This document shows positions 1 through 64,000 of a DNA stretch of 64,000 bases, piece by piece. Each line of letters begins with the position of its first letter. Within the stretch, counting starts at the first letter, position 1. The stretch lies in contig JASMHZ010000002.1 in NCBI GenBank assembly GCA_030750465.1, forward strand, positions 1,948 to 65,947, written 5' to 3'. The stretch is from Candidatus Peribacteraceae bacterium (GTDB taxonomy: Bacteria > Patescibacteriota > Gracilibacteria > Peribacterales > Peribacteraceae). Both the position numbers and the translations under genes were made by a program. The notes below the pieces were generated by a model, which ran no database searches, was not told where the DNA came from, and saw only the letters and a program-made list of their open reading frames with translations.

Positions 1-1
1 G

Positions 2-109
2 GGTATTTGTTATGTACTAGGGCAAATAAAAGAACAAGATATTAGTTCAGCAAATCTGCTTGAAGTATTCTCGAATAGACATTCGAGCTCACTTGAACGA
101 ATGAAATAA
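2..109 (+). CDS. 3' end of an unidentified CDS entering from the left edge (partial)
   Basis: The frame is open from the window start to TAA at 107-109, 1 nt before the next ATG. Only ~35 codons are visible and no motif is recognised. Confidence 0.25.
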   Translation, partial: GICYVLGQIKEQDISSANLLEVFSNRHSSSLERMK

Positions 110-110
110 C

Positions 111-563
111 ATGGAAAAACAAGTCATCCTTCTCGCCCACAATATCAGATCCTTATGGAACGTTGGATCATTCTTCCGAACTTGCGATGCTTTCGGAGTC
201 AGCAAACTAATTCTAACCGGGTATACCGCAACTCCACCACGTCGCGAAATAAGCAAAACCGCAATAGGAGCTGAGGAGTGGATACCGTGGGAGCATCATA
301 AAGATCCTCTTGAAGTAATAACTGATCTGAAGCAAGAAGGGTGGGGGATTGTAGGATTAGAAATTACTAAGGATGCTCAGAAAATTAATGAATATAATCC
401 TCCCGATAAAGTTTGTTTAATAGTAGGGCACGAAGTTAAGGGGGTACCTAAAGAAGTTTTAGATAAATGTGATGATGTTGTATATATTCCAATGCAGGGA
501 AAAAAGGAATCATTGAATGTGTCAGTTGCTACGGGGATAGCACTTAGTAGAATGTTAAATTAA
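111..563 (+). CDS. SpoU/TrmH-family RNA 2'-O-methyltransferase
   Basis: Carries the SpoU motifs NVGSFFRTCDAFGV, LIVGHEVKGVP and IPMQGKKESLNVSVATGIAL. At 150 aa it is the size of a minimal TrmH/TrmL-type enzyme. Confidence 0.85.
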   Translation: MEKQVILLAHNIRSLWNVGSFFRTCDAFGVSKLILTGYTATPPRREISKTAIGAEEWIPWEHHKDPLEVITDLKQEGWGIVGLEITKDAQKINEYNPPDKVCLIVGHEVKGVPKEVLDKCDDVVYIPMQGKKESLNVSVATGIALSRMLN

Positions 564-572
564 GAGATGAAT

Positions 573-1775
573 CTAAGATACCTTCTTCCATTTCTCCCAA
601 TCAGTATCCAACATTGCTCCAAATGCGATGAATACTCCAATCATAACTAATATCCAGCCGATTACGGGGATAATTCCAATGAACTTAAGGGCTATGAAGT
701 AGCCTAGTGATGAAAAGAATACTTTGGTCTTGCCCCATTTCTTTTTCGCGTACTTAATCTCTGTGCTTTTAGCAAGAACTATCGCGGTCAGAGGTTTGGC
801 AAAGAAGATCATGAAGCCGTACATGATGAAAATGAATAGCGAAATTGGAATACCAATGACGGTTATAAGGAACAGGACTCCGATTACCGGCGTAACAACA
901 AAGTAAAGAAGGCCTATAAGAGCGCTTCTGCCGGGTGCCTTAATTGCTTTCATGGAACAATCATTAAAGTATGTTTTCGTTATCAGAAGCATAATAAGGA
1001 TGAACAATGCAGCAGCGAGCAGGGAGTAACCGAATATTGCCATCAGGGCTACCTTGAATGCTCCTCTGGCCGTTGCTTCCACAATGTCTTTTGTAACGGC
1101 CTTAAGTTCCGGATTGAATTTAGTTGTTCCTCCAACAATGCCCGAGTAAGGATCTTTATCCTCATCCATCCAATATTCCATGTTACCGCTGATATATGCA
1201 TTCTCACCAACCTCAACATCTGCTGAGATAACTTGGGCGTCTCCCTTGACAATTCCCTCAATCTGGAATGCGTCTGATTTTACGTCAATATCTCCATTAA
1301 CAGTTCCTGTAAGAATCACGTCGCCTCCTGCGGTTCTTAGGTTTCCTTTAATCAGTCCTTCTATTATTAGCAATCCTCCAAATACATATGCGTCTCCTTC
1401 GATGATCGCATCTTTCGCAACGCGAATATTTCCTCCAGCAATAATAAGATCGTCTCCTACCATTCCTTCAATATCAATTTCACCTCCGGCTGCTCGCACA
1501 TCATCCAGGACTTTGCCTTTTACATCTATACTGCCTCCTGCTGCGATCAGGTCTTGTGATACATCGCCGGAAACCGAGACTTCACCTCCGGCGATTATCA
1601 GATCTCCTCCAACCATTTCATTCACATGAACAAGTCCACCTGCAACATAAAGGTCGTCCTGAATTGGGACAGAGACTGTAAACAGCTCATCATCACCACT
1701 TGCAGCTTGGAAGACTGCAGCGGAAGCTGTAATTGGAATAATCAGAGAAAGAAAGATTACGGAGAAGCGTTTCAT
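573..1775 (-). CDS. membrane protein with a signal peptide, a GG-repeat beta-helix-like ectodomain (bactofilin/DUF583-like) and a multi-TM C-terminus
   Basis: Signal peptide MKRFSVIFLSLIIPITASA. About 12 degenerate turns of the type GGDLIIAGGEVSVSGDV. The C-terminal third is hydrophobic. Confidence 0.6.
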   Translation of the reverse strand: MKRFSVIFLSLIIPITASAAVFQAASGDDELFTVSVPIQDDLYVAGGLVHVNEMVGGDLIIAGGEVSVSGDVSQDLIAAGGSIDVKGKVLDDVRAAGGEIDIEGMVGDDLIIAGGNIRVAKDAIIEGDAYVFGGLLIIEGLIKGNLRTAGGDVILTGTVNGDIDVKSDAFQIEGIVKGDAQVISADVEVGENAYISGNMEYWMDEDKDPYSGIVGGTTKFNPELKAVTKDIVEATARGAFKVALMAIFGYSLLAAALFILIMLLITKTYFNDCSMKAIKAPGRSALIGLLYFVVTPVIGVLFLITVIGIPISLFIFIMYGFMIFFAKPLTAIVLAKSTEIKYAKKKWGKTKVFFSSLGYFIALKFIGIIPVIGWILVMIGVFIAFGAMLDTDWEKWKKVS

Positions 1776-1789
1776 AGCAGAAAGGGGAA

Positions 1790-2569
1790 TTAGAAGAATA
1801 TAAGTTTAACAGAAAGTGCAGATACAACGAAAGCAAGCAAAACTCTTACCCACTTATCTCCTTTCTTAATTGCTGTTTTGGAGCCAATATGAGCTCCAAT
1901 TATGTATCCTAATCCGAGAGGAATTGCATAAGACCAAACAACAATACCCTCTAAAATGAATATAATCATTACCACAACACGAGAAAGAATCTTTGGCACA
2001 ATCATAGTTGCTTTACTTTCGATGAAAGTGAAGCCAAAGAAAAATACCAGAACATACATCGTTAAAGTCATGCCTCCTCCGGGGAAAATTCCCGACCAAA
2101 TGGAAATAATAAAAACGCAAAAATACCCTATTAATTTTTTCTTATGAGAAGTAATTTTATTCTTGATGCCGAATTCACTATTAAAAAGAAAGAATAGAGG
2201 AAGCATTATTGCTATACCTAATCCCTTTTTAAGAATGTCTGCATCGATACTTAGCATCATCTCTGCTCCGGTCACTCCTCCCAATAAAAATATAATCATA
2301 AACGGAACTGTATATTCCCACTTTATCTTGCCGGCTTTTGAATAGTTTCTAAGCGAGGGGGCAGCTCCAAATAGAGTTGCAACTCTGTGTACGGCAATTG
2401 CTGAATGTGAAGGAAGGCCAAGAAGTATCATTGAAGGAATCGAAATAGATCCTCCTCCGCCGACTTGCGATCCTACGAAACTCGCGCACATTCCTACAAT
2501 GAATGCGAGAATGGTTGTTGTTGGATCTGCCATTAATTCTATCTTACACTGTTTATGTTGGATCAACAT
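1790..2569 (-). CDS. TauE/SafE (DUF81) family anion exporter-like membrane protein
   Basis: Multi-pass membrane protein with the signature FVGSQVGGGGSISIPSMILLG. An ATG at 2533 is an alternative start that avoids overlap with the upstream gene. Confidence 0.8.
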   Translation of the reverse strand: MLIQHKQCKIELMADPTTTILAFIVGMCASFVGSQVGGGGSISIPSMILLGLPSHSAIAVHRVATLFGAAPSLRNYSKAGKIKWEYTVPFMIIFLLGGVTGAEMMLSIDADILKKGLGIAIMLPLFFLFNSEFGIKNKITSHKKKLIGYFCVFIISIWSGIFPGGGMTLTMYVLVFFFGFTFIESKATMIVPKILSRVVVMIIFILEGIVVWSYAIPLGLGYIIGAHIGSKTAIKKGDKWVRVLLAFVVSALSVKLIFF

Positions 2570-2903
2570 CTACTACTCCCTTTTGCCTCCAGGCATTTAG
2601 TAATAATTGGGCAGACAATCTTGCCACCAGACGTTTACGTTCCACAATTTGTTCTCTGGAGATTGGTACGCCAAATTGTTCATCTATTACTTCTTCAATT
2701 ATTCTTTCAAGTGCGTCTAGCATTGGCATATCCAAACCAGACAAATATCTACTCAGTATCTCATCTAAGCAATATCCTACTGTGGACCAATCTAAATTTT
2801 GAACTAATTCTTCTAATTCTGTATCTGCCAGTGTAGTAGCAATAGGCACTGCTACACTTTGTGATAGGATTTCATTGAGTGAGTCGTCAAGTGAATCATT
2901 CAT
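2553..2903 (-). CDS. hypothetical acidic protein
   Basis: 116-aa ORF in tandem with the neighbouring minus-strand genes. No motif recognised. Confidence 0.45.
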   Translation of the reverse strand: MNDSLDDSLNEILSQSVAVPIATTLADTELEELVQNLDWSTVGYCLDEILSRYLSGLDMPMLDALERIIEEVIDEQFGVPISREQIVERKRLVARLSAQLLLNAWRQKGVVDVDPT

Positions 2904-2973
2904 TATTAACAGATTAACAAATGAAATAGTATTCCATGATTATATAGAATTAAATCGCAGTCAAGATAATTAA

Positions 2974-5076
2974 TTAAACGCATTCAATAGGATCCACATC
3001 TACAACAACTCCCTTAAGATCCAGTTGCTTCAACACTTTCTCGGGATTAACCCCCCTGATCAACACCTGCCAAGTCTTACCTCCGCCGAAAAGTTGGGGT
3101 GATGCATGTGAAATTAGATCTGACTCGGATCGGATTTTATCACGAAGTTCTTTGGCTTTGGTCTCAGGATCTTCCCTGACGACAAGTCTGATTATTTTGG
3201 TTGCTGGCGGATATCTGGCATGGATTCGCAGTTTCAGCTCTTCATCCAAGAATTCTTCAGTTTTATGCTCGGCGGCAAACTTAACTTCCGGTGCATTTGG
3301 TCTGAAGGTTTGAATTATCACTTCGCCGGTCTTTGCCCTGCCTGATCTTCCCGTTAGTTGCGTGAGCAATTGGAAGATTCTTTCGCCTGCACGAAAGTGT
3401 GGGAGGCTTAGTCCAACATCAGCAACTAAAACCGCAGCCAATGTCACATTAGGAAGATCAAGGCCTTTTACAACTGATTGTGTTCCCAAAAGAATATCAG
3501 CCTGATTCTCTCTCATTTTTTTAAGAAGAAGTCTCATATGTTCAGGATGAGTTAGAGTGTCGCTATCGGCTCTCAGAAGTCTTGCATTAGGGAACTCTGC
3601 GTTCAAAATCTCTTCTATGCGCTGTGTACCTGCGCCTATTGCATGAAGTCTGACTGAGCTACATGATGGACAAGTCGCAGGAACTTCTCCGCGTGTGCCA
3701 GTTGTATGATCGAGCAAGTAAGGATTGCCCTGATAATCTTTGTGTACTGTGAATGGCAGATTGGATTCGGGAGATACAATTCTTCTTTTGCAGTCCAGAC
3801 ACATGAGTGCAGAAGAAACTCCTCTTCTATTAATAAATAAAACTGATTGCTCGTGCTTTTTAATTCTGTCCGAGATCGCATCAAGCAATGGGGGAGTGAA
3901 TGGGTATAGCTTTCCAAAATTTGAATCTGCCAAATCAATAATTCTGACACTAGGAAGAGGCTGATCTTGATAGCGCTCAGTAAGTTTTACAAAATTATAT
4001 TCACCTGACTTGGCTCTTGCCCAAGATTCAAGTGAAGGTGTCGCAGTTCCAAGTACCAGCTTAGCTCCCGCAAATTCGCAAAGCTTAACTGCCGTCTCTC
4101 GTGCGTGATAACGCGGACTCTGTTCATTCTTGTATGTCCATTCATGCTCTTCGTCGATTATGACTAAGCCTAAATTGGGTACAGGAGCAAATAATGCGCT
4201 TCTGGAGCCTATAACAAGACTAATTCCACCATTATGAATCTTGGTCCATGCTCTTCTGCGCTGAGCGATTGTGAGTCTGCTGTGAACTACTGCTATGTGC
4301 TTAAGCCCAAGCAGCTCATCAAAACGATGTATGCAGTGTTCAGTTAATAAAATTTCAGGTACAAGCAGTATTGCTTGTTTGCCTGAATGAACAGCATCTG
4401 AAATCATTTGGGCATAGATCTCTGTCTTTCCGCTTGATGTGATTCCAAATAGTAATGAAGGCTTATCTGACTTCTTGATTTTTTTATATGCTTCATTTTG
4501 AGCATTTGTAAGTTTAGGTTCATTTATCTCAGGCTTGATGTGGTCGTAAGTCTCCTCTCGCTCTTCCATCGCAAGTCTGCCTTTTTCTGCTAACTTCTTC
4601 AAACTTGAACCCGATACGTTTATTTCATCTTTAATCTGCGAAAGCGGCACCCAGTCTTTATCTCGCAGATATTCAACAATCATCTGTTGGTTTACTCCGC
4701 GCTTAGGAATAGTTGGATCAATTAATTTGAAGTAAGGCTCTTTCTTAGGCTTTAGTTTCTTCCAACTCGGAGTTGGAAGCCAAACTCGAAGCGCTTGCCT
4801 GAGGGAACAGCAATAGTAATTACTTATCCATTCTAAGGTCTTTAACTGAGTAGAGTTTAGAAGAGGGGACTCGGCCAAGACTGCCTCTACATTCTTGATA
4901 TCGAAATCTTGGTCTTTGCGTTGTTTCATAACTTCAAACACAACACCTTCGACAATCTCTTTTCTAAGCGGAATTGAAACATGCGAGCCCTCCTTCAGCT
5001 CAAAATCTCCGCAATCGTATGTAAGACCATTGCCGATTCCGGGAGAGCGCGAACGTGTGAGGACTCTGCAGAGCAT
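2974..5076 (-). CDS. priA: primosomal protein N' (replication restart helicase PriA)
   Basis: Walker A GITSSGKTEIY, the DEEHE box, a Cys-rich zinc region (CLDCKR...CPSCSS) and a length of 700 aa. Confidence 0.93.
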   Translation of the reverse strand: MLCRVLTRSRSPGIGNGLTYDCGDFELKEGSHVSIPLRKEIVEGVVFEVMKQRKDQDFDIKNVEAVLAESPLLNSTQLKTLEWISNYYCCSLRQALRVWLPTPSWKKLKPKKEPYFKLIDPTIPKRGVNQQMIVEYLRDKDWVPLSQIKDEINVSGSSLKKLAEKGRLAMEEREETYDHIKPEINEPKLTNAQNEAYKKIKKSDKPSLLFGITSSGKTEIYAQMISDAVHSGKQAILLVPEILLTEHCIHRFDELLGLKHIAVVHSRLTIAQRRRAWTKIHNGGISLVIGSRSALFAPVPNLGLVIIDEEHEWTYKNEQSPRYHARETAVKLCEFAGAKLVLGTATPSLESWARAKSGEYNFVKLTERYQDQPLPSVRIIDLADSNFGKLYPFTPPLLDAISDRIKKHEQSVLFINRRGVSSALMCLDCKRRIVSPESNLPFTVHKDYQGNPYLLDHTTGTRGEVPATCPSCSSVRLHAIGAGTQRIEEILNAEFPNARLLRADSDTLTHPEHMRLLLKKMRENQADILLGTQSVVKGLDLPNVTLAAVLVADVGLSLPHFRAGERIFQLLTQLTGRSGRAKTGEVIIQTFRPNAPEVKFAAEHKTEEFLDEELKLRIHARYPPATKIIRLVVREDPETKAKELRDKIRSESDLISHASPQLFGGGKTWQVLIRGVNPEKVLKQLDLKGVVVDVDPIECV

Positions 5077-5131
5077 TTATAGTGAGTGTAATCGAACTAT
5101 GAGGTGGTTATCATAGCTTAAGCCTGCAATT

Positions 5132-5282
5132 GTCTGAACCTTGATTTTTTCCACACGTAGAGCACGTCTTCGACGTGCGATGTAAACCAATAGCATTGAT
5201 CGCAGGTCTGGATTCGACAAGCTCACCACAGGGAAGACCTGCTCTCATCCATGATAAATAGATCGTGAATCAGGATTCAGAC
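5132..5282. mobile_element. MITE-like element, copy 1 (~151 bp)
   Basis: Terminal inverted repeats GTCTGAACCTTGAT and ATCAGGATTCAGAC. Internal hairpins GCACGTCTTCGACGTGC and GCAGGTC...GACCTGC. Roughly 80 percent identical, in reverse orientation, to 39363-39514. Confidence 0.7.
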
Positions 5283-5351
5283 AGATGGTGAACAAATAAA
5301 GAACCTGCACTCTAGCCATATGTGTGGTTTTGACGTAGAATAGGAAGAGAT

Positions 5352-5372
5352 CGGGGCTAGCTTAAGTTGGCT
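5352..5372 (+). repeat. decayed echo of the tRNA-Pro 5' end
   Basis: CGGGGCTAGCTTAAGTTGGCT compared with the tRNA 5' end CGGGGCGTAGCTCAGTTGGCT, located 107 nt upstream of the gene. Confidence 0.6.
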
Positions 5373-5458
5373 GTCGAGCGCACGCGAAGCGGGAGCGAGC
5401 AAATTAATAACCAGTACTCTAGCCATTCATCTGTTCTTTCATCATAATAGAAACACGT
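5373..5458 (+). promoter_or_regulatory. conserved tRNA promoter/leader cassette (tRNA-Pro copy)
   Basis: 86 nt, about three quarters identical to 19236-19322 on the minus strand. Contains TAGCCA-N17-CATAAT (-10 at 5443-5448), ending 10 nt before tRNA position +1. Confidence 0.55.
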
Positions 5459-5535
5459 CGGGGCGTAGCTCAGTTGGCTAGAGTACCTGCTTTGGGAGCA
5501 GGGGGTCGCTGGTTCGAGTCCAGTCGCCCCGACCA
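5459..5535 (+). tRNA. tRNA-Pro (anticodon TGG), CCA encoded
   Basis: Manual cloverleaf: acceptor stem CGGGGCG/CGCCCCG, anticodon stem CCTGC/GCAGG, loop TTTGGGA, T-loop TTCGAGT. Confidence 0.93.
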
Positions 5536-5550
5536 CACTCTCTTGTTCAT

Positions 5551-6258
5551 ATGAAAACCTTCAAATACTACGACTTCGTAATGGCTTCTTTTGTAGCCGT
5601 TTTGTTACTGAGCAACATCGCATCTTCCGCAAAGATCATAGATTGGAATACAGACATCTTCGGACTCAGATTAGCTTTCGATGCGGGAACATTGCTCTTC
5701 CCACTCAGTTACATCTTCGGAGATATCTTAACTGAGGTTTACGGTTATGCGAGAGCGAGGAAAGTAATTTGGACGGGTTTCCTATGGTCAGCAATAATGG
5801 CAGGAGTATTCTTCGTCATCCAAAAGATGCCGGGGGAATCTGAGTGGCTCGGATATGCAGGCAATGAAGCTTACGCAAGCATCCTTGGTGGTGTAAGTAC
5901 AGGTGGAATAATTGTCGCAAGCTTGTGTGCTTACTTTGTTGGTGAATTTTCCAACTCCTACGTTTTGGCAAAGATGAAGATAGCATCTGCGGGGAAAAAG
6001 CTTTGGGCAAGAACGATTGGATCAACTCTAATAGGTCAGGCTCTAGACACAACTGTATTCATTCTTATCGCATGCGCTCTTGGTGTTTTCCCTTGGGCAA
6101 TCGCAGTTAGCTTGATCGTCGCAAATTACATATTCAAAGTCGGGATTGAAGTTATATTAACTCCGGCGACTTACAAGGTTGTTGGATTCCTTAAAAAAGC
6201 TGAAAGTGAGGATTATTATGATAAGGGGACTGACTTTAATCCTTTTTACTGCAAGTAG
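5551..6258 (+). CDS. yhhQ: queuosine-precursor transporter, YhhQ/VUT (DUF165) family
   Basis: The family-typical motif FPLSYIFGDILTEVYGYARARKVIW and about 6 TM segments. Confidence 0.8.
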   Translation: MKTFKYYDFVMASFVAVLLLSNIASSAKIIDWNTDIFGLRLAFDAGTLLFPLSYIFGDILTEVYGYARARKVIWTGFLWSAIMAGVFFVIQKMPGESEWLGYAGNEAYASILGGVSTGGIIVASLCAYFVGEFSNSYVLAKMKIASAGKKLWARTIGSTLIGQALDTTVFILIACALGVFPWAIAVSLIVANYIFKVGIEVILTPATYKVVGFLKKAESEDYYDKGTDFNPFYCK

Positions 6259-6310
6259 ATAAAGTTAAATAGATGCTTGACCATACGTAAATTAGTTATA
6301 TTTTACACTC

Positions 6311-6601
6311 ATGACTGAAACAAGTTGGTTTCCCACCAGCGATGCGATAAGCGGAGATGATGATTCGGGTTACACTGTTTCTTTAACAACGAATCAGGAT
6401 AATGATATTCCAGAATCACTTGAGCAAGGATCTGGAGTTATAATTTGCGGTGATCATTGTTATCAAATATTAAGAGTTCTTTCATCAGTAGGAAATAAGG
6501 CAAGGCTTGTTGTTTCCATGTGTGATTGCGGCCAGGAGTTTGATCACAAGACAAATCAACTTGAATCATATAGTCATCCAATGGAATTTAGGCTCGCATA
6601 A
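6311..6601 (+). CDS. hypothetical protein
   Basis: 96-aa ORF on the opposite strand to its neighbours. No motif recognised. Confidence 0.35.
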   Translation: MTETSWFPTSDAISGDDDSGYTVSLTTNQDNDIPESLEQGSGVIICGDHCYQILRVLSSVGNKARLVVSMCDCGQEFDHKTNQLESYSHPMEFRLA

Positions 6602-6618
6602 TCCTGAGGTCAGGTTCA

Positions 6619-7365
6619 TCAATTACTTTCCGACTCTGCATCTTTAAACTTAATAAAAGGAATACTGGGATCAGCCTGATTCACTTTATACATTGCGTGA
6701 TGTGCGCCAAGAGTAAATTTTTTGCTAGTGTTGTTATTAGCTAAATTGATTGCAAAGGCATTGCCATTCTTGAATATGGTTCCGGCGTCAAAATTAAAGT
6801 CGTCTTCTCTGTCGGGCCTTTCATGTTGATATAAAAGATTCCCCAATACACCCAAGAATTTATCGGGGAGTATTTCTGTTAAGTGCTTTGTTCTTGCTCT
6901 AGTGTGATATATGTGACTCCTGCTTAGCTCCTCAACACTTAAGTGAGCAAGAGGAGCTGCAATCTTTAGGTCGTTTGGTTTGAGAGCAAGCCACAAAAGT
7001 CTATTCGCTTCTGCTATCATATTTCCGGGAGTCTTTCCTGATTCCTGAAAAGTCGGGGTAACTTCAATTTGAAGTGCGGTGTCACATATGGGCGGGATTG
7101 CAACATTCTTTGGAAATCTCTCTTTTCCCAGAGTTCCGGCAATATCATCGGAAACGCCAATCCTTACTCCGTTCAATCGAAAGGCAATTTCACCGCAAAC
7201 ATCTGCAAGTTTGGTGCTTTCTCCTTAAAGCATTTTAACGCCCAAAAAAGCTGTAACAGATCTGCAATCGGGGTTAGCAGATTGTTCTGGCTGTGTCCGC
7301 TCAGGTTCAGTACTTCTATGACGCGATGCTCCATAAGCACCGCCTACTCTGTTTCTGTGTGACAT
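6619..7365 (-). pseudogene. hypothetical ORF interrupted by one in-frame TAA (7225-7227)
   Basis: ATG at 7365 opens a 46-codon frame that stops at TAA. The same frame then continues into the 185-aa ORF 6619-7176. No family recognised. Confidence 0.4.
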
Positions 7366-7435
7366 TGGCAAAGGTTATATGCTCAGGTAGTGATTGTGTC
7401 AAATCTTTTCATGACTATTGATGGCAACTATAAAC

Positions 7436-7552
7436 CCTCATCCCCCTGCCCTTCTCCCAAGGGAGAAGGGAGCTACTTCTGTGAAATAAACGTGTATTTT
7501 TCATCAACGAAGTAGCTCCTCTCTCCTTGCAGGAGAGGGGTCGGGGGTGAGG
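7436..7552. other. 117-nt nested-palindrome element predicted to fold as a four-way junction
   Basis: Outer stem CCTCATCCCCC/GGGGGTGAGG encloses three hairpins: 7449-7470, a 10-bp stem; 7471-7517, a 9-bp stem with a 29-nt loop; and 7518-7540, a 10-bp stem. Confidence 0.5.
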
Positions 7553-7566
7553 TCGAATAGCTAGGC

Positions 7567-8217
7567 TTATTCTGCTTTCAAAAACTCTGCTTTCTTTTCT
7601 TTGATACATACAGCACGCTCCAAGCTAATTTTCTTTACACATGCTTTTCGTGCTTTAATCATTGCGTTGCGTTCCGCTCTTGCGCCAACGACTTGGTATC
7701 TCTCCTTCTTTCGAATTTGCGCGCGTTCATTAGAGCGGAATATCTGGAATTGGTGCGCCTTTTCGCGTTGCGTTTTAGGAATTCCAGAAGTGAACCTTCT
7801 GCGTATGCGTTGCTTGTTAACGATCGATCTATTAATTTGATTATCGGATGATTTCCTATTATCTACGCTTGTATTTACTTGTGCTTGCGTTCTTTTGACA
7901 GAACGCCTCGCTCCTCTGCGCTGGCGCCTGGAAAGATTTACCTGCCTTTGTTTTGTATTGATGCATCGATTTAGATTAAACCTAAGTGCTCCTAAGACAT
8001 CGCCTCCTGGGATCCCAAGCTCATCTCTACACTTTGTAGCCCATAGTTGATTTTGGTCTTCTTCGGATACTGAGTCTTGTTCAACTGGAACATCGACAAC
8101 AGGTGTTGAAGCTGATTTCTTGAAAGAAGAGAAATGATGAATAGAATATGCTGATGCAGAGAGGGGGATAGACAGGGCAACGGCCGCTGAAGTCAGTTTT
8201 ATAAGTAAGTTACTCAT
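7567..8217 (-). CDS. secreted, highly basic (R/K/Q-rich) hypothetical protein
   Basis: Signal peptide MSNLLIKLTSAAVALSIPLSASA from the ATG at 8217. A TTG at 8229 is also possible. Confidence 0.55.
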   Translation of the reverse strand: MSNLLIKLTSAAVALSIPLSASAYSIHHFSSFKKSASTPVVDVPVEQDSVSEEDQNQLWATKCRDELGIPGGDVLGALRFNLNRCINTKQRQVNLSRRQRRGARRSVKRTQAQVNTSVDNRKSSDNQINRSIVNKQRIRRRFTSGIPKTQREKAHQFQIFRSNERAQIRKKERYQVVGARAERNAMIKARKACVKKISLERAVCIKEKKAEFLKAE

Positions 8218-8260
8218 AGTGGTTATCAATTGTCCTCTATTGTTGATTTTAAGTCAAGTA

Positions 8261-8294
8261 TTTTAGTTTTTGGTTTTTAGTTTTTAGTTTTTAG
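8261..8294. repeat. tandem TTTTTAG-type heptamer tract
   Basis: The sequence is ttttagtttttggtttttagtttttagtttttag. It is a solo arm with no complementary partner nearby. Confidence 0.7.
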
Positions 8295-8317
8295 TATTCT
8301 TCTCTTATACTTCATTT

Positions 8318-10342
8318 GTGCATCTTAAAACTCCACTCTCATCTGTACTGCGAACGACAAAGGACCATCTGGAAGCTTTGCAAAGGATGGGCATAAGTAC
8401 GGTAGGGGAGTTCTTGATGTATCTTCCCAGATCGCACGAGGACTTAAGCCAGATGAGTACACTTACAACTGCGCCGCTTGATGAAAAAGTTACAATAAGA
8501 GGAAGTGTTGAAGGGCTTAAAGGCGTTAGAACAAGAAAGGGAAAGAGTTTAATTACCGGAAAGTTTATTGATCATGAAGGAGAGGTTGTGGAAGTAATAT
8601 GGTTTAACCAACCTCACATAATGAGGATGCTTAAAGAAGGCGACGAAGTTGTGATGACAGGAAAAATTGTAGAGAAGGGATACAAACTAAATTTCCAAAG
8701 CCCAACATTCGAAGTAGCGGATGACAAGCCACTTGTTCACTCAGGGCGACTAGTTCCCGTATATCCTCAACATGACATCATTAACACAAAGTGGATAAGG
8801 GAAAAGATGGTTCAGGTTAAGGATGCAATAGATTTCATTCCGGAGACTCTACCAGAAGATATAATAAAGGAAGAAAAACTGATGTGCTTGAGTGATGCAG
8901 TTAGAGCTTTGCATTTTCCTAACTTTCCGGAAGAAGTAGAGAACGCAAAAGAGCGCATGGCATTTGAAAAGATGTTCAATATGCAATTGGAAGTTTTGGA
9001 GAAGAAGAGGGAGTGGCAGGGGATTTCCGAGGAGAGGATCAAAACTCCTATGGATGTTGAGCTTATAAAAGCTTTCTTTAAATCATTAAACTTTACTCCA
9101 ACAGAAGGCCAGCGTGTTGCCATTTACGAAATTCTTAAAGATATGGAGGACTCGCATCCGATGTCGAGACTCCTTGAAGGAGATGTCGGCTCAGGTAAAA
9201 CTCTTGTAGCAATTGCGGTGATTGCCAATGCAATTAAGGATGGAGGGCAATGCGCTTTGATGGTTCCAACTGAAGTTCTGGCAAAACAGCATGTTGTATC
9301 GATTGCAAAGACACTCATAAATTTCCATAAGTTTGCAGGAGATAAAATGAAGATGAGACTTCCGACTGTAGAGCTTCTTACAGGATCTCTGACAGATTCA
9401 GACTCAAAGAAAGTTAAGCAAAGAATATTAAACGGAACAGTTGATCTTGTTATCGGAACCCATGCGCTGATAGTTGATAATGTTCAGTTTAAGGACCTCC
9501 GATTTGTTATTGTTGATGAACAACACAGATTTGGTGTTGAGCAACGCGAGAGACTTAAAGATAAAGGCAATCCGCATTTTCTTGCGATGACTGCAACTCC
9601 TATCCCAAGAACTCTTGCACTTACTGCACACGGCCATCATGACCTTTCCGTACTTTTGGAAAAACCTGGTAAACGCCAACCGATTCATACCAAGGTGGTT
9701 GCACCCAAAGGCCGTCAGACAGTCGAGAAATTCATTGACCACGAGATTGATGCAGGAAGGCAAGTGTTTGTAATTTGTCCTTTGATTCAAATTTCCGATA
9801 ACGAAGATATGGCTGAACTAAAGAGTGTTGAAGCAGAAGTTGCCCGACTCAAATTAGAGTTCCCTAGAAGGAACATTGAGTTTCTGCATGGCAAGATGAC
9901 GACTAAGGAAAAAGATGAAGTTATGAAGAACTTCAAAGAAACGAATTCAGATATTTTAGTTTCAACCTCAGTCATAGAAGTTGGAATTGATATTCCGAAT
10001 GCCGCGATTATCTGCATAGAAGGAGCCGAAAGGTTTGGTCTTGCCCAGCTTCATCAATTCAGAGGAAGGGTAGGAAGAGGGGATTACAAGAGCAATTGTT
10101 TCCTTTTTACAACAACTCCGGCTCAGGCAAATTCTCCTAGGTTAAAGGCTATGGAAGAGAATGACTCAGGATTTAAACTTGCAGAGATTGACCTGCAAAT
10201 CCGTGGGCCAGGCGAGCTATTTGGCATTAAGCAAAGTGGTATTCCGGATATTGAGCTTAGAAGGTTGTTTCAGCCTGAGTTGGTAGTAAGGGCGAGAAGA
10301 GCAGCTGAAAAAATCTTGACTCCAAAAAAACAAAGTATATGA
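8318..10342 (+). CDS. recG: ATP-dependent DNA helicase RecG
   Basis: N-terminal wedge/OB domain, GDVGSGKT, DEQHRFGV and QLHQFRGRVGRG. GTG start. Confidence 0.93.
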   Translation: MHLKTPLSSVLRTTKDHLEALQRMGISTVGEFLMYLPRSHEDLSQMSTLTTAPLDEKVTIRGSVEGLKGVRTRKGKSLITGKFIDHEGEVVEVIWFNQPHIMRMLKEGDEVVMTGKIVEKGYKLNFQSPTFEVADDKPLVHSGRLVPVYPQHDIINTKWIREKMVQVKDAIDFIPETLPEDIIKEEKLMCLSDAVRALHFPNFPEEVENAKERMAFEKMFNMQLEVLEKKREWQGISEERIKTPMDVELIKAFFKSLNFTPTEGQRVAIYEILKDMEDSHPMSRLLEGDVGSGKTLVAIAVIANAIKDGGQCALMVPTEVLAKQHVVSIAKTLINFHKFAGDKMKMRLPTVELLTGSLTDSDSKKVKQRILNGTVDLVIGTHALIVDNVQFKDLRFVIVDEQHRFGVEQRERLKDKGNPHFLAMTATPIPRTLALTAHGHHDLSVLLEKPGKRQPIHTKVVAPKGRQTVEKFIDHEIDAGRQVFVICPLIQISDNEDMAELKSVEAEVARLKLEFPRRNIEFLHGKMTTKEKDEVMKNFKETNSDILVSTSVIEVGIDIPNAAIICIEGAERFGLAQLHQFRGRVGRGDYKSNCFLFTTTPAQANSPRLKAMEENDSGFKLAEIDLQIRGPGELFGIKQSGIPDIELRRLFQPELVVRARRAAEKILTPKKQSI

Positions 10343-10535
10343 TGCCTGCTTATTCAAAGAGCCCAGAGAGCTGGTTCAGGGGGCGATTATCAGATTTCCT
10401 GATGGTACCACTTCAGAGCACCTGGAATTGGCAAGCAGAGTCGCAGCTTAAAACCTTGAAAATAATGAAAAATCAGATTGTTTCATAAATATACTCTGGT
10501 AGACTGCTTTACCGTATTCACTACTAAATTTGATT

Positions 10536-11318
10536 ATGGCAGACGACCCAACTCCACCGCCTCCAGCGGGCGGAACACCACCTCCACCGCCTCCACCTCC
10601 AGGTGGACAGCAGCCACCGCCCCACACGGGAGGCGGGGCAACGCCGTCAGCAAAGGATGGTCCTCCACCTCCAAAACCCGGAGATAAGGTACCTGATGGC
10701 GGATTGGACCCAACACAAGTCTTTTCTGCACCTCCACAACCACCTCCGGGAGCACAAGCTGGAGCTCAGCCACCATCAGGACAGGCAGGAGCTAAGGCAG
10801 GCGCACAACCTGGCGCAGGAGCACCACCTCCACCGCCTCCCCAGGACACAGGTCCTCCGCCGCCGCCTCCGGGGACTGCGGCTACCAAGGAAATGGGTTA
10901 TGACGATGAAGATATTAAGATTTTGAGAGAGGTTGGCGACTACAGATTTGGATCGATTGCTGCGGCTCTAACTAATGAAAACATTGTTGTACCGGAGCAT
11001 CCAGAAACAAAGTTTGATGAACAGTTGTTCCTGACATTGCTAAGCGGCTCAATCTCCCTTACTCGGGATGAGAAGTGGAGAATTGTTCAAGCAATACCTA
11101 ATCTTAATCAATTCCAGATTGATGAGCTTCAGAAAATTTTACAGGAAGAAAAAAAGAAGTTTTCTGAACTCAGTCCAAAGCATTTGCTACAGCTTATGAA
11201 GCTTGAGCAAAAGCATACGGAAGACTGGAAGGACCTTCAATCAGTTACAGTACAAGAAGGAGCTAAGCAAGAAGAAGATGAGCAGGCGGATGAAATAAGA
11301 AAACAACTTGGGTTGTAG
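10536..11318 (+). CDS. hypothetical protein with a ~115-aa Pro/Gly/Ala low-complexity N-terminus and a helical C-terminal domain
   Basis: PPPP runs encoded by a locally GC-rich stretch, followed by an ordinary-composition C-terminal half. ATG at 10536; the ORF track lists a TTG at 10530. Confidence 0.6.
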   Translation: MADDPTPPPPAGGTPPPPPPPPGGQQPPPHTGGGATPSAKDGPPPPKPGDKVPDGGLDPTQVFSAPPQPPPGAQAGAQPPSGQAGAKAGAQPGAGAPPPPPPQDTGPPPPPPGTAATKEMGYDDEDIKILREVGDYRFGSIAAALTNENIVVPEHPETKFDEQLFLTLLSGSISLTRDEKWRIVQAIPNLNQFQIDELQKILQEEKKKFSELSPKHLLQLMKLEQKHTEDWKDLQSVTVQEGAKQEEDEQADEIRKQLGL

Positions 11319-11342
11319 ATAGTTAATATAGATTTGGATAAT

Positions 11343-11450
11343 AATCAACACGCCCCGCTCACGCGGGGCTTTCTACAATCGACAATCAACATCTAAAAAA
11401 ATGTTGAAAGCGCACGGAGTGCGCGTGTCGATTGTCGATTGTTGATTGTC
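11343..11450. repeat. CAATCAACA-scaffold composite hairpin element, copy 1
   Basis: Two inverted units of CAATCAACA-YG-[GC hairpin]-CTTTC.ACAAT. The hairpins are CCCCGC/GCGGGG and GCGCAC/GTGCGC. It lies between convergent stop codons. Confidence 0.7.
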
Positions 11451-12016
11451 TAAGTATTTGCTCTATAGAAAACGAACACTCCGACTGCAAGCACAGTCAG
11501 CACAACTCCGCCAATAGTTCCTACCTTGATTCTTTTATATATGCTTGTGGCAAGAAGGAACAAGAAACAGGCAAGAGTGAAGCTTAGAATCAGAGGAGAA
11601 TAAAGAAATGCCAATACGTAAGGGATATCAAATGATAAAGGTTTTGTGAGCTTATAAAGACCAAGAATATAAGCTGTGAAGTAACCTACAAGAAGCCAGC
11701 CTGCATAAAGCCTAAGTGTATCTAGTAAGTGGAAATAAACTCGACGATTTTTGTTGTTGGATGGAAGTTCGTCTTTTGTGAATTTTACTTCATCATCAAC
11801 TGGAATCTCTGGAGTTGCTTGCCACTGAGGCGGTACAGATTTGATTTTCTTTGACGAATTATCTTTATTTTCGTTCAATGTTTGTTCGTGGATTTCTTCC
11901 GGAACCAGTTGAATATTTTCGAGAGCTGAGTTCGCTGCCTGCAAGCTCTCTGCGTCTATTGTTCCGCGAATAGTTTTTCCATCTTTATCCAGAGCTGTAT
12001 ATGAGAATAAAGGCAT
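11450..12016 (-). CDS. membrane protein with a GspF/PilC N-terminal-like domain
   Basis: N-terminus MPLFSYTALDKDGKTIRGTIDAESLQAANSALENIQLVPEEI resembles the start of T2SS/T4P platform proteins. The C-terminus has 3-4 TM helices. Confidence 0.5.
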   Translation of the reverse strand: MPLFSYTALDKDGKTIRGTIDAESLQAANSALENIQLVPEEIHEQTLNENKDNSSKKIKSVPPQWQATPEIPVDDEVKFTKDELPSNNKNRRVYFHLLDTLRLYAGWLLVGYFTAYILGLYKLTKPLSFDIPYVLAFLYSPLILSFTLACFLFLLATSIYKRIKVGTIGGVVLTVLAVGVFVFYRANT

Positions 12017-12025
12017 GTCTCTAGT

Positions 12026-12946
12026 TTACTCACTCTTATCCAAGTTTTCCATAATATATCTCACAGCTCCCTCTAGTGTGACCGGTGCGCTAATTTCAAA
12101 ATGACGCCCATCGGTCCAGGCCCTGTATCCAACAACATTTGGGCCTTTCTGCTTAATCTGCTTGTCCGAAACACCAAGAGAACTTATGTTTCCAGATACA
12201 AGATTTACATGTATCGGACCTGAGTACAAGTCGCCTAATTCTTCTGAACTTAATTCTACATGCCACAGAAGTGAAGATGTTGTGCCAAAGGATTTGAACC
12301 ACCAGTTGCGGTGTATTGGTACGCAGAAACCGATATGAGCCGTACAGTACTCCTGAGTCCATTGATCAGGTGTGTAGCTTTCGTTAGCCATATTCCTTAT
12401 TCTTTCCGCCAATTCTGCAGTTACTGGGGGCGTTTCAGGTTCTTCTGACGAAGAATCCGACGATTCCGAGGATTCATCATCGTCATCTTCGGTTTCTTTC
12501 TCATCATCATCTGCCTCATCGGTTTCCTCTGTTTCTTCTTCCTCTTCCGTTTCTTCCTCCTCTTTTTCCTCTTTCTCATCAACAATCAACTTCGCACTTT
12601 CTACTCTCATTATCATCCCTCCCTCCTCAACAGTAGGTCTGATAGCGCCGACCATTTCTACATGTTCACCAACGTATCCATTTAAATCCACAATGTCGCT
12701 TTCAAGCAAAATAAACTTACCAGTTTCCAACTGAAGCCTGTGGCTTCCTTGTTGATAAATGCTGATGCCCGCTGGTTTAACAACTCCCTGGTAAATAACG
12801 TTCTTTGTTTCGCGTACTTCAGCCTTTTTCTCTTCACTTGTACTGGATACCAATGGGGCAGTAGATTTCTCTTTTTTCTGCGGTGCTTTGGCACATGCGG
12901 TAGCAACAAGAGCTATAGAGGCTATACATAAAAAGTATTTTTTCAT
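12026..12946 (-). CDS. lipoprotein with an acidic E/D/S linker
   Basis: Lipobox LVATAC and a poly-E/D tract (EEKEEEETEEEEETEETDEADDDE). Confidence 0.6.
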   Translation of the reverse strand: MKKYFLCIASIALVATACAKAPQKKEKSTAPLVSSTSEEKKAEVRETKNVIYQGVVKPAGISIYQQGSHRLQLETGKFILLESDIVDLNGYVGEHVEMVGAIRPTVEEGGMIMRVESAKLIVDEKEEKEEEETEEEEETEETDEADDDEKETEDDDDESSESSDSSSEEPETPPVTAELAERIRNMANESYTPDQWTQEYCTAHIGFCVPIHRNWWFKSFGTTSSLLWHVELSSEELGDLYSGPIHVNLVSGNISSLGVSDKQIKQKGPNVVGYRAWTDGRHFEISAPVTLEGAVRYIMENLDKSE

Positions 12947-13020
12947 AATTCAAAAGGAATTGATGGGGCTATTATAACTTGTTTAGAGGTTTGCAATAGG
13001 AAATTGCGGATAATTACCGA

Positions 13021-13152
13021 AACACGCTCTAAACGAGCTCTCAACATGCTTTGCTGTCAACAATCAACACGGCGCCTTCGGCGCCTTTCAACAATTGGCA
13101 TAGTTGATAGTCGATTGTTGATTGTTGAGAGTCGCGCTTTGCGGGACGTGTT
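13021..13152. repeat. CAATCAACA-scaffold composite hairpin element, copy 2
   Basis: The ends are inverted copies of AACACG-[hairpin]-CTCTCAACA. An inner unit reads CAATCAACACG-GCGCC TTCG GGCGC-CTTTCAACAAT. Confidence 0.7.
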
Positions 13153-13153
13153 A

Positions 13154-14641
13154 TTAGTCGACTGCTGATGTATGCGTTCCTTGAGCTATTTCATCATCTT
13201 CCTCCTTCAGAACAAATTCCGTTGGCAGGCTTCTGGGGAGTGTTTTGTATCTGGATACAATCTGATTTTTCTTCGATGTTCCGTCTTCATATGTGACGTT
13301 ATAAAGCCACACAATCTCATTTCTGTACATTACTCTATCATTAATCTTAAGGTCATCCGGAGCATTTGATTTGAAATAAGGTCCTTTTAATGCAACCTCT
13401 CTTCCATCATCAATTCCATAAAATTTAACGAATGCATCTTTATCCTCGGTGTCGTAGGCCTGAATTAGAATCGGACCCGGAGTATCATTTTCGAATGTAA
13501 GATCCTGGGTGCCCGGATAAATAGTAGCGTCGATTCCAACACCGTATTTTTTATAATAATAAACATAAAGGCTATGACTTCTGCGATCAACAACCGGAAG
13601 TCCGGAATCTATAATTGCTCTATAAGTAGTAGTAGATGCCTGGCAAATACCTCCCCCGGGCGCTGGGCGAAGTTGGTCTCCTTCATATATTACCTTAGCC
13701 ATACTCCAGCCGTTTCCAAGGTTAACGGGGCCGTTTAATGTTTCGTTAAATGAATATGTTTCGCCTGGTTGAACTACGACGTTATGTACATGCTGTCTGA
13801 TTGCTTTTCTTACGTTTCTCATCCTCGACCATGTTGATCCTGTAAAATTAGAACGTCCTGCCCCTAGAAGTGTCAGTTTTCCATCGTCATCACCGTTGTC
13901 GTATGTAACTTCTCCTTCTCTCCATTCAAGATCAAATGAAACTTCCTCATCCCCATTTTCCAGGGATTTGGCAATTTTCTTGGAAGCTTTCTTAATATCA
14001 AGATCATATCCCGGCATTGCAATCCCATCGGTATGTGCTCGCAGGACTGATCCACTTAGCGATGTCTCAGTCAGTGTGATGTCATTAGGAAACACCAGAA
14101 AAAGGAGGGGATCTGTTTCCAGTTGCTTGGCAATTCTCTTTGGACTTACTTTGTATCTTGCTTCGGTCAATGAAAACTTTGACGTAAGCCATAAAGGATA
14201 CTTCTGAAGGCTTACATCCCAAACTTCATCAAGCTCATTTTCTTCCGATGTAAATTTAACATCTATTTTATTCTTAAGTACCTTTTGACGTTTATCTATT
14301 GCGTATGCAAGCGTGTGAATATTAGGTGTCGGGGCTTTGTTTTTTTTCAATCTCTTCTTGAGCCTTTTAGCTATTCGGTAATTAATTGTATCGGGATACA
14401 CAGCTCTATCATTAAATGACGAAATAATCTTTGCATTAAAGTTGCTGGATAGGTCCATCCTTTTCTCCTGAGACACTTTAGGAGCACGTTTTTTGGCTTC
14501 TACGGCAAATTCAGGAGATACTGAGGCTTTGTAGACTGAATATGACGGACTGGAATCCGGAATTGCTACAGTTATTGTCAAAATACTTAAACATATGGCT
14601 GTAGCGTGTGAAAGGTGGCGTTCTCGTCTTGTCATGTTCAT
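13154..14641 (-). CDS. VanW-family protein with an N-terminal TM anchor
   Basis: VanW core motif GGGICQASTTTYRA and an N-terminal hydrophobic helix. Confidence 0.8.
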   Translation of the reverse strand: MNMTRRERHLSHATAICLSILTITVAIPDSSPSYSVYKASVSPEFAVEAKKRAPKVSQEKRMDLSSNFNAKIISSFNDRAVYPDTINYRIAKRLKKRLKKNKAPTPNIHTLAYAIDKRQKVLKNKIDVKFTSEENELDEVWDVSLQKYPLWLTSKFSLTEARYKVSPKRIAKQLETDPLLFLVFPNDITLTETSLSGSVLRAHTDGIAMPGYDLDIKKASKKIAKSLENGDEEVSFDLEWREGEVTYDNGDDDGKLTLLGAGRSNFTGSTWSRMRNVRKAIRQHVHNVVVQPGETYSFNETLNGPVNLGNGWSMAKVIYEGDQLRPAPGGGICQASTTTYRAIIDSGLPVVDRRSHSLYVYYYKKYGVGIDATIYPGTQDLTFENDTPGPILIQAYDTEDKDAFVKFYGIDDGREVALKGPYFKSNAPDDLKINDRVMYRNEIVWLYNVTYEDGTSKKNQIVSRYKTLPRSLPTEFVLKEEDDEIAQGTHTSAVD

Positions 14642-14710
14642 GTTGTTGTCAAAAGTCTGTTTTCTTTGTGTTATTATACTATATATACAGAATATTGCAA
14701 GTATTAAGAA

Positions 14711-16549
14711 ATGTTGTTGAGTACCAAATATTTGTATAAAGTTCGATATATGAAAGAACTTCGGCTAGAGAAAGCGGTTATAACGCTTTCAATAATAACT
14801 TTGGGCATATTTTCATTTTCACTTTCAAATGATTTTGTAGCATTTGATGACGACCTTTTGATATATGAAAATCCGATAGTTTTGGAGTTCAATGGTTCAA
14901 CTTTGTGGAGAGCATTCACAACTTATGATCCTGAGTTGTACGTTCCTCTGACTATTCTCAGCTACCAGATAGAGAGAGCATTATTTGGCTTAAATCCCTT
15001 CATTTTTCATCTGACCAATCTACTTTTGCACCTCGGATCGGTGCTTTTAGTCTTTTATTGTGCTTTGAAGCTGGCCTGGAAGAAAATGGAATATTCAGAC
15101 GCTTTCTGGGTTGGATTGGTCTGCTCAATAATATTTGCTATTCATCCTTTGAACGCAGAGGCGGTCGCATGGGCTGCGGCGCGCAAAGATATTCTCTCGT
15201 CCTTTTTCTTCTTCGCGTCATTCGCCTTTTACATTAGATACTTGGAAGGGGAGGGGAAGCGTCCTTTTATGTGGAGTCTTGTGATGTTTCTTCTGGCTCT
15301 CGGAGCGAAAGCGTCTGTGATCATGCTTCCATTGATACTCGTACTTGTTGATCTTTGGTATAAAAGAAAAATTAGAATAGAAATGGTAATAGATAAAATT
15401 CCATTTGTTCTGCTCAGTGTCATCTTTGGAATTATTGCGATGCTTGGAAAGCAGATGCAGTTGGCTGGTCTTTCTTTAGCTCAGAAACTGTTTCTATCTG
15501 CGAAGGGCAGTGTGTTTTATGTAGGAAAGCTCATATGGCCCAGCAAGCTAAATATTTTCTATCCTCAGGAGTTTCCGTTTGACGTTTATACAGCTGAGTT
15601 GGTGTTCTATGCGGCAGTACTCGTTATCGGAGCAGTGCTGGCAATAGTCTCTTTAAGGAAGAATCGAGTGTTATTCTTCGGGCTGGCATTTTATCTGCTG
15701 ATGCTGATCCCTACGTTTGCAACCTTTTGGAAGAATGGATTTGTATATTACGCAACAGATAGATATCCATACGCGGCACAATTCGGATTAATTCTGGTTC
15801 TAACTTTTGCATTGGTGCCTAAAATCAGATCTTGCAAGAGACTCAATGTTGTAGCTTGTGCGAGTATTGCGCTGACGGTTTTTGTTTCTTTCCTGACGAT
15901 GAGACAATTAGATGTCTGGAAAGACAGCGAAGCATTATTCAGAAATGCTCTGAAATACAATCCAACTTCGGTTCATGCTCTTAATAATCTGGGTACTTCA
16001 TTGTACGATTTAGATAAGATGGATGAGGCGATTGCCGCTTACGATCAAGCGATTGAAATTAATTCCTATATTCCTCAAGTACATACAAATAAAGGTTTAC
16101 TTCTTATCAAGCAGAAGAAAGTGGAAGAGGCAAAGCGAGAATTTATTGCCGGCATTGAAAATGCTCCAAAGAATAGAATGTATATAGAGGATGATCTGTT
16201 GGCATATTATCAGCTCGCAAAGATTCTGGATGAACAAGGGCAATTGCATGAAGCAATCAGAGTACTTGAGAATGCGGCGAAAACTGGGAGTGCATTCGCG
16301 TCATCCCATTATTATCTTGGAATTAAGTACCAGCAGATAGGGGATAAGGAGGGAGCTTATAAAGAGTTCAAGTCAGCTACAGAAATTGATAAAAGGCATG
16401 TTGATGCACATTATCGTTTAGCGGCAGTTAGCGCCGAGCTTGGCAATCTTGATGAAGCGGTTGATGCACTTAAGCGAGTCCAGAGATTGCATCCCGGATA
16501 CGAGCAGACCGAAAAGCATTTGGAAAATATGAGGGATTTGATTAAGTAA
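14711..16549 (+). CDS. PMT/ArnT-like (DUF1736-type) membrane glycosyltransferase fused to C-terminal TPR repeats
   Basis: About 10 TM helices with HPLNAEAVAWAAARKDIL, then TPR units (ALNNLGTSLY..., AHYRLAAVSAELG...). An alternative ATG lies at 14750. Confidence 0.65.
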   Translation: MLLSTKYLYKVRYMKELRLEKAVITLSIITLGIFSFSLSNDFVAFDDDLLIYENPIVLEFNGSTLWRAFTTYDPELYVPLTILSYQIERALFGLNPFIFHLTNLLLHLGSVLLVFYCALKLAWKKMEYSDAFWVGLVCSIIFAIHPLNAEAVAWAAARKDILSSFFFFASFAFYIRYLEGEGKRPFMWSLVMFLLALGAKASVIMLPLILVLVDLWYKRKIRIEMVIDKIPFVLLSVIFGIIAMLGKQMQLAGLSLAQKLFLSAKGSVFYVGKLIWPSKLNIFYPQEFPFDVYTAELVFYAAVLVIGAVLAIVSLRKNRVLFFGLAFYLLMLIPTFATFWKNGFVYYATDRYPYAAQFGLILVLTFALVPKIRSCKRLNVVACASIALTVFVSFLTMRQLDVWKDSEALFRNALKYNPTSVHALNNLGTSLYDLDKMDEAIAAYDQAIEINSYIPQVHTNKGLLLIKQKKVEEAKREFIAGIENAPKNRMYIEDDLLAYYQLAKILDEQGQLHEAIRVLENAAKTGSAFASSHYYLGIKYQQIGDKEGAYKEFKSATEIDKRHVDAHYRLAAVSAELGNLDEAVDALKRVQRLHPGYEQTEKHLENMRDLIK

Positions 16550-16560
16550 TTGGTGGAGCT
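16550..16560. repeat. 11-bp copy of the tRNA-Ala 3' end (possible distal att)
   Basis: TTGGTGGAGCT is identical to 19158-19168, which is the 3' end of the minus-strand tRNA-Ala. Confidence 0.4.
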
Positions 16561-16771
16561 AGCTCGATCAATTTCAAACTCGTTCGGCTCTTCAAAACGG
16601 ATGCGATGACACTAGCAGAAACACTTCATGGATTGAAGATTTCATTGGATACGACCATTTTGACACTTCGCAACCCACCAGAGATGCGGCGTATGCTGGT
16701 CATGTAAAGGTGGTGCCTGTCAATGAGCTAGATCGAGTGATTTCAAACTTTAACAAAATAATTAAGTATGG

Positions 16772-16777
16772 TATAAT
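16772..16777 (+). promoter_or_regulatory. -10 box TATAAT, 6 nt before the ATG (leaderless-type start)
   Basis: The sequence ggTATAATtatactATG would place the transcription start at or next to the start codon at 16784. Confidence 0.35.
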
Positions 16778-16783
16778 TATACT

Positions 16784-18361
16784 ATGTCTTCCCCGTTCAG
16801 CGGAGGCCCGAGTGATTCAGAGGCCCACCCACTTAAAGCCAAGCATGCAGATGATTCACTTTCAGCATATCTTCCACGGCAAGGACATGATGAATTGAAG
16901 GCAATGGCCATTCATGTTCCTACTGGACATGGAGCATTGAGAGCGGGAGAGGGTGTAACAGTAGATGGTGGTCAATATGTAGTACGAGAAAGACTTGAAT
17001 CAGTTTTTGCAAACAGTGGATCGACTCTCGAAGAAGATGTTGTGCCAGTAGATGAAATCCTTAGTGAACTTGGCGAAGAAAGATCAGAGCCAGAGAAGGG
17101 GGTAAGGAATGCTCCACAGATTGTGGCCATAGGAAAAGAAACTGCAAAGCGTGTTGGAGATGCAGTTGATAAAGGATACTTCCCAATCATTATGGGGGGA
17201 GATCACTCCACCATGGTGATGGGATTTCCTGAGATGCTCGATAGATATCCAGACCCAGATGATCCAGAGTACAGCTCACTCAAGCTTGTCTTCATTGATG
17301 CCCATCCAGACATACTGCAAGATCCTGGTGAAGACGTGGGGAATGCCCATGGCAGAACAATCAGCACACTACTTGGTAAAGGGCCAAAAGATCTTATGCC
17401 TACAATGGAAGGTAGACGCAAGTTGCGACCAGAAAATATTCTCTACGTGGGAATCAGTAAGCCCGATGAGGATGAGAGAGATTTTATTCGTGACGAAAAA
17501 ATACAATGTTGGGATCTTGATAAAATGAGGAGAGATCCCCAAGGATTCTATAAGGCTGTACAGGAGTTTCTGACAGTTGAAAGAGATGGCCAGCAGTTTG
17601 CTACTCCTTTCTTTGCTGAGTTCGATCCAGATGTTTTATGCAAAAGAGATAGTAAAGGCACCCCCATGACTTCTGATGAAGGCATGGAGCGCAAAGAACT
17701 TTACAGTTTAGGTCGCCTTCTTAGTGCCCAAGGAGATCTGGTTGGAATGGGTACTGCTGAAGTGGCGCCTAAGCTCGATGTTGATGGTGGCACCGCTGAA
17801 AGTGTAAGTGGCTTCATGGCTCGTGCACTTGGAAAAGGTGACCCTGAGTACTATCACGAATACGATCCACATGCAGAGACTGGTGGACCTGCAGAGGTTA
17901 CTGTTGTGGGTAGACAAAGAAGTAGATGGCTAAGAAAGTTGTCAGGAGTGGCAGCGGGACTTGCTGCAGGTGTAGGGGGCTTGATCGTTGGACATCAGGC
18001 AAGTCAACACAACAAACCTACTGTTGCTGTAGTCAGACCTCACGATGATGAAGCAAAAACCAGCACTCCTGTTTTACAAGCTCGTGCTGATTTCCTTGGT
18101 CAGTTTAGCAGGTCAGGCTTTCGTGAGACTGCTGCACGTTTACGAATGGCAGCAGACCTTGGTGACCAGAATGGCGTGGAAGATGCATTGGATGACCTGG
18201 TAAGGACCTATACAACCGCAGCAAATGCTACTCCAAATGATGGGACAGAAAGCGATCTGGGGAGACTGACACTGAGCGAATTTGTTGGAGGATTTGGTTG
18301 GGATGGTGATTTGGACTCTTACTATCAGCAATTTCTTTCGAAGAAGCGGGAGCATGCCTAG
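16784..18361 (+). CDS. ureohydrolase (arginase/agmatinase/formiminoglutamase) superfamily protein with a TM helix and a C-terminal extension
   Basis: Motifs IMGGDHS, FIDAHPD and EFDPD. Hydrophobic segment VAAGLAAGVGGLIVG near aa 390. The gene is visibly more GC-rich than its flanks. Confidence 0.7.
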   Translation: MSSPFSGGPSDSEAHPLKAKHADDSLSAYLPRQGHDELKAMAIHVPTGHGALRAGEGVTVDGGQYVVRERLESVFANSGSTLEEDVVPVDEILSELGEERSEPEKGVRNAPQIVAIGKETAKRVGDAVDKGYFPIIMGGDHSTMVMGFPEMLDRYPDPDDPEYSSLKLVFIDAHPDILQDPGEDVGNAHGRTISTLLGKGPKDLMPTMEGRRKLRPENILYVGISKPDEDERDFIRDEKIQCWDLDKMRRDPQGFYKAVQEFLTVERDGQQFATPFFAEFDPDVLCKRDSKGTPMTSDEGMERKELYSLGRLLSAQGDLVGMGTAEVAPKLDVDGGTAESVSGFMARALGKGDPEYYHEYDPHAETGGPAEVTVVGRQRSRWLRKLSGVAAGLAAGVGGLIVGHQASQHNKPTVAVVRPHDDEAKTSTPVLQARADFLGQFSRSGFRETAARLRMAADLGDQNGVEDALDDLVRTYTTAANATPNDGTESDLGRLTLSEFVGGFGWDGDLDSYYQQFLSKKREHA

Positions 18362-18450
18362 AGGGAATTATCAAATCGCCCTAACTCTCCAAGAGGCAGG
18401 AGGCTCCAGTTAAAAGTGGGGGTCTGAAATTACAATATTGTAGGACTGCC

Positions 18451-18762
18451 TCAATATAAAGGCGTCCCATCCTTCGCAATCATAATGATACCAGGATCAT
18501 CCAAGGGTTCCTGCTCCTGAATCTCTTTCATGAGTAGCAGGAGGGCAATTGCATTGCTGAAATCGAAGTTTTCCCATTTCTCATTCAGCTTTTCTCTGAA
18601 TTCGGAATCCATGAGTGCAAACGGTTGATCAGCTGCGATATGAAAGCAACGAGAAGGACTGGACTGGCTTCGAGGAAGACATCCTTGAGAGCTAGAGAGA
18701 CTCAAGCTCTCGAAATGGCTTAGATCAACGACATTGGCCAAAATGACCAAAATAGTTTGCAA
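18451..18762 (-). CDS. hypothetical protein (start uncertain)
   Basis: 103-aa ORF. Only the C-terminal ~52 aa (MDSEFREKLNEKW...) look protein-like. Confidence 0.3.
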   Translation of the reverse strand: MQTILVILANVVDLSHFESLSLSSSQGCLPRSQSSPSRCFHIAADQPFALMDSEFREKLNEKWENFDFSNAIALLLLMKEIQEQEPLDDPGIIMIAKDGTPLY

Positions 18763-18776
18763 TCGTTCAAACTATT

Positions 18777-19040
18777 TCAGGACATTTTTCTTCTTCGATT
18801 CGGTACAAGATGCCGGTAGCGAAACATCGTTCCCGAACCCGACTTCAGGTACTTCTCAAACACAAGAGCCTGTTCTTTCGTGGGAAACGAACAAGCAAAT
18901 TTCAGCTTCCAAGGACGATGCTTGGAGGTATGTGGCACCTCTCCGTTATTGTGTTTCTCAAGCCGCTTTTTCACATCCTGCGTCGAGCCAACGTACTGTC
19001 GACCTTCGTCGTTTTCGAGGATGTAGACGTAGTGCCACAT
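18777..19040 (-). CDS. GIY-YIG nuclease superfamily small protein
   Basis: YVYILENDEGRQYVGSTQDVKKRLEKHN is the GIY-YIG core. The length of 87 aa is typical of the stand-alone UPF0213-type proteins. Confidence 0.8.
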   Translation of the reverse strand: MWHYVYILENDEGRQYVGSTQDVKKRLEKHNNGEVPHTSKHRPWKLKFACSFPTKEQALVFEKYLKSGSGTMFRYRHLVPNRRRKMS

Positions 19041-19158
19041 AGGTCGAACATTCTATGTTTTTTGAGTTGGCCTGCCAACCGTAGCCAGGAGGTCCTGACT
19101 GAAAAGTCAACCTCCGCTCGCTGCGGCGAGGCTACGGTTGACAACCTCCTGCGGAGGT

Positions 19159-19235
19159 TGGTGGAGCTGGAGGGACTCGAACCCTCGACCTTCTGATTGC
19201 GAACCAGACGCTCTAGCCAGCTGAGCTACAGCCCC
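19159..19235 (-). tRNA. tRNA-Ala (anticodon CGC), CCA encoded
   Basis: Acceptor stem GGGGCTG/CAGCTCC with the G3:U70 Ala identity pair, and anticodon loop TTCGCAA. Confidence 0.93.
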
Positions 19236-19322
19236 AAGTGTTTCTATTATGATAGATGATCAGAATAATGGCTAGAGCGCAGACTTATTAAATGGCTCGC
19301 TCCCGCTTCGCGGGCGCTCGAC
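19236..19322 (-). promoter_or_regulatory. conserved tRNA promoter/leader cassette (tRNA-Ala copy)
   Basis: 87 nt homologous to 5373-5458. On the minus strand CATAAT lies at 19246-19251 and TAGCCA lies 17 nt upstream of it. Confidence 0.55.
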
Positions 19323-19363
19323 AGCCAGCTGACCTGCCTGCCGGCAGGCAGGGCTACAGCCCC
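19323..19363 (-). repeat. echo of the tRNA-Ala 5' end, split by the 20-bp palindrome
   Basis: AGCCAGCTGA[CCTGCCTGCCGGCAGGCAGG]GCTACAGCCCC compared with the uninterrupted AGCCAGCTGAGCTACAGCCCC at 19215-19235. Confidence 0.65.
19333..19352. repeat. 20-bp perfect palindrome CCTGCCTGCCGGCAGGCAGG, copy 1
   Basis: Perfect dyad. The same 20-mer occurs at 23598-23617, and at 40410-40429 with one mismatch. Confidence 0.85.
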
Positions 19364-19425
19364 AAAACAATAGAATATTATTCGATTGTCTTTTGATTAG
19401 AAAGAGAATTAAGTATAATTACAAC

Positions 19426-19445
19426 GTGGCTCGGTAGTTCAGTTG
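19426..19445 (+). repeat. decayed echo of the tRNA-Phe 5' end
   Basis: GTGGCTCGGTAGTTCAGTTG compared with the tRNA region GTGGCCCGGTAGCTCAGTTG, 97 nt downstream. It is preceded by TATAAT at 19414-19419. Confidence 0.55.
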
Positions 19446-19524
19446 CCTAGCCGAGGCCTGCCGAGGCGTAATATAATAAGCACGCTCGTTCTAATTCACA
19501 TCATCGACGTTGTAAAACCCATGT

Positions 19525-19600
19525 GGCCCGGTAGCTCAGTTGGTAGAGCACTCGCTTGAAGAGCGAGGTGTCGTCAGTTCGATCCTGACCTGGGCCACCA
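19525..19600 (+). tRNA. tRNA-Phe (anticodon GAA), CCA encoded
   Basis: Acceptor stem GGCCCGG/CTGGGCC, anticodon stem CTCGC/GCGAG, loop TTGAAGA. Confidence 0.93.
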
Positions 19601-19774
19601 TTAGCTTCCGCAAGCCATTTATTTGGAATATCGTTGCTATAACTTTTTGGATCATTACAATTGCAGTTGATGAGCCAAAGAGAATTTATTGATGACCTTG
19701 GTCCAGAAAGCGGGCTGCGGCTAGTGCAACCTATTCCAATAAATAACCGATTTGAAAAAATAAAATGCACTAAA

Positions 19775-21079
19775 TCAGAGATAATTATTCACTGGTATTC
19801 CACCAATAATCACATCAACATCATTTTCTCCAATCTCATTCTCCAGCGTTTGTTTAAGGCCGATTCGCTCCAATACGTCCCTGAATCTTTGTACTGCTCC
19901 TTCCTTAGAAAAATCAGTCATCACAGTAAATTGCTCTAGTCTTTTACCGCTGACGATGATTGATCCATCAGATTGTTTCTCGATCTGGTAGGCACCCATT
20001 TTATTAGAATCATCCAGAGGCTTAAGCGTTGGTATCTTGTCGGGGTCCTCTTTGACCGGTACGCGTTTCTCTCGTTCTTCCAAAACTATCGGATGTATCT
20101 TCTTTGTAAGAAGATCTGTTCCTTCGCGTGTTGCGGAAGAGATGCTCATAAATATATCGATGCCAAGTTTCTTTAGCTCAGTTTCAATTGAATCTGAGTT
20201 ATCTGCAATCAAATCAATTTTGTTAAGTATCACAAATTCTTTCTTTTTCGAAAGGGTAGGGGAGTAAGCCTCCAACTCCTTTCTGATTGCATCGTAATCC
20301 TCTTTAAGTTTTTCTACATTAACTTCGGTTCCTTCAAGTGCACGGCTGACGTCGAGTAAGTGAAGTAATATCCCGCATCGTTCAATGTGCCTTAGGAATT
20401 TATCTCCTAGGCCTTTGCCTTCGCTTGCACCTTCGATGAGTCCTGGAACATCACAGACAATGTAAGAACGGTCCTCGACATCTACAACTCCCAGATTGGG
20501 GACAAGTGTTGTAAATGGATAATCTGCAATCTTTGGTTTAGCTGAACTAATGACCGAGATAAGAGTTGATTTACCAACGCTCGGGTATCCGATGATTCCA
20601 ACATCGGCGACAAGCTTAAGTTCCAGCTTGATAATCTTCTCTTCACCCGGCTCTCCCAATTCTGCAAAGTCCGGTTTTTGCCTGACAGAAGATTTGAAGT
20701 GAGAATTTCCAAAACCTCCTTTGCCTCCGTGGGCAATCACAACTTTCTGACCATTTACAGATAAGTCTGCAAGGTGTTCGCCATTTTCGCCTGTAACAAC
20801 AGTCCCAGGGGGTACCTTTAGCAATAGATCTTCTCCGCCTCTACCATTCATGTTTTTCCCGAGACCCATTTTGCCCTTTGGAGCTCCAAAGCGTTTGTCC
20901 GAGGCGTAGTCGCTTAGGGTATCTGTATTCTCATCTGCAATTAAGATTACATTTCCTCCACCTCCGCCATCGCCTCCATTAGGACCACCTCTGGGTACAT
21001 ACTTTTCCCGCCTGTAGCTTACACAGCCTTTTCCGCCATAGCCTCCGGAAACATCGATGGTGGCTTCATCTAAAAACAT
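19775..21079 (-). CDS. obg: GTPase Obg/CgtA
   Basis: Glycine-rich Obg fold (GGYGGKGCVSYRREKYVPRGGPNGGDGGGGG), G1 motif GYPSVGKST, G3 motif DVPGLIEGA, and a C-terminal OCT domain. Confidence 0.95.
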   Translation of the reverse strand: MFLDEATIDVSGGYGGKGCVSYRREKYVPRGGPNGGDGGGGGNVILIADENTDTLSDYASDKRFGAPKGKMGLGKNMNGRGGEDLLLKVPPGTVVTGENGEHLADLSVNGQKVVIAHGGKGGFGNSHFKSSVRQKPDFAELGEPGEEKIIKLELKLVADVGIIGYPSVGKSTLISVISSAKPKIADYPFTTLVPNLGVVDVEDRSYIVCDVPGLIEGASEGKGLGDKFLRHIERCGILLHLLDVSRALEGTEVNVEKLKEDYDAIRKELEAYSPTLSKKKEFVILNKIDLIADNSDSIETELKKLGIDIFMSISSATREGTDLLTKKIHPIVLEEREKRVPVKEDPDKIPTLKPLDDSNKMGAYQIEKQSDGSIIVSGKRLEQFTVMTDFSKEGAVQRFRDVLERIGLKQTLENEIGENDVDVIIGGIPVNNYL

Positions 21080-21143
21080 GAAAAGGTTAAAAGTTAAAAG
21101 TTAAGAGTGAATAGTTATTTACAATAACAGTAAGAAGTTTAAA

Positions 21144-21173
21144 GTGAATAGTGAATAGTGAATAGTGAATAGT
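21144..21173. repeat. tandem GAATAGT heptamer arm (left arm flanking the four-helix-bundle gene)
   Basis: GT(GAATAGT)x4, complementary to 21552-21583. It abuts the stop codon at 21173-21175. Confidence 0.8.
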
Positions 21174-21526
21174 TAGTTATTCTTCTTAGAAGTTTTCACA
21201 ATTGCGGTTAGCAGTTTTATTAACTCATTCACTTTTATCAATAATTCTTTAACTTCCGATTTTTTGCTTGATCCAACTACGTTGATAAGTTGAAGCCAAT
21301 ATCTGGTTTCTCTCGCCTCCTTTAATGCAATATGCATTTTATGAGCAAAATCTTTTTTGCTTTCTGCATATTGTGCTTCCTGAATATTTGCTCCAATACT
21401 GGTCCCAGATCTAAGTAATTGTTTGCTGATAACAAAAGCCTTTTTATTATTCAGATGACCACAGAATTCTATTATCAAAACGGAGAATTCAAATGATTTT
21501 ACCTCTGCTGGTCCATTTTCTTGCAT
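21173..21526 (-). CDS. four-helix-bundle protein (23S rRNA intervening-sequence protein family)
   Basis: The family core QLLRSGTSIGANIQEAQYAESKKDFAHKMHIALKEARETRYWLQLI, and a length of 117 aa. Confidence 0.85.
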   Translation of the reverse strand: MQENGPAEVKSFEFSVLIIEFCGHLNNKKAFVISKQLLRSGTSIGANIQEAQYAESKKDFAHKMHIALKEARETRYWLQLINVVGSSKKSEVKELLIKVNELIKLLTAIVKTSKKNN

Positions 21527-21551
21527 AGCGGATCAATATACATAAAAAGGA

Positions 21552-21583
21552 CACTATTCACTATTAACTATTCACTATTCATT
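21552..21583. repeat. ACTATTC heptamer arm (right arm, inverted copy of 21144-21173)
   Basis: The reverse complement of cactattcactattaactattcactattcatt is aatGAATAGTGAATAGTTAATAGTGAATAGTg. Confidence 0.8.
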
Positions 21584-21619
21584 AAATCTTCATAAGCAAA
21601 AATATCGAGATTATACTCA

Positions 21620-21648
21620 TTGACGAGCTAGTATTAGCACTCTATACT
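21620..21648 (+). promoter_or_regulatory. sigma-70-type promoter of dnaK (TTGACG-N17-TATACT)
   Basis: -35 at 21620-21625 and -10 at 21643-21648, about 30 nt upstream of the dnaK ATG. Confidence 0.6.
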
Positions 21649-21660
21649 TCCGACTGCTAA
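21634..21660 (+). promoter_or_regulatory. CIRCE operator (HrcA binding site)
   Basis: TTAGCACTC-N9-GACTGCTAA compared with the consensus TTAGCACTC-N9-GAGTGCTAA (1 mismatch). It overlaps the dnaK promoter. Confidence 0.8.
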
Positions 21661-21678
21661 ATTTACCCATAACATATT

Positions 21679-23580
21679 ATGTCAAAAATCATTGGAATCG
21701 ACCTAGGAACAACAAATTCCTGCATGGCTGTAATAGAAGGCGGAGAGCCCGTAATTATACCAAATGCGGAAGGGAACAGGACCACTCCATCAGTTGTAGC
21801 ATTCAAAGACTCGGAAGTGATGGTAGGCGTTGCTGCCAAGAGGCAGGCTGTTACTAATCCAAAGAACACCATATTCTCTGCAAAAAGATTTGTAGGGCGA
21901 AGGCATGATGAAGTTAAAGAAGACGCAAAGCATATGCCTTTTGAAGTAAAGTCAGGTAAAGAGGGGAGAGTAACAATTGATGTAAATGGAAAAGAAATGC
22001 TTCCTCAGGAAATAAGCGCAAAGGTTCTACAAAAACTTAAGAAAGATGCAGAGGCTTATCTTGGAACAACTGTTGATAAAGCAGTAATTACTGTTCCTGC
22101 TTACTTCGATGATTCACAGAGAAAGGCTACCGAGAATGCGGGTAAGATTGCAGGACTGGAAGTAGAAAGAATTATTAATGAACCTACTGCTGCCGCTCTT
22201 GCTTACGGTCTTGATAAAGGAAATGAACACAAGATTGTAGTTTATGACCTTGGAGGTGGAACGTTTGATGTAACTGTTCTCGAGATTTCCGGTGATGGAC
22301 ATTTTGAAGTTCTCTCAACTAACGGAGATACACAATTGGGAGGAGATGACTTCGACAAGGTAATCATCTTCCACATACTTGAGGAATTTAAGAAAGATCA
22401 GGGCGTGGATCTAAGTAAAGATAACATCGCGCTTCAACGACTTAAGGAAGGTGCAGAAAAAGCAAAGATTGAACTCAGCTCGGTAACAGAAACCGAGATC
22501 AACCTGCCATTCATTACAGCAGACTCAAGCGGACCTAAACATCTGAATATGAAACTAAGCCGTGCCAAGCTGGAGTCTTTAATTTCTGATCTTGTTGAAA
22601 AGACTTCCAAGCCTTGCGAGCAAGCTCTTAAAGATGCGAAGCTGGATAAAGGAGATATCGCAGAAGTTGTGCTTGTAGGAGGAATGACGCGCATGCCTTT
22701 TGTGCAGGCAAAGGTTAAGGAAATGTTCGGTAAAGATCCTCATCAAGGAGTGAATCCCGACGAGGTTGTCGCAATAGGAGCTGCTATTCAAGCCGGTCAA
22801 ATCGGAGGCGACATAGATCGTGATATTACGATTGTCGATGTAACACCTCTTAGTTTAGGAATTGAAACTCTTGGAGGTGTTGCTACAAAGCTTATTGAAA
22901 AGAATATGAAAATCCCTACAAAGAAGAGTCAGATCTTCTCAACTGCTGCGGATAATCAGCCGTCAGTCGAGGTTCACGTGGTACAAGGAGAGCGTGAGAT
23001 GGCAAGTGATAACAAATCGCTCGGGCGATTTATTCTGGACGGTATTCCTCCTTCACCTCGTGGTGTTCCTCAGATCGAAGTCACATTCGACATTGATACT
23101 AATGGAATCCTTCATGTGACTGCGAAGGACAAGGGAACCAATAAGGAACAGCACATCACTATTCAGGGTTCAACAGGGCTATCTGACGAAGAGGTTGATA
23201 AGATGAAGAAAGATGCAGAAGTTCATGCGGAAGAAGATAAGAAGAAGAAAGAAGAGATTGATATCAGAAACAATGCTGACGCGCTTGTATTCAACTTAGA
23301 GAAGCAAATGCGCGATCATGACGATAAGATCGAAGATGACCTCAAGAAGAAGGTAAACACGAAGATAGGGGACCTTAAGGATCTCCTTAAGAAAGATGGT
23401 GCATCCTCAGAAGATATTAAGAAAGCAACCGAAGACCTTTCAGCTGAGGCGCAGGAAATCGGGAAGATTGTGTATGAGGCGGCAGCTAAGGAGAACCAGG
23501 GTCAGAGTAAGGATGAGGGCAATCAGAAAAAGGATGACAAGGTTGTTGATGCGGAGGTTGTGGATGAGAAGAAGGAGTAA
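21679..23580 (+). CDS. dnaK: molecular chaperone DnaK (Hsp70)
   Basis: Motifs [18 protein letters not shown] and [10 protein letters not shown], and a length of 633 aa. Confidence 0.97.
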
Positions 23581-23585
23581 GAGGT

Positions 23586-23624
23586 GTATGTACAATGCCT
23601 GCCTGCCGGCAGGCAGGTACATAC
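23586..23624. repeat. 20-bp palindrome copy 2 inside an extended hairpin (possible dnaK terminator)
   Basis: GTATGTAC-AAT-G-CCTGCCTGCCGGCAGGCAGG-TACATAC, 6 nt after the dnaK stop. No T-tract follows. Confidence 0.6.
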
Positions 23625-23725
23625 AGCCAATTGAATGGATAATACAGCTGTATATGGCTGATATAAGTCATTTGCTCATTTTTCTTAAATATATTATAAT
23701 ATAAGTACAAACACCTAATACAAAT

Positions 23726-24106
23726 ATGACTGAACAAACAGACGGTAAAGAAGAGCCATCAGCACTAGAAACAGCAGAGTCACTACTCGCTGAGGTTAAA
23801 GCTATTGATGATCCGGAGGAGCGTGGTGATGAATTGGATTTTCTTTTCCGAAATCTTGTTGATGAACAGCAAGTCGAGCCCCGTATAAGAGCTGTTCTAG
23901 AGGAGATTAGACAATTATCAACAGAAGTTGCCGGTCAATTTGAAGAGGATGGTGATACTCGTATGCAATGGAAAAGATATACTCACTTTGTAGATGAAAT
24001 GAATAGGAAATTAAGTTCTAGCAAAGTGGAGGTAGCAAGAAGAAGAAGGGATGGAAATGTCGTAAGAGACGATTGGAGTCAGACAGTCGGTAGACAGGAT
24101 GCATAG
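23726..24106 (+). CDS. hypothetical acidic protein
   Basis: 126-aa ORF. No motif recognised and it is not GrpE-like. Confidence 0.45.
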   Translation: MTEQTDGKEEPSALETAESLLAEVKAIDDPEERGDELDFLFRNLVDEQQVEPRIRAVLEEIRQLSTEVAGQFEEDGDTRMQWKRYTHFVDEMNRKLSSSKVEVARRRRDGNVVRDDWSQTVGRQDA

Positions 24107-24119
24107 TTGATTGAAGAAA

Positions 24120-25130
24120 TTAGAGCTTCCCACCAACGTACTGCGCAAGCTCTACCATCCTATTACTGTAACCCCATTCGTTGTCGTACCAAGCTAAAGT
24201 TTTAACGAGAGTGATTCCATCTTCAGTATGAACTTTGGTGCTAAGTGCATCGACAATTGAGCTTCTGGGATCGCCGACGTAATCGACTAGGACCAATGGT
24301 TTTTCTTCGTATCCGAGTATTCCCTTCAGTTCTTTATCGGAAGCTTTTTTGAATACGGCATTTACTTCTTCTTCAGAAACCTCCTTTTCAACAATGGAAG
24401 TCAGATCAACAATAGATCCTGTAAGAGTTGGAGTTCGGATAGACATCCCATCCAGCTTTCCTTGTAGTTCAGGTAATACCAAACCAACGGCTTTAGCGGC
24501 TCCCGTTGTCGTTGGAATCAAGTTATTCATTGCAGATCTCGCACGCCTCCAGTCCTTGTCCGGACCATCTACGAGCTTCTGACTCGAAGTCCAGCTATGA
24601 ATTGTGGTCATAAATCCTTGTTTAACTGTGAAGTTATCGTGAAGAACCTTCACCATAGGAGCTAGGCACATAGTTGTACAAGACGCATTGGAAATTATGT
24701 CCATCGATGGTTCGTAAGTTTCGTGGTTTACTCCCATTACAAACGTGCCATCGATCTCGTCTTTTGCGGGGGCCGAGATTATTACTTTCTTTGCTCCGGC
24801 ATCTAAGTGTTTTTGTGCCCCTTCTCGTTTTCTAAATACTCCAGTGCATTCCAGAACAACATCAACCTTCATTTCCTTATGCGGAAGCTCAGAAGGATCC
24901 TTAATGTCGGTCATCTTTATCTCGCCATGCTTTGTTACAAGTTTGTCATCCGTAACTTTCTTTACGCACGCGTAATGCCCGTATGTACTATCGTGCTCAA
25001 GCAAATGAGCAAGCATGTCATTCGGAGATAAGTCATTAATCAGCACAACGTTAATATCCGGATACTTCTCGCAAATTATGCGGAAACACTGGCGCCCGAT
25101 GCGTCCGAAACCGTTTATGGCAAGGTTCAT
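24120..25130 (-). CDS. gap: glyceraldehyde-3-phosphate dehydrogenase, type I (paralog 1)
   Basis: INGFGRIGRQ, the catalytic SNASCTTMCLAP, and WYDNEWGYS. ATG at 25130; a TTG at 25163 is possible. Confidence 0.93.
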   Translation of the reverse strand: MNLAINGFGRIGRQCFRIICEKYPDINVVLINDLSPNDMLAHLLEHDSTYGHYACVKKVTDDKLVTKHGEIKMTDIKDPSELPHKEMKVDVVLECTGVFRKREGAQKHLDAGAKKVIISAPAKDEIDGTFVMGVNHETYEPSMDIISNASCTTMCLAPMVKVLHDNFTVKQGFMTTIHSWTSSQKLVDGPDKDWRRARSAMNNLIPTTTGAAKAVGLVLPELQGKLDGMSIRTPTLTGSIVDLTSIVEKEVSEEEVNAVFKKASDKELKGILGYEEKPLVLVDYVGDPRSSIVDALSTKVHTEDGITLVKTLAWYDNEWGYSNRMVELAQYVGGKL

Positions 25131-25175
25131 AGATTTAGGGGAATGTTGGAGATACTTTATCAAGAACTCGATAAA

Positions 25176-25210
25176 GAGTGAATAGTGAATAGTTAATAGT
25201 GAATAGTATT
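25176..25210. repeat. solo GAATAGT-family arm
   Basis: GAATAGTGAATAGTTAATAGTGAATAGT is 28 nt identical to the reverse complement of the arm at 21552-21583. No partner arm is nearby. Confidence 0.75.
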
Positions 25211-25296
25211 GTATTTATTGTCTGGCTGAACTAACGAGTCTCCTTCTAAATTGTCCTTAATTAAATGGTCCTCTGAAAAAATCTGACATAAGGAAG

Positions 25297-26124
25297 TTAT
25301 GCTAATTTAGCATAGTTATTTTGCAACAAAATAGTGTCTTCTTCAAGGTTGGGGGATTCGCATACCAAAACACCTTCAATCTGGCGTTTTTTGAGTACTT
25401 TAAGGTATTCCTTCCACTTTGCATCGCTTTTTTTGAGGACCAGGTGCCTCCTTTCACCCTTGGCTGTGTACTCGATGCCTGAATAGTGGAGGTGCATGTT
25501 TTTAAGTGATTTCTTGCCTAAGTACTTCTCATATACATCAAAAACCTCATTAAATTCCTTTGTTGAGTTATATCCTCCATTAGTCCTTGCGTGAAGATGA
25601 GCGATGTCAACGCATGGATAGATATCAAATTCCTTGCTGATCTTAAGTACCTCCTCAAGCGTCCCGAATTGGGTACCTTTACCCATTGTCTCATAAGCTA
25701 AATTGACTGAAGGGAAAAGCTTGGGTTTCTTTTGCATAATCTCAGCTGTAGCCTTTTGGACGTTTGTGAATGCAATATCCGGTTCCATTCCAAGATAAAA
25801 TGCAGGATGAACGCAGACTGACTTTGCTCCTGCAAGCTCTGCCATTTCCAGTGCTTTTAGAATTCTTTTCTTTGAAGCTTCAAGTTTTTCGGGTTCCTTA
25901 GCATTTAAGTTTACAAAGTATGGAGCATGTACAGTTAGAGTAACATTAAGTGCTTTAGAAACTGCTTTGATCTCTGCCATTCTCTTTGGAGCATCCGGCA
26001 CTCTTTGCACCCATTCTATTTCTAATGCATTGATGCCAAGTTCAGAAGATTGCTTGATGCCCTCGACGGTTCCGCCCGGAGCGGGAGTTGAAAGGGGAGA
26101 GCCTGCGACAGCGAAGTGAAGCAT
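25297..26124 (-). CDS. endonuclease IV-like AP endonuclease (xylose isomerase-like TIM barrel)
   Basis: It lines up with the Nfo blocks: HAPYFVNL, VHPAF, YETMGKGTQFG, CVDIAHLHA and VCESPN. Confidence 0.65.
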   Translation of the reverse strand: MLHFAVAGSPLSTPAPGGTVEGIKQSSELGINALEIEWVQRVPDAPKRMAEIKAVSKALNVTLTVHAPYFVNLNAKEPEKLEASKKRILKALEMAELAGAKSVCVHPAFYLGMEPDIAFTNVQKATAEIMQKKPKLFPSVNLAYETMGKGTQFGTLEEVLKISKEFDIYPCVDIAHLHARTNGGYNSTKEFNEVFDVYEKYLGKKSLKNMHLHYSGIEYTAKGERRHLVLKKSDAKWKEYLKVLKKRQIEGVLVCESPNLEEDTILLQNNYAKLA

Positions 26125-26133
26125 GTCAAAATT

Positions 26134-26232
26134 ATAGCTTTTAGCTTTTAGCTTGGTTAGCTTTAATTAGTGGCAATAAATTGGTGATTACAGGCTGAAG
26201 CTAGTGAAGCTAAAAGCTATAAGCTAAGCTAT
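26134..26232. repeat. inverted repeat built from AGCTTTT/AGCTAAA words in a divergent promoter region
   Basis: Left arm atagcttttagcttttagcttggttagcttta. Right arm gaagctagtgaagctaaaagctataagctaagctat. Confidence 0.7.
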
Positions 26233-26240
26233 TGGTAATT

Positions 26241-27590
26241 ATGATAGACAAAACAATCATCGATCGCACCCTCTCCTCACCTCAAGGAGAGTCAGGTTAT
26301 AAAGTGGTTGAAACACTCACTGATGCTGGATTCGACACATGGTGGGTGGGAGGATGTGTAAGAGATATGATGATGGGGGAAGTTCCAGATGATATTGATA
26401 TTGCAACAGAAGCGTTACCCGAGAATATAATCGGGTTGTTTAAAAAAACTGATGAAACTTCAGCAAAATTTGGATCAGTCCTTGTGTCTCTTAAAGGCTC
26501 TGTATTTGAAGTAACTACATTCAGGCAAGATGACACTGCATCTGATGGCAGGCATCCGGAGTCCGTTAAATTTGGAAAGCGTGAGGAAGATTCGGTAAGG
26601 CGCGACTTTACGGTTAACTGCATGTACTTAAATCCTATATCCGGAGATCTGTTCGATCCGCATAAAGGAGAAATTGATTTAAATGAAAGACTTATCAGGT
26701 TTATCGGAGATTCTGAAGAGAGGATTGAACATGATGCACTTAGACTTTTGAGGGCAATAAGGTTTCGAGCTCAAATAGATGGGCAATATCACCCGGAAAC
26801 TTTTGAAGCTTTGCATAAGAAAGCAAAGAACATAAAGGTCCTCTCCGGCACGAGGCGATTTACGGAACTTGAAAAGATGCTTATGGGACCTCATCCAAAT
26901 CGAGCCTTTGAGGATCTGTGGGAAACGGATGTTATTGAGCATCTGGTTCCGGAGCTTCATGCATGCAAGGGCATTGCTCAGCCTGGGACTATGCATGAGG
27001 AGGGAGATGTTTGGGACCACACGTTGGATGTAATTTCTAAATTCACGGAAGACCATGAGGCGGACGTAAGGTGGGCAGCACTGCTTCACGACATTGGGAA
27101 GCCAAAGACATTTTCGATCGAGGCAGATCGAATTCACTTCAATGAACATGCTCCGGTTGGCGGAGATATGTCAAAGGAAGTTTTGGATAGGCTCCAATGT
27201 ACAGCTAAGAGAAGGGACAAGATCGCATGGCTTATAAGCCACCATATGACGATGTCCACGTACGGAGAGATTGATGATAAAAGGAAGGCGCACTGGTACT
27301 TCCATCCATGGTTTATAGAGCTTATACAGCTCTTCTGGCTTGATGCTGCTGGAACTGAACCACAGTGTTTTGATTTGTACGAGTCGATAATTAAGGATTA
27401 CAACCAATTTCTGGACGCCCATCCTCGCCCCAAAAAGCCCATTCTTTCCGGCGATGAGGTTATGGAGATCATGGGAATAGAGCCGGGCGCTCGAGTTGGA
27501 GAGCTATTGGAGAAGTTAAATAAAGCTCAGATCAGCGGTGAAGTTAAGTTGAAGAGAGAAGCTAGAGAGTATCTGAAAAACATCAAATGA
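26241..27590 (+). CDS. cca: CCA-adding enzyme / tRNA nucleotidyltransferase with an HD domain
   Basis: GGCVRDMMMGEVPDDIDIAT head domain, RFRAQ, and HD motif LLHDIGKP. The ORF track lists a TTG at 26232. Confidence 0.88.
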   Translation: MIDKTIIDRTLSSPQGESGYKVVETLTDAGFDTWWVGGCVRDMMMGEVPDDIDIATEALPENIIGLFKKTDETSAKFGSVLVSLKGSVFEVTTFRQDDTASDGRHPESVKFGKREEDSVRRDFTVNCMYLNPISGDLFDPHKGEIDLNERLIRFIGDSEERIEHDALRLLRAIRFRAQIDGQYHPETFEALHKKAKNIKVLSGTRRFTELEKMLMGPHPNRAFEDLWETDVIEHLVPELHACKGIAQPGTMHEEGDVWDHTLDVISKFTEDHEADVRWAALLHDIGKPKTFSIEADRIHFNEHAPVGGDMSKEVLDRLQCTAKRRDKIAWLISHHMTMSTYGEIDDKRKAHWYFHPWFIELIQLFWLDAAGTEPQCFDLYESIIKDYNQFLDAHPRPKKPILSGDEVMEIMGIEPGARVGELLEKLNKAQISGEVKLKREAREYLKNIK

Positions 27591-27612
27591 TGTGCTATAA
27601 TATAGATTATTG

Positions 27613-28590
27613 ATGATTGAACTAATATCAATAGCGGTTCTGTTTGTCCTTCTCTCCGGCTTCTTTGCAATGGTGGAGGCGGCTGTTTTAAACATTTCTC
27701 ATGCTGAGGTTGAGGAGCTTTGTGTTAAGAAGAAGAGCGGAGCTAGGGCATTTAGAACTGTTACGAGAAAGCTCACCAGGTCAGTCATTGTTCTTGTGAT
27801 ATTTACCAACATTGTAAACATTCTTGGGCCGATAATGGTCGGTAAAATGGCAATTGAGCTTTATGGCAACTTTGCGATTGGTGCTGTTACTGCAATTCTG
27901 ACTCTGGCTACAATTGTTTTTTCGGAAATTATTCCAAAATCAATTGGAGCCCATAGGGCGCCGATGATCGGAAGACTTTCGGCTCCGTACATTCTTGCAC
28001 TTACAACAATACTTTATCCTCTTGTATTGCCCTTGGAAAAGCTTACTGAATTCTTTAAGACTGGAAAGAGGGTCATTGGGAGTGAACAGCAGATAAGATC
28101 TTTGGCAAGCATGGGAAGAAAAGCCGGACACATAGAGAGCGACGAAGGCCAGTTGGTTCACAGGGCTTTTCTTTTGAATGATAGAACTGCCGCGGATGTA
28201 ATGACTCCTCTTAAGGACATCATAAGCGTAAGTGAAGCTTCAACAGTTCGAGATGCTGCGGACAAAGTATTTAAAACGCCTTATTCCAGATATCCGATAT
28301 TCGGTTCTTCAGTCAACGAAGTTAAAGGTCTGGCTATGAGCCAGGATGTTCTGGAGGCGATGACCGAAGGCAAGGATAATGAACCAATAATGTCCTTAGC
28401 AGGGGAAGCATTGATTGTGCCTTCTCAAAAACCTTCTGATGAGCTATTGGCGCTATTCAGAGAAAAGTTCATTCACTTAGCGATTGTTCAGGAAGACGGC
28501 CATACAATTGGATTAGTGACTCTTGAAGATGTGTTGGAGGAGCTGGTTGGGGAGATTGAGGATGAGGCGGACGTTGAGGATAACAGTTGA
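27613..28590 (+). CDS. CNNM/DUF21 transmembrane domain plus CBS-pair protein (TlyC/CorC-like)
   Basis: N-terminal 4-TM DUF21 domain, then a tandem CBS region ending LEDVLEELVGEIEDE. Confidence 0.8.
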   Translation: MIELISIAVLFVLLSGFFAMVEAAVLNISHAEVEELCVKKKSGARAFRTVTRKLTRSVIVLVIFTNIVNILGPIMVGKMAIELYGNFAIGAVTAILTLATIVFSEIIPKSIGAHRAPMIGRLSAPYILALTTILYPLVLPLEKLTEFFKTGKRVIGSEQQIRSLASMGRKAGHIESDEGQLVHRAFLLNDRTAADVMTPLKDIISVSEASTVRDAADKVFKTPYSRYPIFGSSVNEVKGLAMSQDVLEAMTEGKDNEPIMSLAGEALIVPSQKPSDELLALFREKFIHLAIVQEDGHTIGLVTLEDVLEELVGEIEDEADVEDNS

Positions 28591-28594
28591 GGGT

Positions 28595-28728
28595 TGACAG
28601 TCGACAATCAACAATCAACACGTCCGCCTAGGCGGACTCTCAACAATCTATAGCTATATATTGGCTGAATTAGTTGATTGTTGAATGTTGAAAGCGAGTC
28701 CCCAAAAGGGACGAGCATGTTGATTGTC
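28595..28728. repeat. CAATCAACA-scaffold composite hairpin element, copy 3
   Basis: CAATCAACAATCAACACG-GTCCGCC TA GGCGGAC-CTCTCAACAAT, plus an inverted unit with the hairpin GTCCC/GGGAC. The right end overlaps the stop codon at 28727-28729. Confidence 0.7.
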
Positions 28729-30604
28729 ATAATAACTCCATCAACCATGGATTCTCTTTTATCATAATCCTTCTTCTTTCCGATTTATCATCATAGAAAA
28801 AATCAGGAAGCACCTCGATGATCTTATTTATCATTGAAACTGAGTGCTCGCGCATTCCTATTGAATTGTAAATAAGTGCTCCGGTTCTAAGTGTTGGTAC
28901 ATGCATTGGATTCTTGTATAACGCTTCGTGAATCAGATCGTCCACAACAGAGCTTTCAAAATCCAGGAAGCGCAAAGATTCATTCCAAGCAGAAAGCAGA
29001 TCTCCGATGCCATCTTTACCTGATGTAAGGAAGGAATGAAGTTTGAGAGTATCGCGGACTGAATCCTGCAAATACCCTCTTCTTTCAACATCGTCAAAAT
29101 TTGCATTGGCAGAAGCAGAGAGCCAGCTTTGTTCAGCAATCATATTCTGTGCGTTGCTTATAAGTACCGATCTATCAAAAGGAAATAGATAAACTGATTT
29201 TTGTCCTGGTTTAAGATAATCATTTAAATATCCTTCATTGAATAGTACATTGGACTGGAATGATCTGAATCTTGCAGCATTCCATTGCGAGTAAGCGATC
29301 ATGCTTACAAGTACAAGAAATGTGCTGACCAGATATATGGCACACTCCAAGCGTGGCTTCTTTGTTTTTCTTACAGGAAGAGTGACCCCAAGCGAGAGCC
29401 CCATTATCATCCAAAAGAATACGTGCGTTACTGCTGTATCGAAGCTAAAGAGCAGACAAATAGAAGCTCCCAATAATGATAGGAATGAAGTGATGACTAT
29501 CGGTTCTTCCCGTCTTTTCCAGAGGGAATGTAAGTGTTTTGTGAGTAATGTGTAGTAGGCAAGGAGTCCGAGAATACCGAGTGTTATCAGCAGATCAAAT
29601 GGTTTGCTATACGCGCGGTCCACAACTGTCTCCAGCGGTTCATATTCGAATATCTCTTTATCTATAAACTTGGGAGAGAAGAGTGCCATGGAGTCCAGTC
29701 CGTATCCAATCGGACGATGAATGGACATGTCCGCAGAAGCATCCCAAATAACAGAGCGCGAACCGAGCCCAATATGCTGGGTTGGAGTGGAAAAGCGCTC
29801 AGAGAATTCCAATACAGCTGATATTAATATAAGGAACAAGGCAATAGACGTTAAACTGAGCAAGATTTTATTGCTGGCTTTGATTTGTTTCTTCCAGTTC
29901 TCTGATCGAACTACTACTATCGCAAATACAATTAAAAATCCAATAAGCGCAGATCTGCTTGCGGTTGTTGCAAGTACAAGCAAGTTAAGAAGACATAGAG
30001 ATGAGAGAATTGCTTTGGGACGATCTTTGGACTCTTGCATTCCTTTATAAGCGAATGGAAGGGTCAGCAATATAAAGAGCCCGAGGAAGTTCGGTTGTCC
30101 CAGAGTCGAGAATGTCCTGCCAAGAAAAGTTGCATCGTCCCAAGCAGTCTTGAACGGATCAATGCCCAGAATTTGAAAAGCTCCGTAAAGTATTACAAGT
30201 GCATTGCTAAGAACTATTGCATTCACCAAATAAGATTGATTTCTTTTTCTTCTAGCAAACGCGAAAGCGGATAATGAAATCGAAAAGAAAACAAAATATG
30301 CCAAAAGACCTTCGAATCTTGGGGAAGAACCAACAAAGCTAAGTAAAGGAGCTTTTGACCAGAGAGGGGAGATTAGAACAATTGCAAAGAATGAGAGGAA
30401 TAATTTACCTGTTTGTGTTTTATAAAGAGGAGCAAGAGACTGCGGTTTCTCTGCGAATGAAATAATCAAAAGTCCTGCAAGTCCCGCGGCTGAGTAGAGG
30501 AGGAGCTTGGGCAGAACAAAGCCGAAAGAAGGAAGTGGGACAAAAATAATTGTCCCCAACACGATCAGAAGGCCGTAAAAACGAATAGCCCAATCCTTAG
30601 TCAT
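28727..30604 (-). CDS. O-antigen ligase/polymerase-like (Wzy_C) membrane protein with a C-terminal soluble domain
   Basis: About 12 TM helices with the ATTASRSALIGFLIV loop typical of Wzy_C. 625 aa. Confidence 0.7.
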   Translation of the reverse strand: MTKDWAIRFYGLLIVLGTIIFVPLPSFGFVLPKLLLYSAAGLAGLLIISFAEKPQSLAPLYKTQTGKLFLSFFAIVLISPLWSKAPLLSFVGSSPRFEGLLAYFVFFSISLSAFAFARRKRNQSYLVNAIVLSNALVILYGAFQILGIDPFKTAWDDATFLGRTFSTLGQPNFLGLFILLTLPFAYKGMQESKDRPKAILSSLCLLNLLVLATTASRSALIGFLIVFAIVVVRSENWKKQIKASNKILLSLTSIALFLILISAVLEFSERFSTPTQHIGLGSRSVIWDASADMSIHRPIGYGLDSMALFSPKFIDKEIFEYEPLETVVDRAYSKPFDLLITLGILGLLAYYTLLTKHLHSLWKRREEPIVITSFLSLLGASICLLFSFDTAVTHVFFWMIMGLSLGVTLPVRKTKKPRLECAIYLVSTFLVLVSMIAYSQWNAARFRSFQSNVLFNEGYLNDYLKPGQKSVYLFPFDRSVLISNAQNMIAEQSWLSASANANFDDVERRGYLQDSVRDTLKLHSFLTSGKDGIGDLLSAWNESLRFLDFESSVVDDLIHEALYKNPMHVPTLRTGALIYNSIGMREHSVSMINKIIEVLPDFFYDDKSERRRIMIKENPWLMELL

Positions 30605-30667
30605 AGGATTGGGGAATATTGTCTCTTATTTTAATTCAATATGCAATTTCTGGTATCATATATATAA

Positions 30668-30680
30668 GGGCCAGTAGCTC
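30668..30680 (+). repeat. exact 13-nt echo of the tRNA-Ile 5' end
   Basis: GGGCCAGTAGCTC is identical to 30756-30768, 88 nt upstream of the gene. Confidence 0.75.
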
Positions 30681-30755
30681 CCACCTTCGCTCTTCGAGCT
30701 TCGGCGGGCTGGAAGTGGAAGCATAAGAGGCTCACAATCTGTATCATTGCAATAC

Positions 30756-30832
30756 GGGCCAGTAGCTCAGTTGGTTAGAGCACCGGACTTATAAACCGGC
30801 GGTCGGTGGTTCAAATCCACCCTGGCCCACCA
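30756..30832 (+). tRNA. tRNA-Ile (anticodon TAT), CCA encoded
   Basis: Acceptor stem GGGCCAG/CTGGCCC, anticodon loop CTTATAA, T-loop TTCAAAT. There is an A31-A39 mismatch at the base of the anticodon stem. Confidence 0.8.
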
Positions 30833-30989
30833 TTCACTTTATGGCTTATATAAGCCATTATCTAAATGTTAGACCCTCTTGTAGAAACATCTACTTCTCC
30901 AATTATCTCATAGTTTTTTGATGGATTTGTGGAAACAAGTTTAGGCATATAAGAATTATATCACTCTAGACACAAACTCCTAGCTATAT

Positions 30990-31577
30990 ATGTATAATGT
31001 GTACATGGTACATAATCATATTTTTGTTATACGTCATGGTGAATCCGAAAATAATATTTTACAAATTGACTCTGCGAAATTAGAGAATAAAGATAAGTTT
31101 GGCTTAACCGATAAAGGCAAAAAGCAAATAGAACTAGAAACTAAGAAATTTACTGATTTTGATCTAATTATCACTTCACCGCTAAGAAGGGCAAAAGAAA
31201 CCGCAATGATATTTGCAAAGACTTCTAAATGCAAAGTCATCGAAAATGATTTACTTTCAGAAGTTGATCACGGTGATTTTGAACTTTGCTCATATGAAGA
31301 AACTGACTCATTTTTAGCAGATCATAATGATGAATCAGTCCCATTTCCAAATGGAGAAAGTCTATTGGATGCAAAGAATAGAACTGTCCAATTCTTAAAG
31401 AAACTAAATCAGAACCATTTAAACAAAAGGATTCTCATCGTTACGCACGGGCACATTGCTCTTTTTATTTTAGAATTGCTCTTGCCAGACTTTAATAGAC
31501 AAGAGGCTATTAAAAATTACAATGATGATAAATCCAGACAGGTTACTGAGATACCTCTTGTAGATACAAGCCCCTAG
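30990..31577 (+). CDS. histidine phosphatase (phosphoglycerate mutase-like) family protein
   Basis: The catalytic VIRHGESENN motif, RRAKETA, and VTHGH. AT-rich gene. Confidence 0.8.
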   Translation: MYNVYMVHNHIFVIRHGESENNILQIDSAKLENKDKFGLTDKGKKQIELETKKFTDFDLIITSPLRRAKETAMIFAKTSKCKVIENDLLSEVDHGDFELCSYEETDSFLADHNDESVPFPNGESLLDAKNRTVQFLKKLNQNHLNKRILIVTHGHIALFILELLLPDFNRQEAIKNYNDDKSRQVTEIPLVDTSP

Positions 31578-31633
31578 CAGCACACTCTTCCAGCTCTCAG
31601 AATCTGATAAATCTCCCTAAGTTCAGAAAACAG

Positions 31634-31649
31634 CCACCCTGGCCCACCA
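31634..31649. repeat. 16-bp direct repeat of the tRNA-Ile 3' end (att-like)
   Basis: CCACCCTGGCCCACCA is identical to 30817-30832. Confidence 0.75.
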
Positions 31650-31653
31650 GAAA

Positions 31654-32142
31654 TTAATAACGTCTCAGAAATTCAATAGCATTATTACAGACTTCAATAT
31701 TTCCAACTACACAGATATCTTGGCAACAAAACGTGAGAGTATCCGATTTTTCACCGCGTAATTCTCCTCCAGTAATCATATACAATCCTGAAGATGCTAT
31801 TCCCTGGACGAAAGGCTCCGGTATCGGAATCGGATTTAAACTAAATCCAATTATTTCATTAGCGCCAATATGCAACGTACAACCTAAATCTTCTCGTATA
31901 GGCTCGCTAAATTTTCGATTACTTTTTACATTTACATCAACGGTGGTCTGTATTGTAGTGTCACGATAATTGCCATTAGAATCTATTGTGCAGTCTCTAT
32001 ATATGTTTGAAATTTCTATCGAGCGCACCTTAACGAACGTAGGTTCGCCAAAGTAGTTGTATGAGACATAAGTTATCCCTGCAACAGAAGCAGATATAAT
32101 TATCAAAATAATTACTAATTTGAGAAATATTTTCATAGTCAT
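31654..32142 (-). CDS. hypothetical membrane-anchored or secreted protein
   Basis: N-terminal TM helix MTMKIFLKLVIILIIISASVAG. No motif recognised. Confidence 0.5.
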   Translation of the reverse strand: MTMKIFLKLVIILIIISASVAGITYVSYNYFGEPTFVKVRSIEISNIYRDCTIDSNGNYRDTTIQTTVDVNVKSNRKFSEPIREDLGCTLHIGANEIIGFSLNPIPIPEPFVQGIASSGLYMITGGELRGEKSDTLTFCCQDICVVGNIEVCNNAIEFLRRY

Positions 32143-32188
32143 ATAATAAAACTACTTGGCTAATCAGGGTAGGGGATTTATGTCTGAA

Positions 32189-32635
32189 TTACTTCTCTTC
32201 TTTAACAACAACCTTCAGTTCCTGCTCTTCCGGTCCGATCTTCAGCTTTACATCAAAATCACCGAGCGCTTTGATGGGCTCGGCGATAATGACCATTGCT
32301 TCGTTTACGTCGATCTTGTGCTCCTTCTTCAGAGCCTCAACAATATGCTTCTCTGTGATAGCAGCATAAAGCTTGCCTGCTTTTGTAACTTTCCTTTCAA
32401 ACTTAAGGCTGAGGCCAGCAAGAGCTTCTGCGGCTCCGGTCTCAAGCTTCTTCTCTAGCTCCTTCTGCTCAGCGCGCCTGCGAATCTCCTCTGCGTAACG
32501 CTTGCGGACTGTTGGAGTGGCGACTATTGCTTTTTGCTGTGGGAGTAAGAAGTTTAGAGCATATCCGTCTCCTACCATTAGTAGGTCGTTTTTCTGGCCG
32601 ACTTTCGGAACATCTTGGAGTAGGAGAACTTCCAT
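32189..32635 (-). CDS. rplI: 50S ribosomal protein L9
   Basis: MEVLLLQDVPKVGQKNDLLMVGDGYALNFLLPQQKA matches the bL9 N-terminal domain. 148 aa. Confidence 0.93.
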   Translation of the reverse strand: MEVLLLQDVPKVGQKNDLLMVGDGYALNFLLPQQKAIVATPTVRKRYAEEIRRRAEQKELEKKLETGAAEALAGLSLKFERKVTKAGKLYAAITEKHIVEALKKEHKIDVNEAMVIIAEPIKALGDFDVKLKIGPEEQELKVVVKEEK

Positions 32636-32788
32636 GGTGGGAAGATTGTTAATGACTGCCTAAAAATAAGGGTAACAGTCATAGAGCCGACAAAGTTTAA
32701 GGAAGTGATGGGGCAGTGTCAAGAGGTGTTTACTCCTCGAGGTTGCTAAATCTTCAGTTTATGGCTTTTGGAAGCTAAAAACTTATTT

Positions 32789-35002
32789 TTACAGTAGTCC
32801 GAACATCCATCTAGGAAAGCTCCACCAGTTTTTACCTGCTTGGAACACCCTTTCTTGCTTTATAAACCAGTTGTGGAGCGTAAGGAACCGGTCTGAATGC
32901 AAAGATAGATTCTTGAGAGCTACACCGCGAACATCCTTGTCGTATGCGAATGTATAAAGAGGGGCATACAGGAATATGGCGGGGACATCGTTCTTCAGTA
33001 CCTCTCGCAGCTCCTCCAGCGAAGTACTTCTCTCGGATTCATTAGAAGTTTGTCTTATAGATTCAAGCAACGTATCTGCTTCGAGAGATGTGTATTGGGA
33101 GAGGTTATAAGCATCTAATCGAAGATCAGATCTCTCGCCCGTGAGCTTTTGCTTCCCGGAACTATGCCAGTATGGATAACTATCCAGATTATCCAAAAGC
33201 GACTGGCCGAAAAGCAGCATGTCGTAATCGCGGCTGAGTAGTTTCTCTTCGAATTTATGTCTGGATTCAGGTATCACGATTGAAACATGGACCCCAAGAG
33301 GCTCCCATTGTTTCTGAATTACCTTCGCAATCTTTTTATATTGCGGTGGATTGGAACTCGTCATCAGGGTTAGCGATAACTTATCGCCTGCTCCGTTTAC
33401 TCTTATGTCATAAGGATCAGTGGAAAGTCTTCTTCTTAACATTCCTTTTTCTCTGTAAAGATCTCTGAATGAGACGCTTAGGTCTACGGCAAGGTCTCCT
33501 TCTCTGGTTTTAATAAATCTCTCAAGTAAATTTTGTTCTTCGTCAGCTCGCTTGAAGTCTTTTGGTTTGTCTGTTCTCCAGAGATAGAAAGAATCAATCG
33601 TTTCACCTTCTGAGTTTTGCAATTTGATTGAATTTGTTCCCAATTTTATACTGCCAGTATTCCCAAGTGTTGGCAGTGAAATAATCCATGCTCCGGACTC
33701 TGTGGGATGATTAACAATGGGAATTGAATTAAGTGTTGATCCAATGGGGGCATCTGCGATACTTCCGGTGATAGTAAGCGCAGCGCCAGTATCCATAAGT
33801 ACAATAGGCTCTATCTTTAGGGCTCCAACTTCATTGGCATCGCGCATTTCCAGAAGATGCTGAAGTCGAACTTTTTCTGGTAGGTGCCAATCAGATTCAA
33901 AAAGCGCTCCTTGAGCAGCTTGCATATCCGATTTATATCTCCAATCTGCTAAATCTATTTCAAGCAGGGGAGTATCAACAATAAGTGATTCGCTAATTTC
34001 ATCAACTATTTCCTGTTTGTTGGTGCCTAATTGCAATCCTGTCCTTAAGAGCTTATCAGAGAGGATAGGACGTTCCATGTTTAGAAACAGTGCAACATAC
34101 TGCGGGAGAGAATATTCGGTAGCAGTAAATTTACGGGGTATGATCGGTTCTCCGCTCTCGTTTCGAGGAACATGACGTACTCCGTCCAAGTTTCTTATGT
34201 CAGATAGAAGTGTTGTGTAATCCGGGAATATTCTAAAAATAATCTGATTAAGGTGGAATATTTCTTCTTTATCTATATCACGCTCGAATCGTTCAAGTGT
34301 TACTTCACTGGACAGCTCAGTTTGAATAAAGCTCTTAAATACGTATGGGCCCGCACCAATGGGGTTGAATCCAAAGTCCAAGGTCTGATCAAGTTTGGAA
34401 ATTGGAATACCTTCAAAAGATCTTTTTGGCAAAATTCCGAGTGTTAAGTTGCTTGGAAAGAAACTGTAGCTTTCAGAAAGTTCGAATCTAATTTTACGGT
34501 CATCTAGTTTTTCCATATCAACTCCAAGGTAGTTTTGTCTAAGGAGTGTATTTGGGAATTCTGGGTCTTGAATTGTTTGGAATGTGAAGATGACATCTTC
34601 CGGTGTTACAAGATGCGGGTTTTCTTTTGTTGAATCATGCCAATGAATATCATCCTTGAGAGTGAGAGTGTAGATTCTGTTGTCGGGACTAACTTCCAGG
34701 GTTGCCAAATCATCTTCAATGAGTTGACTTTCGGGGTTGTATCTAAGAAGTCCGGAAAATACCAGTGATACGATGTCTCTGTTTACATCATTTGTAACCG
34801 AGAACCATGGATTAATTGTTTGCAGCTCGCCAACTGATCCCTCTATGTATGTTCCTCCAAATGCAGGCACAAGGTGTGTGTTGTCCTTCCAGAATTTATA
34901 AAGAAGAACTATGAAGCTAATTGCACAGAGAGCTACTGCGAAGATGAGTATTAATTTGTCCCAGCCTAAATGTGTTTTCCGGTGGATATGAAGCTGATTC
35001 AT
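32789..35002 (-). CDS. family-5 extracellular solute-binding protein (OppA/DppA-like), membrane-anchored, with no adjacent ABC components
   Basis: The block IYTLTLKDDIHWHD...VTPEDVIFTF is typical of SBP_bac_5. N-terminal TM helix. ATG at 35002; TTG at 35074 in the ORF track. Confidence 0.75.
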   Translation of the reverse strand: MNQLHIHRKTHLGWDKLILIFAVALCAISFIVLLYKFWKDNTHLVPAFGGTYIEGSVGELQTINPWFSVTNDVNRDIVSLVFSGLLRYNPESQLIEDDLATLEVSPDNRIYTLTLKDDIHWHDSTKENPHLVTPEDVIFTFQTIQDPEFPNTLLRQNYLGVDMEKLDDRKIRFELSESYSFFPSNLTLGILPKRSFEGIPISKLDQTLDFGFNPIGAGPYVFKSFIQTELSSEVTLERFERDIDKEEIFHLNQIIFRIFPDYTTLLSDIRNLDGVRHVPRNESGEPIIPRKFTATEYSLPQYVALFLNMERPILSDKLLRTGLQLGTNKQEIVDEISESLIVDTPLLEIDLADWRYKSDMQAAQGALFESDWHLPEKVRLQHLLEMRDANEVGALKIEPIVLMDTGAALTITGSIADAPIGSTLNSIPIVNHPTESGAWIISLPTLGNTGSIKLGTNSIKLQNSEGETIDSFYLWRTDKPKDFKRADEEQNLLERFIKTREGDLAVDLSVSFRDLYREKGMLRRRLSTDPYDIRVNGAGDKLSLTLMTSSNPPQYKKIAKVIQKQWEPLGVHVSIVIPESRHKFEEKLLSRDYDMLLFGQSLLDNLDSYPYWHSSGKQKLTGERSDLRLDAYNLSQYTSLEADTLLESIRQTSNESERSTSLEELREVLKNDVPAIFLYAPLYTFAYDKDVRGVALKNLSLHSDRFLTLHNWFIKQERVFQAGKNWWSFPRWMFGLL

Positions 35003-35113
35003 TTTGTGAGGATAGAATAATGGAATATTGGAGTATTGGTAACTTGTTTGTTGCTGAAGATGATATTGAAACAATATCCCAATATTCTATTATTCCAATA
35101 TTCGAATAGGTTA

Positions 35114-35335
35114 TTATCCGATGTACCAAAGCAACACAGGTATAAGTAAAAACACAAAGCTACTCCAAATAGCCAGTCTGAAAAGAAGCTTTTCGGCTCC
35201 TCTTCTTTGAATGTATGTAGTTGCGCCCCCGCCGCCAAATGTAGCAGATAGTCCGGATGCTCTGTGTTGCAAGAGAATGCAGATCATCAGAACCACGGAT
35301 GTGATTGCTTCAATTAAGAGTAAGAGTTTTACCAT
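35114..35335 (-). CDS. secG: preprotein translocase subunit SecG
   Basis: 73 aa with two TM helices and the motif ILLQHRASGLSATFGGGG. Confidence 0.85.
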   Translation of the reverse strand: MVKLLLLIEAITSVVLMICILLQHRASGLSATFGGGGATTYIQRRGAEKLLFRLAIWSSFVFLLIPVLLWYIG

Positions 35336-35460
35336 ATGGGAGGAGTTTAGTAGGGAAGGGGTTTTTGGGCAATCAGATAGGCATGTTTGATGTACATTGT
35401 GACTATTGACAAATATATATAAATATGGTTATATAACCTACTTTAATAAAAGTAATAATT

Positions 35461-36327
35461 ATGTCTGACGAAAGCAATGTACCCGATAATGCAATATTGC
35501 ATGCACCAGAATTCCTGCTCCAAATGGATGAAAGGCATCGTGTTATGTTTATGGGATTTTTAAACCAGCAAACAATTTATGAATTATTAAAAGGAAACGA
35601 CGGTCAATCAAACTCGTTGTATGCGTCTATCTGTTGCGATGATGACTATATATCATGTCAACCAAATGAATCAGTATCCCGTCTAGGTATACGTACTTAT
35701 AAACCGAATGCAAAGATTGTCTGGCAAGCATTGCGAAATTTGTTAAATGAATGTTGTATTCATGTTGAATTGCCTCGGTATGAAGAAGACCAGCTTACTG
35801 ATGCTGATGATGCACTTGAGAATAGTAGCCCTGAATACCTTAGTCATATTAACCATGCAATTATTGCAAGACGGTTACAAGATGCTTTAGAAGAAGCAAA
35901 TGGTAATGGAACACAGATATTGTCTGACATGCTTAATAGGCAGAGAGAAAGAGTAAGAAAGATTATGAAAACGTTTGGCTCCGATAGAGATCCCCTTGGT
36001 GAAGAAATTCTTGATCTACTCACAATACAACCAGACGAAGTTATTAATCATGAAGGAGGCTGGTTTAACAGTTACAGAGTCGATTCTATTGTGCTTGCAG
36101 ACAACCATGTGCCATCAAGTGTGATAAAACATTACTTTGATCACTACGACCTAGATAAAGAGGACGATATGCAATTCAAGAGGTACAGAGTGCTTCGAGT
36201 AACAGTATATCCGGCGGCATCACAAGAAGATCACTTCTATCGTTGGTATGACTTTATGGATGGTACATTTATTTCTCAATCACTAGAAAGTGACACGTTC
36301 ACAATAGAGGAACAAAGAGGCTCCTGA
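35461..36327 (+). CDS. hypothetical protein
   Basis: 288-aa ORF, cytoplasmic-looking, Cys-containing N-terminal half. No family recognised. Confidence 0.5.
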   Translation: MSDESNVPDNAILHAPEFLLQMDERHRVMFMGFLNQQTIYELLKGNDGQSNSLYASICCDDDYISCQPNESVSRLGIRTYKPNAKIVWQALRNLLNECCIHVELPRYEEDQLTDADDALENSSPEYLSHINHAIIARRLQDALEEANGNGTQILSDMLNRQRERVRKIMKTFGSDRDPLGEEILDLLTIQPDEVINHEGGWFNSYRVDSIVLADNHVPSSVIKHYFDHYDLDKEDDMQFKRYRVLRVTVYPAASQEDHFYRWYDFMDGTFISQSLESDTFTIEEQRGS

Positions 36328-36422
36328 GCAATTAGATAGGAAAGAGAATGGCTTGTCACGCGAAGCACAACGTAATTACTTCTTCGCAAAGCTTCGCGGG
36401 GCACACTTCGCTGTGCGAAGTG

Positions 36423-36500
36423 TGGTGGGCGATACAGGGGTCGAACCTGTGACCTTCTGGGTGTAAACCAGACGCTCTAGACCAACTGAGCTAATCGCCC
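36423..36500 (-). tRNA. tRNA-Val (anticodon TAC), CCA encoded
   Basis: Acceptor stem GGGCGAT/ATCGCCC, anticodon stem TCTGG/CCAGA, loop TTTACAC. Confidence 0.93.
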
Positions 36501-36704
36501 ATACACGTGTATTGTATCAGAATAGCATCAAAATCTTAGTAACAAAGTAGAAGAACCCAAAATGCAAGATGCCAAGAGGACAAGGAAAAACCAAAATTAT
36601 AATAAATTAAGGCTTGTTATATTGAATAATGTTTTTGAGATTTCCTTGAATTCTTGAGGCCTTGACATTTCTTATTTTGTAGCCAAATTGTAAGGTAAAC
36701 ATAC

Positions 36705-36733
36705 TTGACAAATTTGTATCTCACTATTATAGT
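36705..36733 (+). promoter_or_regulatory. sigma-70-type promoter TTGACA-N17-TATAGT
   Basis: Consensus -35 and a near-consensus -10, 33 nt upstream of the ATG at 36766. Confidence 0.6.
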
Positions 36734-36765
36734 CACAACCTTTTGTTTATCCCAAATCTGTAGAT

Positions 36766-38550
36766 ATGCTTAGAATCGCTAAAAGGACCCGCATATTGGC
36801 AAGTATCGGAGTCCTCACATTGGCCTTAACAGCAGTGCACAGCATTGTCGTCCAAAATGCATTTGAGGGCGTATCTGCGGTTATTTTTCCAGAATGCTCA
36901 GATGGGATAGATAACGACGTAGATGGCATAATTGACTATCCATTGGACCATGACTGTGATTCTCCTAATGACTTGCAGGAAGGTACTACGGACAGAGATC
37001 TATATATGACGATATCTGACGGATTGGATGATATTAATTCTGAAGATAATGCGACATATACAATTGGACTAAGGACCGATAGCAATCAGCCAGAGCTTGT
37101 AACAGTCCGTTTTTATAAGCCACAATTTTCTACTGTAACTACTGCGAGTGAGAATGGAAGGATTGCAGGAAATACAGTGATATGGAAAGACACAGTTATC
37201 CACCCGGGATACGTAAAAGAACTTTTCGTAAACATACATTTGAATAGTGATGCACGAGAAGGGGATTTGATTATTGCTGAAGCATATGCGGGAGACATCC
37301 GAGTAACCGATACAACTCGCGTACACGATGGAAATGAGATGCGAGTTCCAATGGAAATTTTTGTAGATGATGGAAAGATTTATGCAGAGCCGGATGAGGT
37401 GCTTACGTATCAGGTTTTGGTAAAGAACACTTTCGGCGAAGACCGCGAGTTTACACTCAGGACACAGCTTCCTCCTCCGCTCCATTTCATAGGTGCTTCC
37501 GGAGAATATAAAAGGACAAATAGGTCAGTTGAATGGGAGGATCAATTCCTTCCTGCAGGTGGTGAAGCATTGTATGAACTTAAAGCTCAAATTGATCGTG
37601 AAACAACAGAGTTTGGAACGTTGCGTGTTCGCTTTGCAGTAGAGGCAGCATTTGGAACAGATACAACTACAATCCTTTACGAAGAGCTTCCTCCAGCAAC
37701 AATTGACGTAGGAATGACTGATGGATACAGCGAGGCCAAAGTTGGAGAATTGCTAACGTATGCCATAAATATAAAGAACAATCAGACAAAACTCGTTCAG
37801 GGTGTGGATGTAAAAGGCGCAATCCCTATGTACACTGAATTTGTCGACGCTTCCGAAGGTGGTTACTGGAATGGACAGGATATCTTCTGGAAAGGAGTAA
37901 CGATCAGTCCTCATGGATCCAGAATTCTTCTATTAACAGTAAGAGTAAGACGTGATGCTCCTCTTGGAGCAATTATGAGGGGGAGCGTAAGTGTTGAAGG
38001 CCGCGAGGCTGTGGATCAAACAGTCGTATCTGAAAGGAATGTTAAGAGTGGACAGACTGTCGAAAGGCCTAAGGATACTAACACACTGCTGAGAAAAATC
38101 GCAGATAGGCATGAAGTTCGTCCGGGCGACACTGTAAGGTATTCAATTTACTTGAAGAATACTTACGGTCATCCAATCCGTAATGTGAGAATTGAAGATA
38201 GAATCGATTCGCAATTCAGCGCGATTGTTGATGCTCAGCAAGGAGTAATGGAAGGTGATCGAATTGTGTGGAATGTCCCTGTTCTAAATCCAGGAGAAGG
38301 ATGGGAAGTACATTACACTGTTAGAGTTTTTCCAAATGTTCCACACGGAATGGAGATTGCAAATATCGTCTCTGTTAATGGGGAAGGCCTAGAATCCATT
38401 TCTCTATCTGAAAGGGTAAGAGTAGGTTCAGTTGGAGTAGTAACTAAAATGCCTAAAAGCGGAGCCCCCTTGGATGTCATCTTTGCTAGTTTAATGGCTG
38501 TACTGGGTGGTGTGCCTACGATACTAATTAGACGTAGATATATAATCTAA
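36766..38550 (+). CDS. secreted DUF11/CARDB-like repeat surface protein with a C-terminal sortase-type sorting signal
   Basis: Signal/TM helix at the N-terminus and the motif ECSDGIDNDVDGIIDYPLDHDCD. Repeated DUF11-like beta modules (GDTVRYSIYLKNT..., GELLTYAINIKNN...). Tail KMPKSGA plus a hydrophobic helix plus RRRYII. Confidence 0.7.
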   Translation: MLRIAKRTRILASIGVLTLALTAVHSIVVQNAFEGVSAVIFPECSDGIDNDVDGIIDYPLDHDCDSPNDLQEGTTDRDLYMTISDGLDDINSEDNATYTIGLRTDSNQPELVTVRFYKPQFSTVTTASENGRIAGNTVIWKDTVIHPGYVKELFVNIHLNSDAREGDLIIAEAYAGDIRVTDTTRVHDGNEMRVPMEIFVDDGKIYAEPDEVLTYQVLVKNTFGEDREFTLRTQLPPPLHFIGASGEYKRTNRSVEWEDQFLPAGGEALYELKAQIDRETTEFGTLRVRFAVEAAFGTDTTTILYEELPPATIDVGMTDGYSEAKVGELLTYAINIKNNQTKLVQGVDVKGAIPMYTEFVDASEGGYWNGQDIFWKGVTISPHGSRILLLTVRVRRDAPLGAIMRGSVSVEGREAVDQTVVSERNVKSGQTVERPKDTNTLLRKIADRHEVRPGDTVRYSIYLKNTYGHPIRNVRIEDRIDSQFSAIVDAQQGVMEGDRIVWNVPVLNPGEGWEVHYTVRVFPNVPHGMEIANIVSVNGEGLESISLSERVRVGSVGVVTKMPKSGAPLDVIFASLMAVLGGVPTILIRRRYII

Positions 38551-38577
38551 AAATGTCCATTAATTGTTATTTTAGCT

Positions 38578-38734
38578 ACCAAACACGCCCTAAAGGGCTT
38601 TTAACACGCTCATCCGCCCGAGGAGGCGGATTCGCTTTCAACAATCAACAATGACAAATGTGGAGAGCGAAGAAGCGTGCCTGCCGCGCCGTAGCCCGCA
38701 GGCGAAGGATGGTTGATTGTTGATTGTCGATTTG
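38578..38734. repeat. CAATCAACA-scaffold composite hairpin element, copy 4
   Basis: AACACG-CCC TAAA GGG-CTTTTAACACG-...ATCCGCC/GGCGGAT...-CTTTCAACAATCAACAAT, and at the far end an inverted GGTTGATTGTTGATTGTCGAT. Confidence 0.7.
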
Positions 38735-38750
38735 TTACCATTCCAGAGTT

Positions 38751-39020
38751 ATGACGGATACGAAAACCACGGAACTACCTGGATACGAGTTTCTTAAGTA
38801 TATCCTGGAGAACATAGTCGAGGACAAAGAAGCCCTCTCCATAGACGCAAGGAAGGATGATTTGGGTATTTTGCTTACTGTTAAGGTAGGAGAGAATGAT
38901 ATGGGTAAGCTAATTGGCAAAAGCGGTCAAACGATAAAAGCCCTGCGTACCTTGCTTCGTATAGTAGGAGGAGGGGATAATCGCATTAACTTAAAAGTTA
39001 TCGAGCCTGGAGAGGCTTAA
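38751..39020 (+). CDS. KH-domain RNA-binding protein (YlqC/UPF0109 family)
   Basis: LLTVKVGENDMGKLIGKSGQTIKALRTLL contains the GxxG KH signature. The ORF-track start at 38724 lies inside the repeat element. Confidence 0.8.
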   Translation: MTDTKTTELPGYEFLKYILENIVEDKEALSIDARKDDLGILLTVKVGENDMGKLIGKSGQTIKALRTLLRIVGGGDNRINLKVIEPGEA

Positions 39021-39045
39021 TTACACTCTTTTTCCCCATTATCTA

Positions 39046-39363
39046 ATGATAAGAGATCTACTGGAAAACGCATCCATAATCGAGATCGTTGCTACGTTTG
39101 TAGCCCTGGCATTAATTGCTGCAACTATCCTTTGTTTGGTTTACATAATTGTTGGAGGCATAACTTTCATTCTCTCTGCGGGGAATGAAGAAAAAATTAA
39201 GAAGGCAGTACATACAATAAGGTTCGCAATCATAGGACTTTTTGTATCTTTCATTGCGTTCTTCATAGTTAAATTCATGGCAGTACTTCTGGATATTCCA
39301 TTTGATCTATCATTTAGCTTAATTATAGATCTCGTGGGCGATATCTTTAGTGCGCTTGAATAG
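39046..39363 (+). CDS. small two-TM protein, T4SS-pilin-like (TrbC/VirB2-like) family common in CPR
   Basis: LVYIIVGGITFILSAGNEEKIKKAVHTIRFAIIGLFVSF fits the GG..(Y/F)I.SAG....K.A...I..AIIGL pattern of that family. Confidence 0.5.
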   Translation: MIRDLLENASIIEIVATFVALALIAATILCLVYIIVGGITFILSAGNEEKIKKAVHTIRFAIIGLFVSFIAFFIVKFMAVLLDIPFDLSFSLIIDLVGDIFSALE

Positions 39364-39514
39364 TCTGAACCATGATTAATCCATTATTTACATAAATGAG
39401 AGCAGGTCTTCCCTGTGGTGAGCTTGTCGAATCCAGACCTGCGATGTATTGACATGTTATAATCGCACGTCGAAGACGTGCTCTTCGTGTAGGTAAAAAT
39501 CACAAGGTTCAGAC
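39363..39514. mobile_element. MITE-like element, copy 2 (152 bp), filling the gap between two stop codons
   Basis: TIRs GTCTGAACCATG and CAAGGTTCAGAC, with the same internal hairpins as copy 1. The first base is the G of TAG (39361-39363). The last 6 nt are the Val codon and TGA of rpsP. Confidence 0.75.
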
Positions 39515-39994
39515 ATCTGATTCTTCTTTCTTAGCTTCTTCTTCAGCTGGCTTTTCTGCTGGAGCTTCTTCGTTGGCTGGGGCTGGTTCTTCTGAAGCTT
39601 CAACAGGCTTTTCATTTGGTTTATCTTCAGCTGGAGCTGGTTCATCGCCACCACTTAAATCTTCGACCTTCTCGGCCGGGGCCTCTGCAGGAGTTTCTTC
39701 TTCAGTCTCCTTCTTCTTTTTCTGCTTTGTGTACCTGAGGATATATTGATCCATCCCATCCATTCCATCTTTCTTAAGAATTCTTGCAAGTGTATCGCTT
39801 GGTTTAGCTCCCTTTTCCATCCAATATTTAATTCGGTCTTGCTTTAATACCAAATGAACAGGATCTCTTTGTGGAATGTAATTACCAACAGTTTCGAGCG
39901 ACTTCTTTTTTACAGGATCGGATTTCTCGGCCACTACAACCTTGTAAGTGGCTTCTTTATTTTTGCCTGTGCGCTGGAGTCGGAGTACTAGCAT
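39509..39994 (-). CDS. rpsP: 30S ribosomal protein S16 with an ~80-aa E/P/A/K-rich C-terminal extension
   Basis: MLVLRLQRTGKNKEATYKVVVAEKSDP...GAKPSDTL is the bS16 core. The remainder is low complexity. Confidence 0.9.
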   Translation of the reverse strand: MLVLRLQRTGKNKEATYKVVVAEKSDPVKKKSLETVGNYIPQRDPVHLVLKQDRIKYWMEKGAKPSDTLARILKKDGMDGMDQYILRYTKQKKKKETEEETPAEAPAEKVEDLSGGDEPAPAEDKPNEKPVEASEEPAPANEEAPAEKPAEEEAKKEESDV

Positions 39995-40057
39995 TTATAA
40001 AGTTCCGAATGAGTCTATGGAACCTGAAGCTCGCGTGCAAGCCATTAAAGGCTTATT

Positions 40058-40345
40058 TTATTGAGATCTTATAATTCTAATTTCCAAAATATTGTGGCCC
40101 TTTTCCGATAAATGCTCTTTGAGCTCAAGTAGAACTTGGTTCAATTCCTGAGCACATACTGAATTTTCTGCATTAATAAGCAATATTCCATCCTTAAAAG
40201 ACTTAGCAATCAGTTGGTCTTGGTAGCCTTCAAGCTCGGTTATTATCCATTCCTGAGTGTGCAGAATTACATGGGAGGCCTTTGCATGGTCTTGTAATCC
40301 ACGTTTTTTTAGGACCTTTGGGAGAAGTTCTTTTATGTGATACAT
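40058..40345 (-). CDS. DUF721/DciA-like protein
   Basis: The pattern LKKRGL...HTQEWI...AKSFKDGILLINAENSVCAQELN is typical of DUF721. The ORF-track extension to 40462 runs through the palindrome element. Confidence 0.55.
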   Translation of the reverse strand: MYHIKELLPKVLKKRGLQDHAKASHVILHTQEWIITELEGYQDQLIAKSFKDGILLINAENSVCAQELNQVLLELKEHLSEKGHNILEIRIIRSQ

Positions 40346-40409
40346 AGTTTGATGGTAGCAGATGGTCTTTGAGTTAGGTATTGTCCCATTAATGCACCCT
40401 CCCCCCTGG

Positions 40410-40429
40410 CCTGCCTGCCGGTAGGCAGG
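40410..40429. repeat. 20-bp palindrome copy 3 (one mismatch), within a larger ATTAATG-flanked inverted repeat (~40386-40470)
   Basis: CCTGCCTGCCGGTAGGCAGG. The flanks are attaatgcaccctcccc and gggcgggatgccattaat. Confidence 0.75.
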
Positions 40430-40579
40430 GGTGGGTATAGAACTGGGTGGGCGGGATGCCATTAATATGTGTCAGTGCTGAAATCTCGTCAATACCATCT
40501 CAAAAAAATCTTGAATGCACTTCAAGTTTTCCCTTTGAACTAGGGATCTTTCCAGTTTCGCTCTTAAGCGGAACAGCAT

Positions 40580-41602
40580 CTATCCAACTTGGTCTAAAGA
40601 TTTCATAAGTACATTCAGAGTCTTATCGGCCGTGTCTGACCACTTTGGACTTAGGTAGTTAACTGGAGGGCCCGGGGGACTCTTCATAGCGCTAATGAAT
40701 TGCTCAATATTCGGTTCAATCAATTTGGCCTCATCCCCGGCAACTTCCGGAATGGCCCCCTGATTACTTGCGATCACAGGACATCCGCAAGCCTGAGCTT
40801 CGGTGACCGGCAAGCAATATCCTTCATAAAGCGAAGCTGTAACGAATGCTTTTGCAGATGAGTAGAGTGCAGGAAGTTCTTCATCATTAATTTCTGAAAT
40901 TAATCTGACTCGGTTATTGATCTTAAGTCTTTTGGATTCCGTTCCTCCACATACTAAAACCAGAGAAGGGGAGTCATCCGGTAGTTGTTTATGTGCATCG
41001 ATCAGAGTTTGTACATTCTTATGCTCTTTTGCATTTCCAACATAAAGGAAAAACTCATCATTCTGCTCAACTTCTGATCTTGGATAGAAGTTATCCGAAA
41101 CTCCTTCATAAATAACTGATGTTTTATTCTTAATTTTGTTTCTACCGTAAGTTTGCGCAATGTCATTTAGAACAAAGTTACTGATTGTGATTATATGCTT
41201 AGATTTTCTAACTGCTCGTGACATAAGTAATTTGTAAGCAAATCTTTTAAGTACTGATGATTGATTGGGATATCTATGAAGAATCAGATCATGGATTGTA
41301 ATTACATATGGAATAGGGCAGAAGAAAGGTACGTTGAAGTGCGGGGAGAATAAAAGATCAGCCTTAATACTTTTAAGTAATTTAGGAAGTCTCCTCTGCT
41401 CAGATAATGAATAATGATCGAAAGGTGCATGAATTAGCTCAGCTCGATTGGGCCAAGTTTCAGAGACTGATTTTACAAGTAGCTTCCAATTGCATTCATT
41501 GGACTTTATGAGTTCAGAAACCAGCTCACGCGTATAACGTCCAATTCCCGAATTGGTTGAAGCAAACCTGCAATCGATTGCTATTGTTTTCACAATTGGC
41601 AT
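40580..41602 (-). CDS. glycosyltransferase family 1 (GT4-type)
   Basis: GT-B C-terminal block LPALYSSAKAFVTASLYEGYCLPVTEAQACGCPVIASN. The ATG at 41602 avoids a 5' overlap with the divergent prmC. Confidence 0.85.
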   Translation of the reverse strand: MPIVKTIAIDCRFASTNSGIGRYTRELVSELIKSNECNWKLLVKSVSETWPNRAELIHAPFDHYSLSEQRRLPKLLKSIKADLLFSPHFNVPFFCPIPYVITIHDLILHRYPNQSSVLKRFAYKLLMSRAVRKSKHIITISNFVLNDIAQTYGRNKIKNKTSVIYEGVSDNFYPRSEVEQNDEFFLYVGNAKEHKNVQTLIDAHKQLPDDSPSLVLVCGGTESKRLKINNRVRLISEINDEELPALYSSAKAFVTASLYEGYCLPVTEAQACGCPVIASNQGAIPEVAGDEAKLIEPNIEQFISAMKSPPGPPVNYLSPKWSDTADKTLNVLMKSLDQVG

Positions 41603-41611
41603 TATAGGGAT

Positions 41612-42403
41612 ATGAAGGTTGCCGAGATACTCACAAAGCATAAATTGCCGTCATTGGAAAATGAGCTTGTTGTGGGCCATATATTGCATAAACGACGCGA
41701 ATGGGTTATTGCAAATCCAAAATATAAGGTATCAGATGATCAATCTGATCAGATAAGTGAGCTAATTAAAAGAAGAACCTCCGGAGAGCCATTGGCATAC
41801 ATTATTGGAAAGAAAGAGTTTTATGGTCGTGAGTTTGAAGTAAATCCTTCGGTTCTTATTCCACGCCCATCAACCGAGACTCTAATTGAACTTACATTGG
41901 AGTATGTGAAGAATCCTCATGATGAAGTTCGACAAGCCGATAGGGGAGTGGTATGTTTTTCCAAAGTACTCAGAGAAGACTTTGACCCCAAGACCATTGT
42001 GGATATCGGAACTGGTAGTGGATGTATAGCTATTACACTTGCATTAGAGAATCCTGATCTGAGTATAATTGCCATTGATATAAGTAAGGATGCATTGGAA
42101 GTTGCAAAACAGAATTCGGAGTCACATAACGCTCAAGTGGAGTTTAGAAAAGGCAACTTGATGGAGCCGCTGAATGATGTATCAGAGCCGTTTATTCTGG
42201 TCAGCAATCCACCTTATATTCCGGATTCCGAGGAATTGATGAAAGATGTAAAAGATTATGAACCAAGTTATGCTTTATTTGGTGGAGAGGATGGAATGGA
42301 TGTTCTAAATGAGCTAATGAGGCAAGCTAAGGTCAATCCTTTGTGCACTGGAGTTGTTATTGAATGCAGAGAAAAACATGCGAATTTATTTGTTACTGAC
42401 TAA
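41612..42403 (+). CDS. prmC: release-factor glutamine methyltransferase PrmC (HemK)
   Basis: PLAYIIGKKEFYG, VLIPRPSTE, the SAM motif VDIGTGSGCI, and the catalytic NPPY. Confidence 0.9.
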   Translation: MKVAEILTKHKLPSLENELVVGHILHKRREWVIANPKYKVSDDQSDQISELIKRRTSGEPLAYIIGKKEFYGREFEVNPSVLIPRPSTETLIELTLEYVKNPHDEVRQADRGVVCFSKVLREDFDPKTIVDIGTGSGCIAITLALENPDLSIIAIDISKDALEVAKQNSESHNAQVEFRKGNLMEPLNDVSEPFILVSNPPYIPDSEELMKDVKDYEPSYALFGGEDGMDVLNELMRQAKVNPLCTGVVIECREKHANLFVTD

Positions 42404-42433
42404 ATAATTTGATAATGTCTATTTGTGACTGAC

Positions 42434-43648
42434 ATGACTTCATCCTTCGGAAACGTCTGCGCAATTATAGGCGCTCAGTGGGGGGATGAGGGGAAGGGAA
42501 AGGTAGTCGACATTGTAGCCCAGCACTACGATGTTATTGCACGTGCTTGCGGGGGCGCGAATGCGGGCCACACGATTGTAATTGACGGTGTTCAGCATAT
42601 ATTCCACTTACTTCCATCTGGATGCTTTCATGAAGGTAAACCAATTATTTTGGGTGCAGGGATGGTTTTGCATTTACCAACGCTTTTGGAGGAGATCGAG
42701 GAAATGAAGAAGGCAGGATTTGATGTTCTGCCAAGACTTTATATTTCGTCCGAAGCTCATATTCTTTTTGAATATCACAAAAAGCTAGATGGAGTATTCG
42801 AGGAAGCTAGAGCAAAAAAGAAAGGGAAGGGGATTGGAACTACGATGCGCGGAATAGGTCCTGCATATCAAGATAAGGCTGCAAGGACGGGCATCAGAAT
42901 GGAATCACTCGATGCAGATCTTACATCAGAGTTAAAAGAAAGAGCTGAGAGCATTAAAGAACAATTTGGTTTGGACATCGATATAAATATTGAATTGAAG
43001 AATTTAGAAGATGCGAGGAGTGTTCTAAAAGGATGTGTAACTGATACGGTTTCACTTATTCATGAGTATTTGGAGGATGGTAAAAGCATTCTGATTGAGG
43101 GAGCTCAGGGAGCGTTGTTGGATTTGGATCACGGTTCATACCCATATGTAACAAGCAGTTCAACCACAATTTCCGGTGCATTACAGGGACTGGGACTTCC
43201 TCCAAAGGTGCTTAAGTCCTGTATTGGTATCGCCAAGGCGTATTGCACCCGTGTGGGAGAAGGTGAGTTCTCATCAGAGGCTAGTGAAGACGATGGCAAC
43301 AGAATCAGAGAAAGAGGAGGCGAATACGGCGCAACAACAGGAAGGCCCAGAAGGTGCGGGTGGTTAAGCGTTCCTGATTTGCTAAAAGTGGTAAGGCTAA
43401 ATGGATACACTCACTGGAATATTACAAAACTGGATGTCCTAGATGAGGAAGATCAAATTCCGGTAATGATGTCAGATGGATACCAGAATCTGCCTGGCTG
43501 GAAAGCATCTACAAAAGGACTTACATCGTTTGATGAACTTCCCGAAAATGCAAAGAAATATATTCAGTTCATCGAAGAACAAACAGGAGTTCCTGTTGCT
43601 TTTATTGGAACCGGGCCGGAGAGAGAGGAGATGATTATGAAAGAATGA
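42434..43648 (+). CDS. purA: adenylosuccinate synthetase
   Basis: GAQWGDEGKGK P-loop, GTTMRGIGPAY and GATTGRPRRCGW. The ORF track lists a GTG at 42425. Confidence 0.95.
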   Translation: MTSSFGNVCAIIGAQWGDEGKGKVVDIVAQHYDVIARACGGANAGHTIVIDGVQHIFHLLPSGCFHEGKPIILGAGMVLHLPTLLEEIEEMKKAGFDVLPRLYISSEAHILFEYHKKLDGVFEEARAKKKGKGIGTTMRGIGPAYQDKAARTGIRMESLDADLTSELKERAESIKEQFGLDIDINIELKNLEDARSVLKGCVTDTVSLIHEYLEDGKSILIEGAQGALLDLDHGSYPYVTSSSTTISGALQGLGLPPKVLKSCIGIAKAYCTRVGEGEFSSEASEDDGNRIRERGGEYGATTGRPRRCGWLSVPDLLKVVRLNGYTHWNITKLDVLDEEDQIPVMMSDGYQNLPGWKASTKGLTSFDELPENAKKYIQFIEEQTGVPVAFIGTGPEREEMIMKE

Positions 43649-43805
43649 ATAAAAGAAGGAAAGAACTAAAGAAAGAAAGGAAGATTAAAAAGAGGAAAAG
43701 AATTGAAGAAAGAAGGAAAGAATGAAAGCTTTTTTCTTTAATAATCTTTTTCCTTAAATCTTTTATCTTTCTTTTTCTCTTTTATTCTTTCTATCTTTCA
43801 TTCTT
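43649..43805. repeat. purine-arm/pyrimidine-arm hairpin element R1
   Basis: An A/G-only arm, centre AAAGCTTTT, then a T/C-only arm. 43708-43789 is the exact reverse complement of 49029-49110. It lies between convergent stop codons. Confidence 0.8.
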
Positions 43806-44690
43806 TTACCCCGCCCTTTCCCCCCACTTCAATTTCTTCCTAAGCGTCGCAAAGAATGTGTCCTGTTTTCGCCTGAGGAATTTTACCGTATTTGGATGGA
43901 CATGCGCCTCGACCTTGTCTCCGCCTTCCAGTTCGACATAAACTTGTCCGTCAATTGTTAAAACAACATCCGCGTCCTGGTATTTATTTGGTTTAGTATC
44001 TACAACAACTTCTACTTTAGATTCACCAGGGATAACTATGGGTTTTTGGCTAAAGCTATATGGATTAAGAGGCGTTAAGATGGTTGCGTTGATAGTTGGA
44101 TATACAAGAGGTCCTCCTGCTGCAAGAGAATAGGCTGTGGATCCTGTCGGCGTTGAAATAATCAGACCATCGGCATGATAGCTTGCCAATTCTTCTCCGT
44201 TTACAGTTGTTTTTAAATTAACAAGCCTGGCGATGGTGCCTTGATTGATAACAGCTTCATTTAAAGCATGCCCTTCCAAAAGCACTTTGCCGTTCCTTCT
44301 TGCTTTCACGTGCAGAAGTCCGCGCTCTTCTATGACTCCACTGCCATTTAAAAGCTTTGGAATTAATTCTTCAGCTTCATCTACGTTAATCTCAGCCAAA
44401 AAACCTACAGTTCCCCAATTAACACTTAAGATTGGTATATCAAAGTCTTTCAGTTCTCTCACTGATCTAAGTATGGTTCCGTCTCCGCCTATGACTATTA
44501 GAAGATCGATATCTTCGATAGCCTTCATCTTCATTAAATCCTTAGAGCATTTAAGATGGCTTAATCTTTCGGAGTCCACGCAAATATCAACATCAAGTTT
44601 CTTTAAAATATCGATAACTCCTGCAACGGCTTCTTCTTTCTGGTCGAGTCGCGATTTAGCTGTAATGCCTATATGCTTATATTTAATCAT
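43806..44690 (-). CDS. nadK: NAD kinase
   Basis: GGDGT motif (VIGGDGTILRS), NEAVI, and DGLIISTPTGSTAYSLAAGGP. Confidence 0.93.
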   Translation of the reverse strand: MIKYKHIGITAKSRLDQKEEAVAGVIDILKKLDVDICVDSERLSHLKCSKDLMKMKAIEDIDLLIVIGGDGTILRSVRELKDFDIPILSVNWGTVGFLAEINVDEAEELIPKLLNGSGVIEERGLLHVKARRNGKVLLEGHALNEAVINQGTIARLVNLKTTVNGEELASYHADGLIISTPTGSTAYSLAAGGPLVYPTINATILTPLNPYSFSQKPIVIPGESKVEVVVDTKPNKYQDADVVLTIDGQVYVELEGGDKVEAHVHPNTVKFLRRKQDTFFATLRKKLKWGERAG

Positions 44691-44699
44691 CTATTTCGA

Positions 44700-45746
44700 T
44701 TATATAGCATCTAAAAACAAATCTACCGTTCTTTTCCATGAAAATTTCTCGGATTGCACGGGGCCTTCTTCATGCAATCTGGATCTGAGGGATTCATCCG
44801 ATAAAATCTTCTCCAAGCCATTTTTTATTGATTCTACATCAAGAGGATTTACAACAACCGCACAATTACCAGCAACTTCGGTGAGGCTTCCCATATCTGA
44901 ACAAAGCACCGGTACACCCATTTTTTCTGCATCGAGTATTTGAAGTCCAAAACCTTCGTAAAGAGAGGGGAGTGCCAGTACAGTACAAGTTCTTAAAAGT
45001 TCATGATATTTATCTTCCTTTACATATCCGATCCAATTAACGTCGTTTGTAAGTTGGGCTTCTTTAATTATTTTTTTGTCATTCCAGCCTCTCCCTCCGG
45101 CAAGTACTAATTTGTATTTTGACTTAAGTGCGTCAGGTAATTTCTGGTATGCCTTTATTAGTCTAAGTTGATTTTTGCGTGGTGATAAAGTTCCAACGCA
45201 AAGAATAATTCTTTCATCAGCAGAGTTTCCAGACGTTTTTACGTTAGACGGGCCTGCGAATATTGCTGTAGTTTTATTGGAAGCAAATGGATACTTTTTA
45301 ACTAAATCATTGCGGGTATTATCGCTATTTGTCATGACTCTGTGTGCAGACTTAATCGCCTTATTAAGCAATAGTCTTTCAATCATTTTTGCTTTTATAT
45401 CATGCTTGCCTTTTTGAAATGCAATAAGATCGTGAATAATGGGGATAGTTTTAATACTTTTATTGACTAGGCTTGGGACTATAAAACTTGTTGGGCTGAT
45501 ATAAATTGAATCGAACAGGTTCTTCTTTAAATAGCCAGATACTCTTAAATGCCACGAGAATCCGCCCGGGTAAATAATCACTTCACTTGATGAGCCTTCC
45601 CATTCTTTTGGCAGATTCTGATCTGTGAGGAGTACTATTTTATGTTCTCTATTTAGGAACTCATTTACAAATCCATAGGTCCATTGCCCTTTTCCAGTTC
45701 TTTTCTTTCTGCAGGCCTCTCTGACATCTATCGAAAATACCGCCAT
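44700..45746 (-). CDS. glycosyltransferase family 1
   Basis: YHELLRTCTVLALPSLYEGFGLQILDAEKMGVPVLCSD. ATG at 45746; TTG at 45776 in the ORF track. Confidence 0.85.
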   Translation of the reverse strand: MAVFSIDVREACRKKRTGKGQWTYGFVNEFLNREHKIVLLTDQNLPKEWEGSSSEVIIYPGGFSWHLRVSGYLKKNLFDSIYISPTSFIVPSLVNKSIKTIPIIHDLIAFQKGKHDIKAKMIERLLLNKAIKSAHRVMTNSDNTRNDLVKKYPFASNKTTAIFAGPSNVKTSGNSADERIILCVGTLSPRKNQLRLIKAYQKLPDALKSKYKLVLAGGRGWNDKKIIKEAQLTNDVNWIGYVKEDKYHELLRTCTVLALPSLYEGFGLQILDAEKMGVPVLCSDMGSLTEVAGNCAVVVNPLDVESIKNGLEKILSDESLRSRLHEEGPVQSEKFSWKRTVDLFLDAI

Positions 45747-45784
45747 GGACAAATTATAGCTTAGTCTTGTAAACAATCTTAATT

Positions 45785-46381
45785 ATGTGCTACATTCCCA
45801 TTATGGTACCCAGAATGTTGCGCCGTTTCGGTTCATTGGACCTTGAGGAAAAGATAATAAACTCAGCTGCATTTATTGCCGTTATAGCCGTGTTTTGCCC
45901 TTGGGCTAGCGGTTATCTTTTGGGAAGTGATCCAGTTTCCTACTCCGGGCTTGGGTTTTATACATCGTTTATTGGCGCATCTGTACTACTCATAAATGTG
46001 TATATTCTTTCCCTTACAGTAGTTCCTCTTACAGGAGGCCCAATAATACTTAAAAAGCGAAAGAAAGATAATGTAAGGCTTGCATGCAGTGCTGTATCAA
46101 CCATTTTGATACTTTCGGCTTTGTCGGTTCTAATGAGGATTACATTCCAGTTTTCGAGAATGGAAATTCGATTTGGGATTAATACAGCTCTAATAGCCAG
46201 TATGGTTGTTACGTTTTATGCATTTTTGAGAGTTCAAGAACAAAAGAAATCAGAAGTTGAAGAGATTTTCCAAAATCCAACAAGAAACGATTTATCCGAG
46301 AGGGTAGATCAAATAAAGGAGAAAGTTTTAGCTCCAGCTCCGCCGGAACCGGAAGAGCACAGACTCTCCAGGAATATATGA
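45785..46381 (+). CDS. hypothetical 4-TM membrane protein
   Basis: Hydrophobic segments. Its stop overlaps the next start (ATGA). Confidence 0.5.
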   Translation: MCYIPIMVPRMLRRFGSLDLEEKIINSAAFIAVIAVFCPWASGYLLGSDPVSYSGLGFYTSFIGASVLLINVYILSLTVVPLTGGPIILKKRKKDNVRLACSAVSTILILSALSVLMRITFQFSRMEIRFGINTALIASMVVTFYAFLRVQEQKKSEVEEIFQNPTRNDLSERVDQIKEKVLAPAPPEPEEHRLSRNI

Positions 46382-46677
46382 CGCAGTATAACGACGATGA
46401 TTTGGTTTATGTTGATCCTCAGAAACGAGAGGTTATTAGCTTGGTAAAGTGGGATAAGGATGGAAATGCTGTAAAGCTAGAAAAAGAAGAAGTTGAAGAA
46501 AAGCAGGAGGACGGAAATAAAAAAAGGGGAAAGAAATATAAAAGTTATTATCCGTGGGGCACATATAAAACCATGAAGAAGATTCATAAGATTGAAGGGA
46601 AAGCAAAAGAAGATTCAGCGAATCAACCATTTGATGAGGCGTTCACAAAAGCTACAAAAGAGGCGTTTTGGGATTAA
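46378..46677 (+). CDS. hypothetical K/E-rich protein
   Basis: 99-aa ORF with a start translationally coupled to the upstream gene. Confidence 0.45.
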   Translation: MTQYNDDDLVYVDPQKREVISLVKWDKDGNAVKLEKEEVEEKQEDGNKKRGKKYKSYYPWGTYKTMKKIHKIEGKAKEDSANQPFDEAFTKATKEAFWD

Positions 46678-46810
46678 TATAAAAGAACGAAAGAAAGAAA
46701 TGCTTCAAGAGAAAAAGGAAGATTAAAATGAAAAATGTTTTATCTTCTGATTTTTTTATCTTTGGGCTTCCTTTCGTTCTTTCATTCTTTCGCTCTTTCG
46801 TTCTTTATTT
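46678..46810. repeat. purine-arm/pyrimidine-arm hairpin element R2
   Basis: Same architecture as R1. Its reverse complement aligns with R3 over ~120 nt, with the first 33 nt exact. Confidence 0.8.
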
Positions 46811-46838
46811 ACTATCATTCAACAATTCAGCCATTCAT

Positions 46839-47801
46839 TCATTTATTCAATAGTGAACACACTCTCTCGACCTCATTCCTAGACCCAATTATTATTGGTG
46901 TTCTTTGATGAAGGTCAGTTATTTCTATATCTAATATTGCTTTAGTGCCGTCAGATGAAGCGCCTCCGGCCTGTTCCATCAAATATGAAAGCGGACCACA
47001 CTCAAATACCAACCTAAGCTTTCCTTCAGGATATTTACTCCCTGTAGGATATGTAAACACACCTTGGCCTTTGGAAAAAATATGACTTACATCTGCAGTC
47101 ATACAGCCTGAGTATCTAATTGTCATTTTTCTTTCGAACCAGTCTTCCAGTACTTTTCTATAGGGCTTATATTCCAATATATCTCTTACATTTCCAGGAC
47201 TATAATTCTTTGCGTCATCTGCAATTCCAATATTTTCCCTGTATAAGATAAATTCTCCTACATCGTTAAGTAGAAACTCGTGAACGCCACTTCCAGATGA
47301 ATAAACCAATGTTGTTCGTGGGCCGTATAAAATATAGATAGCTGATACCAAATCTCTTGATGTTTTCCCAATTACATCTTTGCCTTCGAATATACCAATG
47401 ATTGAACCGAGTGCAAAATTTGCATCAACTAATGATGATCCATCAAGGGGATCAAATACAACGCTGTAGGGAGCATCATCTGTAATTGCTACAATTTCCT
47501 TCTGCTCTTCTGATGAATAACAGCATACCAAATCACTTTCACATAAATGTTGCTCAAAGATAGTATTGCTTAATACATCTAGCTTGAGTTGTTCTTCTCC
47601 GGATTCGTTTGTTCCACCAGACAGGCCAGCTTCCGATGTTTGAATAGCATAACTGATGTATTTTGCCGCCCTTGATAAGTCTAAAATTAAATGCCTAAGA
47701 TTATGAGGAATAGAAGCCTTATTAAATAGATGGTAGTTGAGAGAGACGCGCTCGGGGACTTTGCAGTTTGAATCCATAAATTTATTGAGCTGTAAGAACA
47801 T
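46839..47801 (-). CDS. fbp: fructose-1,6-bisphosphatase class 1
   Basis: GEEQLKLDVLSN, DPLDGSS, and GGASSDG near the C-terminus. Confidence 0.9.
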   Translation of the reverse strand: MFLQLNKFMDSNCKVPERVSLNYHLFNKASIPHNLRHLILDLSRAAKYISYAIQTSEAGLSGGTNESGEEQLKLDVLSNTIFEQHLCESDLVCCYSSEEQKEIVAITDDAPYSVVFDPLDGSSLVDANFALGSIIGIFEGKDVIGKTSRDLVSAIYILYGPRTTLVYSSGSGVHEFLLNDVGEFILYRENIGIADDAKNYSPGNVRDILEYKPYRKVLEDWFERKMTIRYSGCMTADVSHIFSKGQGVFTYPTGSKYPEGKLRLVFECGPLSYLMEQAGGASSDGTKAILDIEITDLHQRTPIIIGSRNEVERVCSLLNK

Positions 47802-47817
47802 GATGATAATACCAGAT

Positions 47818-47936
47818 AATAAAGAACGAAAGAGCGAAAGAATGAAAGAATGAAAGGAAATCTAAAAGATCAAAAGATTAAAGCATTTTTCCTTTCAATC
47901 TTCCTTTTTCTCTTGATACATTTCTTTCTTTCGTTC
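47818..47936. repeat. purine-arm/pyrimidine-arm hairpin element R3
   Basis: An inverted copy of R2 on the other side of fbp. Confidence 0.8.
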
Positions 47937-48956
47937 TTATACCATCATTTCATTTATTTCAACCACCATTTCCGTAACTCTCATCGCGTATCCCCATTCG
48001 TTGTCATACCAGCTGAGGATTTGAGCAGCTTTCCCGTCAACAACTTTGGTTGAAAGGGCATCTACAATTGATGAATGGGGGTTTGTCTGGAAATCTATTG
48101 ATACACATTCATCGTCAGAATAATCCAATACCTCAACCATAGGACCGCTCTGGGAAGCGCTTTTTAGAAGTGAGTTAATTTCTTCGGTTGAAGTATTATT
48201 TTTAAGGAAAAATGCCATGTATGCGCAACTGACTGTTGGCACTGGTACTCGAAATGCCATACCATCGATCTTCCCTTTCAGATGCGGAAATATATCTGCA
48301 CATGCTTTCACTGCTCCGGTTTTTGTAGGAATTATTGAAAGTGTGGCAGCTCTGGTTCTCCTTAGATCGCCTTCCTTATTATTATTGTCCAGAAGATTTT
48401 GCGAAGCTGTAAATGCGTGAACGGAATTCACGAGCAGATTTTCTATTTCAAATGTTTCATCAATAACTTTGATCACTGGAGCTATGCAGTTAGTAGTGCA
48501 AGATGCATTAGATACAATTTCCATGTCGGGTTTAATTTCTTTGTGATTAACTCCTTTAACAAATGTCGGAGTATCATCTTTCATCGGAGCTGTGACAATT
48601 ACTCTCTTTGCACCGGCAAGAAGATGACCGTTTGCAAGTTCCCTCGTTCTAAATTTGCCTGTAGCTTCAACAACAATATCGACATCCAATTCTTTCCACG
48701 GGCATTTAGATGGATCTTTTTCTTTAACAACTCGCACAGTTTTTCCATTAACAATTATATTATTCTCATCTTTGACGGATATTTCTCCTTTAAATTTTCT
48801 ATGTAGAGAATCATATTTAAGAAGATAAGCTCTCATTTCGGAAGATGTAGATGCATTTATTCCTACAACCTGCACACTATCTCCAAACCTATCTTCGAAT
48901 TGTCTGTGTACATTTCTTCCTATACGGCCGTAGCCGTTAATTGCAACATTAATCAT
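47937..48956 (-). CDS. gap: glyceraldehyde-3-phosphate dehydrogenase, type I (paralog 2)
   Basis: INGYGRIGRN, the catalytic SNASCTTNCIAP, and WYDNEWGYA. Confidence 0.93.
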   Translation of the reverse strand: MINVAINGYGRIGRNVHRQFEDRFGDSVQVVGINASTSSEMRAYLLKYDSLHRKFKGEISVKDENNIIVNGKTVRVVKEKDPSKCPWKELDVDIVVEATGKFRTRELANGHLLAGAKRVIVTAPMKDDTPTFVKGVNHKEIKPDMEIVSNASCTTNCIAPVIKVIDETFEIENLLVNSVHAFTASQNLLDNNNKEGDLRRTRAATLSIIPTKTGAVKACADIFPHLKGKIDGMAFRVPVPTVSCAYMAFFLKNNTSTEEINSLLKSASQSGPMVEVLDYSDDECVSIDFQTNPHSSIVDALSTKVVDGKAAQILSWYDNEWGYAMRVTEMVVEINEMMV

Positions 48957-49007
48957 GTCCTAATAATATGACTTATTGAGTGTAGTGCAAGTAAGGGAAG
49001 TTAACAT

Positions 49008-49152
49008 TATAAAAGAAGGGAAGAAGGGAAGAATAAAAGAGAAAAAGAAAGATAAAAGATTTAAGGAAAAAGATTATTAAAGAAAAAAGCTTTCATTCTT
49101 TCCTTCTTTCGTTCTTTTATTCTTTCTTCAGTTCTTTCCTTCTTTCGTTCTT
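49008..49152. repeat. purine-arm/pyrimidine-arm hairpin element R4
   Basis: Contains the 82-nt exact inverted match to R1. Confidence 0.8.
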
Positions 49153-50214
49153 TTAACCAAATAGCCCTATGACCAATCCTAAAAATGCTACAAATCCTCC
49201 AATTATCCAAAATCGCATTGTAACTTTACTCTCCCCCCATTCCAAAGCTTCAAAATGATGGTGGATTGGAGCTGCTTTAAACACTTTCTTTCCTCCTCTG
49301 AATTTTTTACTTGTTAGTTGAATAATCACAGAAAGCATTTCTATAACAAATATAAATCCGATAAAAGGCAGTACCAATACGTTATCAGTCATCATAGCGA
49401 TCACCCCCAGAGTTCCCCCAAGAGCCAGAGAACCGGTATCACCCATGAAGAAAAGTGCAGGAGGCACATTGTGCCAAAGGAAGGCAGCTACTGCTCCGCT
49501 ACATGCTGCACAGAAAGCGGCAAGTACGGCGAGTCCGCTTAGATAAGCCAAAAGACTGAAGGCACCAAATGCTATGACAAGAAGTCCGCCAGCCAAACCA
49601 TCAAGTCCGTCGGTTACATTGACCGCATTTGCTGTGCCAATAATGATGAATATAAATATTGGTATGTACCAAATTCCGACCGTCATATCTCCAACGTATG
49701 GGATGTGAATCTGGTTGTAGTCCAGCTTGAAGTAAAACCAAAAGGCTCCAACAATACTAATTGTAAGAAGAGTGATAATTTTTGGAAGCCAATCAAGACC
49801 ACGCTTTTTCCCAGATCCAATTATGTTTAAATAATCATCAACTCCACCAAGGGCTGCAAATGCAATTAGTGTGAATAATGGAAGGTAAACTTGGCCCCTT
49901 TGCAGAAGAGAATGATCAACAAGTCCGAAATAAGAAAGTATTCTGGAAAATATAATTGTAAGAAGAATTGATCCCCATATAAGAATACCTCCCATTGTAG
50001 GAGTTCCTTTCTTATGCTGATGAAACTTTCTAAAGACTGATGCTTCTCTTCCGTCGACAGTTTCTATTCTTAATTGTTTTCCAAGCTTGTTTCTTCTTAA
50101 GAAAGAAATAAACGGAGGAGTGAGTACAAGACCAGCAATAAATGCAAAGAATGCATAACCTAATATTGCTGACAGAGGAATCTCAGGGCGTATTGGAATG
50201 AATGGGTCGATCAT
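49153..50214 (-). CDS. mraY: phospho-N-acetylmuramoyl-pentapeptide transferase MraY
   Basis: KKGTPTMGGILI and NAVNVTDGLDGLAGG, with 10 TM helices. Confidence 0.95.
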   Translation of the reverse strand: MIDPFIPIRPEIPLSAILGYAFFAFIAGLVLTPPFISFLRRNKLGKQLRIETVDGREASVFRKFHQHKKGTPTMGGILIWGSILLTIIFSRILSYFGLVDHSLLQRGQVYLPLFTLIAFAALGGVDDYLNIIGSGKKRGLDWLPKIITLLTISIVGAFWFYFKLDYNQIHIPYVGDMTVGIWYIPIFIFIIIGTANAVNVTDGLDGLAGGLLVIAFGAFSLLAYLSGLAVLAAFCAACSGAVAAFLWHNVPPALFFMGDTGSLALGGTLGVIAMMTDNVLVLPFIGFIFVIEMLSVIIQLTSKKFRGGKKVFKAAPIHHHFEALEWGESKVTMRFWIIGGFVAFLGLVIGLFG

Positions 50215-50217
50215 GGC

Positions 50218-50388
50218 TGAAGAATAGTAAAAAGAAGGAAAGAAGGGAAGAGTAAAAAGAAAGAATAAAAGATAGAAAGAAGGGAAGGAAGATTAAAAAG
50301 AAAAAAATGCTTTAATTCTTTCTCTCTTTCCTTCTTCCTTTCTTTCTTCAGTTCTTTCTCTCTTTTTAAGTATTTCTTTCCGCCGTTC
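50218..50388. repeat. purine-arm/pyrimidine-arm hairpin element R5
   Basis: The same architecture, with centre GAAGATTAAAAAGAAAAAAATGCTTTAATTC. Confidence 0.75.
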
Positions 50389-50389
50389 T

Positions 50390-51751
50390 TTACGAATGTG
50401 CTTTATCGATATCAAAGAATTTCATTTGTTCTTTTTTAAACATTAGCTCAACGCGTCCTATCGGTCCATTTCGATGTTTTCTGATGTATATGTCTGCCAA
50501 ACCGGGCCTGTCCGAATCTTCTTCATAATAGTCTTCCCTGTACATCATCAGGACAACATCTGCATCCTGCTCGATAGATCCTGAATCTCGTAAATCCGAC
50601 AACAAAGGAATGTTGCCCGGTCTGCTTTCTACTGCTCTGGAAAGCTGAGAGAGAGCTAAGCAGGGGATATGCAGTTCTCTTGCAAGTTGCTTAAGAGAAC
50701 GGGAGATTTCTGATATCTCCTGTACTCGGTTACCGGCGTAATTGGCATTTCCAGTACTCATAAGCTGTAGATAGTCGACTATAAGCAAATCCAGGCCGTG
50801 TTCCATTTGAAGTCTGCGGGCTTTCGCACGCAGTTCTGGCATAGATGATATTACGGAGTCATCTATATATATGTTTGCTTTGTTTAGCTCATCCATAATC
50901 GGTCCCATATTCTGGAAGTCACTATCTTCAAGCTTCCCCCTCTGTAGTTTCCATGAATCTACACCCAGCATTGATGCAAATAGTCTGTCTACTAGTTGTT
51001 CCTTGCTCATTTCAAGCGAGAATATTCCGATGTGCTTGCCATGCCTAATAGCTGCATTTTGTGCAATATTAAGTGCAAGGCTTGTTTTGCCCATGCTAGG
51101 CCTTGCTGCAATAATTATCAGGTCGCTTGGATGAAGACCTGAGAGTTTTTGATCAAGAGTTTGAAATCCAGTTGAGACTCCTTTTACCATTTCTTCGTCA
51201 TCTGTTTCGTGGAGTTCTGCAAAGCGTTCATATCTCTGTTCCAGAACATCTCTAATATGCATGAATTTCTCTTTTAAAAACGTATTAGTTATTTGGAATA
51301 TAGTTTTTTCAACTTCTTCCAATATTTCCGGGATTGGCCTTCCTTCTTCGTATCCAACTCCTGTTATTTTTTGCCCTGCTTCAATAATTCTCCTGTGAAC
51401 TGCCTTTGTTTTTACAATTTGGCCGTATTGATAGATGTGTGATGAGGTTGGAACTTCATCAGCAAGCTGTGCCAAAAAAGCACTGCCTCCGATATCTTTA
51501 ATTTTCTTGTTATCTTTTAATTTCGTGGAAACAGTAACAAAATCAATTGGCTCATGCTCCTGATATAAGGCGAATACAGCAAGATATATGTCTTTGAGTA
51601 CCGGATCATAGAAATCTTCCGGCCTTAAAAAATCTGAAACCTTTATGATTGCATCAGGATCCATTAAAAGAGCTCCTATGACTGTCCTCTCCACTTCTAA
51701 TGAGTGAGGTTGTGTTAACGATGCGGCAGTGGATTGGTTGCTGGCAGGCAT
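50390..51751 (-). CDS. dnaB: replicative DNA helicase DnaB
   Basis: PHSLEVERTVIGALLMD N-terminal domain, Walker A AARPSMGKTSLALNIA, and LIVDYLQLM. Confidence 0.95.
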   Translation of the reverse strand: MPASNQSTAASLTQPHSLEVERTVIGALLMDPDAIIKVSDFLRPEDFYDPVLKDIYLAVFALYQEHEPIDFVTVSTKLKDNKKIKDIGGSAFLAQLADEVPTSSHIYQYGQIVKTKAVHRRIIEAGQKITGVGYEEGRPIPEILEEVEKTIFQITNTFLKEKFMHIRDVLEQRYERFAELHETDDEEMVKGVSTGFQTLDQKLSGLHPSDLIIIAARPSMGKTSLALNIAQNAAIRHGKHIGIFSLEMSKEQLVDRLFASMLGVDSWKLQRGKLEDSDFQNMGPIMDELNKANIYIDDSVISSMPELRAKARRLQMEHGLDLLIVDYLQLMSTGNANYAGNRVQEISEISRSLKQLARELHIPCLALSQLSRAVESRPGNIPLLSDLRDSGSIEQDADVVLMMYREDYYEEDSDRPGLADIYIRKHRNGPIGRVELMFKKEQMKFFDIDKAHS

Positions 51752-51850
51752 GCGGGCTTAGAATTCTATTACTATTAGAGAATCTGGCAAATAATTGATG
51801 TTGCAACAGATTGCGATTACTGTCGGCTGTGAGGATTAGATGTGGAAAAG

Positions 51851-52003
51851 ATCTGAATCTTGATTTAGCTCTCACACGGAGAGCAGGTCTTCGACCTGCG
51901 ATGTTGTTGATAGAAATCGCACGTCGAAGACGTGCTCTCAATCATGTTAATCTTTTAATAATGCCTGTCCTGAGCTAGTCGAAGGGTGAATCTTGTTTCA
52001 GAC
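51851..52003. mobile_element. MITE-like element, copy 3 (~153 bp, diverged)
   Basis: Ends ATCTGAATCTTGAT and ATCTTGTTTCAGAC, with hairpins GCAGGTCTTCGACCTGC and GCACGTCGAAGACGTGC. The last 6 nt are the Val codon and TGA of recA. Confidence 0.65.
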
Positions 52004-53098
52004 TGCAATTGTCATAATCTTCTTTTCAAGCTCCTGAGCAAGCTTCTTATCATCAATCAGTGTCTGTCTAGCCTGTTCCCGCCCTTGCCCCAGAGTATTT
52101 TCGCCGGTCTTAAAGTATGCTCCTGACCTCTCAATTAATCCATATTTAACTCCCAAATCTATGATATCTCCTTCCTTGCTTATTCCTTGTGCGTAAAGAA
52201 TATCAAATTCTGCCTGTTTGAATGGGGGGGCAATCTTGTTTTTAACGATCTTTGCGCGTGTTCTGTTTCCAACTACTTCCTGCCTGTCGGCCGTAGCCTT
52301 GGCGGAGGCTGGCATTTTACTCGTTTTATCGTCAGAATTTGCCGTGGATGGTGCTTTCTCCAATATTTTATCAATTCTTCTTACGTCGATTCGCACAGAC
52401 GAATAGAACTTAAGGGCATTGCCTCCTGTTGTAGTCTCGGGATTTCCAAACATTACTCCTATCTTCATTCTTAGCTGATTTATGAATATAACAGTACAGC
52501 TTGTTTTGCTGACTATAGATGTAAGTTTTCTGAGTGCCTGACTCATTAGTCTCGCCTGAAGCCCCATATGGCTGTCTCCCATCATTCCTTCGATTTCTGC
52601 TCTTGGAGTAAGGGCTGCAACAGAGTCGATAACTATAATGTCTATTCCTCCCGACCTGACAAGAGTCTCTGTAATTTCCAAGGCCTGTTCTCCATCATCT
52701 GGTTGAGATACCAAAAGGCTATCTACATCAACTCCTATCTTTCGGGCATATTGAGCATCAAGTGCATGCTCAGCATCGATGAATGCTGCTTTGCCTCCGG
52801 CTCTTTGTCTTTCCGCTATTGCATGCAAGGCGAGAGTTGTTTTACCGGATGACTCCGGTCCGTATATTTCGACAATGCGTCCTCCGGGAAGCCCTCCTCC
52901 CAATGCAATATCCAGCGATAGGGATCCTGATGGATACCTTTGAATATCAATTATATTATCTTTGTTCATTTCCATGATTGCACCGACTCCGTATTGCTTT
53001 TCTATACTAGCGAGAGCAGCAGTTACAGAGTCTAGCTTTGCATCATGTGGAATTGAGTTTATTTTTTGTTGTGGAGTTTTTCTTGTTGTCTTTGGCAT
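51998..53098 (-). CDS. recA: recombinase RecA (with a ~24-aa insertion)
   Basis: [22 protein letters not shown] and [10 protein letters not shown] take the start at MPKTTRK (53098). The ORF-track extension to 53191 is unlikely. Confidence 0.93.
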
Positions 53099-53242
53099 TG
53101 GATAGGGGAGTAAATGCTTGCACTGAGCAAGTCGAAGTGTAAAGAATAATATATAGGTGATTGAACGTACACCATAGTAAATGGTCTGCAATCTTTATCA
53201 AGAAGTAGGGGTTGATGGTTTGTTTGTCTGTTGTATAATGGT

Positions 53243-53306
53243 AAAGAAAGAAAGAGAGAAAGAAGGAAAGAAAAAAAGAACTAAAGAAGGGAAGATGAGA
53301 AGATTA
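53243..53306. repeat. R6a: purine arm of a split hairpin element
   Basis: An A/G-only arm ending GAAGATTAA, the same centre-proximal word as in R1, R2 and R5. It abuts the stop codon of the four-helix-bundle gene. Confidence 0.7.
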
Positions 53307-53666
53307 ATCACGAGTAAGTTTGTCGACCATCGAACATAGTATGTAAAACAATTCTTTCGCCTCATTCAATAGATAATCTCTCTCCTTATTTAGGATTATA
53401 TTTCTACCAGTATCGATTAACTCCAGCCAATGAGTACTTTCCTTTGCTTCTTTCTTTGATATTTTCATATACTTTATTCCATCTTTTTTACTTAGACCTT
53501 CGCCTGCTTCTATATAGTTTGCTCCTATTGAGCCGGACGAACGAACTAATTGTTTTGAGTATTCATTATTTGAAACAGAATATGGTAATTTATTAACAAA
53601 ATCTCTAACGTCTTTGCCAAAATTTCTTGACCTTAATCCAAAAGAGAAAACTTTTATTTTGTTCAT
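53304..53666 (-). CDS. four-helix-bundle protein (23S rRNA intervening-sequence protein family)
   Basis: QLVRSSGSIGANYIEAGEGLSKKDGIKYMKISKKEAKESTHWLELI. I take the start at MNKIK (53666). The ORF-track N-terminal extension is a translation of the repeat arm. Confidence 0.85.
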   Translation of the reverse strand: MNKIKVFSFGLRSRNFGKDVRDFVNKLPYSVSNNEYSKQLVRSSGSIGANYIEAGEGLSKKDGIKYMKISKKEAKESTHWLELIDTGRNIILNKERDYLLNEAKELFYILCSMVDKLTRD

Positions 53667-53689
53667 AGGGTGGATGATCCTACACCTTA

Positions 53690-53751
53690 ATATAAAAGAT
53701 AAAAAGAAAATTCCTTCTTTCTTCAGTTCTTCCTCTCTTTCTTTCTTTTTA
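53690..53751. repeat. R6b: pyrimidine arm of the split hairpin element
   Basis: ttccttctttcttcagttcttcctctctttctttcttttt is complementary in kind to R6a. The word cttcagttct also occurs in R4 and R5. Confidence 0.7.
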
Positions 53752-53776
53752 TCCACTATGCTATCATCCATTCATT

Positions 53777-54718
53777 ATGAAAAGACTAATCCTAATTTCT
53801 CTTGCAGGACTTCTTGTTACTGCGTGCGGACCAAAGCCCCAACAAGCCGAAATCACTTTTCTTGGAATCTCCAGCGGTACACTAAAAACTCCGTTAAACG
53901 AGCTCGCTTTCAAGGACAGATTTGGCGTTGACGAAAAGAAATTGGTTGCGGTTGTCGCTTTTGGAGAGAGCGTCGATGAAACGAATGTGCAGGCAACATG
54001 GTTTTCTCCTGACGACAGAAGGATGCCATTGGGAAGAAAATCAATCACTATGGAATCCGGTGCAACTATTGCTAGGTTCAGTTTTGCTACAAACGATGAA
54101 TGGCAAAAGTCTCCATTCATGTTGGATATACGTACAAAGACAGGAGAAGGGGAGGAGGCAAAGAGCTCCAGCGGGCAACTTCATTTCTTTGTCGGATTGG
54201 AAGAGAAACGAATTGTTGCATACAACGATGAATACAGTGCATACAAGGATCATGAGGCAGAAAAGAGGAAGATGTATACAATAAAAAAGGAGAAGGAAGA
54301 AAGTGCACGTGATAAGGTCAGGTTAAGGTTGAATGCTTCGGTTGCAGATATTGGACATAGGTATGATGTAAACGGTGATGGGGAAGAGGAGCTTATTATT
54401 ATCGATCCCCCGACCGATGAACCGTTTATGGGTGCGACTGAAACTGGAGCCGTGTTCTCTGCGGATGTTAAGAAGTTCTCGATTACAAATCTAAGCGGTT
54501 CTACGGTATTGGAAACTCGTGAGGAAACCGGCGAAGTTATTATTCATGGAGTTCAGGGGCCGCTTGCGACAAGCTTTAAGAAAGGCAAAGAAATTCACTT
54601 CGTCTTATATCCTGATTCGGTAACTATTGAGTGGGGTGAAGACGATTCGGTGTGCAAGCAGATATTTAAGTTTGATAAAGAATGGGTAGATGAAGGCGAG
54701 GGGGTTGTGTGTGAATAG
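53777..54718 (+). CDS. hypothetical lipoprotein
   Basis: Lipobox LLVTAC after MKRLILISLAG. No domain recognised. Confidence 0.6.
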   Translation: MKRLILISLAGLLVTACGPKPQQAEITFLGISSGTLKTPLNELAFKDRFGVDEKKLVAVVAFGESVDETNVQATWFSPDDRRMPLGRKSITMESGATIARFSFATNDEWQKSPFMLDIRTKTGEGEEAKSSSGQLHFFVGLEEKRIVAYNDEYSAYKDHEAEKRKMYTIKKEKEESARDKVRLRLNASVADIGHRYDVNGDGEEELIIIDPPTDEPFMGATETGAVFSADVKKFSITNLSGSTVLETREETGEVIIHGVQGPLATSFKKGKEIHFVLYPDSVTIEWGEDDSVCKQIFKFDKEWVDEGEGVVCE

Positions 54719-54720
54719 AT

Positions 54721-54879
54721 ATGGAAAGAACGGAAGAAAGAAAGACTAGAAAGAGAAAAAGGAAGTGGGAAAGAACGAAAGAATAGAAGCTTTTTTTGCT
54801 TAAAATCTTCTTCCTTTATCCTTCCTTTCGATCTTTCTCTCTTTCCTTCTTCCTCTCTTTCATTCTTTCGTTCTTTTAT
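54721..54879. repeat. purine-arm/pyrimidine-arm hairpin element R7
   Basis: The same architecture, with centre AGAAGCTTTTTTTGCTT, lying between convergent stop codons. Confidence 0.75.
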
Positions 54880-57800
54880 TTATATGTCTCTCCACCTTCG
54901 ACGCCACATCATCCACCACCACTCGACATTAACTGCTGCAAGTAATAGTGCGATCAGCCAGAACATCCAGTGAATGCCTCGTCCTCCGTTGACCTTGTCG
55001 TACAGAGGATCGTTTACAATTACGTGGATTGACGGAAGTGTTACGTCAATAACATCAATTCTCTCTTCTTCTATAAGTGTTGGAGGCTCAAGAATAAATG
55101 TTCTCTTTTCGACTTGTTGTCCGCTCTTATGAATTTCAATAACGTGTGCGCCAACTTCTACCTTGTGGAACGTAGCCATTCCTTCATCGTTTGTAATCGC
55201 AACCTTTGGAGTAGAGAAGAGCACAACCGGAGTTCTTCTGTATGGATTACCCATATCTGTAAATACTCCAATATTAAGCGAAGCAAGTAATGTTTGGTTG
55301 TTCTCCCTTACAATCTGCGTCTTGAAGTGTCTTGGTTCCGGAATAGGTTTGGAATGATCCTTAAGGTACTCTCTCGCTTTCCATGCGAGCGCATTAGTAT
55401 TTTCTGCGGTTCTCTTTCCGTAGAATTCAATTGATTCCTTTGTGATCAAAACGGTGTCCGTAACTTCATCGGAAACAGCAACACTAACTCTGGATACGGC
55501 CTTTAGTCCTTTTTCTGATGCGTCGGTTGCAATTATCAACGAATCTTTGAATTGGCCTGCAATTTGCTTTGTATTCTGGAGTGTCTTGCTTGCCAATAGA
55601 ACTCCGGCGTCTTTGGTGACTTCGATGCTCTTGTCTGCGAATGTAATGCCAAGTTCTTTCACGCTGTCGCTTGCGATCTTGGTTGTCAGATCTTCTTTGG
55701 TATCAATATATTTTGCGATTCTCTTAGCTTGGTCGGATGCAGCAAACAGAATTGCCTTTGTACTTTCCTGAGCTACTTTGGTTGCAAGTCCTGCCTCTGT
55801 ATCTACGAAGTCGCTGATTCTATTTACTGTATTTACACCCTTTGCCATCTGAGTACCAGCATATTTGGCTGAGTGTACCAAGTTATCCTGTAGTACTTTG
55901 GCAGTACCTACCACTACAACTCCATATTTTCCTAGCTTTTCTGATGCAAATAGAATTGCCGCATCTTTTCTATAAGCAGCCCTATCAATTACATCATTTG
56001 CCTGATCCTTTGCAAATCCAAATAGAATTCTCTTTGCGAGCTGATCGCCCTTGGAATCAAGTTCAGACTTCTTAAGAGCAACCCTCCTGTCTCTTGCAAT
56101 CTTATCTGTTGCGATCTGGTAATTGCCTGCAATATTGACTCCGGCATCTCTGAATGCGTCTGCAACTCTGCCAACGGCATTCTTGACTCCGCCGAATGCT
56201 ATCTGCGTTGTACCACTGATATTTTCTTCAGCACCCCTAAACGATTCTGCGATTCTATCCGATCCTTCCTTGAGCTTACCAAATGCTAATTGTGATGTGC
56301 CAGCAATATTCTCACCTGCTCCCCTGAACGCTGTAGCTGTTCTCTTCGCAAGCTGATCTATTGCTTTCCTGGCTATTCTACTAACAGGTTTTACGAATGG
56401 CATTATCTTGACCGATGGAATCGCAGGATTGAATATCATGCTGACTGCATGATCAGGCATTTCCCTGATTCTTCGCTCAGCATCTCTGATCCTTTGTTCC
56501 TTGGTTGCCTCAGCACTCTCTCGTCTCTCCTCACGCCTCTTAGCAAGATCAATTACTGCCTCATGCCTTGGTGTCACTGTCGGTCTCCTATCTTCTGCAT
56601 CTTCTGATTCCTCTGCTTCCTCCGGAGATGAAGCGTGAACCTGAACAATAGTTATTTCTCTATTTGCAACATCCACACCTCCGCCTATATTCGTTCCTTC
56701 ACCGCGATGAGAGCCGGTGTCCCCGCTGCTTGTAGTTGTGTCGGCAGCTGCAGTTCTGCTGTATCGGAAGTCCACCGTTTCCGATGATCCTGCAGTAGTA
56801 ACAGTAAATGATGCGCTGTTTGCATCACGCGCCGTGTATCCGGATGGGGGATCGATGGCTATCACATATGAACCGCTAGAAATGTTCAGGCCGCTAATGG
56901 AATATATTCCCTCGCTGTTTGTCGTACCAGAAGCGCTTACTGCTCCTCCTGTCGCGCTGGTTCCGATAACAGATATTTCTCTGCCAGGGAAGTAAGACTC
57001 GCCGACGTCGTAAGTACTGTCATTATCCGCATCTTCGTAAGCGCGTCCCGTGACTGTTGATTCATCAATGTAACCAAATTCAAGTGTAATTGCACTTCCT
57101 GTACCCACAACAATACTTCCAGAGGTGGAGTAAGTTGTGGATATATAATCAGACGGAATAATGCCGGCACTATCGGTCAACAGTAAACTGTATCCCGACA
57201 GTGAGCTCAAGGCGGCACCGCTGAACGCGAAAGTGCCGACAAAGTCCGTCTGCGTAGTTAGGGCGAGAGTTGCCCCCGTTGTTGTCGTTCCCGACAACCG
57301 GAGACTCACCCCCGAGAATGCATCACTCTCCCCGGCGTCGTGTACGCCGTCACCGTCTGTATCTGTCCAAACTTTTCCGTTAATGGCACCTGTGCCTGTC
57401 CTGTACTTCATTAAGAATGTACCGGAAGGCATATGGGTACCTGTCCCCATTGCGTTTTGATTTTGATTTGAGAGCGTTACCGAGTGTGAAGCACCCTTAG
57501 TAACACTTATAGTGTAATTACCGCTGCTTGCAGGCACTTCGTAGAAGCTGAATGCGCCTGTTGATGTTGAAGCAGCGGTAAGGCTCAAGCTGGCTCCCGT
57601 AACTGTGGAACCTGTAAGCGTTACCGTCGCTCCAATAATTGCATTTGTATCACCGGCATCCTCGACTCCATCTCCATCTTCATCCCAGAATACAACTCCA
57701 CTCATTGTTCCATACCAGCTGTATCCGTAGTTGATTGTAATTGTTGATCCGGTTTCTACAATATTTCCACCTGAGCTTGTGAAGTTCGTATTCCTGTATC

Positions 57801-60800
57801 CCGCAGAAACCGTAGCGCCGCTTACAGAAACCGTGTAACCCGTAGAATCGCTTCTGTAAACCGGTGTGAGTGTGTATGAACCGGACGTAGAAGCAGTAGA
57901 TCCTGTAATCGTAAGGGCGGCTCCGGTGATTGTATTTCCTGTCAATTCTATAACAACACTCGTCAGGCCTGATGTTTCCCCGGCATCTTTAACGCCGTCA
58001 TAATCCTTGTCGTACCAAACGTTACCAAGTATATCTCCGGTTCCTGTGAAGTAACCAAACAGCCAGTTTGTATTGTTATCACTATCAGTTGATCCGCTTG
58101 GCGTAAGAAGAGAACCTCCGGTTGCATCATTATCGGTTACATCCAAGAGTTGCAGATCCTGAGTTCCCGCGCTTGCGTCCAGAATTAGCTTAGACGCACT
58201 ACCGGACTTGGTTGTAGTAAGAGTAAGTAAGTTGGCTGATGCTCCCTTAAGCGTAAGCGCTCCAGAAACTGACTGTCTTGAGGTGTAATCGAACTTCAAA
58301 GTATCATTCGAACTTCCCGTTGAAGTTAAGTTCCAGAACACAGTTGATCCGCTTATTGTCTGATCACTTCCATCAAAGTTAACTGTTCCACCTCCATCAT
58401 GAGTAAAGTCTCCCATATTTAACCAGTTACCTGACATTGTGATTGATCCTGAGCTGACCAAATTACCGGTGTAGTTCTTTAAGTCTCCTGCGATGTCGAG
58501 TGATGCTCCAAGTGTGTAGTATCCTGAACCGGTTGATGGATTACCCGAATTGAGGTTAGCTACCTCAGAAGCGCTAAGGGCTCTGTTGTAGATTCGTACG
58601 TCGTCGATGAGGCCGTTGAATGGCCTGAACTGACCGTCCGTGCTATCTCTTCCAATGCTCAGAACAGAGCTGTAGTTTGTAGTAGCATCGCTATCAGTTG
58701 TGTTTGCGACGGATGTTGCATCCCTATACATGTTCCACGAGCTTCCGTTTCGCACAAGGGCAACGTGGAACCAGGTATTTTGGGTGTATGCAGATGCATC
58801 GTTTTCCCCAAAGTTTACAACAAATCCAGTGTTATAATCCCAGAAATTCAATCCTGGAACCCCTTGAGATGAATCTCGCCAGAGGAATTCCCACAGGTGA
58901 TCGTTGTCCGGTCCATGTGAAACGATTGCATGTTGAGCATTTATATCTTCTATACTGATCCATGAGCTGATGCTGAAGTTTTGACTGCCAAAATCCCATA
59001 AGTCACTGTCAGAGACACTTACATAATCATCCGTCCCATCAAAATCAAGAGCGTACGCATTGTAGAAGTTGGTTGTTCCGGTTCCTGCGGATATATCAAC
59101 CCAATCTTCTGCATCCATATTCGTAAGCGTTCCATCATTACTATTCGCACTTGAATCTCTTGCATTCGTCCCCGCGCCTTCGTCGAATTTCCAATATCCA
59201 ACTAAGCCGTTATCAAGAGTGATGTTATTGAATGTACTTCCGGACAAAGTCTTTGAGTCCCCATTATCAACAGTTCCATCAAGTAACAGAGTTCCCGTTC
59301 CTGCTGTAAATGATCCGTTTTCAGCTTCTATCCAGCTCCCGGAAAGCGTAATTGTTTGTCCGTTTGTGGTAACAAGCGTTCCTCCGGTAATTGTAAGGTC
59401 TCCTGCAATTCCAACGTTTCCTCCAATATGGAATGAAGTGTCGGATGCTCCTGCGAGATTTACATTGTTGTAATTCTCACCCGGCAAGTATCTGGTTCCT
59501 GTAAGGGAGGCCAGAACCACTCTTCCAGTGCCTGCGCTAAACGCCCCTCCGCCGTCTATCCATGAGCCGGAGATTGTGAGAGTTTGTGCGTTTGTTGTCT
59601 TAAGTGTTCCTCCAGTCATTGTCAGATCTCCGTTGACTTCCAGATTTGTAATTGAACCTGTAAGGTGGAACTCTGTGCCGGCGTTATTTACTCCAAGGTT
59701 GAAGTAGGTAGTGTCGATCAGTGTGCTACCACTGTCATTGGTTTGCCCTGTGTAGTTGATCGTGCTTCCTGCTCCATCAAGCTCTGTTTTAAACGTGCCA
59801 CTGATCGTATTCCCTGTGCCACCAAGGACAAGCGTTCCACTATTTGTCATTTCTGTGCCGCTTTGTACATCCAGCACTGCCCCCGTTCCTCCTGCAGTGA
59901 GCGTGACGCCGGTGCCGACGTGGAATATGGCAGCTCCCGAAAGGGTGATCGACCCGACTATCACGCCGCCGCTGTGTGATGCATGGATAAGCTTTGTCTT
60001 TGCAGTTGTCGAAGCGCCGTGATTACCGATAACGAGCTCGCCTCCACCACTCCCATCATTCGCATCCTCCAGGTACACCGTCCCCGCGGCTCCATCGTCG
60101 TTTCCTGTAGTTCCCTTCGCTTCGATCTTCACGTCACTGAAGTCCGTTCCACTCGAGAGCACGATGGCAACGCGTCCTCCTCCTCCCCCACCATATGAAG
60201 CTGCTCCCGCATTGGCAGTGATCGTCCCGGAACCGGTGAATACAGTTGTTTTGATATTGATGGATCCTCCCGCATCGCCACCGTTACTGCCTGTGAGACT
60301 AGCGGCGTTGGCAGACATTGTACCATTCACGATGACTGATCCACTTGCGCTGATGATGATGGCACCACCACCGGCTGTACCATACATGCCGCCGCTCCCG
60401 AGGTACTCTGGATTCGTCACGGAACCGTATACCGGTCCGACACCTCCAGCCGTACCGTTATCACCACCTTCTCCACCGTGCGATGCACCATTTCGATCGC
60501 TGTTGTTGCCCGTACCCCAACCTGGCCCATCTTCTGCTCCGAATCCGAATTCATTTGCAGTGAGAGTGCCACCTAACTGCACATTCAATGATGTACCGGC
60601 ATTGGTGAGAAGCAGTTTTGCCACTTTACCCTTGCCTCCGTTCTGCTGAGGATCCGCGTCCAGTTCGAGCGTGCCATCGTTCTGAATGGTGATGGAGCCA
60701 AATGTGTAGTTATTTGTTCCATCGGTACCCAGGCGAAGTGTGGTGATGCCGGTAGAAGATCCAATGACAAGATGGTTTCTACTTGTTGCATCGAAGTAGA

Positions 60801-63800
60801 CTGTTCCTGCGCGGCCGCTACCACCACCGTTTGCTTGCAAAGTCCCGCGGAATCCATTGGTTGTTACACCGTTCAAACCTATGCGACCACCTCCGCCTCC
60901 ACCATATGCACTTGCATCTCCATTTGCTTTGATAACACCTGCACCAGTGAGCGTATTTGCTGTGATGTTGATGGAACCACCCGCAGCACCGCTGCAGCTG
61001 CCACCGCATGACGCACCTCCGTTTGCCGACAGGAGACCATCTACGGTTATCGTGCCGTTTACATTCAGAATAATGGCACCTCCACCTGCCTTCCCAAAGA
61101 TGCCGCCACTCCCGAGAGAAGAGGGATCAGTGAAAGAACCATAGGTATCACCCGCATCGTTATCTTTCACATGTTCACCGCCTCTCCCACCGTGCGATAC
61201 GCCGTTGCGATCACCGACAACGGCATTCGCACCCGGTCCGCTGTCGGCACCAAATCCTCCTTCATCCGCCGTAATCGTCCCCGTCCCCGTTCCATCTCCA
61301 AACACCGTCAGATTCCCATCCACCCGAATACTCTGACCGCTCCCATTCCCGCTCGTACTTGATCTTGCAACAGTTACGTACGCACCGCTATTCACATCCA
61401 TATTCCCAACGACATGCAGGTCATTCTCCTCGTCCTGCGTCCAGGTGATTCCTGTTGTTGATGTGCCGGAATGCGTCAGCGCTCCGCTGATCGAGAGGGG
61501 GGTGGAGATTGTGAGAGAGCCCGTAAAACTGTCTGTAACTGTAAAGTTATTTGCGAATGCGGCTGTGTCTATTACAACATTCGTCTGTCCCGTACCATCA
61601 AACAGCGCATTATCATCATGCGTAGGCACAGTGTCGCTTGTCCAGTTTTCAGCCGTACTCCAATTGGTATCTGCTCCGCCTGCATCCCATGTTCTGGTTA
61701 ATCTGTATGTCCAGTTTGTAGTGTTTCCACTGTCTGTGCTATTTACACCGGCAGCAAGAGTAGTGCCTCCCGAAGCGTCATTATCTTTAACATCCAGGTA
61801 ACTAAGTATCTGAGTGCCAGCACTGGCATCAAGTAAGAGCTTAGATGCTGACCCGCTCTTCGAGCTCTCAACACTCAACAATCCACCATCAACACCTTCC
61901 AACACAAGTGAGCCGCTGATGTTCTGCCTTGCTGTGTAATCAAATGTAAGCGTATCGGCTGTACTACCTGTTGATTGTAGTTTCCAGAAGACAGTGCTTC
62001 CGGATATAGTCTGATTGGAACCATCAAACAGAACAGTTCCAGATCCATCATGCGTAAAGTCTCCAACATTAAGCCAGTTTCCACTCATTGTAATTGATCC
62101 GGAGCTTACGAGGTTTCCGGTGTAGTTTGCGAAGTCTCCTGCGATATCAAGGCTTGCACCGAGTGTGTAATAACCGGAGCCTGTTGATGGATTGCCATTC
62201 GCGAGGTTAGCTACTTCGGAAGCCGCGAGTGCACGGTTGTAGATTCGTACGTCGTCGAGGAGGCCGTCGAATGCCCGTGTCTTATTGTCATAATTCCCTA
62301 TATGTGCCGTTTGGGTTGTAAACGCCGGTAGTGTTGCTCCGATCGTCCCACTGAATGTGTCGATAGTGACCTGAGAACCATTAATGAATAGCTTGAGCCG
62401 ATTACTGTTGCCACTTGCAGCTCCATCAAATACAACTGTAAGCTGATGCCAGCTGCCAGCTGACACATAAGGAGAATAGTCATCGACAACACCATATCCT
62501 CCTGATCCATCTCCGAATTCCAGCCAAAGAGATCCGTCTGAATAAGTATATATTCGTATGTCACTGGATGAATCAATTGCGAGCGCAAACAAGCCGTCAA
62601 ACTGATCAATTACGTCTTGCTGGAACCAGGTCGAAAACGTGAAAGCTGAAGCCCCTGCGATATCAGCAACGATCGTTTCGCCATCAACATAATCATTCGC
62701 CCCGTCAAACTCCAATGCATAAGGATTATAGAAATTAGTCGTTCCTGTTCCCGCGCTTATATCCACCCAATCCTCCGCATCCATATTTGTTAATGTTCCA
62801 TCATTTCCATTTGCACTACTGTCCCTCGCAACCGTCCCCGCGCCTTCATCAAACTTCCAGTATCCTACAAGGCCGTTATCAAGAGTTAGATTATTAAACC
62901 CAACATTCTCGTAAATTATCTCCTGATTCGCCTGATCCGGTGTACCGTCGAAGGTAATGGTGCCACTACCAGCAACAAATTGACCTCCATAGTTCAACCA
63001 GCTTCCACTAACTGTTAACCCTAACCCTAACCCATTCGTCGAGATACCACCTGTATACATCGATAAATCACCATTAATATCAAGGGAACTCCCTAGCGAG
63101 TAAACTCCGCTTCCTGTGTATGCGTTACCGTTTGCGAGGCTACCTACTTCGGAAGAGGAGAGTGCACGATTGTAGATGCGGACGTCGTCGATGAGGCCAT
63201 CTGTTTTATATGTATTAGTTGCTTTACCAATGGTACAAGATTGGAAATTCGTAATACTCCCAGTTTTTCCTGTTGCAGAACCAACTGATACTCCATTTTT
63301 GTAGATGGTCATTGTTGATCCATCCCATGTGCCTACGATATGCAACCACTGATCGTAGACCATTTGTTCACTGACATTCAGATCGAATACGCCATCAAGA
63401 TAGAGGTACAACCAGTTACCGGAAATATCTCTATCACCACCAAGCCAATACCCATTTGAAATGCTGCTTGGATCAGAGCTGATAAATGTTGGTCGTGATG
63501 TTGAAGGCACGTTGATCCAGTTTGATAGCGTGATTGCATCTCTTATATCCAGACTCGCGTCTGTTCCACAATCCACATAATCATCACTTCCATCAAAGTC
63601 CAAACTATATGGATTGTAGAACGTCGTCCCAGTATTTCCTGCAGGTGTGGTATTCAGGATCCAATCCTGATCGGCATCCATACCGGTGAGCGTTCCATGG
63701 TTTCCATGTCGTGAGCTATCACGTGCAACAGTAGAACCGGAGCCATCATCGAACTTCCAGTATCCAACCAACCCATCATCAATAGTTAGGTTGCTGAAGG

Positions 63801-64000
63801 CATTTGATCCTGAGAGTGTTAATCCTGTTGAGCCTGTTCCCATAAGAATAACTGTTCCTGTTCCTGCGTTGAAGTTTCCTGAGGAGTACTGTGTCCAGCT
63901 TTCTGTTACTGCAAGATCGAATCCTACAACGCTTAGAGTTCCACCTGAAAGTACAACTGAACCGGAGATTCCCATTGGCTGCTGGAGAGAAATTGTTCCA
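54880..64000 (-). CDS. giant cell-surface protein (more than 3031 aa, 5' end beyond the window): LamG x3, Gly-rich beta-helix-like region, four Cna-B/SdrD-B-like modules, helical repeats, C-terminal TM anchor
   Basis: LamG-type modules each begin GLVGYWKFD(E/D)G(A/S)G and end (L/I)DDVRIYNRAL (about 63140-63790, 62200-62880 and 58545-59225). The GG-rich region lies at about 59950-61450. Modules with the words DGDGV.DAGE/DNDSTYDVGE lie at about 56750-58040. The TM tail is WLIALLLAAVNVEWWWMMW. The frame stays open upstream of the first listed Met. Confidence 0.85.
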   Translation of the reverse strand, partial: GTISLQQPMGISGSVVLSGGTLSVVGFDLAVTESWTQYSSGNFNAGTGTVILMGTGSTGLTLSGSNAFSNLTIDDGLVGYWKFDDGSGSTVARDSSRHGNHGTLTGMDADQDWILNTTPAGNTGTTFYNPYSLDFDGSDDYVDCGTDASLDIRDAITLSNWINVPSTSRPTFISSDPSSISNGYWLGGDRDISGNWLYLYLDGVFDLNVSEQMVYDQWLHIVGTWDGSTMTIYKNGVSVGSATGKTGSITNFQSCTIGKATNTYKTDGLIDDVRIYNRALSSSEVGSLANGNAYTGSGVYSLGSSLDINGDLSMYTGGISTNGLGLGLTVSGSWLNYGGQFVAGSGTITFDGTPDQANQEIIYENVGFNNLTLDNGLVGYWKFDEGAGTVARDSSANGNDGTLTNMDAEDWVDISAGTGTTNFYNPYALEFDGANDYVDGETIVADIAGASAFTFSTWFQQDVIDQFDGLFALAIDSSSDIRIYTYSDGSLWLEFGDGSGGYGVVDDYSPYVSAGSWHQLTVVFDGAASGNSNRLKLFINGSQVTIDTFSGTIGATLPAFTTQTAHIGNYDNKTRAFDGLLDDVRIYNRALAASEVANLANGNPSTGSGYYTLGASLDIAGDFANYTGNLVSSGSITMSGNWLNVGDFTHDGSGTVLFDGSNQTISGSTVFWKLQSTGSTADTLTFDYTARQNISGSLVLEGVDGGLLSVESSKSGSASKLLLDASAGTQILSYLDVKDNDASGGTTLAAGVNSTDSGNTTNWTYRLTRTWDAGGADTNWSTAENWTSDTVPTHDDNALFDGTGQTNVVIDTAAFANNFTVTDSFTGSLTISTPLSISGALTHSGTSTTGITWTQDEENDLHVVGNMDVNSGAYVTVARSSTSGNGSGQSIRVDGNLTVFGDGTGTGTITADEGGFGADSGPGANAVVGDRNGVSHGGRGGEHVKDNDAGDTYGSFTDPSSLGSGGIFGKAGGGAIILNVNGTITVDGLLSANGGASCGGSCSGAAGGSINITANTLTGAGVIKANGDASAYGGGGGGRIGLNGVTTNGFRGTLQANGGGSGRAGTVYFDATSRNHLVIGSSTGITTLRLGTDGTNNYTFGSITIQNDGTLELDADPQQNGGKGKVAKLLLTNAGTSLNVQLGGTLTANEFGFGAEDGPGWGTGNNSDRNGASHGGEGGDNGTAGGVGPVYGSVTNPEYLGSGGMYGTAGGGAIIISASGSVIVNGTMSANAASLTGSNGGDAGGSINIKTTVFTGSGTITANAGAASYGGGGGGRVAIVLSSGTDFSDVKIEAKGTTGNDDGAAGTVYLEDANDGSGGGELVIGNHGASTTAKTKLIHASHSGGVIVGSITLSGAAIFHVGTGVTLTAGGTGAVLDVQSGTEMTNSGTLVLGGTGNTISGTFKTELDGAGSTINYTGQTNDSGSTLIDTTYFNLGVNNAGTEFHLTGSITNLEVNGDLTMTGGTLKTTNAQTLTISGSWIDGGGAFSAGTGRVVLASLTGTRYLPGENYNNVNLAGASDTSFHIGGNVGIAGDLTITGGTLVTTNGQTITLSGSWIEAENGSFTAGTGTLLLDGTVDNGDSKTLSGSTFNNITLDNGLVGYWKFDEGAGTNARDSSANSNDGTLTNMDAEDWVDISAGTGTTNFYNAYALDFDGTDDYVSVSDSDLWDFGSQNFSISSWISIEDINAQHAIVSHGPDNDHLWEFLWRDSSQGVPGLNFWDYNTGFVVNFGENDASAYTQNTWFHVALVRNGSSWNMYRDATSVANTTDSDATTNYSSVLSIGRDSTDGQFRPFNGLIDDVRIYNRALSASEVANLNSGNPSTGSGYYTLGASLDIAGDLKNYTGNLVSSGSITMSGNWLNMGDFTHDGGGTVNFDGSDQTISGSTVFWNLTSTGSSNDTLKFDYTSRQSVSGALTLKGASANLLTLTTTKSGSASKLILDASAGTQDLQLLDVTDNDATGGSLLTPSGSTDSDNNTNWLFGYFTGTGDILGNVWYDKDYDGVKDAGETSGLTSVVIELTGNTITGAALTITGSTASTSGSYTLTPVYRSDSTGYTVSVSGATVSAGYRNTNFTSSGGNIVETGSTITINYGYSWYGTMSGVVFWDEDGDGVEDAGDTNAIIGATVTLTGSTVTGASLSLTAASTSTGAFSFYEVPASSGNYTISVTKGASHSVTLSNQNQNAMGTGTHMPSGTFLMKYRTGTGAINGKVWTDTDGDGVHDAGESDAFSGVSLRLSGTTTTGATLALTTQTDFVGTFAFSGAALSSLSGYSLLLTDSAGIIPSDYISTTYSTSGSIVVGTGSAITLEFGYIDESTVTGRAYEDADNDSTYDVGESYFPGREISVIGTSATGGAVSASGTTNSEGIYSISGLNISSGSYVIAIDPPSGYTARDANSASFTVTTAGSSETVDFRYSRTAAADTTTSSGDTGSHRGEGTNIGGGVDVANREITIVQVHASSPEEAEESEDAEDRRPTVTPRHEAVIDLAKRREERRESAEATKEQRIRDAERRIREMPDHAVSMIFNPAIPSVKIMPFVKPVSRIARKAIDQLAKRTATAFRGAGENIAGTSQLAFGKLKEGSDRIAESFRGAEENISGTTQIAFGGVKNAVGRVADAFRDAGVNIAGNYQIATDKIARDRRVALKKSELDSKGDQLAKRILFGFAKDQANDVIDRAAYRKDAAILFASEKLGKYGVVVVGTAKVLQDNLVHSAKYAGTQMAKGVNTVNRISDFVDTEAGLATKVAQESTKAILFAASDQAKRIAKYIDTKEDLTTKIASDSVKELGITFADKSIEVTKDAGVLLASKTLQNTKQIAGQFKDSLIIATDASEKGLKAVSRVSVAVSDEVTDTVLITKESIEFYGKRTAENTNALAWKAREYLKDHSKPIPEPRHFKTQIVRENNQTLLASLNIGVFTDMGNPYRRTPVVLFSTPKVAITNDEGMATFHKVEVGAHVIEIHKSGQQVEKRTFILEPPTLIEEERIDVIDVTLPSIHVIVNDPLYDKVNGGRGIHWMFWLIALLLAAVNVEWWWMMWRRRWRDI

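Follow-up and report, generated by a model that had tools for sequence, protein, structure and literature searches.

Intergenic palindromes in a Peribacteria genome as probable REP doublets of a RAYT system nested in gene-less GxxExxY-type hairpin shells

The window, a stretch of 64,000 nucleotides, comes from contig C22 (JASMHZ010000002.1) of the Candidatus Peribacteraceae assembly under study (G000), a fragmented assembly of 1.0 Mb in 64 contigs with a G+C content of 42% and a completeness of 82%. It holds three related intergenic elements, termed copies A, B and C. Copy B occupies the gap between the ends of two convergent genes, one for a 105-aa membrane protein and the other rpsP, with the TAG stop of the ORF at 39046-39363 overlapping the first base of the element, and the rpsP ORF at 39509-39994 (reverse strand) ending ...GAT GTC TGA within its right terminus. 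Similarly, the ORF at 51998-53191 (reverse strand) ends GTC TGA within the right terminus of copy C. With stop codons lying inside or overlapping them, these elements fill the intergenic gaps to the base, which is of consequence for annotation, as neighbouring genes, rpsP included, have their stop codons at the edge of an element or within it. Copy A is found 56 nt upstream of the ORF at 2974-5076 (reverse strand) and ~175 nt from a tRNA gene at 5459-5532. The copies and their parts are as follows.

39363-39514, forward: copy B, a composite of shell termini and a REP doublet
39363-39379, forward: left shell terminus of copy B, GTCTGAACCATGATTAA, identical to the termini of a genus-wide family
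39398-39445, forward: REP-a of copy B, GAGA-GCAGGTC-(27-nt loop)-GACCTGC-GAT, with the stem and flanks of the REP family
39412-39435, forward: loop insert of copy B REP-a, 24 nt, CCTGTGGTGAGCTTGTCGAATCCA, a mini-hairpin module CC-TGTGG-TGAGCTTGTCGAA-TCCA
39446-39461, forward: spacer of the tail-to-tail REP doublet of copy B, unlike the copy A spacer
39462-39484, forward: REP-b of copy B, ATC-GCACGTC-GAA-GACGTGC-TCT
39498-39514, forward: right shell terminus of copy B, ending ..AATCACAAGGTTCAGAC
5132-5282, reverse: copy A, a composite element
5199-5246, reverse: REP-a of copy A, identical to that of copy B, the 24-nt loop insert included
5159-5181, reverse: REP-b of copy A
51851-52003, forward: copy C, composite, with degenerate termini ATCTGAATC...GTTTCAGAC
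51879-51902, forward: REP-a of copy C, simple form GAGA-GCAGGTC-TTC-GACCTGC-GAT
51916-51938, forward: REP-b of copy C
51964-51988, forward: mini-hairpin module in the 3' arm of copy C, CCTGTCC-TGAGCTAGTCGAA-GGGTG

These elements had been described in an initial annotation as a MITE-like repeat of ~152 bp, and its description of their form holds: all three copies were located at the positions and in the orientations given there, copy C being diverged, and the terminal repeats GTCTGAAYC...GGTTCAGAC and the two internal hairpins, GAGAGCAGGTC..GACCTGCGAT and ATCGCACGTCGAAGACGTGCTCT, are present as claimed. The copies are small, non-coding, intergenic and bounded by inverted repeats. Copies A and B are 85% identical over 152 nt (E = 5e-38), with homology that reaches beyond the REPs, out to the termini, and copy C shares with them just the hairpin core and degenerate ends. 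The shorter first hairpin noted for copy C proved to be the simple form of the hairpin, to which copies A and B add the 24-nt loop insert, and the extra 3' segment noted in the same copy holds a variant of that loop module in which the closing pairs are swapped (GG..CC to CC..GG). The mini-hairpin CC-TGAGCTTGTCGAA-GG is dispersed, occurring at no fewer than eight other places in G000 and in G003, G004, G006 and G007, and this module is a third layer of the composites. All three copies fold far below shuffled controls (z -3.2 to -5.7), and the fold predicted for each by the energy model is a single long, imperfect hairpin rather than two separate ones. Searching the whole window against Rfam 15 at gathering thresholds returned tRNAs only, and a permissive local search of 39300-39580 gave nothing below E = 2.6.

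A search of the whole assembly, which had been suggested as a check for further copies, found the termini to be dispersed (seven matches in G000) and the hairpin core to be present at further loci as well. The hairpins and the terminal repeats are distributed differently, as can be seen from the following loci of G000.

C4:20967-21025: doublet of hairpin CGCACGTCGAAGACGTGCTCT and its partner, without GTCTGAACC ends
C4:24597-24663: doublet in the opposite order, without GTCTGAACC ends
C4:21503, C16:1202 and C41:372: REP singlets without GTCTGAACC ends
C4:21039-21473, reverse: RAYT gene, 144 aa, a Y1_Tnp match lying exactly between the C4 hairpins
C5:471-569, C5:23977-24073 and C10:19244-19388: pairs GTCTGAACC...GGTTCAGAC with quite different interiors
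C8:3849-4381: a pair GTCTGAACC...GGTTCAGAC enclosing a 125-aa ORF

In the inner layer the hairpin, or REP unit, has a stem of 7 bp closed by a GAA/TTC triloop, with GAGAGC as its 'head' and GCGAT as its 'tail'. An assembly scan found 13 such units at eight loci in G000, all of them intergenic, a number that is a lower bound because the assembly is fragmented, and dozens more are found in other Peribacteria MAGs. Units for the analysis of covariation were gathered by their fixed anchors only, with no pairing of the stem required. Complementarity of the variable stem was nevertheless bimodal, with 74 units paired at five of five positions against a chance background of 0-3. Over 76 distinct units, pairing holds in 99.1% of cells, and four of the seven stem pairs show changes on both sides (55 cells), counts which are not phylogenetically independent; the observed covariation score was reached by none of 500 shuffles, and controls in slid registers collapsed to 24-45% paired. 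There are eight stem variants, each accompanied by its exact complement (ACGTC, AGGTC, GCGTC, GGGTC, GGATC, AGGCC, ACCTC and ACGCC), which favours a hairpin formed within one strand over a duplex operator recognised by its sequence. A protein-binding DNA palindrome was rejected for the same reason, as the stems covary and are not conserved in sequence.

The units are often arranged as doublets, with 17 of 27 distinct examples head-to-head and the remaining 10 tail-to-tail, separated by spacers of 16-105 nt. All but one of the 27 are heterodimers, the stems of the two arms differing, and in 22 heterodimers one arm has C at stem position 2 where its partner has G. Around 29% of doublets would be expected to be homodimers from the variant frequencies, giving a binomial tail of ~1e-3, a figure worked out by hand and uncorrected for shared ancestry. 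This mismatch between arms disfavours one long inter-arm hairpin, even though the energy model prefers such a fold for single sequences, and the near-obligatory difference would allow each arm of a doublet to fold on itself. The occurrence of both head-to-head and tail-to-tail orders also explains the apparent 'circular permutation' of the core. A hammerhead, twister or hairpin ribozyme was considered since the core has the appearance of a perfect four-way junction and is also found circularly permuted, and was dropped, as the permutation is a matter of doublet order, ribozyme core motifs are absent and the units also occur singly.

The RAYT gene on C4 was found by a Pfam Y1_Tnp search of the genus. 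Its product scores 36.8 bits on Y1_Tnp and 100.1 bits on the NCBIfam equivalog model NF047646, 'REP-associated tyrosine transposase', for which the cut-off is 80. The sole PDB match is 4ER8, the E. coli TnpArep (E = 5e-10), in an alignment that pairs PDHCHF of the query with PEHMHC of the chain and YIHNNPVK with YIYINPVK, stretches that may be read as the HUH and tyrosine motifs. Read along its coding strand, this gene is preceded by a REP singlet, 30 nt ahead of the ATG, and followed by a tail-to-tail doublet starting 14 nt past the stop codon. The same layout is found around RAYT orthologues in G007 (96% identity), G004:C16 (62%) and G003:C158 (63%), at the Peribacteria loci L070, L071 and L115 (55–61%), and also at L135. 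In total, at least six other Peribacteria genomes carry RAYT orthologues (55–96% identity) flanked by the same hairpin family, without shell termini at these positions, and most doublets in G003, G006 and other MAGs likewise are without shell termini. Other RAYT lineages of the genus are flanked by other hairpin families, for example CAGCAGCACCCG..CGGGTGCGGT, and a paralogue at G000:C8:8861-9295 is flanked by the GTAG-type GTAGCGCGGGGATACCTCCCCGCGCTA. The REP-b unit of copy B is identical to a unit flanking the RAYT gene on C4, and is also present in G003, G005, G006, G007 and other Peribacteria MAGs.

The case for the inner layer rests on this association and on the covariation of the stems, and the cognate enzyme of the REP units is, as judged from these sequences, probably the C4 RAYT, with a predicted HUH/Y1 fold. 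The observation that no transposase was in view is therefore correct within the window and does not extend to the assembly, where the matching gene is present on another contig. The inner layer shows five of the seven testable features of REP/REPIN-RAYT systems and departs from them in two, the tag and the copy number. An unpaired GTAG or CGTC tag at the end of the palindrome defines most catalogued REPs (PMC3733652); neither was found outside the stem in the units described here, which have the flanks (C/G)AGA..GCGA(T/G), and a copy number of 13 is low for a REP family, where tens to hundreds per genome are usual. REP/RAYT systems are known as a kind, and the present system is a further member of that kind in a CPR host. 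RAYT-like genes reach up to eight paralogues per genome in the family, and in a sample of Patescibacteria 112 of 301 genomes had a RAYT match at E <= 1e-10, 24 of them above the curated cut-off. In the literature library searched, no paper links REPIN or RAYT with CPR terms. The 144-aa RAYT and its 21-nt hairpin would offer a candidate enzyme-substrate pair from a phylum that has no genetic system and very small genomes.

The outer layer has a different distribution. Matches to the terminus pattern TGTCTGAACCNNGAT range from 0 to 57 per genome, with 57 in G006, 20 in G007, 12 in each of G003 and G021, nine in G005 and seven in G000; two other genera have 12 and three, and a reversed control has none. 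Based on 20 fetched copies (19 from G006 and one from G007), the shell is a palindrome of ~90–130 bp with arms of ~40 bp and a variable centre, with no target-site duplication in any of them. The arms follow the consensus TGTCTGAACCWTGATT....TGATTAAAGGATTA..WTGATT and carry GATT(A) sub-repeats every ~9–10 bp, of which only the outer 12–20 nt of the arm are clearly kept in the window copies. REP-free shells are in the majority, and the centres may hold the palindrome TGTATGTACATTGTACATACA, GC-rich hairpins or a GxxExxY gene, with profile scores of 145 bits for TIGR04256 and 139 bits for PF13366 (PDDEXK_3). One such GxxExxY gene is G000:C8:3970-4347. Eight genomes of the genus have 15 GxxExxY genes between them, of which eight lie between a pair of termini, in elements of ~480–540 bp, and a further two have one terminus only; no gene-bearing element with these ends was found other than those with GxxExxY. 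The GTCTGAACC...GGTTCAGAC ends of the window copies are those of a hairpin shell found across the genus, here in a copy lacking the gene; the full-length form of this shell is a ~0.5-kb cassette with one GxxExxY (PD-(D/E)XK) gene. A full-length element with the same terminal repeats, which the initial annotation had proposed looking for, thus does exist, and its gene is not that of a transposase.

Several other candidates for the shells or their mover were considered. A 2.2-kb interval at G003:C4:7116-9364, examined as a possible autonomous transposon with the same ends, contains ordinary chromosomal ORFs, none of them transposase-like by eye, so its ends are two unrelated solo termini. An IS200 TnpA gene at C5:24677-25114 lies ~600 bp from a shell and is not bounded by shell termini, and the strength of TnpA does not track shell abundance across genomes. 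The core sites R'' and R' of integron attC sites have the form RYYYAAC...GTTRRRY; the shell ends read GTCTGAAC...GTTCAGAC, with C and not a purine as the fourth base of R', and this candidate was also rejected.

Taken as a whole, each copy in the window is likely a REP doublet of the RAYT system nested in a gene-less hairpin shell of the GxxExxY type, and both of these nested palindromic elements are probably selfish. The most serious alternative is that the copies serve the host as RNA, with transcribed nested hairpins that terminate transcription or protect the 3' ends of flanking mRNAs, their spread being a by-product. Copies B and C lie directly at the stops of flanking genes, all copies fold well below shuffled controls, G002 has at the position of locus B nothing but a hairpin resembling a terminator, with a T-rich run after it (judged by eye), and such roles have been reported for REPs of other bacteria (PMC3733652). 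There is, however, no Rfam match, the orientation relative to neighbouring genes is variable with both doublet orders occurring, copy A lies upstream of a gene instead of at a 3' end, and the strict association with a transposase gene would be left unexplained, making this an unlikely account of the elements. It is compatible with the main explanation, and the elements may still act as 3'-end structures.

Comparison of orthologous sites allows the nested reading to be followed through time. At locus B, both shell and REP doublet are shared with G005, where REP-a has a simple TTC loop and no 24-nt insert, G007 has a typical REP-free shell with the same left junction, GAATA|GTCTGAACCATGATTAA, and G003 has a related palindrome; G005 and G007 agree in the left junction GAATA|GTCTGAACC. 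Locus A is filled in all close relatives. In both G005 and G007 it holds a typical ~98-bp shell without REPs and with identical junctions, CTGCAATT|GTCTGAACC...GGTTCAGAC|AGGTGG, and in G000 the outer ~15–20 nt are kept around a B-like interior, the end of homology with the ancestral shell at the locus being set by few bases. Locus C contains a shell remnant holding other GC hairpins in G007, and in G005 an 18-bp remnant resembling two ends joined. The absence of a visible target-site duplication, as noted previously for the window copies, was borne out at A, B and C and extends to their orthologues. The shells are syntenic and placed exactly at gene ends, and their interior has been turned over: as sister genomes hold shells or remnants at the same junctions with other interiors, it is the shells that are old and the REPIN interior that is recent. 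The REP doublet at B predates the split of G000 and G005, and those at A and C are confined to the lineage of G000, in which the RAYT is still present. The cognate RAYT is missing from G005, where the single doublet kept is the orthologue of copy B, indicating that persistence of a doublet needs no enzyme.

These observations bear directly on the reading of the elements as classical MITEs, in which an autonomous transposon with the same terminal inverted repeats would have given rise to the 152-bp unit by deletion, and a transposase working in trans on the termini would move that unit whole. The comparison of orthologous loci, which had been put forward as a way of defining the target site of a whole-unit insertion, instead found a shell or remnant already in place at the same junctions in sister genomes, so the 152-bp unit did not arrive as one insertion. 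As regards form, the MITE reading stands, given the terminal inverted repeats, small size, lack of coding capacity, intergenic position and multiple copies, the dispersal of the terminus family across congeners (0–57 copies) and the homology of A and B beyond the REPs up to the termini. As regards mechanism it does not, since a target-site duplication is missing in the three window copies and the 20 fetched shells, no transposase lies between such termini in eight genomes, where the sole cargo gene is GxxExxY, the shell was already at the same junctions in the sister genomes at loci A and B, and the hairpin core is also found without the termini. This origin is therefore considered very improbable. 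It is scarcely credible that all is one family, with the REP-bearing elements a divergent shell subfamily moved by the GxxExxY nuclease and the RAYT-adjacent hairpins landed by chance, for although shell centres hold many different small palindromes, suggesting that they evolve fast, and GxxExxY genes are bracketed by these termini, RAYT orthologues of at least six other genomes are flanked by the same hairpins and not by shell termini, the hairpins differ with RAYT lineage, and most doublets in G003, G006 and other MAGs are without shell termini.

Under the preferred reading, of REP doublets nested in shells, the RAYT would recognise hairpins on single-stranded DNA, cut and rejoin them, by analogy with the E. 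coli TnpA-REP and IS200/IS605, and this could spread or homogenise REP units. The doublets at A and C may have arrived through insertion by the RAYT into a shell that was extruded and single-stranded at its centre, or alternatively through recombination or gene conversion between shells via their shared ends. Both REPs are identical between A and B, including the 24-nt insert that G005 lacks, and the spacers are unlike, which suggests homogenisation unit by unit and not one copy event; a copy of B having landed in A would leave the difference between spacers unexplained. More tentatively, two unrelated selfish palindrome systems might interact here, with gene-less shells providing RAYT-dependent doublets with favoured landing pads or with scaffolds for recombination, and with the C/G asymmetry of the arms giving the RAYT a 'left' and a 'right' identity comparable to the LE and RE of IS608; this is a possibility of rather low probability. 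If it were true, the shells as landing pads together with arm identity would amount to a minimal REPIN system that is amenable to experiment, in a genome of ultra-small size. More generally, apparent MITEs in such genomes can be stacked nested palindromes, the layers of which can be separated by comparison of orthologous sites.

Bacterial MITEs such as Correia/NEMIS, RUP and Nezha are small, intergenic and multicopy, with terminal inverted repeats. The window copies resemble them in size class, terminal inverted repeats, intergenic location and the presence of multiple copies, but differ from them in having neither a target-site duplication nor a transposase-encoding partner, and in that their ends are fixed at orthologous sites while the interior changes.

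The closest likeness of layout for the outer layer is to the GxxExxY (TIGR04256/PDDEXK_3) hairpin cassettes, with which this layer shares ~40-bp inverted arms of periodic short sub-repeats, the lack of a target-site duplication and a position exactly at gene ends. These cassettes have a ~0.5-kb form with a single GxxExxY ORF, gene-less copies being more numerous, and are related in layout to the ORF-bearing intervening sequences of 23S rRNA. The window copies differ from them in their shortened arms, and in a centre that is the REP doublet of an unrelated system. A literature search found no published description of this cassette family or of its genomic context.

For the inner layer, the comparison is with the REP/REPIN and RAYT (TnpA-REP) systems of E. 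coli and Pseudomonas (PMC3116915, PMC3337134, PMC5581495; 4ER8), which share with it short palindromes outside genes that are maintained as hairpins, an arrangement as singlets and as inverted, spacer-separated doublets, a transposase gene flanked by its own REPs, and a repeat family that varies with the RAYT lineage. The C4 protein lies above the NCBIfam equivalog cut-off for RAYTs and aligns to 4ER8. In contrast to those systems, the host here is a CPR (Peribacteria) genome of ~1 Mb with around a dozen units, which have a triloop and no GTAG tag, and the doublets of the window sit inside another palindromic element. RAYTs of Proteobacteria are typically single-copy (PMC5581495), whereas up to eight paralogues per genome are found here.

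The nesting itself has a precedent. REP dimers inside longer palindromes have been described for GTAG-15 of Anabaena variabilis and CGTC-1 of Halothiobacillus neapolitanus (Di Nocera et al., 2013; PMC3733652), and heterodimeric head-to-head and tail-to-tail dimers are a described feature of REP families (PMC3733652). The present elements agree with these in having a REP doublet at the centre of a longer inverted repeat, both types of dimer and heterodimeric arms. The 'target palindromes' of Anabaena and Halothiobacillus were not found without REPs (PMC3733652), whereas in the genomes studied here REP-free shells dominate, a form with a gene exists, and orthologous sites allow the shells to be followed between genomes.

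Stop codons of neighbouring genes overlap with, or come from, the termini of the shells (the gene-less palindromic elements dispersed in the genus) at three places in the window:

39361-39363, TAG stop of the ORF at 39046-39363, sharing the first base of the element
39509-39514, GTC TGA end of rpsP, within the shell terminus
51998-52003, GTC TGA end of the ORF at 51998-53191, within the shell terminus

The rpsP product carries a long, acidic C-terminal extension. In some shells (the G006 copies L230, L243, L244 and L246), the terminal 10-12 nt are partly duplicated directly beyond the shell end (e.g. ..TTGTCTGAACCCACT followed by TGTCTGAACC..), which may be a trace of end processing or targeting.

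Three kinds of small palindrome were observed in or around these elements. The mini-hairpin CC(C)-TGAGCTTGTCGAA-GG(G) is dispersed, shows covariation in its closing pairs and can be hosted by the loops of other elements, with 24-nt stretches at 100% identity in the related genomes G004 and G006. The palindrome TGTATGTACA(A/T)TGTACATACA recurs at shell centres and adjoining shells, and a GC-rich hairpin family (CCCCCTCTCC..GGAGAGGGGG / CTCCCCTTCCTCC..GGAGGAAGGGGC) forms a further dispersed set, found inside shells too.

Mini-hairpin: window 39412-39435 and 51964-51988; source assembly (G000) C5:11845, C7:4802, C16:782, C21:4451, C55:40439 and C64:33427
Small palindrome: G000:C10:19300-19330 and G000:C5:575-600; related genome G007, C13 (orthologue of locus B, the site of copy B) and C9:11307-11462
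GC-rich hairpins: G000:C5:11800-11860, G000:C11:78830 and G000:C16:750; G007:C13 (orthologue of locus C, the site of copy C); L021 (G006:C50)

A separate repeated segment, whose 5' part is tRNA-like (GGGATRTAGCTYAAGTTGGCTGTCGAGCGC.CGCGAAGCGGGAGCGAGCAA), lies ahead of tRNA genes at window 5300-5420 and at G000:C5:24100-24450, with three tandem copies on C5.

RAYT-like genes number up to eight per ~1-Mb genome within the bacterial family of the host, and further transposase genes of the source assembly are as follows:

G000:C8:8861-9295, RAYT paralogue outside the window, 97 bits against NF047646, flanked by GTAG-type hairpins (GTAGCGCGGGGATACCTCCCCGCGCTA)
G000:C11:39034-39468, RAYT paralogue outside the window, 80 bits against NF047646
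G000:C5:24677-25114, IS200-type TnpA

The REP family of the C4 type is also present on two JAIPIN01 contigs labelled as a Kiritimatiellales MAG (L106 and L078), with a G+C content of 39-43%. The L106 RAYT, which lies between two REP units ~540 bp apart, shares 63% identity with the C4 protein (the cognate RAYT, G000:C4:21039-21473). This is probably a mis-binned Peribacteria-like contig, the alternative being horizontal transfer.

Follow-up and report, generated by a model that had tools for sequence, protein, structure and literature searches.

In a contig of an uncultured marine Peribacteraceae bacterium of the candidate phyla radiation (CPR), the gaps between housekeeping genes are filled with elements capable of forming hairpins. 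What are these elements, and why is one of them split? An earlier note on the 64,000-nucleotide stretch of the contig analyzed here, referred to as the window, had listed seven copies, R1–R7, between 43.6 and 54.9 kb, and all seven were found where it had placed them. We propose that R1–R5 and R7 are probably the gene-less forms, and R6 the gene-carrying form, of a lineage-specific family of hairpin elements that resemble the intervening sequences (IVSs) of 23S rRNA.

Position of the elements in the window

The elements are 120–175 bp long. Between 43.6 and 54.9 kb, eight intergenic gaps exceed 50 nt, and seven of them are occupied by an element, in agreement with the near-complete gap filling described before. 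R1 (43649–43808, + strand; nhmmer E 6.5e-29) is located between purA (+) and the NAD kinase gene (−). R2 (46678–46812, +; E 8e-27) directly follows the stop codon of a 99-residue ORF (+), convergent with the FBPase gene (−). Three copies on the − strand separate genes of that strand: R3 (47815–47939; E 8e-26) GAPDH and FBPase, R4 (49008–49155; E 1e-34) MraY and GAPDH, and R5 (50218–50392; E 2e-28) DnaB and MraY. The start of R5 is as originally reported, whereas its end had been put at 50388 and lies at 50392. R7 (54721–54879, +; E 4e-36) is positioned between hyp313 (+) and a giant ORF (−). Of the six gene-less copies, three thus separate convergent genes, and the genes on either side of the other three are co-directional.

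Every copy abuts a stop codon, as claimed previously. The abutted stops are those of purA (43646–43648), NAD kinase (43806–43808), the 99-residue ORF (46675–46677), GAPDH (47937–47939), MraY (49153–49155), DnaB (50390–50392), the four-helix-bundle gene described below (53304–53306), hyp313 (54716–54718) and the giant ORF (54880–54882). R1 ends in the three bases TTA, which serve as the stop codon of the NAD kinase gene, and the stops of GAPDH, MraY and DnaB form termini of R3, R4 and R5, respectively. Placed precisely at gene 3′ ends, the copies often provide the TAA stop, in four cases by the element-terminal TAAAA/TTTTA.

Neighboring gaps share one family, and the copies cluster locally. A purine-run scan and the nhmmer profile, which recognizes the family with E-values of 1e-26 to 1e-37, detected no full copy in the first 43 kb, as the earlier note had asserted; one weak candidate, a possible degenerate relative at 36547–36665 (+; E 6e-5; hairpin score of 35 in the window scan), is the sole one outside 43.6–54.9 kb.

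The locus recurs in at least six independent assemblies (ENA, JGI, NCBI, TARA), produced by different assemblers from different samples and 99.97–100% identical. Since this agreement spans all seven elements, it is hardly conceivable that they arose from misassembly of low-complexity sequence, even with an N-gap within R3 in one public scaffold (L004) and a length of R4 that varies among assemblies. One arm of R4 (49092–49155, −) contains a 36-nt unit (AAGAACGAAAGAAGGAAAGAACTGAAGAAAGAATAA on the gene strand), the copy number of which differs among assemblies otherwise at least 99.97% identical. The R4 intergenic gap measures 196 nt in the window and in assemblies L002, L003 and L006; in L001 it is 232 nt long and in L005 268 nt, with the expansion confined to that arm.

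Element anatomy and base pairing

Each element is an imperfect palindrome composed of an A/G-rich 5′ arm, a AAAGCTTT-type apex, and a T/C-rich 3′ arm. The arms are built of tandem 4/8-nt words, AAAGAAnG, and their autocorrelation peaks at lags of 4, 8, 12 and 16, not 7. A 16-nt terminal inverted repeat, T-A(3-5)-GAA-N-G-R-AAGAR, which begins with TA, is present at 12 of the 14 ends. The termini, the apex, and a GGAAGATTAA motif are common to the copies and to the closest relative.

The elements are homologous beyond shared low complexity, as had been argued from two pairs of copies. Positions 43708–43789 of R1 and 49029–49110 of R4, 5 kb apart, are exact reverse complements (82/82), and the match can be followed over 101 nt with 95% identity and over 143 nt with 92% identity. 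The reported alignment of R2 with R3 over about 120 nt was likewise reproduced, the two being reverse complements with 92% identity over 120 nt. R5 is 88% identical to R4 over 130 nt in the same orientation. R1, R4, R5 and R7 form a subfamily with a constant orientation of the copies relative to the genes they abut.

The arms had been described as consisting of A and G only and as pairing into a duplex of about 60 bp. Measured purine content is 81–95% (about 60–66% A and 20–32% G), and the stems are interrupted, with Watson-Crick pairs accounting for 61–84% within an element. When one arm was shuffled with its purine/pyrimidine composition kept, the real hairpins were better by z = 1.3–4.8 only, and most of the pairing potential is therefore compositional. 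The RNAalifold consensus reaches only −8.6 kcal/mol; formal covariation is weak, and a single pair clearly covaries. Sense-strand mismatches comprise 23 G-U and 20 A-C in the window, and 85 and 94, respectively, at 64 four-helix-bundle loci. As G-U is not favored over A-C, the mismatches give no detectable sign of selection on an RNA stem.

Two functional readings of the palindromes were not supported. As terminator surrogates, the elements would be expected to contain a G+C stem and T-run of the canonical kind, which are absent from all of them; the 13 terminator-like hits between 43000 and 55500 equal the shuffle expectation, and none is inside an element. As mirror tracts forming H-DNA, the purine arms would have to be symmetric beyond their composition, yet shuffled arms reach the same mirror scores (p 0.07–0.76) and the pure-purine runs span 9–38 nt only. 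The succession of a purine arm and a pyrimidine arm along one strand constitutes an inverted rather than a mirror repeat.

Four-helix-bundle gene in the loop of R6

R6 is split because a gene for a four-helix-bundle (4HB) protein occupies its loop, a point missed in the earlier reading. The arm downstream of the gene (53243–53303, −) is purine-rich on the + strand, forms the T/C-rich 3′ arm in the sense of the gene, and has the terminus TAAAGAAAGAAAGAG. It is 84% complementary to 53711–53748, and 84–87% to the arms of R5 and R7. The cargo gene (53304–53666, −) encodes 120 residues. It is preceded by a leader (53667–53689), TTAAGGTGTAGGATCATCCACCCTATG, that is kept in the cassette of the closest relative, and by the upstream arm (53690–53752), which, read in the direction of the gene, is the A/G-rich 5′ arm; leader and arm together span 53667–53752 (−). 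The R6 arms and termini match those of the other copies, and the nhmmer profile recognizes the arms weakly (E 0.003–0.75).

The cargo protein belongs to the Avd-like 23S rRNA intervening-sequence protein family (PF05635, E 1.8e-13; TIGR02436, E 1e-19), and the family profile of the 4HB cargo matches PDB 2RLD with an E-value of 3e-28. Comparison with a 68%-identical ortholog gives pN of 0.19 and pS of 0.90, which indicates purifying selection on the gene.

A second 4HB cassette, also missed before, is located at 21145–21581 (−). Its gene (21173–21526; PF05635, E 1.3e-25; TIGR02436, E 6e-31) encodes 117 residues and is enclosed by inverted (TGAATAG)n and (CTATTCA)n arrays, whose 29-nt arms are 97% complementary. 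The architecture is that of R6, built from another word. Neither a reverse transcriptase nor a template/variable repeat pair was found beside either 4HB gene of the window, and the window ORFs scanned include no transposase or reverse transcriptase.

Relatives and turnover of copies

In the closest relative, with MraY 85% identical, the corresponding gaps also contain homologous hairpins (nhmmer E 1e-31 to 1e-37). The 4HB gene of this relative, an ortholog of that in R6 (68% identical, leader conserved), is enclosed by another copy of the hairpin family. This cassette lies immediately 3′ of the hyp313 ortholog (70% identical) and is followed by a gene for an ArsP permease and by another hairpin of the family; the 4HB gene is thus downstream of hyp313 in the relative and upstream of it in the window. 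Judged from the sequences of this one genome pair, in which contigs L007 and L011 were assigned to one genome by their shared sample, the cargo gene appears in different copies in the two relatives.

A more distant relative, with MraY 76% identical, has no hairpins at these junctions, where its genes overlap or abut; the elements are therefore dispensable there. Close relatives thus differ by gains and losses of copies. The copies cluster by genome and not by position: R4 is 86% identical to R1 and 60% identical to its positional ortholog. This clustering points to copying within a genome rather than to functions that individual sites have retained by vertical descent; copies have been copied or homogenized inside a genome.

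These observations bear on the possibility that the hairpins benefit the host as 3′-end elements, namely bidirectional terminators, processing sites or stabilizers for compact CPR operons, and that the 4HB link is secondary, the gene having inserted into handy loops. We consider this unlikely. The location of all gene-less copies directly 3′ of a stop codon, at three convergent and three co-directional junctions, and the constant orientation of the R1/R4/R5/R7 subfamily agree with it, as do element centers that are conserved between two lineages with saturated synonymous sites; transcript stabilization has also been proposed for the STRR hairpins of cyanobacteria (PMC2670836). However, canonical terminator features and a wobble bias of the sense strand are absent, a close relative lacks any hairpin at the same junctions, copies group by genome, and only one arm varies in its number of 36-nt units.

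It is very unlikely that the elements are MITEs mobilized by a transposase encoded elsewhere in the genome, possibly with a TA/TAA target as in IS630- or Correia-type elements. The defined terminal repeat starting with TA, the coincidence of the element ends with the TA/TAA of stop codons, the size, the near-identical copies and their variable presence between lineages would all suit such an origin. Against it, no transposase or reverse transcriptase was found among the window ORFs scanned, palindrome and low complexity span the whole element and not just its ends, and the sole gene-bearing copy encodes a 4HB protein. The local clustering of one family in neighboring gaps fits local copying better than random transposition.

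Four-helix-bundle loci in many phyla

We retrieved 80 4HB loci from many phyla, of which 77 were scorable, and scored the best inverted repeat between their upstream and downstream flanks. The median score was 36 at the 77 loci and 17 in controls; 95% of the loci scored above the 95th percentile of random intervals, and 90% scored above the corresponding percentile for 440 real ORF boundaries. About 90% of the 77 loci are enclosed by word-periodic inverted arms. The A-rich arm is the 5′ arm in 64 of 64 4HB loci and likewise in all seven window copies. For the word-periodic arms of 4HB loci, a lag of 7 was best in 47 of 50, whereas the period of the window family is 4/8. Gene-less hairpins of the same word occur near 18 of 74 4HB cassettes, with 12 expected (p = 0.014). 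Cultured cyanobacteria have the same layout, for example with a 4HB gene between cas2 and cas1. None of the 77 loci contains 23S motifs, and Rfam gave no match in the 18 loci searched.

The enclosure of 4HB genes by the same architecture across phyla is difficult to reconcile with in-place growth of simple-sequence DNA, in which slippage expands A/G words and template switching copies one arm to the other, without mobility or function. Tandem words, a 36-nt unit that varies in one arm only, mostly compositional pairing, and words that differ between gaps and between relatives are what such growth would produce. It leaves unexplained the termini, GGAAGATTAA motif and AAAGCTTT apex common to the copies and the relative, the 82 identical nucleotides at non-adjacent sites, and the profile E-values of the family; we give it a slim chance.

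We favor instead an IVS-like family. The window elements probably belong in one class with the long stem found around 4HB genes, both inside 23S rRNA IVSs and at non-rRNA sites in many phyla, and their gene-less and gene-bearing forms would parallel the ORF-less and ORF-bearing IVSs of rRNA. The elements could be selfish or near-neutral DNA that the genome tolerates since the insertions fall at stop codons or in intergenic gaps. When transcribed, an element would fold into a long A-U/G-U stem, and its cleavage by RNase III would separate the flanking RNAs as in rRNA IVSs, the stems of which are cut by this enzyme (PMC4990558). The earlier note had proposed such an RNase III substrate, and the kinship with IVS stems lends the proposal indirect support. 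Recombination or template switching between similar arms, and not a transposase, may account for the spread of copies and the transfer of cargo between them. Alternatively, 4HB genes could home into pre-existing host hairpins. The stem type shared by the gene-less hairpins of the window and the 4HB/IVS genes provides a route to testing where IVS-like elements originate.

Comparison with known elements

A close parallel is provided by the 23S rRNA IVSs with an S23p ORF of Coxiella, Leptospira, Xanthomonas and Brucella. In the Coxiella IVS, terminal inverted repeats form a stem cleaved by RNase III, an S23p/4HB ORF occupies the loop, and tandem heptamers vary in copy number (PMC4990558). Elements of this kind are regarded as selfish and of unknown origin (PMC4990558). 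The window elements share the long stem formed by terminal inverted repeats; R6 alone has the PF05635 ORF in its loop, as do large IVSs, and the other six copies resemble the small, ORF-less ones. The tandem words beside the IVS ORF vary between strains, and the 36-nt unit of R4 varies among assemblies. IVSs occupy rRNA helices 9, 25 or 45, whereas the window elements are located between protein-coding genes, and Rfam identified only five tRNAs in the window, with no insertion in 23S rRNA. Further differences are the much longer arms of the window elements (60–80 nt), their homopurine/homopyrimidine character, the 4/8-nt period in place of 7, and the presence of six gene-less copies inside 11 kb; RNase III excision is predicted here by analogy.

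Avd of diversity-generating retroelements is a homolog of the cargo protein, and both are pentameric four-helix bundles (PMC10053308; PDB 2RLD). Unlike in Avd systems, no reverse transcriptase or template/variable repeat pair adjoins the 4HB genes of the window.

Correia elements (CREE) of Neisseria and other bacterial MITEs resemble the window elements in their length of 100–170 bp, terminal inverted repeats, and location between genes or at gene ends. Correia transcripts form hairpins cut by RNase III. Correia elements contain complex sequence between 26-bp terminal repeats, duplicate a TA target, and are dispersed in hundreds of copies, whereas the window element, for which neither a transposase nor a duplicated target is known, is a low-complexity palindrome throughout, with a 4HB protein encoded by its gene-bearing form. 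REP/BIME sequences, associated with RAYT transposases, are also intergenic, palindromic, often 3′ of stop codons, and grouped in species-specific families. They are 20–40 nt long and G+C-rich, in contrast to the 120–175 nt and A/G-rich arms found here, and no RAYT gene was seen in the window.

The STRR (short tandemly repeated repetitive) hairpins known from filamentous cyanobacteria and the heptamer repeats found in Beggiatoaceae and Bacteroidetes are, like the window elements, intergenic, hairpin-forming, and composed of tandem short words. Their patchy distribution suggests horizontal spread (PMC2670836, PMC4679880). STRR arms consist of tandem 7-bp units, which the R1–R7 family lacks; it differs also in its defined termini, conserved apex, and CPR host. 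No link of STRR-type hairpins to 4HB genes is reported in the literature searched. Other hairpin families of the window (CAATCAA, TGAATAG and TAGCTTT) have 7-nt units, as judged by eye for CAATCAA and TGAATAG.

Seven hairpin elements abut stop codons

The seven purine-arm/pyrimidine-arm elements described in the earlier note are present between 43.6 and 54.9 kb of the window: R1 (43649–43808), R2 (46678–46812), R3 (47815–47939), R4 (49008–49155), R5 (50218–50392), the split copy R6 (arms 53243–53303 and 53690–53752), and R7 (54721–54879). In each, a short mixed centre separates an A/G-rich arm from a T/C-rich one. The arms are not made of A and G only, as had been proposed, since their purine content is 81–95%. 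The centres contain GGAAGATTAA, common to the copies, and an apex of the AAAGCTTT type. Since the stems are imperfect, most of the copies escaped a stringent hairpin scan, which was then recalibrated.

The copies are homologous to each other. The segment 43708–43789 in R1 is indeed the exact reverse complement of 49029–49110 in R4 (82 nt), and over 143 nt one element matches the reverse complement of the other at 92% identity. The alignment of R2 with R3 was reproduced over 120 nt, with 92% identity as reverse complements. R4 and R5 are 88% identical in the same orientation. The consensus T-A(3-5)-GAA-N-G-R-AAGAR can be read at 12 of the 14 element ends and thus defines a terminal inverted repeat.

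Every copy abuts a stop codon, in agreement with the earlier note, and the TAA codons of the NAD kinase, GAPDH, MraY, and DnaB genes constitute the first three bases of the abutting elements. The elements fill seven of the eight gaps longer than 50 nt, close to the "nearly every gap" first described, but the DnaB–RecA gap contains a different repeat. The reported absence of the family from the first 43 kb holds for full copies, as judged by a purine scan and an nhmmer profile, but a degenerate candidate is located at 36547–36665. Elements elsewhere in the window use different words, and neighboring gaps tend toward one family.

The subfamily of R1, R4, R5, and R7 has a constant orientation relative to the gene whose stop codon is abutted. 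R2 and R3 are mutually opposite, matching the opposite orientation of their abutting genes. This regularity, observed in six copies only and expected by chance in about 1 of 16 cases, is suggestive at most.

The split copy encloses a four-helix-bundle gene

The arms of R6 enclose a 120-aa ORF (53304–53666, minus strand) that encodes a four-helix-bundle (4HB) protein of the 23S-rRNA intervening-sequence (IVS) family (PF05635, E 1.8e-13; TIGR02436, E 1e-19). Avd of diversity-generating retroelements is a homolog of this family (PMC10053308), and the family profile matches PDB 2RLD with an E of 3e-28. The gene is under purifying selection, with pN of 0.19 and pS saturated at 0.90. Public gene callers extend it to 155 aa (53304–53771) with 35 codons taken from the purine arm; the conserved 120-aa protein begins at the ATG at 53664–53666. 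In practice, such hairpins inflate ORF calls. No reverse transcriptase or transposase was found near the elements in the ORFs scanned.

A second 4HB gene (21173–21526, minus strand) is positioned between inverted (TGAATAG)n and (CTATTCA)n arrays. The cassette, comprising the gene and its flanking inverted arms, spans 21145–21581, and the 29-nt arms are 97% complementary. A single (GTGAATA)n array is located at about 25177–25210.

Assembly support and copy-number variation

The locus is 99.97–100% identical across six independent public assemblies, and therefore the elements are not an assembly artefact. One arm of R4 contains a 36-nt unit (49092–49155) that is repeated approximately 1.8, 2.8, or 3.8 times in assemblies with at least 99.97% identity elsewhere; its number in two of these (L001 and L005) differs from that in the window. 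A third scaffold, L004, has an N-gap within R3. The elements are the sole variable or assembly-breaking sites of the locus, and hairpins of this kind disrupt short-read assemblies through N-gaps, contig ends, and variable unit counts.

Elements turn over rapidly among relatives

Database names of an identical MraY protein assign the locus to Candidatus Peribacteraceae (Peregrinibacteria, CPR), and the samples include TARA Oceans. The closest relative, contig L007, has a MraY 85% identical to that of the window and retains the gene order RecA-DnaB-MraY-GAPDH-FBPase...NADK-purA. Long hairpins are present in its corresponding gaps too. By nhmmer, two of them are homologs of the window elements (E 1e-31 to 1e-37), and the remaining ones are built from other words (CAATTGA, CGTTAATT, and GTTTTTA). 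A 78% relative (L098) has hairpins of yet further words. No hairpins are present in a 76% relative (L097), where the corresponding junctions consist of overlapping or abutting genes. Hairpins have been gained and lost between lineages.

The copies resemble those of their own genome and not the same-position copies of a relative. R4 is 86% identical to R1, and the L007 hairpin L007a is 87% identical to L011b from contig L011, whereas R4 and its positional ortholog L007a are only 60% identical. L007 and L011 probably belong to one genome, judging from their common sample and common hairpin family. Because of this own-genome likeness, the differing words among relatives, and the variation in unit count, we conclude that the window family is copied or homogenised within genomes and turns over rapidly.

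L011 contains an ortholog of the R6 4HB protein with 68% identity and a conserved leader, flanked on one side by an extra purine arm and on the other by a complete hairpin of the window family. The gene has relocated between the two relatives: the L011 cassette is downstream of the ortholog (70% identity) of hyp313, the plus-strand ORF between R6 and R7, and the window cassette is upstream of hyp313, with the gene-less R7 at the downstream site. A search for empty sites that might reveal target duplications found the sites of the closest relative occupied by hairpins, and more distant relatives were too diverged for alignment. A metagenome DNA scan with the R1/R4 core 27-mer gave no matches. 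A degenerate 24-mer derived from the window and relative centres gave 95 metagenome matches, none of which has purine/pyrimidine flanks; all were therefore rejected as chance matches.

4HB genes lie within word-periodic hairpins across phyla

A scan with the 4HB alignment, using one genome per species, retrieved 80 loci from Planctomycetota, Patescibacteria, Desulfobacterota, Bacteroidota, Verrucomicrobiota, Omnitrophota, Chloroflexota, and others. The loci were picked by two conserved peptides and are not phylogenetically independent. Each locus was scored by the best inverted repeat between the 220 nt upstream and the 220 nt downstream of its gene. For the 77 scorable loci the median score is 36, compared with 17 for random intervals, and 95% of the loci exceed the random 95th percentile. 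Boundaries of 440 other ORFs from the same loci also score 17, and 90% of the 4HB loci exceed the 95th percentile of these boundaries. No 23S motifs were found in the 4HB loci retrieved. 4HB genes outside rRNA are thus almost always inside such hairpins.

The 4HB arms are tandem words, and in 47 of 50 loci period 7 fits them best. In 64 of 64 loci, the A-rich arm occupies the 5′ side; this polarity is identical on both strands and is common to all seven window copies. Gene-less hairpins of a like word style are found near cassettes, for example at L059 965–1113, L061 5885–6017, and L092 226–371. Such hairpins have 7-mers in common with the arms of their own cassette more frequently than with those of other loci (18 of 74 cases, 12 expected, p = 0.014).

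RefSeq plasmids of cultured cyanobacteria have the same 4HB-gene layout. In Nostoc flagelliforme, the gene lies between the arms of a perfect 31-nt inverted (AATTCA)n array. In plasmid pANACY.01 of Anabaena cylindrica PCC 7122 (L194 2027–4118), it is located between cas2 and cas1 in the opposite orientation, with purine-rich arms of GTAAAA words. On a Patescibacteria-like contig (L014 41–1182; 469-kb JGI contig of P0127), a 4HB gene adjoins a convergent RNase III gene (rnc), which may be coincidence.

Arm pairing and possible functions

The RNA folds of the elements range from -34 to -60 kcal/mol. Watson-Crick pairs account for only 61–84% of aligned arm positions within an element, and real elements surpass one-arm shuffles that keep purine/pyrimidine composition by a z of only 1.3–4.8. 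Reasonable pairing is expected between A/G and T/C tracts in general. Arms taken from different copies pair no worse than those within one copy, and there is therefore no copy-specific compensation. RNAalifold on ten copies yielded a weak consensus of -8.6 kcal/mol with one clearly covarying pair. Between species, words change together on both arms, as GAAGGAAAG/CTTTCCTTC of the window corresponds to GATCCAAAG/CTTTGGATC of the relative.

Mismatches on the sense strand display no preference for G-U over A-C, which counts against an RNA-only role. The idea that the elements serve as terminators was not borne out: canonical terminators and promoters do not exceed shuffle expectation, none lies within an element, and a close relative manages without hairpins. 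The suggested H-DNA formation also lost its footing, as there is no mirror symmetry beyond composition. Rfam contains no family matching the elements or 18 of the 4HB loci.

Relationship to rRNA intervening sequences

In the Coxiella 23S IVS, terminal inverted repeats form a stem, and the S23p (4HB) ORF occupies the loop; tandem heptamers, the number of which varies by strain, precede the ORF, and RNase III cuts in the stem (PMC4990558). The function and origin of IVSs are stated to be unclear, and an old hypothesis regards them as mobile elements whose ORF aids mobility; their origin and spread and the role of the small ORF have been an open question since about 1990 (PMC4990558). Cyanobacterial STRRs consist of 7-bp units in tandem and form intergenic hairpins, whose function is unexplained (PMC2670836). 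Intergenic heptamer repeats with no evident transmission mechanism also occur in Beggiatoaceae, cyanobacteria, and Bacteroidetes (PMC4679880). Our search found no literature linking tandem-word hairpins to 4HB genes, which is absence of evidence only, as most subscription journals were outside it.

We classify the window family among IVS-like hairpin elements, as a purine/pyrimidine variant of period 4/8. In one genome, this single family comprises one gene-bearing copy and six that are gene-less. By analogy, it may work like an IVS, but it is not a strict IVS because it is not located in rRNA. Processing of the transcribed stem by RNase III would allow the element to be tolerated. Spread and cargo exchange might proceed by recombination or template switching between similar arms, and the tendency of neighboring gaps to share a family fits local copying.

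We speculate, with low confidence, that word-periodic hairpins with an invariably 5′ A-rich and 3′ T-rich arm constitute a pan-bacterial class, of which 4HB genes are the cargo or "autonomous" form. ORF-less rRNA IVSs, cyanobacterial STRR hairpins, and CPR intergenic hairpin families, the window family included, would be its non-autonomous derivatives. The Avd-like 4HB pentamer would work on the arms in trans, with a part in either propagation or RNA processing. If true, this would be a type of mobile element without a recognisable transposase. Together, the window family and the survey connect rRNA IVSs with intergenic tandem-word hairpins, which makes the question of origin testable.

Other repeats and genes in the window

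An intergenic family of CAATCAA/TTGATTG heptamer-word hairpins is present at 11319–11449, 12947–13153, 28591–28726, and 38551–38723, with short G+C-rich hairpins nested within its elements. A G+C-richer composite palindrome family (GAGAGCAGGTCTTCGACCTGCGAT ... ATCGCACGTCGAAGACGTGCTCTC) occurs at 5150–5270, 39400–39490, and 51850–51960; one copy fills the DnaB–RecA gap, the sole large gap of the region without a purine/pyrimidine element. Further word hairpins and arrays are located at 26135–26226 (TAGCTTT/AAGCTA), 23585–23625 (palindrome CTGCCTGCCGGCAGGCAGG), and 8270–8295 (a one-armed (GTTTTTA)n array). The TAGCTTT/AAGCTA hairpin has the opposite polarity, with its T-rich arm 5′.

A tRNA-Ile with the anticodon UAU is encoded at 30756–30832; in most bacteria, AUA is instead read by a CAU tRNA carrying lysidine. 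Two GAPDH paralogs are present within the 64-kb window (24120–25163 and 47937–48956). A giant ORF (54880–63999, more than 3039 aa) runs past the window end, and public gene calls on the same and related contigs attain 2500–3400 aa, with Laminin_G_3/SdrD_B-type domains.

Follow-up and report, generated by a model that had tools for sequence, protein, structure and literature searches.

The stretch of DNA that we analyzed (the window; 64,000 nt, contig C22, positions 1948 to 65947 of assembly G000) comes from a genome of 1.0 Mb in 64 contigs with 42% GC. On its minus strand lie recA, whose product has a match in all 41 of the 41 relatives searched (E values down to 1e-236), and rpsP, each of which shares its last codon and stop with the end of a hairpin element. 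Three copies of this element occur in the window, the one beside recA being degenerate. The features are as follows.

5132..5282, no strand: element E5, 85% identical to E6, in reverse orientation
5158-5246, no strand: inner REP doublet in E5, same 23-nt hairpin
39046..39363, plus strand: T4SS-pilin-like gene (Pfam PF18895, 27.8 bits)
39363..39514, no strand: hairpin element E6, GTCTGAACC perfect at both ends, flanked by the pilin-like gene and rpsP
39398..39484, no strand: inner REP doublet in E6, the loop of its first hairpin carrying an insert of ~25 nt, CCCTGTGGTGAGCTTGTCGAATCC
39509..39514, minus strand: rpsP last codon and stop, GTC TGA, coinciding with the E6 terminus
39509..39994, minus strand: rpsP (bS16), with a low-complexity acidic tail, ending TCA GAT GTC TGA (...KKEESDV*)
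51851..52003, no strand: hairpin element E8, 3' of recA, degenerate, with ends ATCTGAATC and GTCTGAAAC
51879..51938, no strand: inner REP doublet (REPIN-like) in E8, AGAGCAGGTCTTCGACCTGCGAT ... ATCGCACGTCGAAGACGTGCTCT
51998..52003, minus strand: recA last codon and stop, GTC TGA, coinciding with the outermost six bases of the E8 terminus
51998..53098, minus strand: recA, 366 codons from ATG (MPKTTRK...)

The recA frame ends ATT GCA GTC TGA (...KKIMTIAV*). A sequence-only reading of this DNA had pointed out that recA and rpsP both finish in GTC TGA, the outermost hexamer of the element's terminal inverted repeat, and its coordinates and sequences are correct. GTCTGA ends only 3 of the 770 long open reading frames (ORFs) of G000, and two of these are recA and rpsP. 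We ruled out an alternative code in which TGA is a sense codon, given that TGA closes 202 of the 770 long ORFs and that orthologs stop at the same place via TAA or TAG.

The pilin-like gene is convergent with rpsP, and the final G of its TAG (39363) is also the first base of the GTCTGAACC of E6, so that E6 fills the gap between the two stops with no spare base, as the same reading had described. Orthologous E6 copies stand at the same site in two relatives, G005 and G007, where the TA|G junction of the pilin-like gene is found as well; in G002, which lacks the element, this gene ends GAA TAA. The third copy, E5, adjoins no stop codon; its neighbors are the 5' end of a gene on one side and a tRNA (5459-5532) on the other.

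The RNA of E8 on the recA strand is predicted to fold at -52.2 kcal/mol (z = -5.4) with the terminus as the stem base, and that of E6 at -47.3 kcal/mol (z = -4.5). Neither stem is followed by the T-run of an intrinsic terminator; ATCTGATT and TGCAATTG follow instead. A search of the whole window against Rfam at gathering score returned five tRNAs and no match to an element. Hairpins of another family, with purine and pyrimidine arms, lie 0 to 1 nt from stops elsewhere in the window (43649-43805, 46678-46810, 47818-47936, 49008-49152, and 50218-50388, beside the ORF ends 43648, 43806, 46677, 47937, 49153, and 50390). The packing of hairpins against stops without a spacer is a general feature of the G000 genome.

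The outer shell and its terminus

A genome-wide search of G000 identified eight complete elements of 97 to 533 bp with GTCTGAACC...GGTTCAGAC ends, together with four partial ones, and their flanks are unrelated. The terminus of this outer shell is (TT)GTCTGAACC[A/T]TGATT. The arms consist of ~8-nt units (xxxxGATT, CACGGATTA or GCAGATAGC types), and each element folds as a single long hairpin with the terminus at its base. The 15-mer GTCTGAACC[A/T]TGATT is present in seven of the eight genus genomes; each of the seven has 6 to 61 such ends and roughly 5 to 30 shell copies. A reversed control pattern gave 0 to 1 matches. All of the compared genomes are draft metagenome assemblies.

We tabulated base positions around the terminus for 64 independent ends, taken from 32 independent elements that carry the 15-mer at both ends as terminal inverted repeats. 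Conservation runs outward past the hexamer, with T at position -1 in 88% of the ends, T at -2 in 69%, a weak preference for C at -5, and no preference farther out; positions -2/-1 are CA at recA and AT at rpsP. A longer inverted repeat, or an extended "TTGC" shell, was considered and rejected, given that the two flanks of one element agree at 2.75 of 10 positions from -12 to -3, versus 2.83 of 10 between elements. Direct repeats of 2 to 5 nt at offsets 0 to 6 did not exceed shuffled pairings, and we thus found no target-site duplication. The sequence-only reading had called the element a MITE. This label is doubtful: the terminal inverted repeats are there, but the absence of a target-site duplication means that the element fails a defining feature of classical MITEs, and we found no transposase-carrying partner between the same ends.

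The terminus reliably supplies stop codons in two frames, and often in the third. One frame gives GTC TGA, another CC(A/T) TGA. Most copies lie 2 to 15 nt past a stop or away from any stop, with TTGTCTGAACC perfect at both ends.

Several further arrangements were observed around these elements. Termini can be tandemly duplicated, e.g., as TTTGTCTGAACCCACTTGTCTGAACC and TTGTCTGAATCACGGATAATTGTCTGAATCACGG, at ends 74b_L, 80_R, and 86_L of G006 and end G001_P7 of G001, and a 192-aa ORF at L086 (G006) ends in an outer solo GTC TGA AAC, 10 nt before the full terminus. At L081 (G006:C16, 586-624), just two bases, TT, separate the start of a copy from the CCA that closes a tRNA gene, and the elements therefore also abut the ends of RNA genes. 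Tandem arrays of ~560-aa paralogs, each with a GTCTGAACC element 5 to 15 nt after its stop, occur at G000:C10:14068-19715 and at L073 (G006:C58). Read on its opposite strand, the terminus is ATGGTTCAGAC; the ATG in this sequence is where the longest ORF of the following paralog begins in five G006 copies and one G000 copy, so the terminus may also offer a start codon in these arrays. Another small mobile or hitch-hiking palindrome, TGTATGTACAATGTACATACA, was seen repeatedly in several genomes, either next to GTCTGAACC elements or within them (G000:C5:570-594, the E4 loop at G000:C10 19244-19388, G000:C63:~26225-26264, L032, which is the G007 rpsP copy, and L090). At G000:C5:24074-25115, three copies of a ~90-nt unit, CACTCTAGCCATTTGTTTGATTATTTATATAATGAGTGAAACTTCGGGAT, adjoin element E2, the third leading into a tRNA, and next comes an IS200-like TnpA gene that is intact (MRSFKAQSHVMWDCKYHIV...). 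A similar word, CACTCTAGCCATATG, lies to the right of E5 at window positions ~5308-5322.

An inner REP doublet is nested in the shell

All three window copies hold an inner inverted doublet of the 23-nt REP-like hairpin AGAGCACGTCTTCGACGTGCGAT. The same hairpin occurs, singly or doubled, at five other places in G000. Two of these flank a RAYT-like gene (G000:C4:21174-21416, minus strand; Y1_Tnp, 33.7 bits against a cut-off of 23), at C4 20966-21025 and 21501-21523, and the further copies are at C4:24594-24665, C16:~1199, and C41:~368. The region G000:C4:20966-21523 has a REPtron-like layout, with the RAYT-like gene between a AGAGCACGTCTTCGACGTGCGAT doublet and a single copy. The combination that defines a REPIN-RAYT system, REP doublets plus a RAYT gene flanked by the same REP, is thus present for the inner doublet only, and the Y1_Tnp genes of G000 are not bounded by GTCTGAACC. 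What the sequence-only reading took for a MITE is an outer shell with a nested REPIN, and the REPIN-RAYT layer does not explain the stop-bearing outer shell. E5 and E6 share 85% identity from end to end, which argues that the composite moved as a unit.

The ~25-nt insert CCCTGTGGTGAGCTTGTCGAATCC of E6 is missing from the G005 copy. The window copies contain a short inserted motif, CCTGAGCTAGTCGAAGGG or CCCTGTGGTGAGCTTGTCGAATCC, whose place differs from copy to copy (51961-51985, and the hairpin loops at 39410-39434 and ~5195-5220), and more matches are present on contigs C5, C11, C16, C21, and C64. These further matches suggest that the motif is one more small repeat family, the third to be nested in these elements.

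Gene ends coincide with the terminus at one offset

We surveyed the element ORF lists of G000 and 27 elements of G006 and G007, with gene ends called from ORFs of at least 70 codons and paralogous gene-plus-element arrays counted once each, and obtained 24 independent ends facing gene 3' ends. Their stops were distributed as follows.

Stop at terminus positions 4 to 6 (xTC TGA): 7/24 ends, the commonest arrangement
Second-frame CCA TGA stop within the terminus: 1/24 ends
Stop overlapping the terminus by G alone (TA|G): 2/24 ends
Spacer of 2 to 28 nt from stop to terminus: 14/24 ends

Seven ends at a single offset depart strongly from a uniform offset (P = 8e-7), and the ORFs that run into the terminus use its three frames 7, 0, and 1 times (P = 0.003). 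Merged ends are also more frequent than expected from the 6.8% of genes that have a compatible end (P = 8e-4). The stop-codon association proposed by the sequence-only reading is therefore real within the genus. It did not extend to 86 ends from other phyla, which showed no excess of stops in the terminus: the 49 flank codons were fully open in 4, 6, and 6 cases per frame, at or below a rough, uncomputed chance estimate of ~8 per frame. This difference indicates that the overlap is a property of the compact lineage rather than of the element. The hairpin family that fills a given slot varies between species at several gene ends.

Most of the tested gene ends predate the element

We compared orthologs with and without the element for six genes: recA, a Cas4-like nuclease gene, an EamA transporter gene, a CoA-binding gene, rpsP, and a histidine kinase gene. 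The sequence-only reading held that the present C-termini of RecA and bS16 are both element derived. For RecA, the comparison in substance refutes this claim. Within the genus, RecA orthologs have the same length with or without the element; their tail after the conserved E-I is 5 to 6 residues whether or not a terminus is present, and it invariably closes with a hydrophobic residue (L, I, V, or F). The gene ends ATC TGA ACC in G007, ATC TGA ATC in G006, and TTC TAA CC in G005, and in three other genera it ends GCA ATC TAA, GCG ATC TAG, and ACA ATT TAA. We dropped G005 as an "empty" site representing the ancestral state; its recA end is more likely a deletion remnant (TTCTAACC...ATAT). There (L003, 2555-2585), only TTCTAACCTTTCCATAT separates recA from the conserved ATTTTCCACAT of the dnaB upstream region, which looks like the 17-nt footprint of a deleted element.

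Orthologs of the Cas4-like nuclease (PDDEXK_1) end in ...DVAAV*, except in G004 (...DVAAA*) and G002, where the frame reads on. In G000, G005, and G007, which have no element there, the gene ends GCT GTT TGA TAC, and in G001 it ends GTC TAG; with an element, it ends GTC TGA ACC in both G006 and G003, followed by different arms. The EamA transporter gene ends ATT TAA in G004 and G007, TTA TGA in G000, and, with the element, ATC TGA ACC in G006. The CoA-binding gene (CoA_binding_3) ends GTC TAA in G000 and GTT TAA in G003. Its end in G006, ATG GTT TGA GCATT GTCTGAACC, compares with ATT GTC TGA ACC in G007 at the same protein length. This one site thus shows an unmerged (G006) and a merged (G007) form, the difference being 11 nt between near-identical hexamers.

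Altogether, a Val/Ile-stop was already at the same position in element-free orthologs of four of the six genes (recA, Cas4-like, EamA, and CoA-binding), against a background of compatible ends of 52/770 in G000 (6.8%; P = 3e-4). Moreover, the terminus begins with A (ATCTGA) where the ancestral residue is Ile and with G where it is Val, suggesting that the first bases come from the host. We found no displaced host codons on the far side of an element.

The remaining two genes gave a different result. In four more distant species (G004, G006, G001, and G002), rpsP ends in ...KKE(E)* or ...EEKQ*. The G007 gene still has a TAA of its own, in frame and six bases ahead of the terminus (TAA GCC ACT GTC TGA). 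In G000 and G005, which have an identical layout here, the sequence TCA (G/A)AT GTC TGA adds three codons. Thus, the claim of an element-derived C-terminus probably stands for bS16 in these two genomes, even though it falls for RecA. G003, which shares the TCA, was rejected as an "empty" rpsP site, since it keeps one element arm (AATCAGTGT units). The histidine kinase ends in ...RLLVV* within the terminus in G006 (GTC TGA ACC), in ...RLPIN* in G000 and G007, and in longer tails in the others. Among the six genes tested, only rpsP and the histidine kinase gene, both with unconstrained tails, appear from these alignments to have ends changed by the element. Separately, a MurJ-like gene of G007 ends in ...TSEP* via the second-frame CCA TGA of a terminus.

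Some shell copies carry a PDDEXK_3 gene, and the terminus is widespread

Where an element has coding cargo between its termini, the only gene that we identified is one for a PDDEXK_3 (GxxExxY) nuclease. In G000 it occurs in element E3 (C8:3970-4347), which holds the only PDDEXK_3 gene of that genome, and in G007 at L090 (Pfam PDDEXK_3 match, 5e-38); a 128-aa ORF of the same size inside element L077a of G006 is a candidate. In two further genera (G021, L113; G041, L112), a family search placed PDDEXK_3 genes within arms of the GATT or CAGAT type that have the same TT GTCTGAACC ends. The gene is patchy, being found in 3 of 31 genera of the family, and gene-less hairpin copies outnumber coding ones. 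The gene therefore lies within the same arms and termini as the gene-less copies, as in a PDDEXK_3 hairpin cassette, and the link between terminus and PDDEXK_3 is firm in this lineage. At L113 (1893-1925), a second, inner, degenerate terminus, TTGTCTGGACCATGATT, lies beside the start of the PDDEXK_3 gene, which suggests nested or duplicated ends.

More broadly, the pattern TTGTCTGAACC-N2-3-GATT-N4-5-GATT gave at least 120 stretches when one genome per species was scanned, against a rough, uncomputed chance estimate of a few tens. The matches come from Bacteroidota, Poribacteria, Desulfobacterota, Nitrospirota, Chloroflexota, and other phyla, indicating that the terminus is very widespread. The exact 10-mer was near one of six intact PDDEXK_3 genes in four terminus-holding genomes of other phyla, and no PDDEXK_3 gene was beside the motif at four single-match loci from other phyla. 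Our literature search found no paper on the motif, or any that ties the PDDEXK_3 family to repeats beyond its fold classification.

Discussion

The elements resemble several known systems in part. They share with REP/REPIN sequences and their RAYT (Y1 HUH) transposases the inner doublet, a REP-flanked Y1_Tnp gene, and the lack of a target-site duplication. However, the outer GTCTGAACC shell mostly has no REP and is tied to another enzyme fold, and the stop overlap is a feature of the shell. The shell can be compared with the GxxExxY/PDDEXK_3 family (Pfam PF13366, NCBIfam TIGR04256) and the hairpin cassettes around it, the coding copies lying between the same termini. Correia/NEMIS elements of Neisseria, ERIC, RUP, and BOX are likewise small, have terminal inverted repeats and many copies, and carry no transposase gene. 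Correia/NEMIS and other bacterial MITEs lie near genes, are co-transcribed with them, and can alter gene ends. Correia elements derive from DDE-type transposition and duplicate a TA target, whereas the window elements have no 2- to 5-nt duplication at offsets 0 to 6. The palindromic elements of Rickettsia (RPE) are also palindromic repeats of a reduced genome that overlap coding sequence; they insert in frame inside ORFs and add peptide segments without destroying the genes. Here, in contrast, the overlap is limited to the last codon and the stop, and the protein is usually unchanged.

The DNA uptake sequence of Neisseria, GCCGTCTGAA, which occurs as inverted pairs just after genes and in thousands of copies per genome, has the heptamer GTCTGAA in common with the terminus. 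The elements studied here number 6 to 61 ends per genome (seven genomes) and always have GATT-type arms, and the resemblance is probably coincidental. On the basis of copy number and architecture, we dropped both the uptake sequence and integron attC (GTCT(G)AAC) as candidates. Cassettes in the style of 23S rRNA intervening sequences, with a four-helix-bundle gene in the stem, similarly hold a small gene or nothing within long complementary arms of short tandem units, but they differ in arms and cargo protein and have no GTCTGAACC terminus.

Four things can be read directly from the sequences, namely, the junctions themselves, the comparisons of ancestral states, the lack of target-site duplications, and the excess of stops at one offset. 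The explanation that we favor, to which we give about an even chance, is compaction in a streamlined genome, in which loss of the spacer merges the terminus with the host stop and the terminus acts as a stop-codon backstop. The repeats would be gene-less copies of the hairpin cassette, set directly downstream of genes in this lineage. In a tightly packed genome of ~1 Mb, the few bases between host stop and terminus would be lost wherever their loss costs nothing. A host end of the form (A/G)T(C/T) T(A/G)A, encoding Val or Ile and a stop, could then collapse onto the look-alike hexamer of the terminus and leave the protein unchanged, through a small deletion between the near-repeats or through recombination at them. 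We infer both this deletion or merging step and its direction, from unmerged to merged. At recA, an existing Ile/Val-stop would have collapsed onto the hexamer in this manner. An unconstrained tail could be cut short, or its host stop lost, without harm, because the terminus halts translation within one to four codons. In rpsP, the TAA apparently became TCA, and translation would then run through (G/A)AT GTC to TGA.

Compaction gains support from the short spacers of 2 to 15 nt at most gene-adjacent ends, which together with the two one-base TA|G overlaps form a graded series. It is also favored by the Val/Ile-stops of element-free orthologs in four of the six genes, the two states of the CoA-binding site, the apparently host-derived first bases of the terminus, the rpsP comparison, and the open-frame counts at the 86 ends from other phyla. 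We also counted in its favor that other hairpin families abut stops with 0 to 1 spare bases (e.g., at the ORF ends 43648 and 43806). Other observations weigh against it. The excess of merged ends over what is expected beside random genes hints at some site preference. The Cas4-like site is merged in two non-sister species with different arms, so compaction needs either two events or an old junction whose interior was swapped. Finally, the look-alike at the EamA gene is weak, given that ATTTAA and GTCTGA match at 3 of 6 positions.

In a less probable but serious alternative, the element integrates site-specifically at RTYTRA hexamers resembling its own end, mostly at Val/Ile-stop gene ends where insertion is nondisruptive, and from that moment the hexamer of the host doubles as the outermost six bases of the terminus. 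The absence of a target-site duplication is as expected for non-DDE insertion, the host A or G is kept at terminus position 1, the Cas4-like gene end has been occupied twice, apparently independently, and the weak conservation outside the terminus (C at -5, TT at -2/-1) could represent a target preference, all in addition to the excess of merged ends over compatible gene ends. Counting against such integration are the majority of copies, which lie 2 to 15 nt after a stop or off any stop with TTGTCTGAACC perfect at both ends, and the G006 element that lies 5 nt past an intact GTTTGA and not on it. E5 and several G006 copies are in 5' or divergent regions, and the excess in one frame is absent among the 86 ends of other phyla. 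A more specific, rather unlikely version proceeds from the cargo gene: TTGTCTGAACC may be the recognition site of the PDDEXK_3 nuclease, which would move hairpin cassettes without target duplication and integrate them at RTYTRA look-alikes.

We regard as improbable the view of the sequence-only reading that the element inserted at or into the extreme 3' ends of genes, that only insertions re-creating a stop survived, and that the C-termini are hence element derived. The three extra rpsP codons of G000 and G005, the G006 histidine kinase end, and the G007 MurJ-like end all fit this view, as does a terminus with stops in two frames and often in the third. Against it, the last residue and stop position predate the element in recA, where the ortholog comparisons already refute it, and in three other genes; the frames are used 7, 0, and 1 times rather than one third each; and displaced host codons are missing from the far sides of elements. 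Least probable of all, and in our judgment very much so, is a selected function, in which the hairpin is a transcription terminator or a stabilizer of mRNA 3' ends that needs the stop in its stem base, the overlap being adaptive. The strong hairpins predicted on the terminus would suit this function, as would the several unrelated arm families at the same gene ends in different species and the junctions that are conserved between species while interiors differ. Yet most copies have a spacer, some are upstream of genes, the stem has no T-tract after it, and no Rfam family matches.

In summary, compaction, the reading we prefer, shows how repeats and essential genes can coexist in an extremely compact genome, with a repeat end that would be built for being pushed onto a stop, or for replacing a lost one, without harm to the protein. 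The ortholog comparisons also correct a conclusion that is easily drawn, namely, that the C-termini of RecA and other core proteins were made by the element. If the PDDEXK_3 reading were true, the family would be a stop-codon-homing selfish element that reuses the last codon and stop of its host as its own end. The sharply defined 11-base terminus, conserved across phyla, offers a concrete substrate for testing the large, uncharacterized GxxExxY/PDDEXK_3 family.

Follow-up and report, generated by a model that had tools for sequence, protein, structure and literature searches.

Why should a gene of the 23S-rRNA-IVS protein family, which takes its name from ORFs carried inside extended stem-loops (intervening sequences, IVSs) of 23S rRNA, stand between the two arms of a long hairpin in an intergenic spacer? 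The case was met in a 64,000-nt stretch of a Candidatus Peribacteraceae genome (contig JASMHZ010000002.1; hereafter the window), and the preliminary description of the locus left two options, either that the ORF is a cassette that targets hairpin loops or that stem plus ORF form one unit. The origin of rRNA IVSs and the purpose of their conserved ORF have been questions since the early 1990s, and the over-represented heptameric repeats in the intergenic DNA of cyanobacteria and xanthomonads are equally puzzling. If an ORF-in-stem unit were a general cassette residing mostly in operon spacers, the IVS and heptamer puzzles would become one testable problem. IVP genes are known in CPR rRNA insertions (PMC11270868) and between cmr3 and cmr2 (PMC3936711).

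The gene in question, here called 4HB-1 (53304-53666, minus strand), is a 363-nt ORF flanked by recA and a lipoprotein-like gene, with its ATG at 53666 and its stop codon at 53306-53304. Its assignment as a four-helix-bundle gene was confirmed for the 120-aa product by both profile and structure matches. PF05635 matched at E 1.8e-13 with 51.1 bits (curated cut-off 33.8) and TIGR02436 at E 1e-19 with 70.7 bits (cut-off 24), and these, together with a sub-threshold match to NF008912, were its sole family matches. The AlphaFold model has four helices (pLDDT 95.6) and was matched by Foldseek to 2RLD (E 4e-5, TM 0.74-0.82) and 2GSC (TM 0.76-0.81), which places it in the family fold; Avd (4DWL) was also among the best structural matches (TM 0.71-0.76), at a sequence identity of ~10%. 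The family motif GxxRxxxSxxxNxxE (PMC3936711) is represented by RxxxSxxxNxxE at residues 42-53 (R42, S46, N50 and E53; RSSGSIGANYIE), with Q39 in place of the leading G, and R42, N50 and E53 are invariant in alignment A1.

No rRNA match was found across 43.0-55.5 kb of the window, and 4HB-1 does not occupy the 23S helix 25/45 site of a genuine IVS. Rfam at permissive thresholds returned only sub-threshold matches over the same interval, nearly all of them to eukaryotic miRNA-precursor hairpins. The eleven neighbouring proteins (42.4-64.0 kb) include those of purA, nadK, a glycosyltransferase gene, fbp, gap, mraY, dnaB and recA, a giant Laminin_G_3 protein and three without a family match, one of which is the lipoprotein-like product.

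The gene does lie, as was first described, between complementary purine and pyrimidine arms. The arm that is purine on the plus strand (R6a, 53240-53306), and hence the pyrimidine arm 3' of 4HB-1 in the gene's sense, ends in GAAGATTAA, the last three bases of which are the 4HB-1 stop codon; read from the gene, R6a begins at that codon, within a TTAATCTTC motif common to other R copies, as the repeats of this type are called. The opposite arm (R6b, 53706-53752), pyrimidine on the plus strand and purine 5' of the gene in the gene's sense, had been placed from 53690. The pyrimidine arm in fact starts at 53706, and 53687-53705 is part of a leader conserved with relatives. In the arm core (53243-53280 against 53711-53748), 32/38 positions form Watson-Crick pairs (84% complementary). 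The R6a/R6b alignment score lay at z 3.5 in a comparison with 300 dinucleotide shuffles of only the arm, a single one of which equalled it, and the RNA duplex of the arms on the sense strand had an energy of -47.7 kcal/mol compared with -34.2 +/- 3.2 for shuffles (0/300), the plus-strand duplex being weaker (-38.7 vs -32.8 +/- 3.9). Furthermore, when the whole 556-nt unit was folded, the minimum-energy structure of either strand contained the long-range arm stem, which encloses the ORF as the stem of an IVS does. The arms therefore pair better than composition-matched shuffles, as had been anticipated, but they are not a specifically matched pair: as a partner for R6a among the pyrimidine arms of the R copies, R6b ranks only 6 of 7, five other copies pairing better. 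Autocorrelation of the 53-kb arms peaks at lags 4 and 8 (0.56-0.73) and does not indicate a 7-nt unit, and their purine/pyrimidine tracts could possibly form H-DNA.

Two further elements separate the upstream arm from the ORF. The first is the T-rich leader (53687-53705, minus strand), which carries a -10-like TATATT/TATTAA and is kept in the cassette of a related genome, species E (ATCTTTTATA...GGTG). The second is a GGTG-N10-CACC palindrome (53669-53686, minus strand), located 2 nt 5' of the ATG and kept in the cassettes of species E and of another relative, species B. This palindrome is identical at 14/18 positions to one in the recA promoter region (53156-53173, minus strand), which lies just 3' of the -10-like TACTAT of recA and is kept upstream of recA in species B-E.

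The arms belong to a local repeat population. Six intact R copies, contiguous hairpins of 130-180 nt, occur within 11 kb and are confined to 43.6-54.9 kb of the window. R1 (43638-43808) is 95% complementary to R4 over 101 nt (43708-43808); R2 (46680-46810) is an inverted copy of R3 (47816-47941), the two bracketing fbp; R4 (49008-49155) takes up the spacer between mraY and gap, only 44 nt long in species C; R5 (50220-50392) takes up that between dnaB and mraY, for which species C has just 30 nt and species D an (AGTCGCT)n hairpin; and R7 (54720-54880) lies in the spacer downstream of the lipoprotein-like gene. Counted within the window, the repeat that flanks 4HB-1 is thus present in intergenic DNA as ORF-less copies, as are the repeats of MITEs and REPtrons. 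The preliminary description had the gene sitting in the loop of a hairpin that is contiguous everywhere else. The six other copies are indeed contiguous, but a single hairpin interrupted at its loop accounts for just one of three observed states, since the 4HB gene of relative L100 has a complete hairpin on either side and that of relative L003 is preceded by a purine arm alone and followed by an entire hairpin.

Such a density of repeats suggests coincidence as one explanation, namely that every gene in the 11-kb stretch is separated from the next by R and that 4HB-1 happens to lie between two copies, each minus one arm, to which it bears no functional relation. This would fit with the bracketing of fbp, gap and mraY by complementary arms as well (z 31.5, 6.7 and 6.3), which they owe to their position between whole R copies, with the finding that the cognate arms are not each other's best partners, and with the whole hairpins on both sides of the gene in species E.

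Comparison with Peribacteraceae relatives showed how variable the arrangement is: over two adjacent spacers the cassette may be in place, displaced or missing, or be represented by a one-arm scar. At the recA|lipoprotein-gene spacer the window (species A) has arm-4HB-arm, species E has hairpin-4HB-hairpin with both hairpins complete, species B has an intact R only, species C' has a lone purine arm homologous to that of species E, and species C has nothing. The 4HB gene of species B is found instead in the next spacer, between purine and pyrimidine arms that are 85% complementary over 62 nt; this spacer, equivalent to that of R7, holds a GxxExxY gene in species C and a Y1 transposase (Y1_Tnp) gene in species D, the latter accompanied by different hairpins. 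Among five genomes, each available as fragments, R-type hairpins turned up in A, B and E alone, the carriers of this cassette lineage; the 16-22 kb examined from the closer relative C/C' showed none. In species D, 9 kb contain periodic hairpins of three distinct units but lack a 4HB gene, and therefore such hairpins can arise without a nearby 4HB gene. No remnants of a 4HB ORF were detected inside the ORF-less hairpins of species C and D. In metagenomes, all copies of the window unit were 100% identical, as were those of the species B unit, which left no variation in which to look for compensatory changes, and a scan with the neighbouring lipoprotein-like protein yielded only two loci.

These states could be read as the R hairpins having come earlier and a promoter-plus-ORF 4HB cassette (leader with GGTG...CACC, then ORF) having entered one of them at or near its apex, the arms being those of the target. 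The spacer that holds the split copy in the window has an intact R in species B, and the one that carries the cassette in species B is occupied in the window by an intact R7. Homology among the A, B and E cassettes runs from ~24 nt upstream of GGTG to the stop codon, and the arms follow the R flavour of each genome (AAAGAAGG in the window vs AAAGATCC). Periodic hairpins lacking a 4HB gene, as in species D, are also described in the literature for Xanthomonas. On the other hand, the place of insertion with respect to R varies among A, B and E, and in species E the gene is flanked by a complete hairpin on each side instead of the halves of a single one. The alignment proposed at the outset for defining an exact shared insertion point and a target duplication gave neither: the junctions of the three cassettes differ and no duplication was found. 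TTAA was considered as a target duplication and rejected, since both window junctions end in TTAA but those of species B and E do not. The cassettes of other phyla and a second 4HB gene of the window also bring heptamer arms of their own, and ORF-less copies are lacking in their vicinity. Overall, we regard insertion into pre-existing hairpins as unlikely.

This second gene, 4HB-2 (21173-21526, minus strand), lies between obg and dnaK and encodes a 117-aa four-helix-bundle protein (TIGR02436 E 6e-31). Its arms are heptamer arrays on the minus strand, with (GAATAGT)4 upstream (21552-21580) and (ACTATTC)4 downstream (21144-21172), the latter beginning right after the stop codon. Together they form an inverted repeat of 41 nt (z 15.2), and the ORF is enclosed in the minimum-energy fold.

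The layout was then surveyed at 75 homologous non-rRNA 4HB loci from different species in many phyla, a locus being scored as positive when its flanking inverted repeat had z > 3, with 151 non-adjacent ORFs from the same loci as controls. A first flank test (RNAduplex with cross-species permutation) was set aside as confounded by GC content and was therefore replaced by alignment z-scores and these same-locus control genes. Significant flanking inverted repeats were found at 62/75 4HB loci (83%, median z 7.0) compared with 9/151 controls (6%; Fisher p 1.6e-32). The ORF-inside-a-long-stem layout outside rRNA is therefore real and not specific to this locus, and an enrichment of flanking inverted repeats, the absence of which had been named at the outset as a refutation, was seen in the non-rRNA homologues. 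No rRNA was present in 80 homologous loci, where Rfam at gathering thresholds gave only two tRNAs; an rRNA motif scan returned nothing with long motifs and only noise with a short 12-nt motif. As a trait of the gene family, the bracket favours the option that stem plus ORF are one unit, and the hairpin-targeting cassette is kept only as a rival.

The arms found in the survey have a median length of 36 nt; the upstream arm typically ends 6 nt short of the start codon and the downstream arm begins 25 nt beyond the stop codon (medians), and a 7-nt period was detected by autocorrelation in the arms of 58/62 positive loci. Arm units are common to different phyla: non-cognate upstream/downstream arm pairs between species scored >= 30 in 30% of cases compared with 0.7% for control flanks, the figure for cognate pairs being 79%. 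The aligned arms (2,200 Watson-Crick pairs) are also polar, with A:T at 1205 vs T:A at 434, so that the A-rich arm stands 5' of the gene and the T-rich arm 3'. An accidental position between unrelated repeats is disfavoured by this family-wide test, given that 83% of the homologues in other phyla and 4HB-2 are bracketed in regions without R-like hairpins; it also leaves unexplained both the A-rich arm on the 5' side and the restriction of R copies to genomes with this cassette lineage, and we consider it very improbable.

The genes are compactly embedded, beside spacers with medians of 66 and 79 nt, and 58/71 are co-oriented with both neighbours, only one being antisense to both. Examples were found between the POR alpha and beta subunit genes and between the two ABC-transporter genes (ABC2_membrane and ABC_tran). 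This sense orientation within gene strings would be compatible with periodic arms that serve the host as signals in transcription or RNA stability, acting as terminators, insulators or processing stems in the way proposed for cyanobacterial STRR hairpins. Such arms would flank many genes and simply be frequent next to small genes that are weakly integrated, with nothing mobile involved. Transcript stabilisation has been proposed for the heptamer hairpins located between hupS and hupL and 5' of hoxW (PMC2670836), and most Xanthomonas heptamer arrays are transcribed (PMC4692102). Arm mismatches, however, show no bias of G·U over A·C (105 vs 113 at 61 loci), which argues for DNA-level repeats and gives no sign of selection on an RNA stem. 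A terminator scan of the 4HB-1 locus found no terminator-like sites, only 6% of same-locus control genes are bracketed, and presence and absence among close relatives look like gain and loss of an element. A purely host-serving signal is accordingly judged quite unlikely. RNase III processing of the 4HB-1 mRNA in the window is itself doubtful on the sequence, and a transcript spanning both arms is not assured, because the -10-like box and palindrome of 4HB-1 sit downstream of the upstream arm and the upstream neighbour is divergent.

Of the known systems, rRNA IVSs with an S23p ORF (Leptospira, Coxiella burnetii, Brucella and Xanthomonas) are the nearest, sharing with the 4HB-1 unit the protein family, a terminal stem that encloses the ORF and a poor or absent Shine-Dalgarno sequence. 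The sizes are also similar (~500 nt for the 4HB-1 cassette, 428-444 nt for the Coxiella IVS). In Coxiella, the 28-bp terminal stem is cut by RNase III and two to three tandem heptamers (GACAGAT x2-3) lie directly upstream of the S23p ATG (PMC4990558), as short tandem repeats do in the 4HB-1 cassette, which strengthens the link of 4HB cassettes to genuine IVSs. The 4HB-1 unit differs in standing outside rRNA between recA and the lipoprotein-like gene, in having octamer-period purine/pyrimidine arms of 47-67 nt rather than a 28-bp stem, and in the ORF-less arm copies of neighbouring spacers, and RNase III cleavage is here only predicted.

The STRR of cyanobacteria and the GGGAATC arrays of Xanthomonas (70-75 convergent pairs per genome) are intergenic 7-nt units, often in inverted, hairpin-capable pairs, as at 58/62 of the positive 4HB loci, whereas the 53-kb arms of the window have a 4/8-nt period. 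No link of these arrays to four-helix-bundle genes was found in the accessible papers on them, nor did the searchable literature yield an account of bracketed non-rRNA 4HB genes, in agreement with the initial impression that the arrangement was undescribed. REPIN/REP sequences with RAYT genes (REPtrons), and MITEs with their parent IS, resemble the cassette in placing a gene between inverted hairpin repeats with many ORF-less copies nearby, and in the co-occurrence of repeat and gene across related genomes, as for R hairpins and the cassette. Identity with either was rejected: 4HB-1 is a 120-aa helical bundle with four-helix-bundle family matches only, no Y1/HUH or DDE transposase or other recombinase and no known catalytic site, and no transposition chemistry can be proposed from its sequence. 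No transposase or integrase was found for the cassette, the neighbouring proteins scanned being those at 42.4-64.0 kb.

Avd, the fold homologue of 4HB-1, is the accessory protein of DGRs, a basic pentamer that binds nucleic acid and reverse transcriptase. A role of 4HB-1 as a DGR accessory gene was rejected, there being no reverse transcriptase among the eleven neighbouring proteins at 42.4-64.0 kb. Integron cassettes, too, consist of small ORFs in a common orientation, mostly without promoters, and are associated with imperfect palindromes capable of folding into hairpins. An attC site, however, flanks its cassette on a single side and carries conserved R/L core sites; the 4HB arms stand on opposite sides of the ORF, and attC identity was rejected.

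On balance, we lean slightly towards the 4HB gene and its arms being one unit, an IVS-like, ORF-in-stem selfish cassette that resides outside rRNA and to which the R hairpins are related as forms without an ORF. With the layout recurring at 62/75 loci across many bacterial phyla, these units resemble a family of selfish gene cassettes that has so far gone undescribed. Such a cassette would be mobile now or have been so recently, its arms behaving in DNA like terminal inverted repeats. When read through in RNA, the arms would pair into a stem of at least 38 bp, an RNase III-type substrate as in the rRNA-borne members, and a stem that can be cut by RNase III would therefore explain tolerance in both rRNA helices and operon spacers. 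The R hairpins may be kin to the arms of the cassette lineage, comparable to MITEs or ORF-less IVSs, and have spread to neighbouring spacers. The weakest step is that the 4HB protein, as an Avd homologue, might act on the repeated units. Observations counted against a cassette are the non-specific arm pair, the R-bracketing of other genes, the lack of a recombinase, of a target duplication, of junctions shared by A, B and E and of a G·U bias, the doubt over a 4HB-1 transcript through both arms, the rarity of ORF-less hairpins elsewhere, the species D hairpins without a 4HB gene and the fragmentary genomes. Compact ORF-less hairpins near 4HB genes elsewhere numbered 6 in 440 kb.

A broader reading, offered tentatively and in our view rather unlikely as a whole, is that 4HB genes and inverted 7-8-nt arrays constitute one widespread, unrecognised class of mobile cassette. 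The 23S rRNA IVSs would be its rRNA-resident minority and the heptameric/STRR and R hairpins its ORF-less derivatives; a pentamer would recognise the units and drive their spread, maintenance or processing, and arms of the same format would carry GxxExxY nuclease-fold genes as an alternative cargo. If the ORF-in-stem unit is indeed a general cassette, the bacterial mobilome would gain a selfish element of very small size that lacks any recognisable recombinase, and the 'four helix bundle protein' annotations wedged between operon subunit genes would be explained. Cultured carriers exist in Planktothrix (P. agardhii NIES-204), Nostoc (N. flagelliforme CCNUN1) and Xanthomonas. Plasmids of cultured Nostoc and Planktothrix have the same gene-between-arms layout, and in the Nostoc plasmid copy the arms are perfect, (AATTCAA)4 and (TTGAATT)4.

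The four-helix-bundle (4HB) gene at 53 kb (53304-53666, minus strand; 363 nt, 120 aa) encodes a protein that exceeded the curated cut-offs of both PF05635 (E 1.8e-13) and TIGR02436 (E 1e-19) in profile searches, i.e., the 23S rRNA intervening sequence (IVS) family, and retains the family motif RxxxSxxxNxxE. Four helices were predicted by AlphaFold (pLDDT 95.6), and the nearest solved structures to the model were BT_0352 (2RLD), Xcc0516 (2GSC) and the retroelement protein Avd (4DWL), to which the 4HB fold is related (PMC10053308). On one side the gene is neighboured by recA, dnaB, mraY, gap and fbp, and on the other by a lipoprotein-like gene and the gene of a 3031-aa surface-type protein. The bracketing of the gene by purine and pyrimidine arms, as claimed in the preliminary description, was confirmed with small coordinate corrections: the purine tract R6a (53240-53306, plus strand) extends through the 4HB stop codon, stop included, and the pyrimidine tract R6b lies on the opposite side of the gene at 53706-53752 (plus strand). 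A 40-nt leader from the pyrimidine tract to the ATG contains a -10-like box (TATATT/TATTAA) and an 18-nt palindrome, GGTG-N10-CACC.

Over a 38-nt core, R6a and R6b are complementary at 32 of 38 positions. Pairing was tested against 300 dinucleotide shuffles, arm alone; the Watson-Crick alignment score (z 3.5) was reached by one shuffle in 300, the sense-strand RNA duplex (-47.7 kcal/mol vs -34.2 +/- 3.2 shuffled) by none, and the plus-strand duplex (-38.7 kcal/mol vs -32.8 +/- 3.9) by 9%. When the entire 556-nt unit is folded, the long-range arm stem is part of the minimum-energy structure on both strands. As the arms pair better than shuffled tracts and form this stem, the nested layout stands against the objection that the preliminary description had itself raised, namely that the arms might pair no better than such tracts. 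The 53-kb arms are nevertheless generic: in a 7 × 7 duplex matrix R6a prefers five other pyrimidine arms over R6b, and the intact, ORF-less hairpins (R1-R5, R7) also pair better with the arms of other copies. Further, fbp, gap and mraY are "bracketed" as well (z 31.5, 6.7 and 6.3, respectively) because whole R copies flank them, and within the window R copies are confined to 43.6-54.9 kb. A rival explanation to be weighed here is coincidence, with two decayed R copies lying beside the 4HB gene.

A second 4HB gene in the window (4HB-2; 21173-21526, minus strand; TIGR02436 E 6e-31), located between obg and dnaK, bears on this rival. Its cassette, i.e., the ORF with both inverted arms, spans 21144-21580 and has near-perfect inverted arrays, (GAATAGT)4 upstream and (ACTATTC)4 right after the stop codon, giving a 41-nt inverted repeat (z 15) that encloses the ORF in the minimum-energy fold. 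Two cassettes with differing arms are thus present in one genome, at 53 kb and 21 kb, which makes the bracket a property of the 4HB family and not of the R element. A solo (GAATAGT)n array at 25173-25208, in opposite orientation, matches the 4HB-2 upstream arm including a T variant; it is without partner arm or ORF and may be a remnant or displaced arm. Among the R copies themselves, R1 and R4 (95% over 101 nt) and R2 and R3 (81-92%) are mutually inverted and nested at 43638-49155, the former enclosing nadK through gap and the latter fbp alone, a geometry expected to favour inversions or to mark composite units.

The ORF-in-stem architecture is general in the family. A scan of one genome per species, using an alignment of 43 homologues as query, gave 80 loci, distributed over Patescibacteria, Planctomycetota, Bacteroidota, Balneolaceae, Desulfobacterota, Omnitrophota, Nitrospirota and other groups, and no rRNA was found within them. 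For the 75 loci with full flanks, the upstream 150 nt was aligned with the reverse complement of the downstream 150 nt and scored against dinucleotide shuffles (positive, z > 3), the controls being non-adjacent ORFs of at least 100 aa in the same loci (n = 151). Inverted flanks were present at 62 of 75 4HB genes (83%; median z 7.0) compared with 9 of 151 controls (6%; median z 0; Fisher's exact p = 1.6e-32). Arms have a median length of 36 nt; the medians place the end of the 5' arm 6 nt ahead of the ATG and the start of the 3' arm 25 nt past the stop. At 58 of 62 positive loci they are formed by 7-nt-unit arrays (AAATCCG, AAATTCG, AAATCCT, AAACTCT and others) ending AAACAAA. Arm units are common to different phyla, with 30% of non-cognate flank pairs aligning well compared with 0.7% for control flanks; cognate pairs lie higher still, at 79%. 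The layout also occurs on plasmids of cultured Nostoc flagelliforme, where the 30-nt arms (AATTCAA)4 and (TTGAATT)4 are perfect, and Planktothrix agardhii.

These genes sit in the sense orientation within gene strings, co-oriented with both neighbours in 58 of 71 cases and antisense to both in one, with spacers of 66 and 79 nt (medians); one is inserted between two subunit genes of 2-oxoacid:ferredoxin oxidoreductase and another between two ABC transporter genes. A rival reading of the arms is a host RNA signal. A and C prevail in the 5' arm, T and G in the 3' arm (A:T 1205 vs T:A 434 among 2,200 Watson-Crick pairs). Arm mismatches have no bias for G·U over A·C (105 vs 113), which fits repeats decaying as DNA better than an RNA stem under selection.

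Several loci carry further features. One contig (L102) has two 4HB genes (4001-4357 and 6289-6654), each with its own arm units, one between the alpha and beta genes of 2-oxoacid:ferredoxin oxidoreductase and the other directly upstream of lexA. In one Peribacteria and two Planctomycetota genomes, compact ORF-less hairpins lie at a distance of a few kb from 4HB genes (L082 936-1010, L047 1589-1681, L079 330-426); their arms are repeated short units, e.g., CGGAATCC, GTCAAGTG and GGGCTAAG, and at L047 and L079 these are unlike the arms around the nearby 4HB gene. A close homologue (L014; 469-kb contig of P0007) is convergent with the RNase III gene rnc, 65 nt apart, a single case that may be due to chance.

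Relatives of the window genome (species A; Candidatus Peribacteraceae, Patescibacteria/CPR) keep the giant gene, the lipoprotein-like gene, recA, dnaB, mraY and gap in this order, while the spacers are strongly divergent. Between recA and the lipoprotein-like gene, A has arm-4HB-arm, species E (4HB 71% identical) a complete hairpin, a leader as in the window, 4HB and a second complete hairpin, species B (68% identity in 4HB as well as in the lipoprotein) an intact R without gene, species C' (RecA 88%) a lone purine arm homologous to that of E without gene, species C (84% in the lipoprotein) no arms and no gene, and species D a hairpin whose arms are (GGAATACT)n. In the spacer on the downstream side of the lipoprotein-like gene, A has the R7 hairpin only, and B has 4HB with a 90-nt purine arm on one side and a complete hairpin on the other (the outer arms are 85% complementary along 62 nt). 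There, C and C' both carry a GxxExxY gene, and D a Y1 transposase gene. The dnaB/mraY spacer measures 30 nt in C and contains an (AGTCGCT)n hairpin in D, and in the window R5 takes it up from stop to start codon; that of mraY/gap is 44 nt in C vs 196 nt (R4) in the window. From these differing contents, cassette and hairpins are gained, lost and rearranged within a short evolutionary span. R-type hairpins were seen only in A, B and E, the carriers of this cassette lineage, and none in the closer relative C/C'.

These states bear on the rival that a 4HB gene inserted into a pre-existing hairpin. One hairpin split at its loop, as first described, is only one of three states among these genomes, and comparison of the A, B and E copies revealed no common junction, shared insertion point or target duplication.

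Other cargo was observed at these spacers. The GxxExxY gene of C/C' (PD-(D/E)XK fold; L012 4573-5040, L106 4350-4850; TIGR04256 E 1e-33) lies between inverted arms whose units are ~9 nt long, (ACGCRGATT)n and (AATCYGCGT)n, an arm-ORF-arm format like that of the 4HB cassette. The IS200/RAYT-type Y1 gene of D (L108 1-700) has direct copies of the hairpin CCGCGTGGGCTTGCCCCGCGG on its flanks, so that one spacer holds, across four relatives, a bare hairpin, 4HB, GxxExxY or a Y1 transposase. Species D also has periodic-arm inverted repeats of three units (L108 4652-4713 and 6366-6599; L013 1360-1440), namely AGTCGCT, AAATCCC (124-nt centre) and GGAATACT; no 4HB remnant was recognisable in these three hairpins, and periodic hairpins thus also occur without a nearby 4HB gene.

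The 53-kb unit is an IVS-type element outside rRNA. Among rRNA-borne members, the Coxiella IVS (428 nt) lies in helix 45 and has an RNase III-cut 28-bp terminal stem and, just ahead of the S23p ATG, 2-3 heptamers in tandem; its authors bring up an older proposal of a possible role of the ORF in mobility (PMC4990558); IVP genes are also present inside CPR 16S and 23S insertions (PMC11270868), and one is located between cmr3 and cmr2 (PMC3936711). We consider the unit probably a selfish cassette whose arms behave as DNA-level inverted repeats. With less confidence, the arms, where both are transcribed, would pair into a stem of the RNase III type like those of rRNA-borne members, and insertions would then be harmless in rRNA and polycistronic RNA; at the 53-kb cassette this step is uncertain, as an apparent own -10-like box and palindrome lie downstream of the upstream arm and the upstream neighbour is divergent. 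More tentatively, the R hairpins, which lack an ORF, may be related to the arms in this cassette lineage, and, more speculatively still, the 4HB protein might act on the repeats. The earlier suggestion that stem and ORF form one unit was right in outline, its split-loop detail and the RNase III processing not being established.

Heptameric intergenic arrays without assigned function have been described in cyanobacteria (STRR) and Xanthomonas, the latter with 70-75 convergent pairs per genome, and these reports draw no link to the 4HB family (PMC2670836, PMC4692102). It is plausible that IVSs, the four-helix-bundle family and heptameric intergenic hairpins are tied together. Consistent with the preliminary description, which knew of no such arrangement, no description of non-rRNA 4HB copies bracketed by inverted arrays was found in the searchable literature, where subscription journals are thinly covered and novelty is thus unproven.

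The palindrome of the 4HB leader (53669-53686, 2 nt ahead of the start codon) has a counterpart directly past the recA -10-like box (53156-53173). The two are identical at 14 of 18 positions and are the sole pair with such spacing in the 64 kb; four relatives retain the motif upstream of recA, and two retain it upstream of the 4HB gene. GGTG-N10-CACC is a candidate operator common to recA and 4HB, possibly an SOS box.
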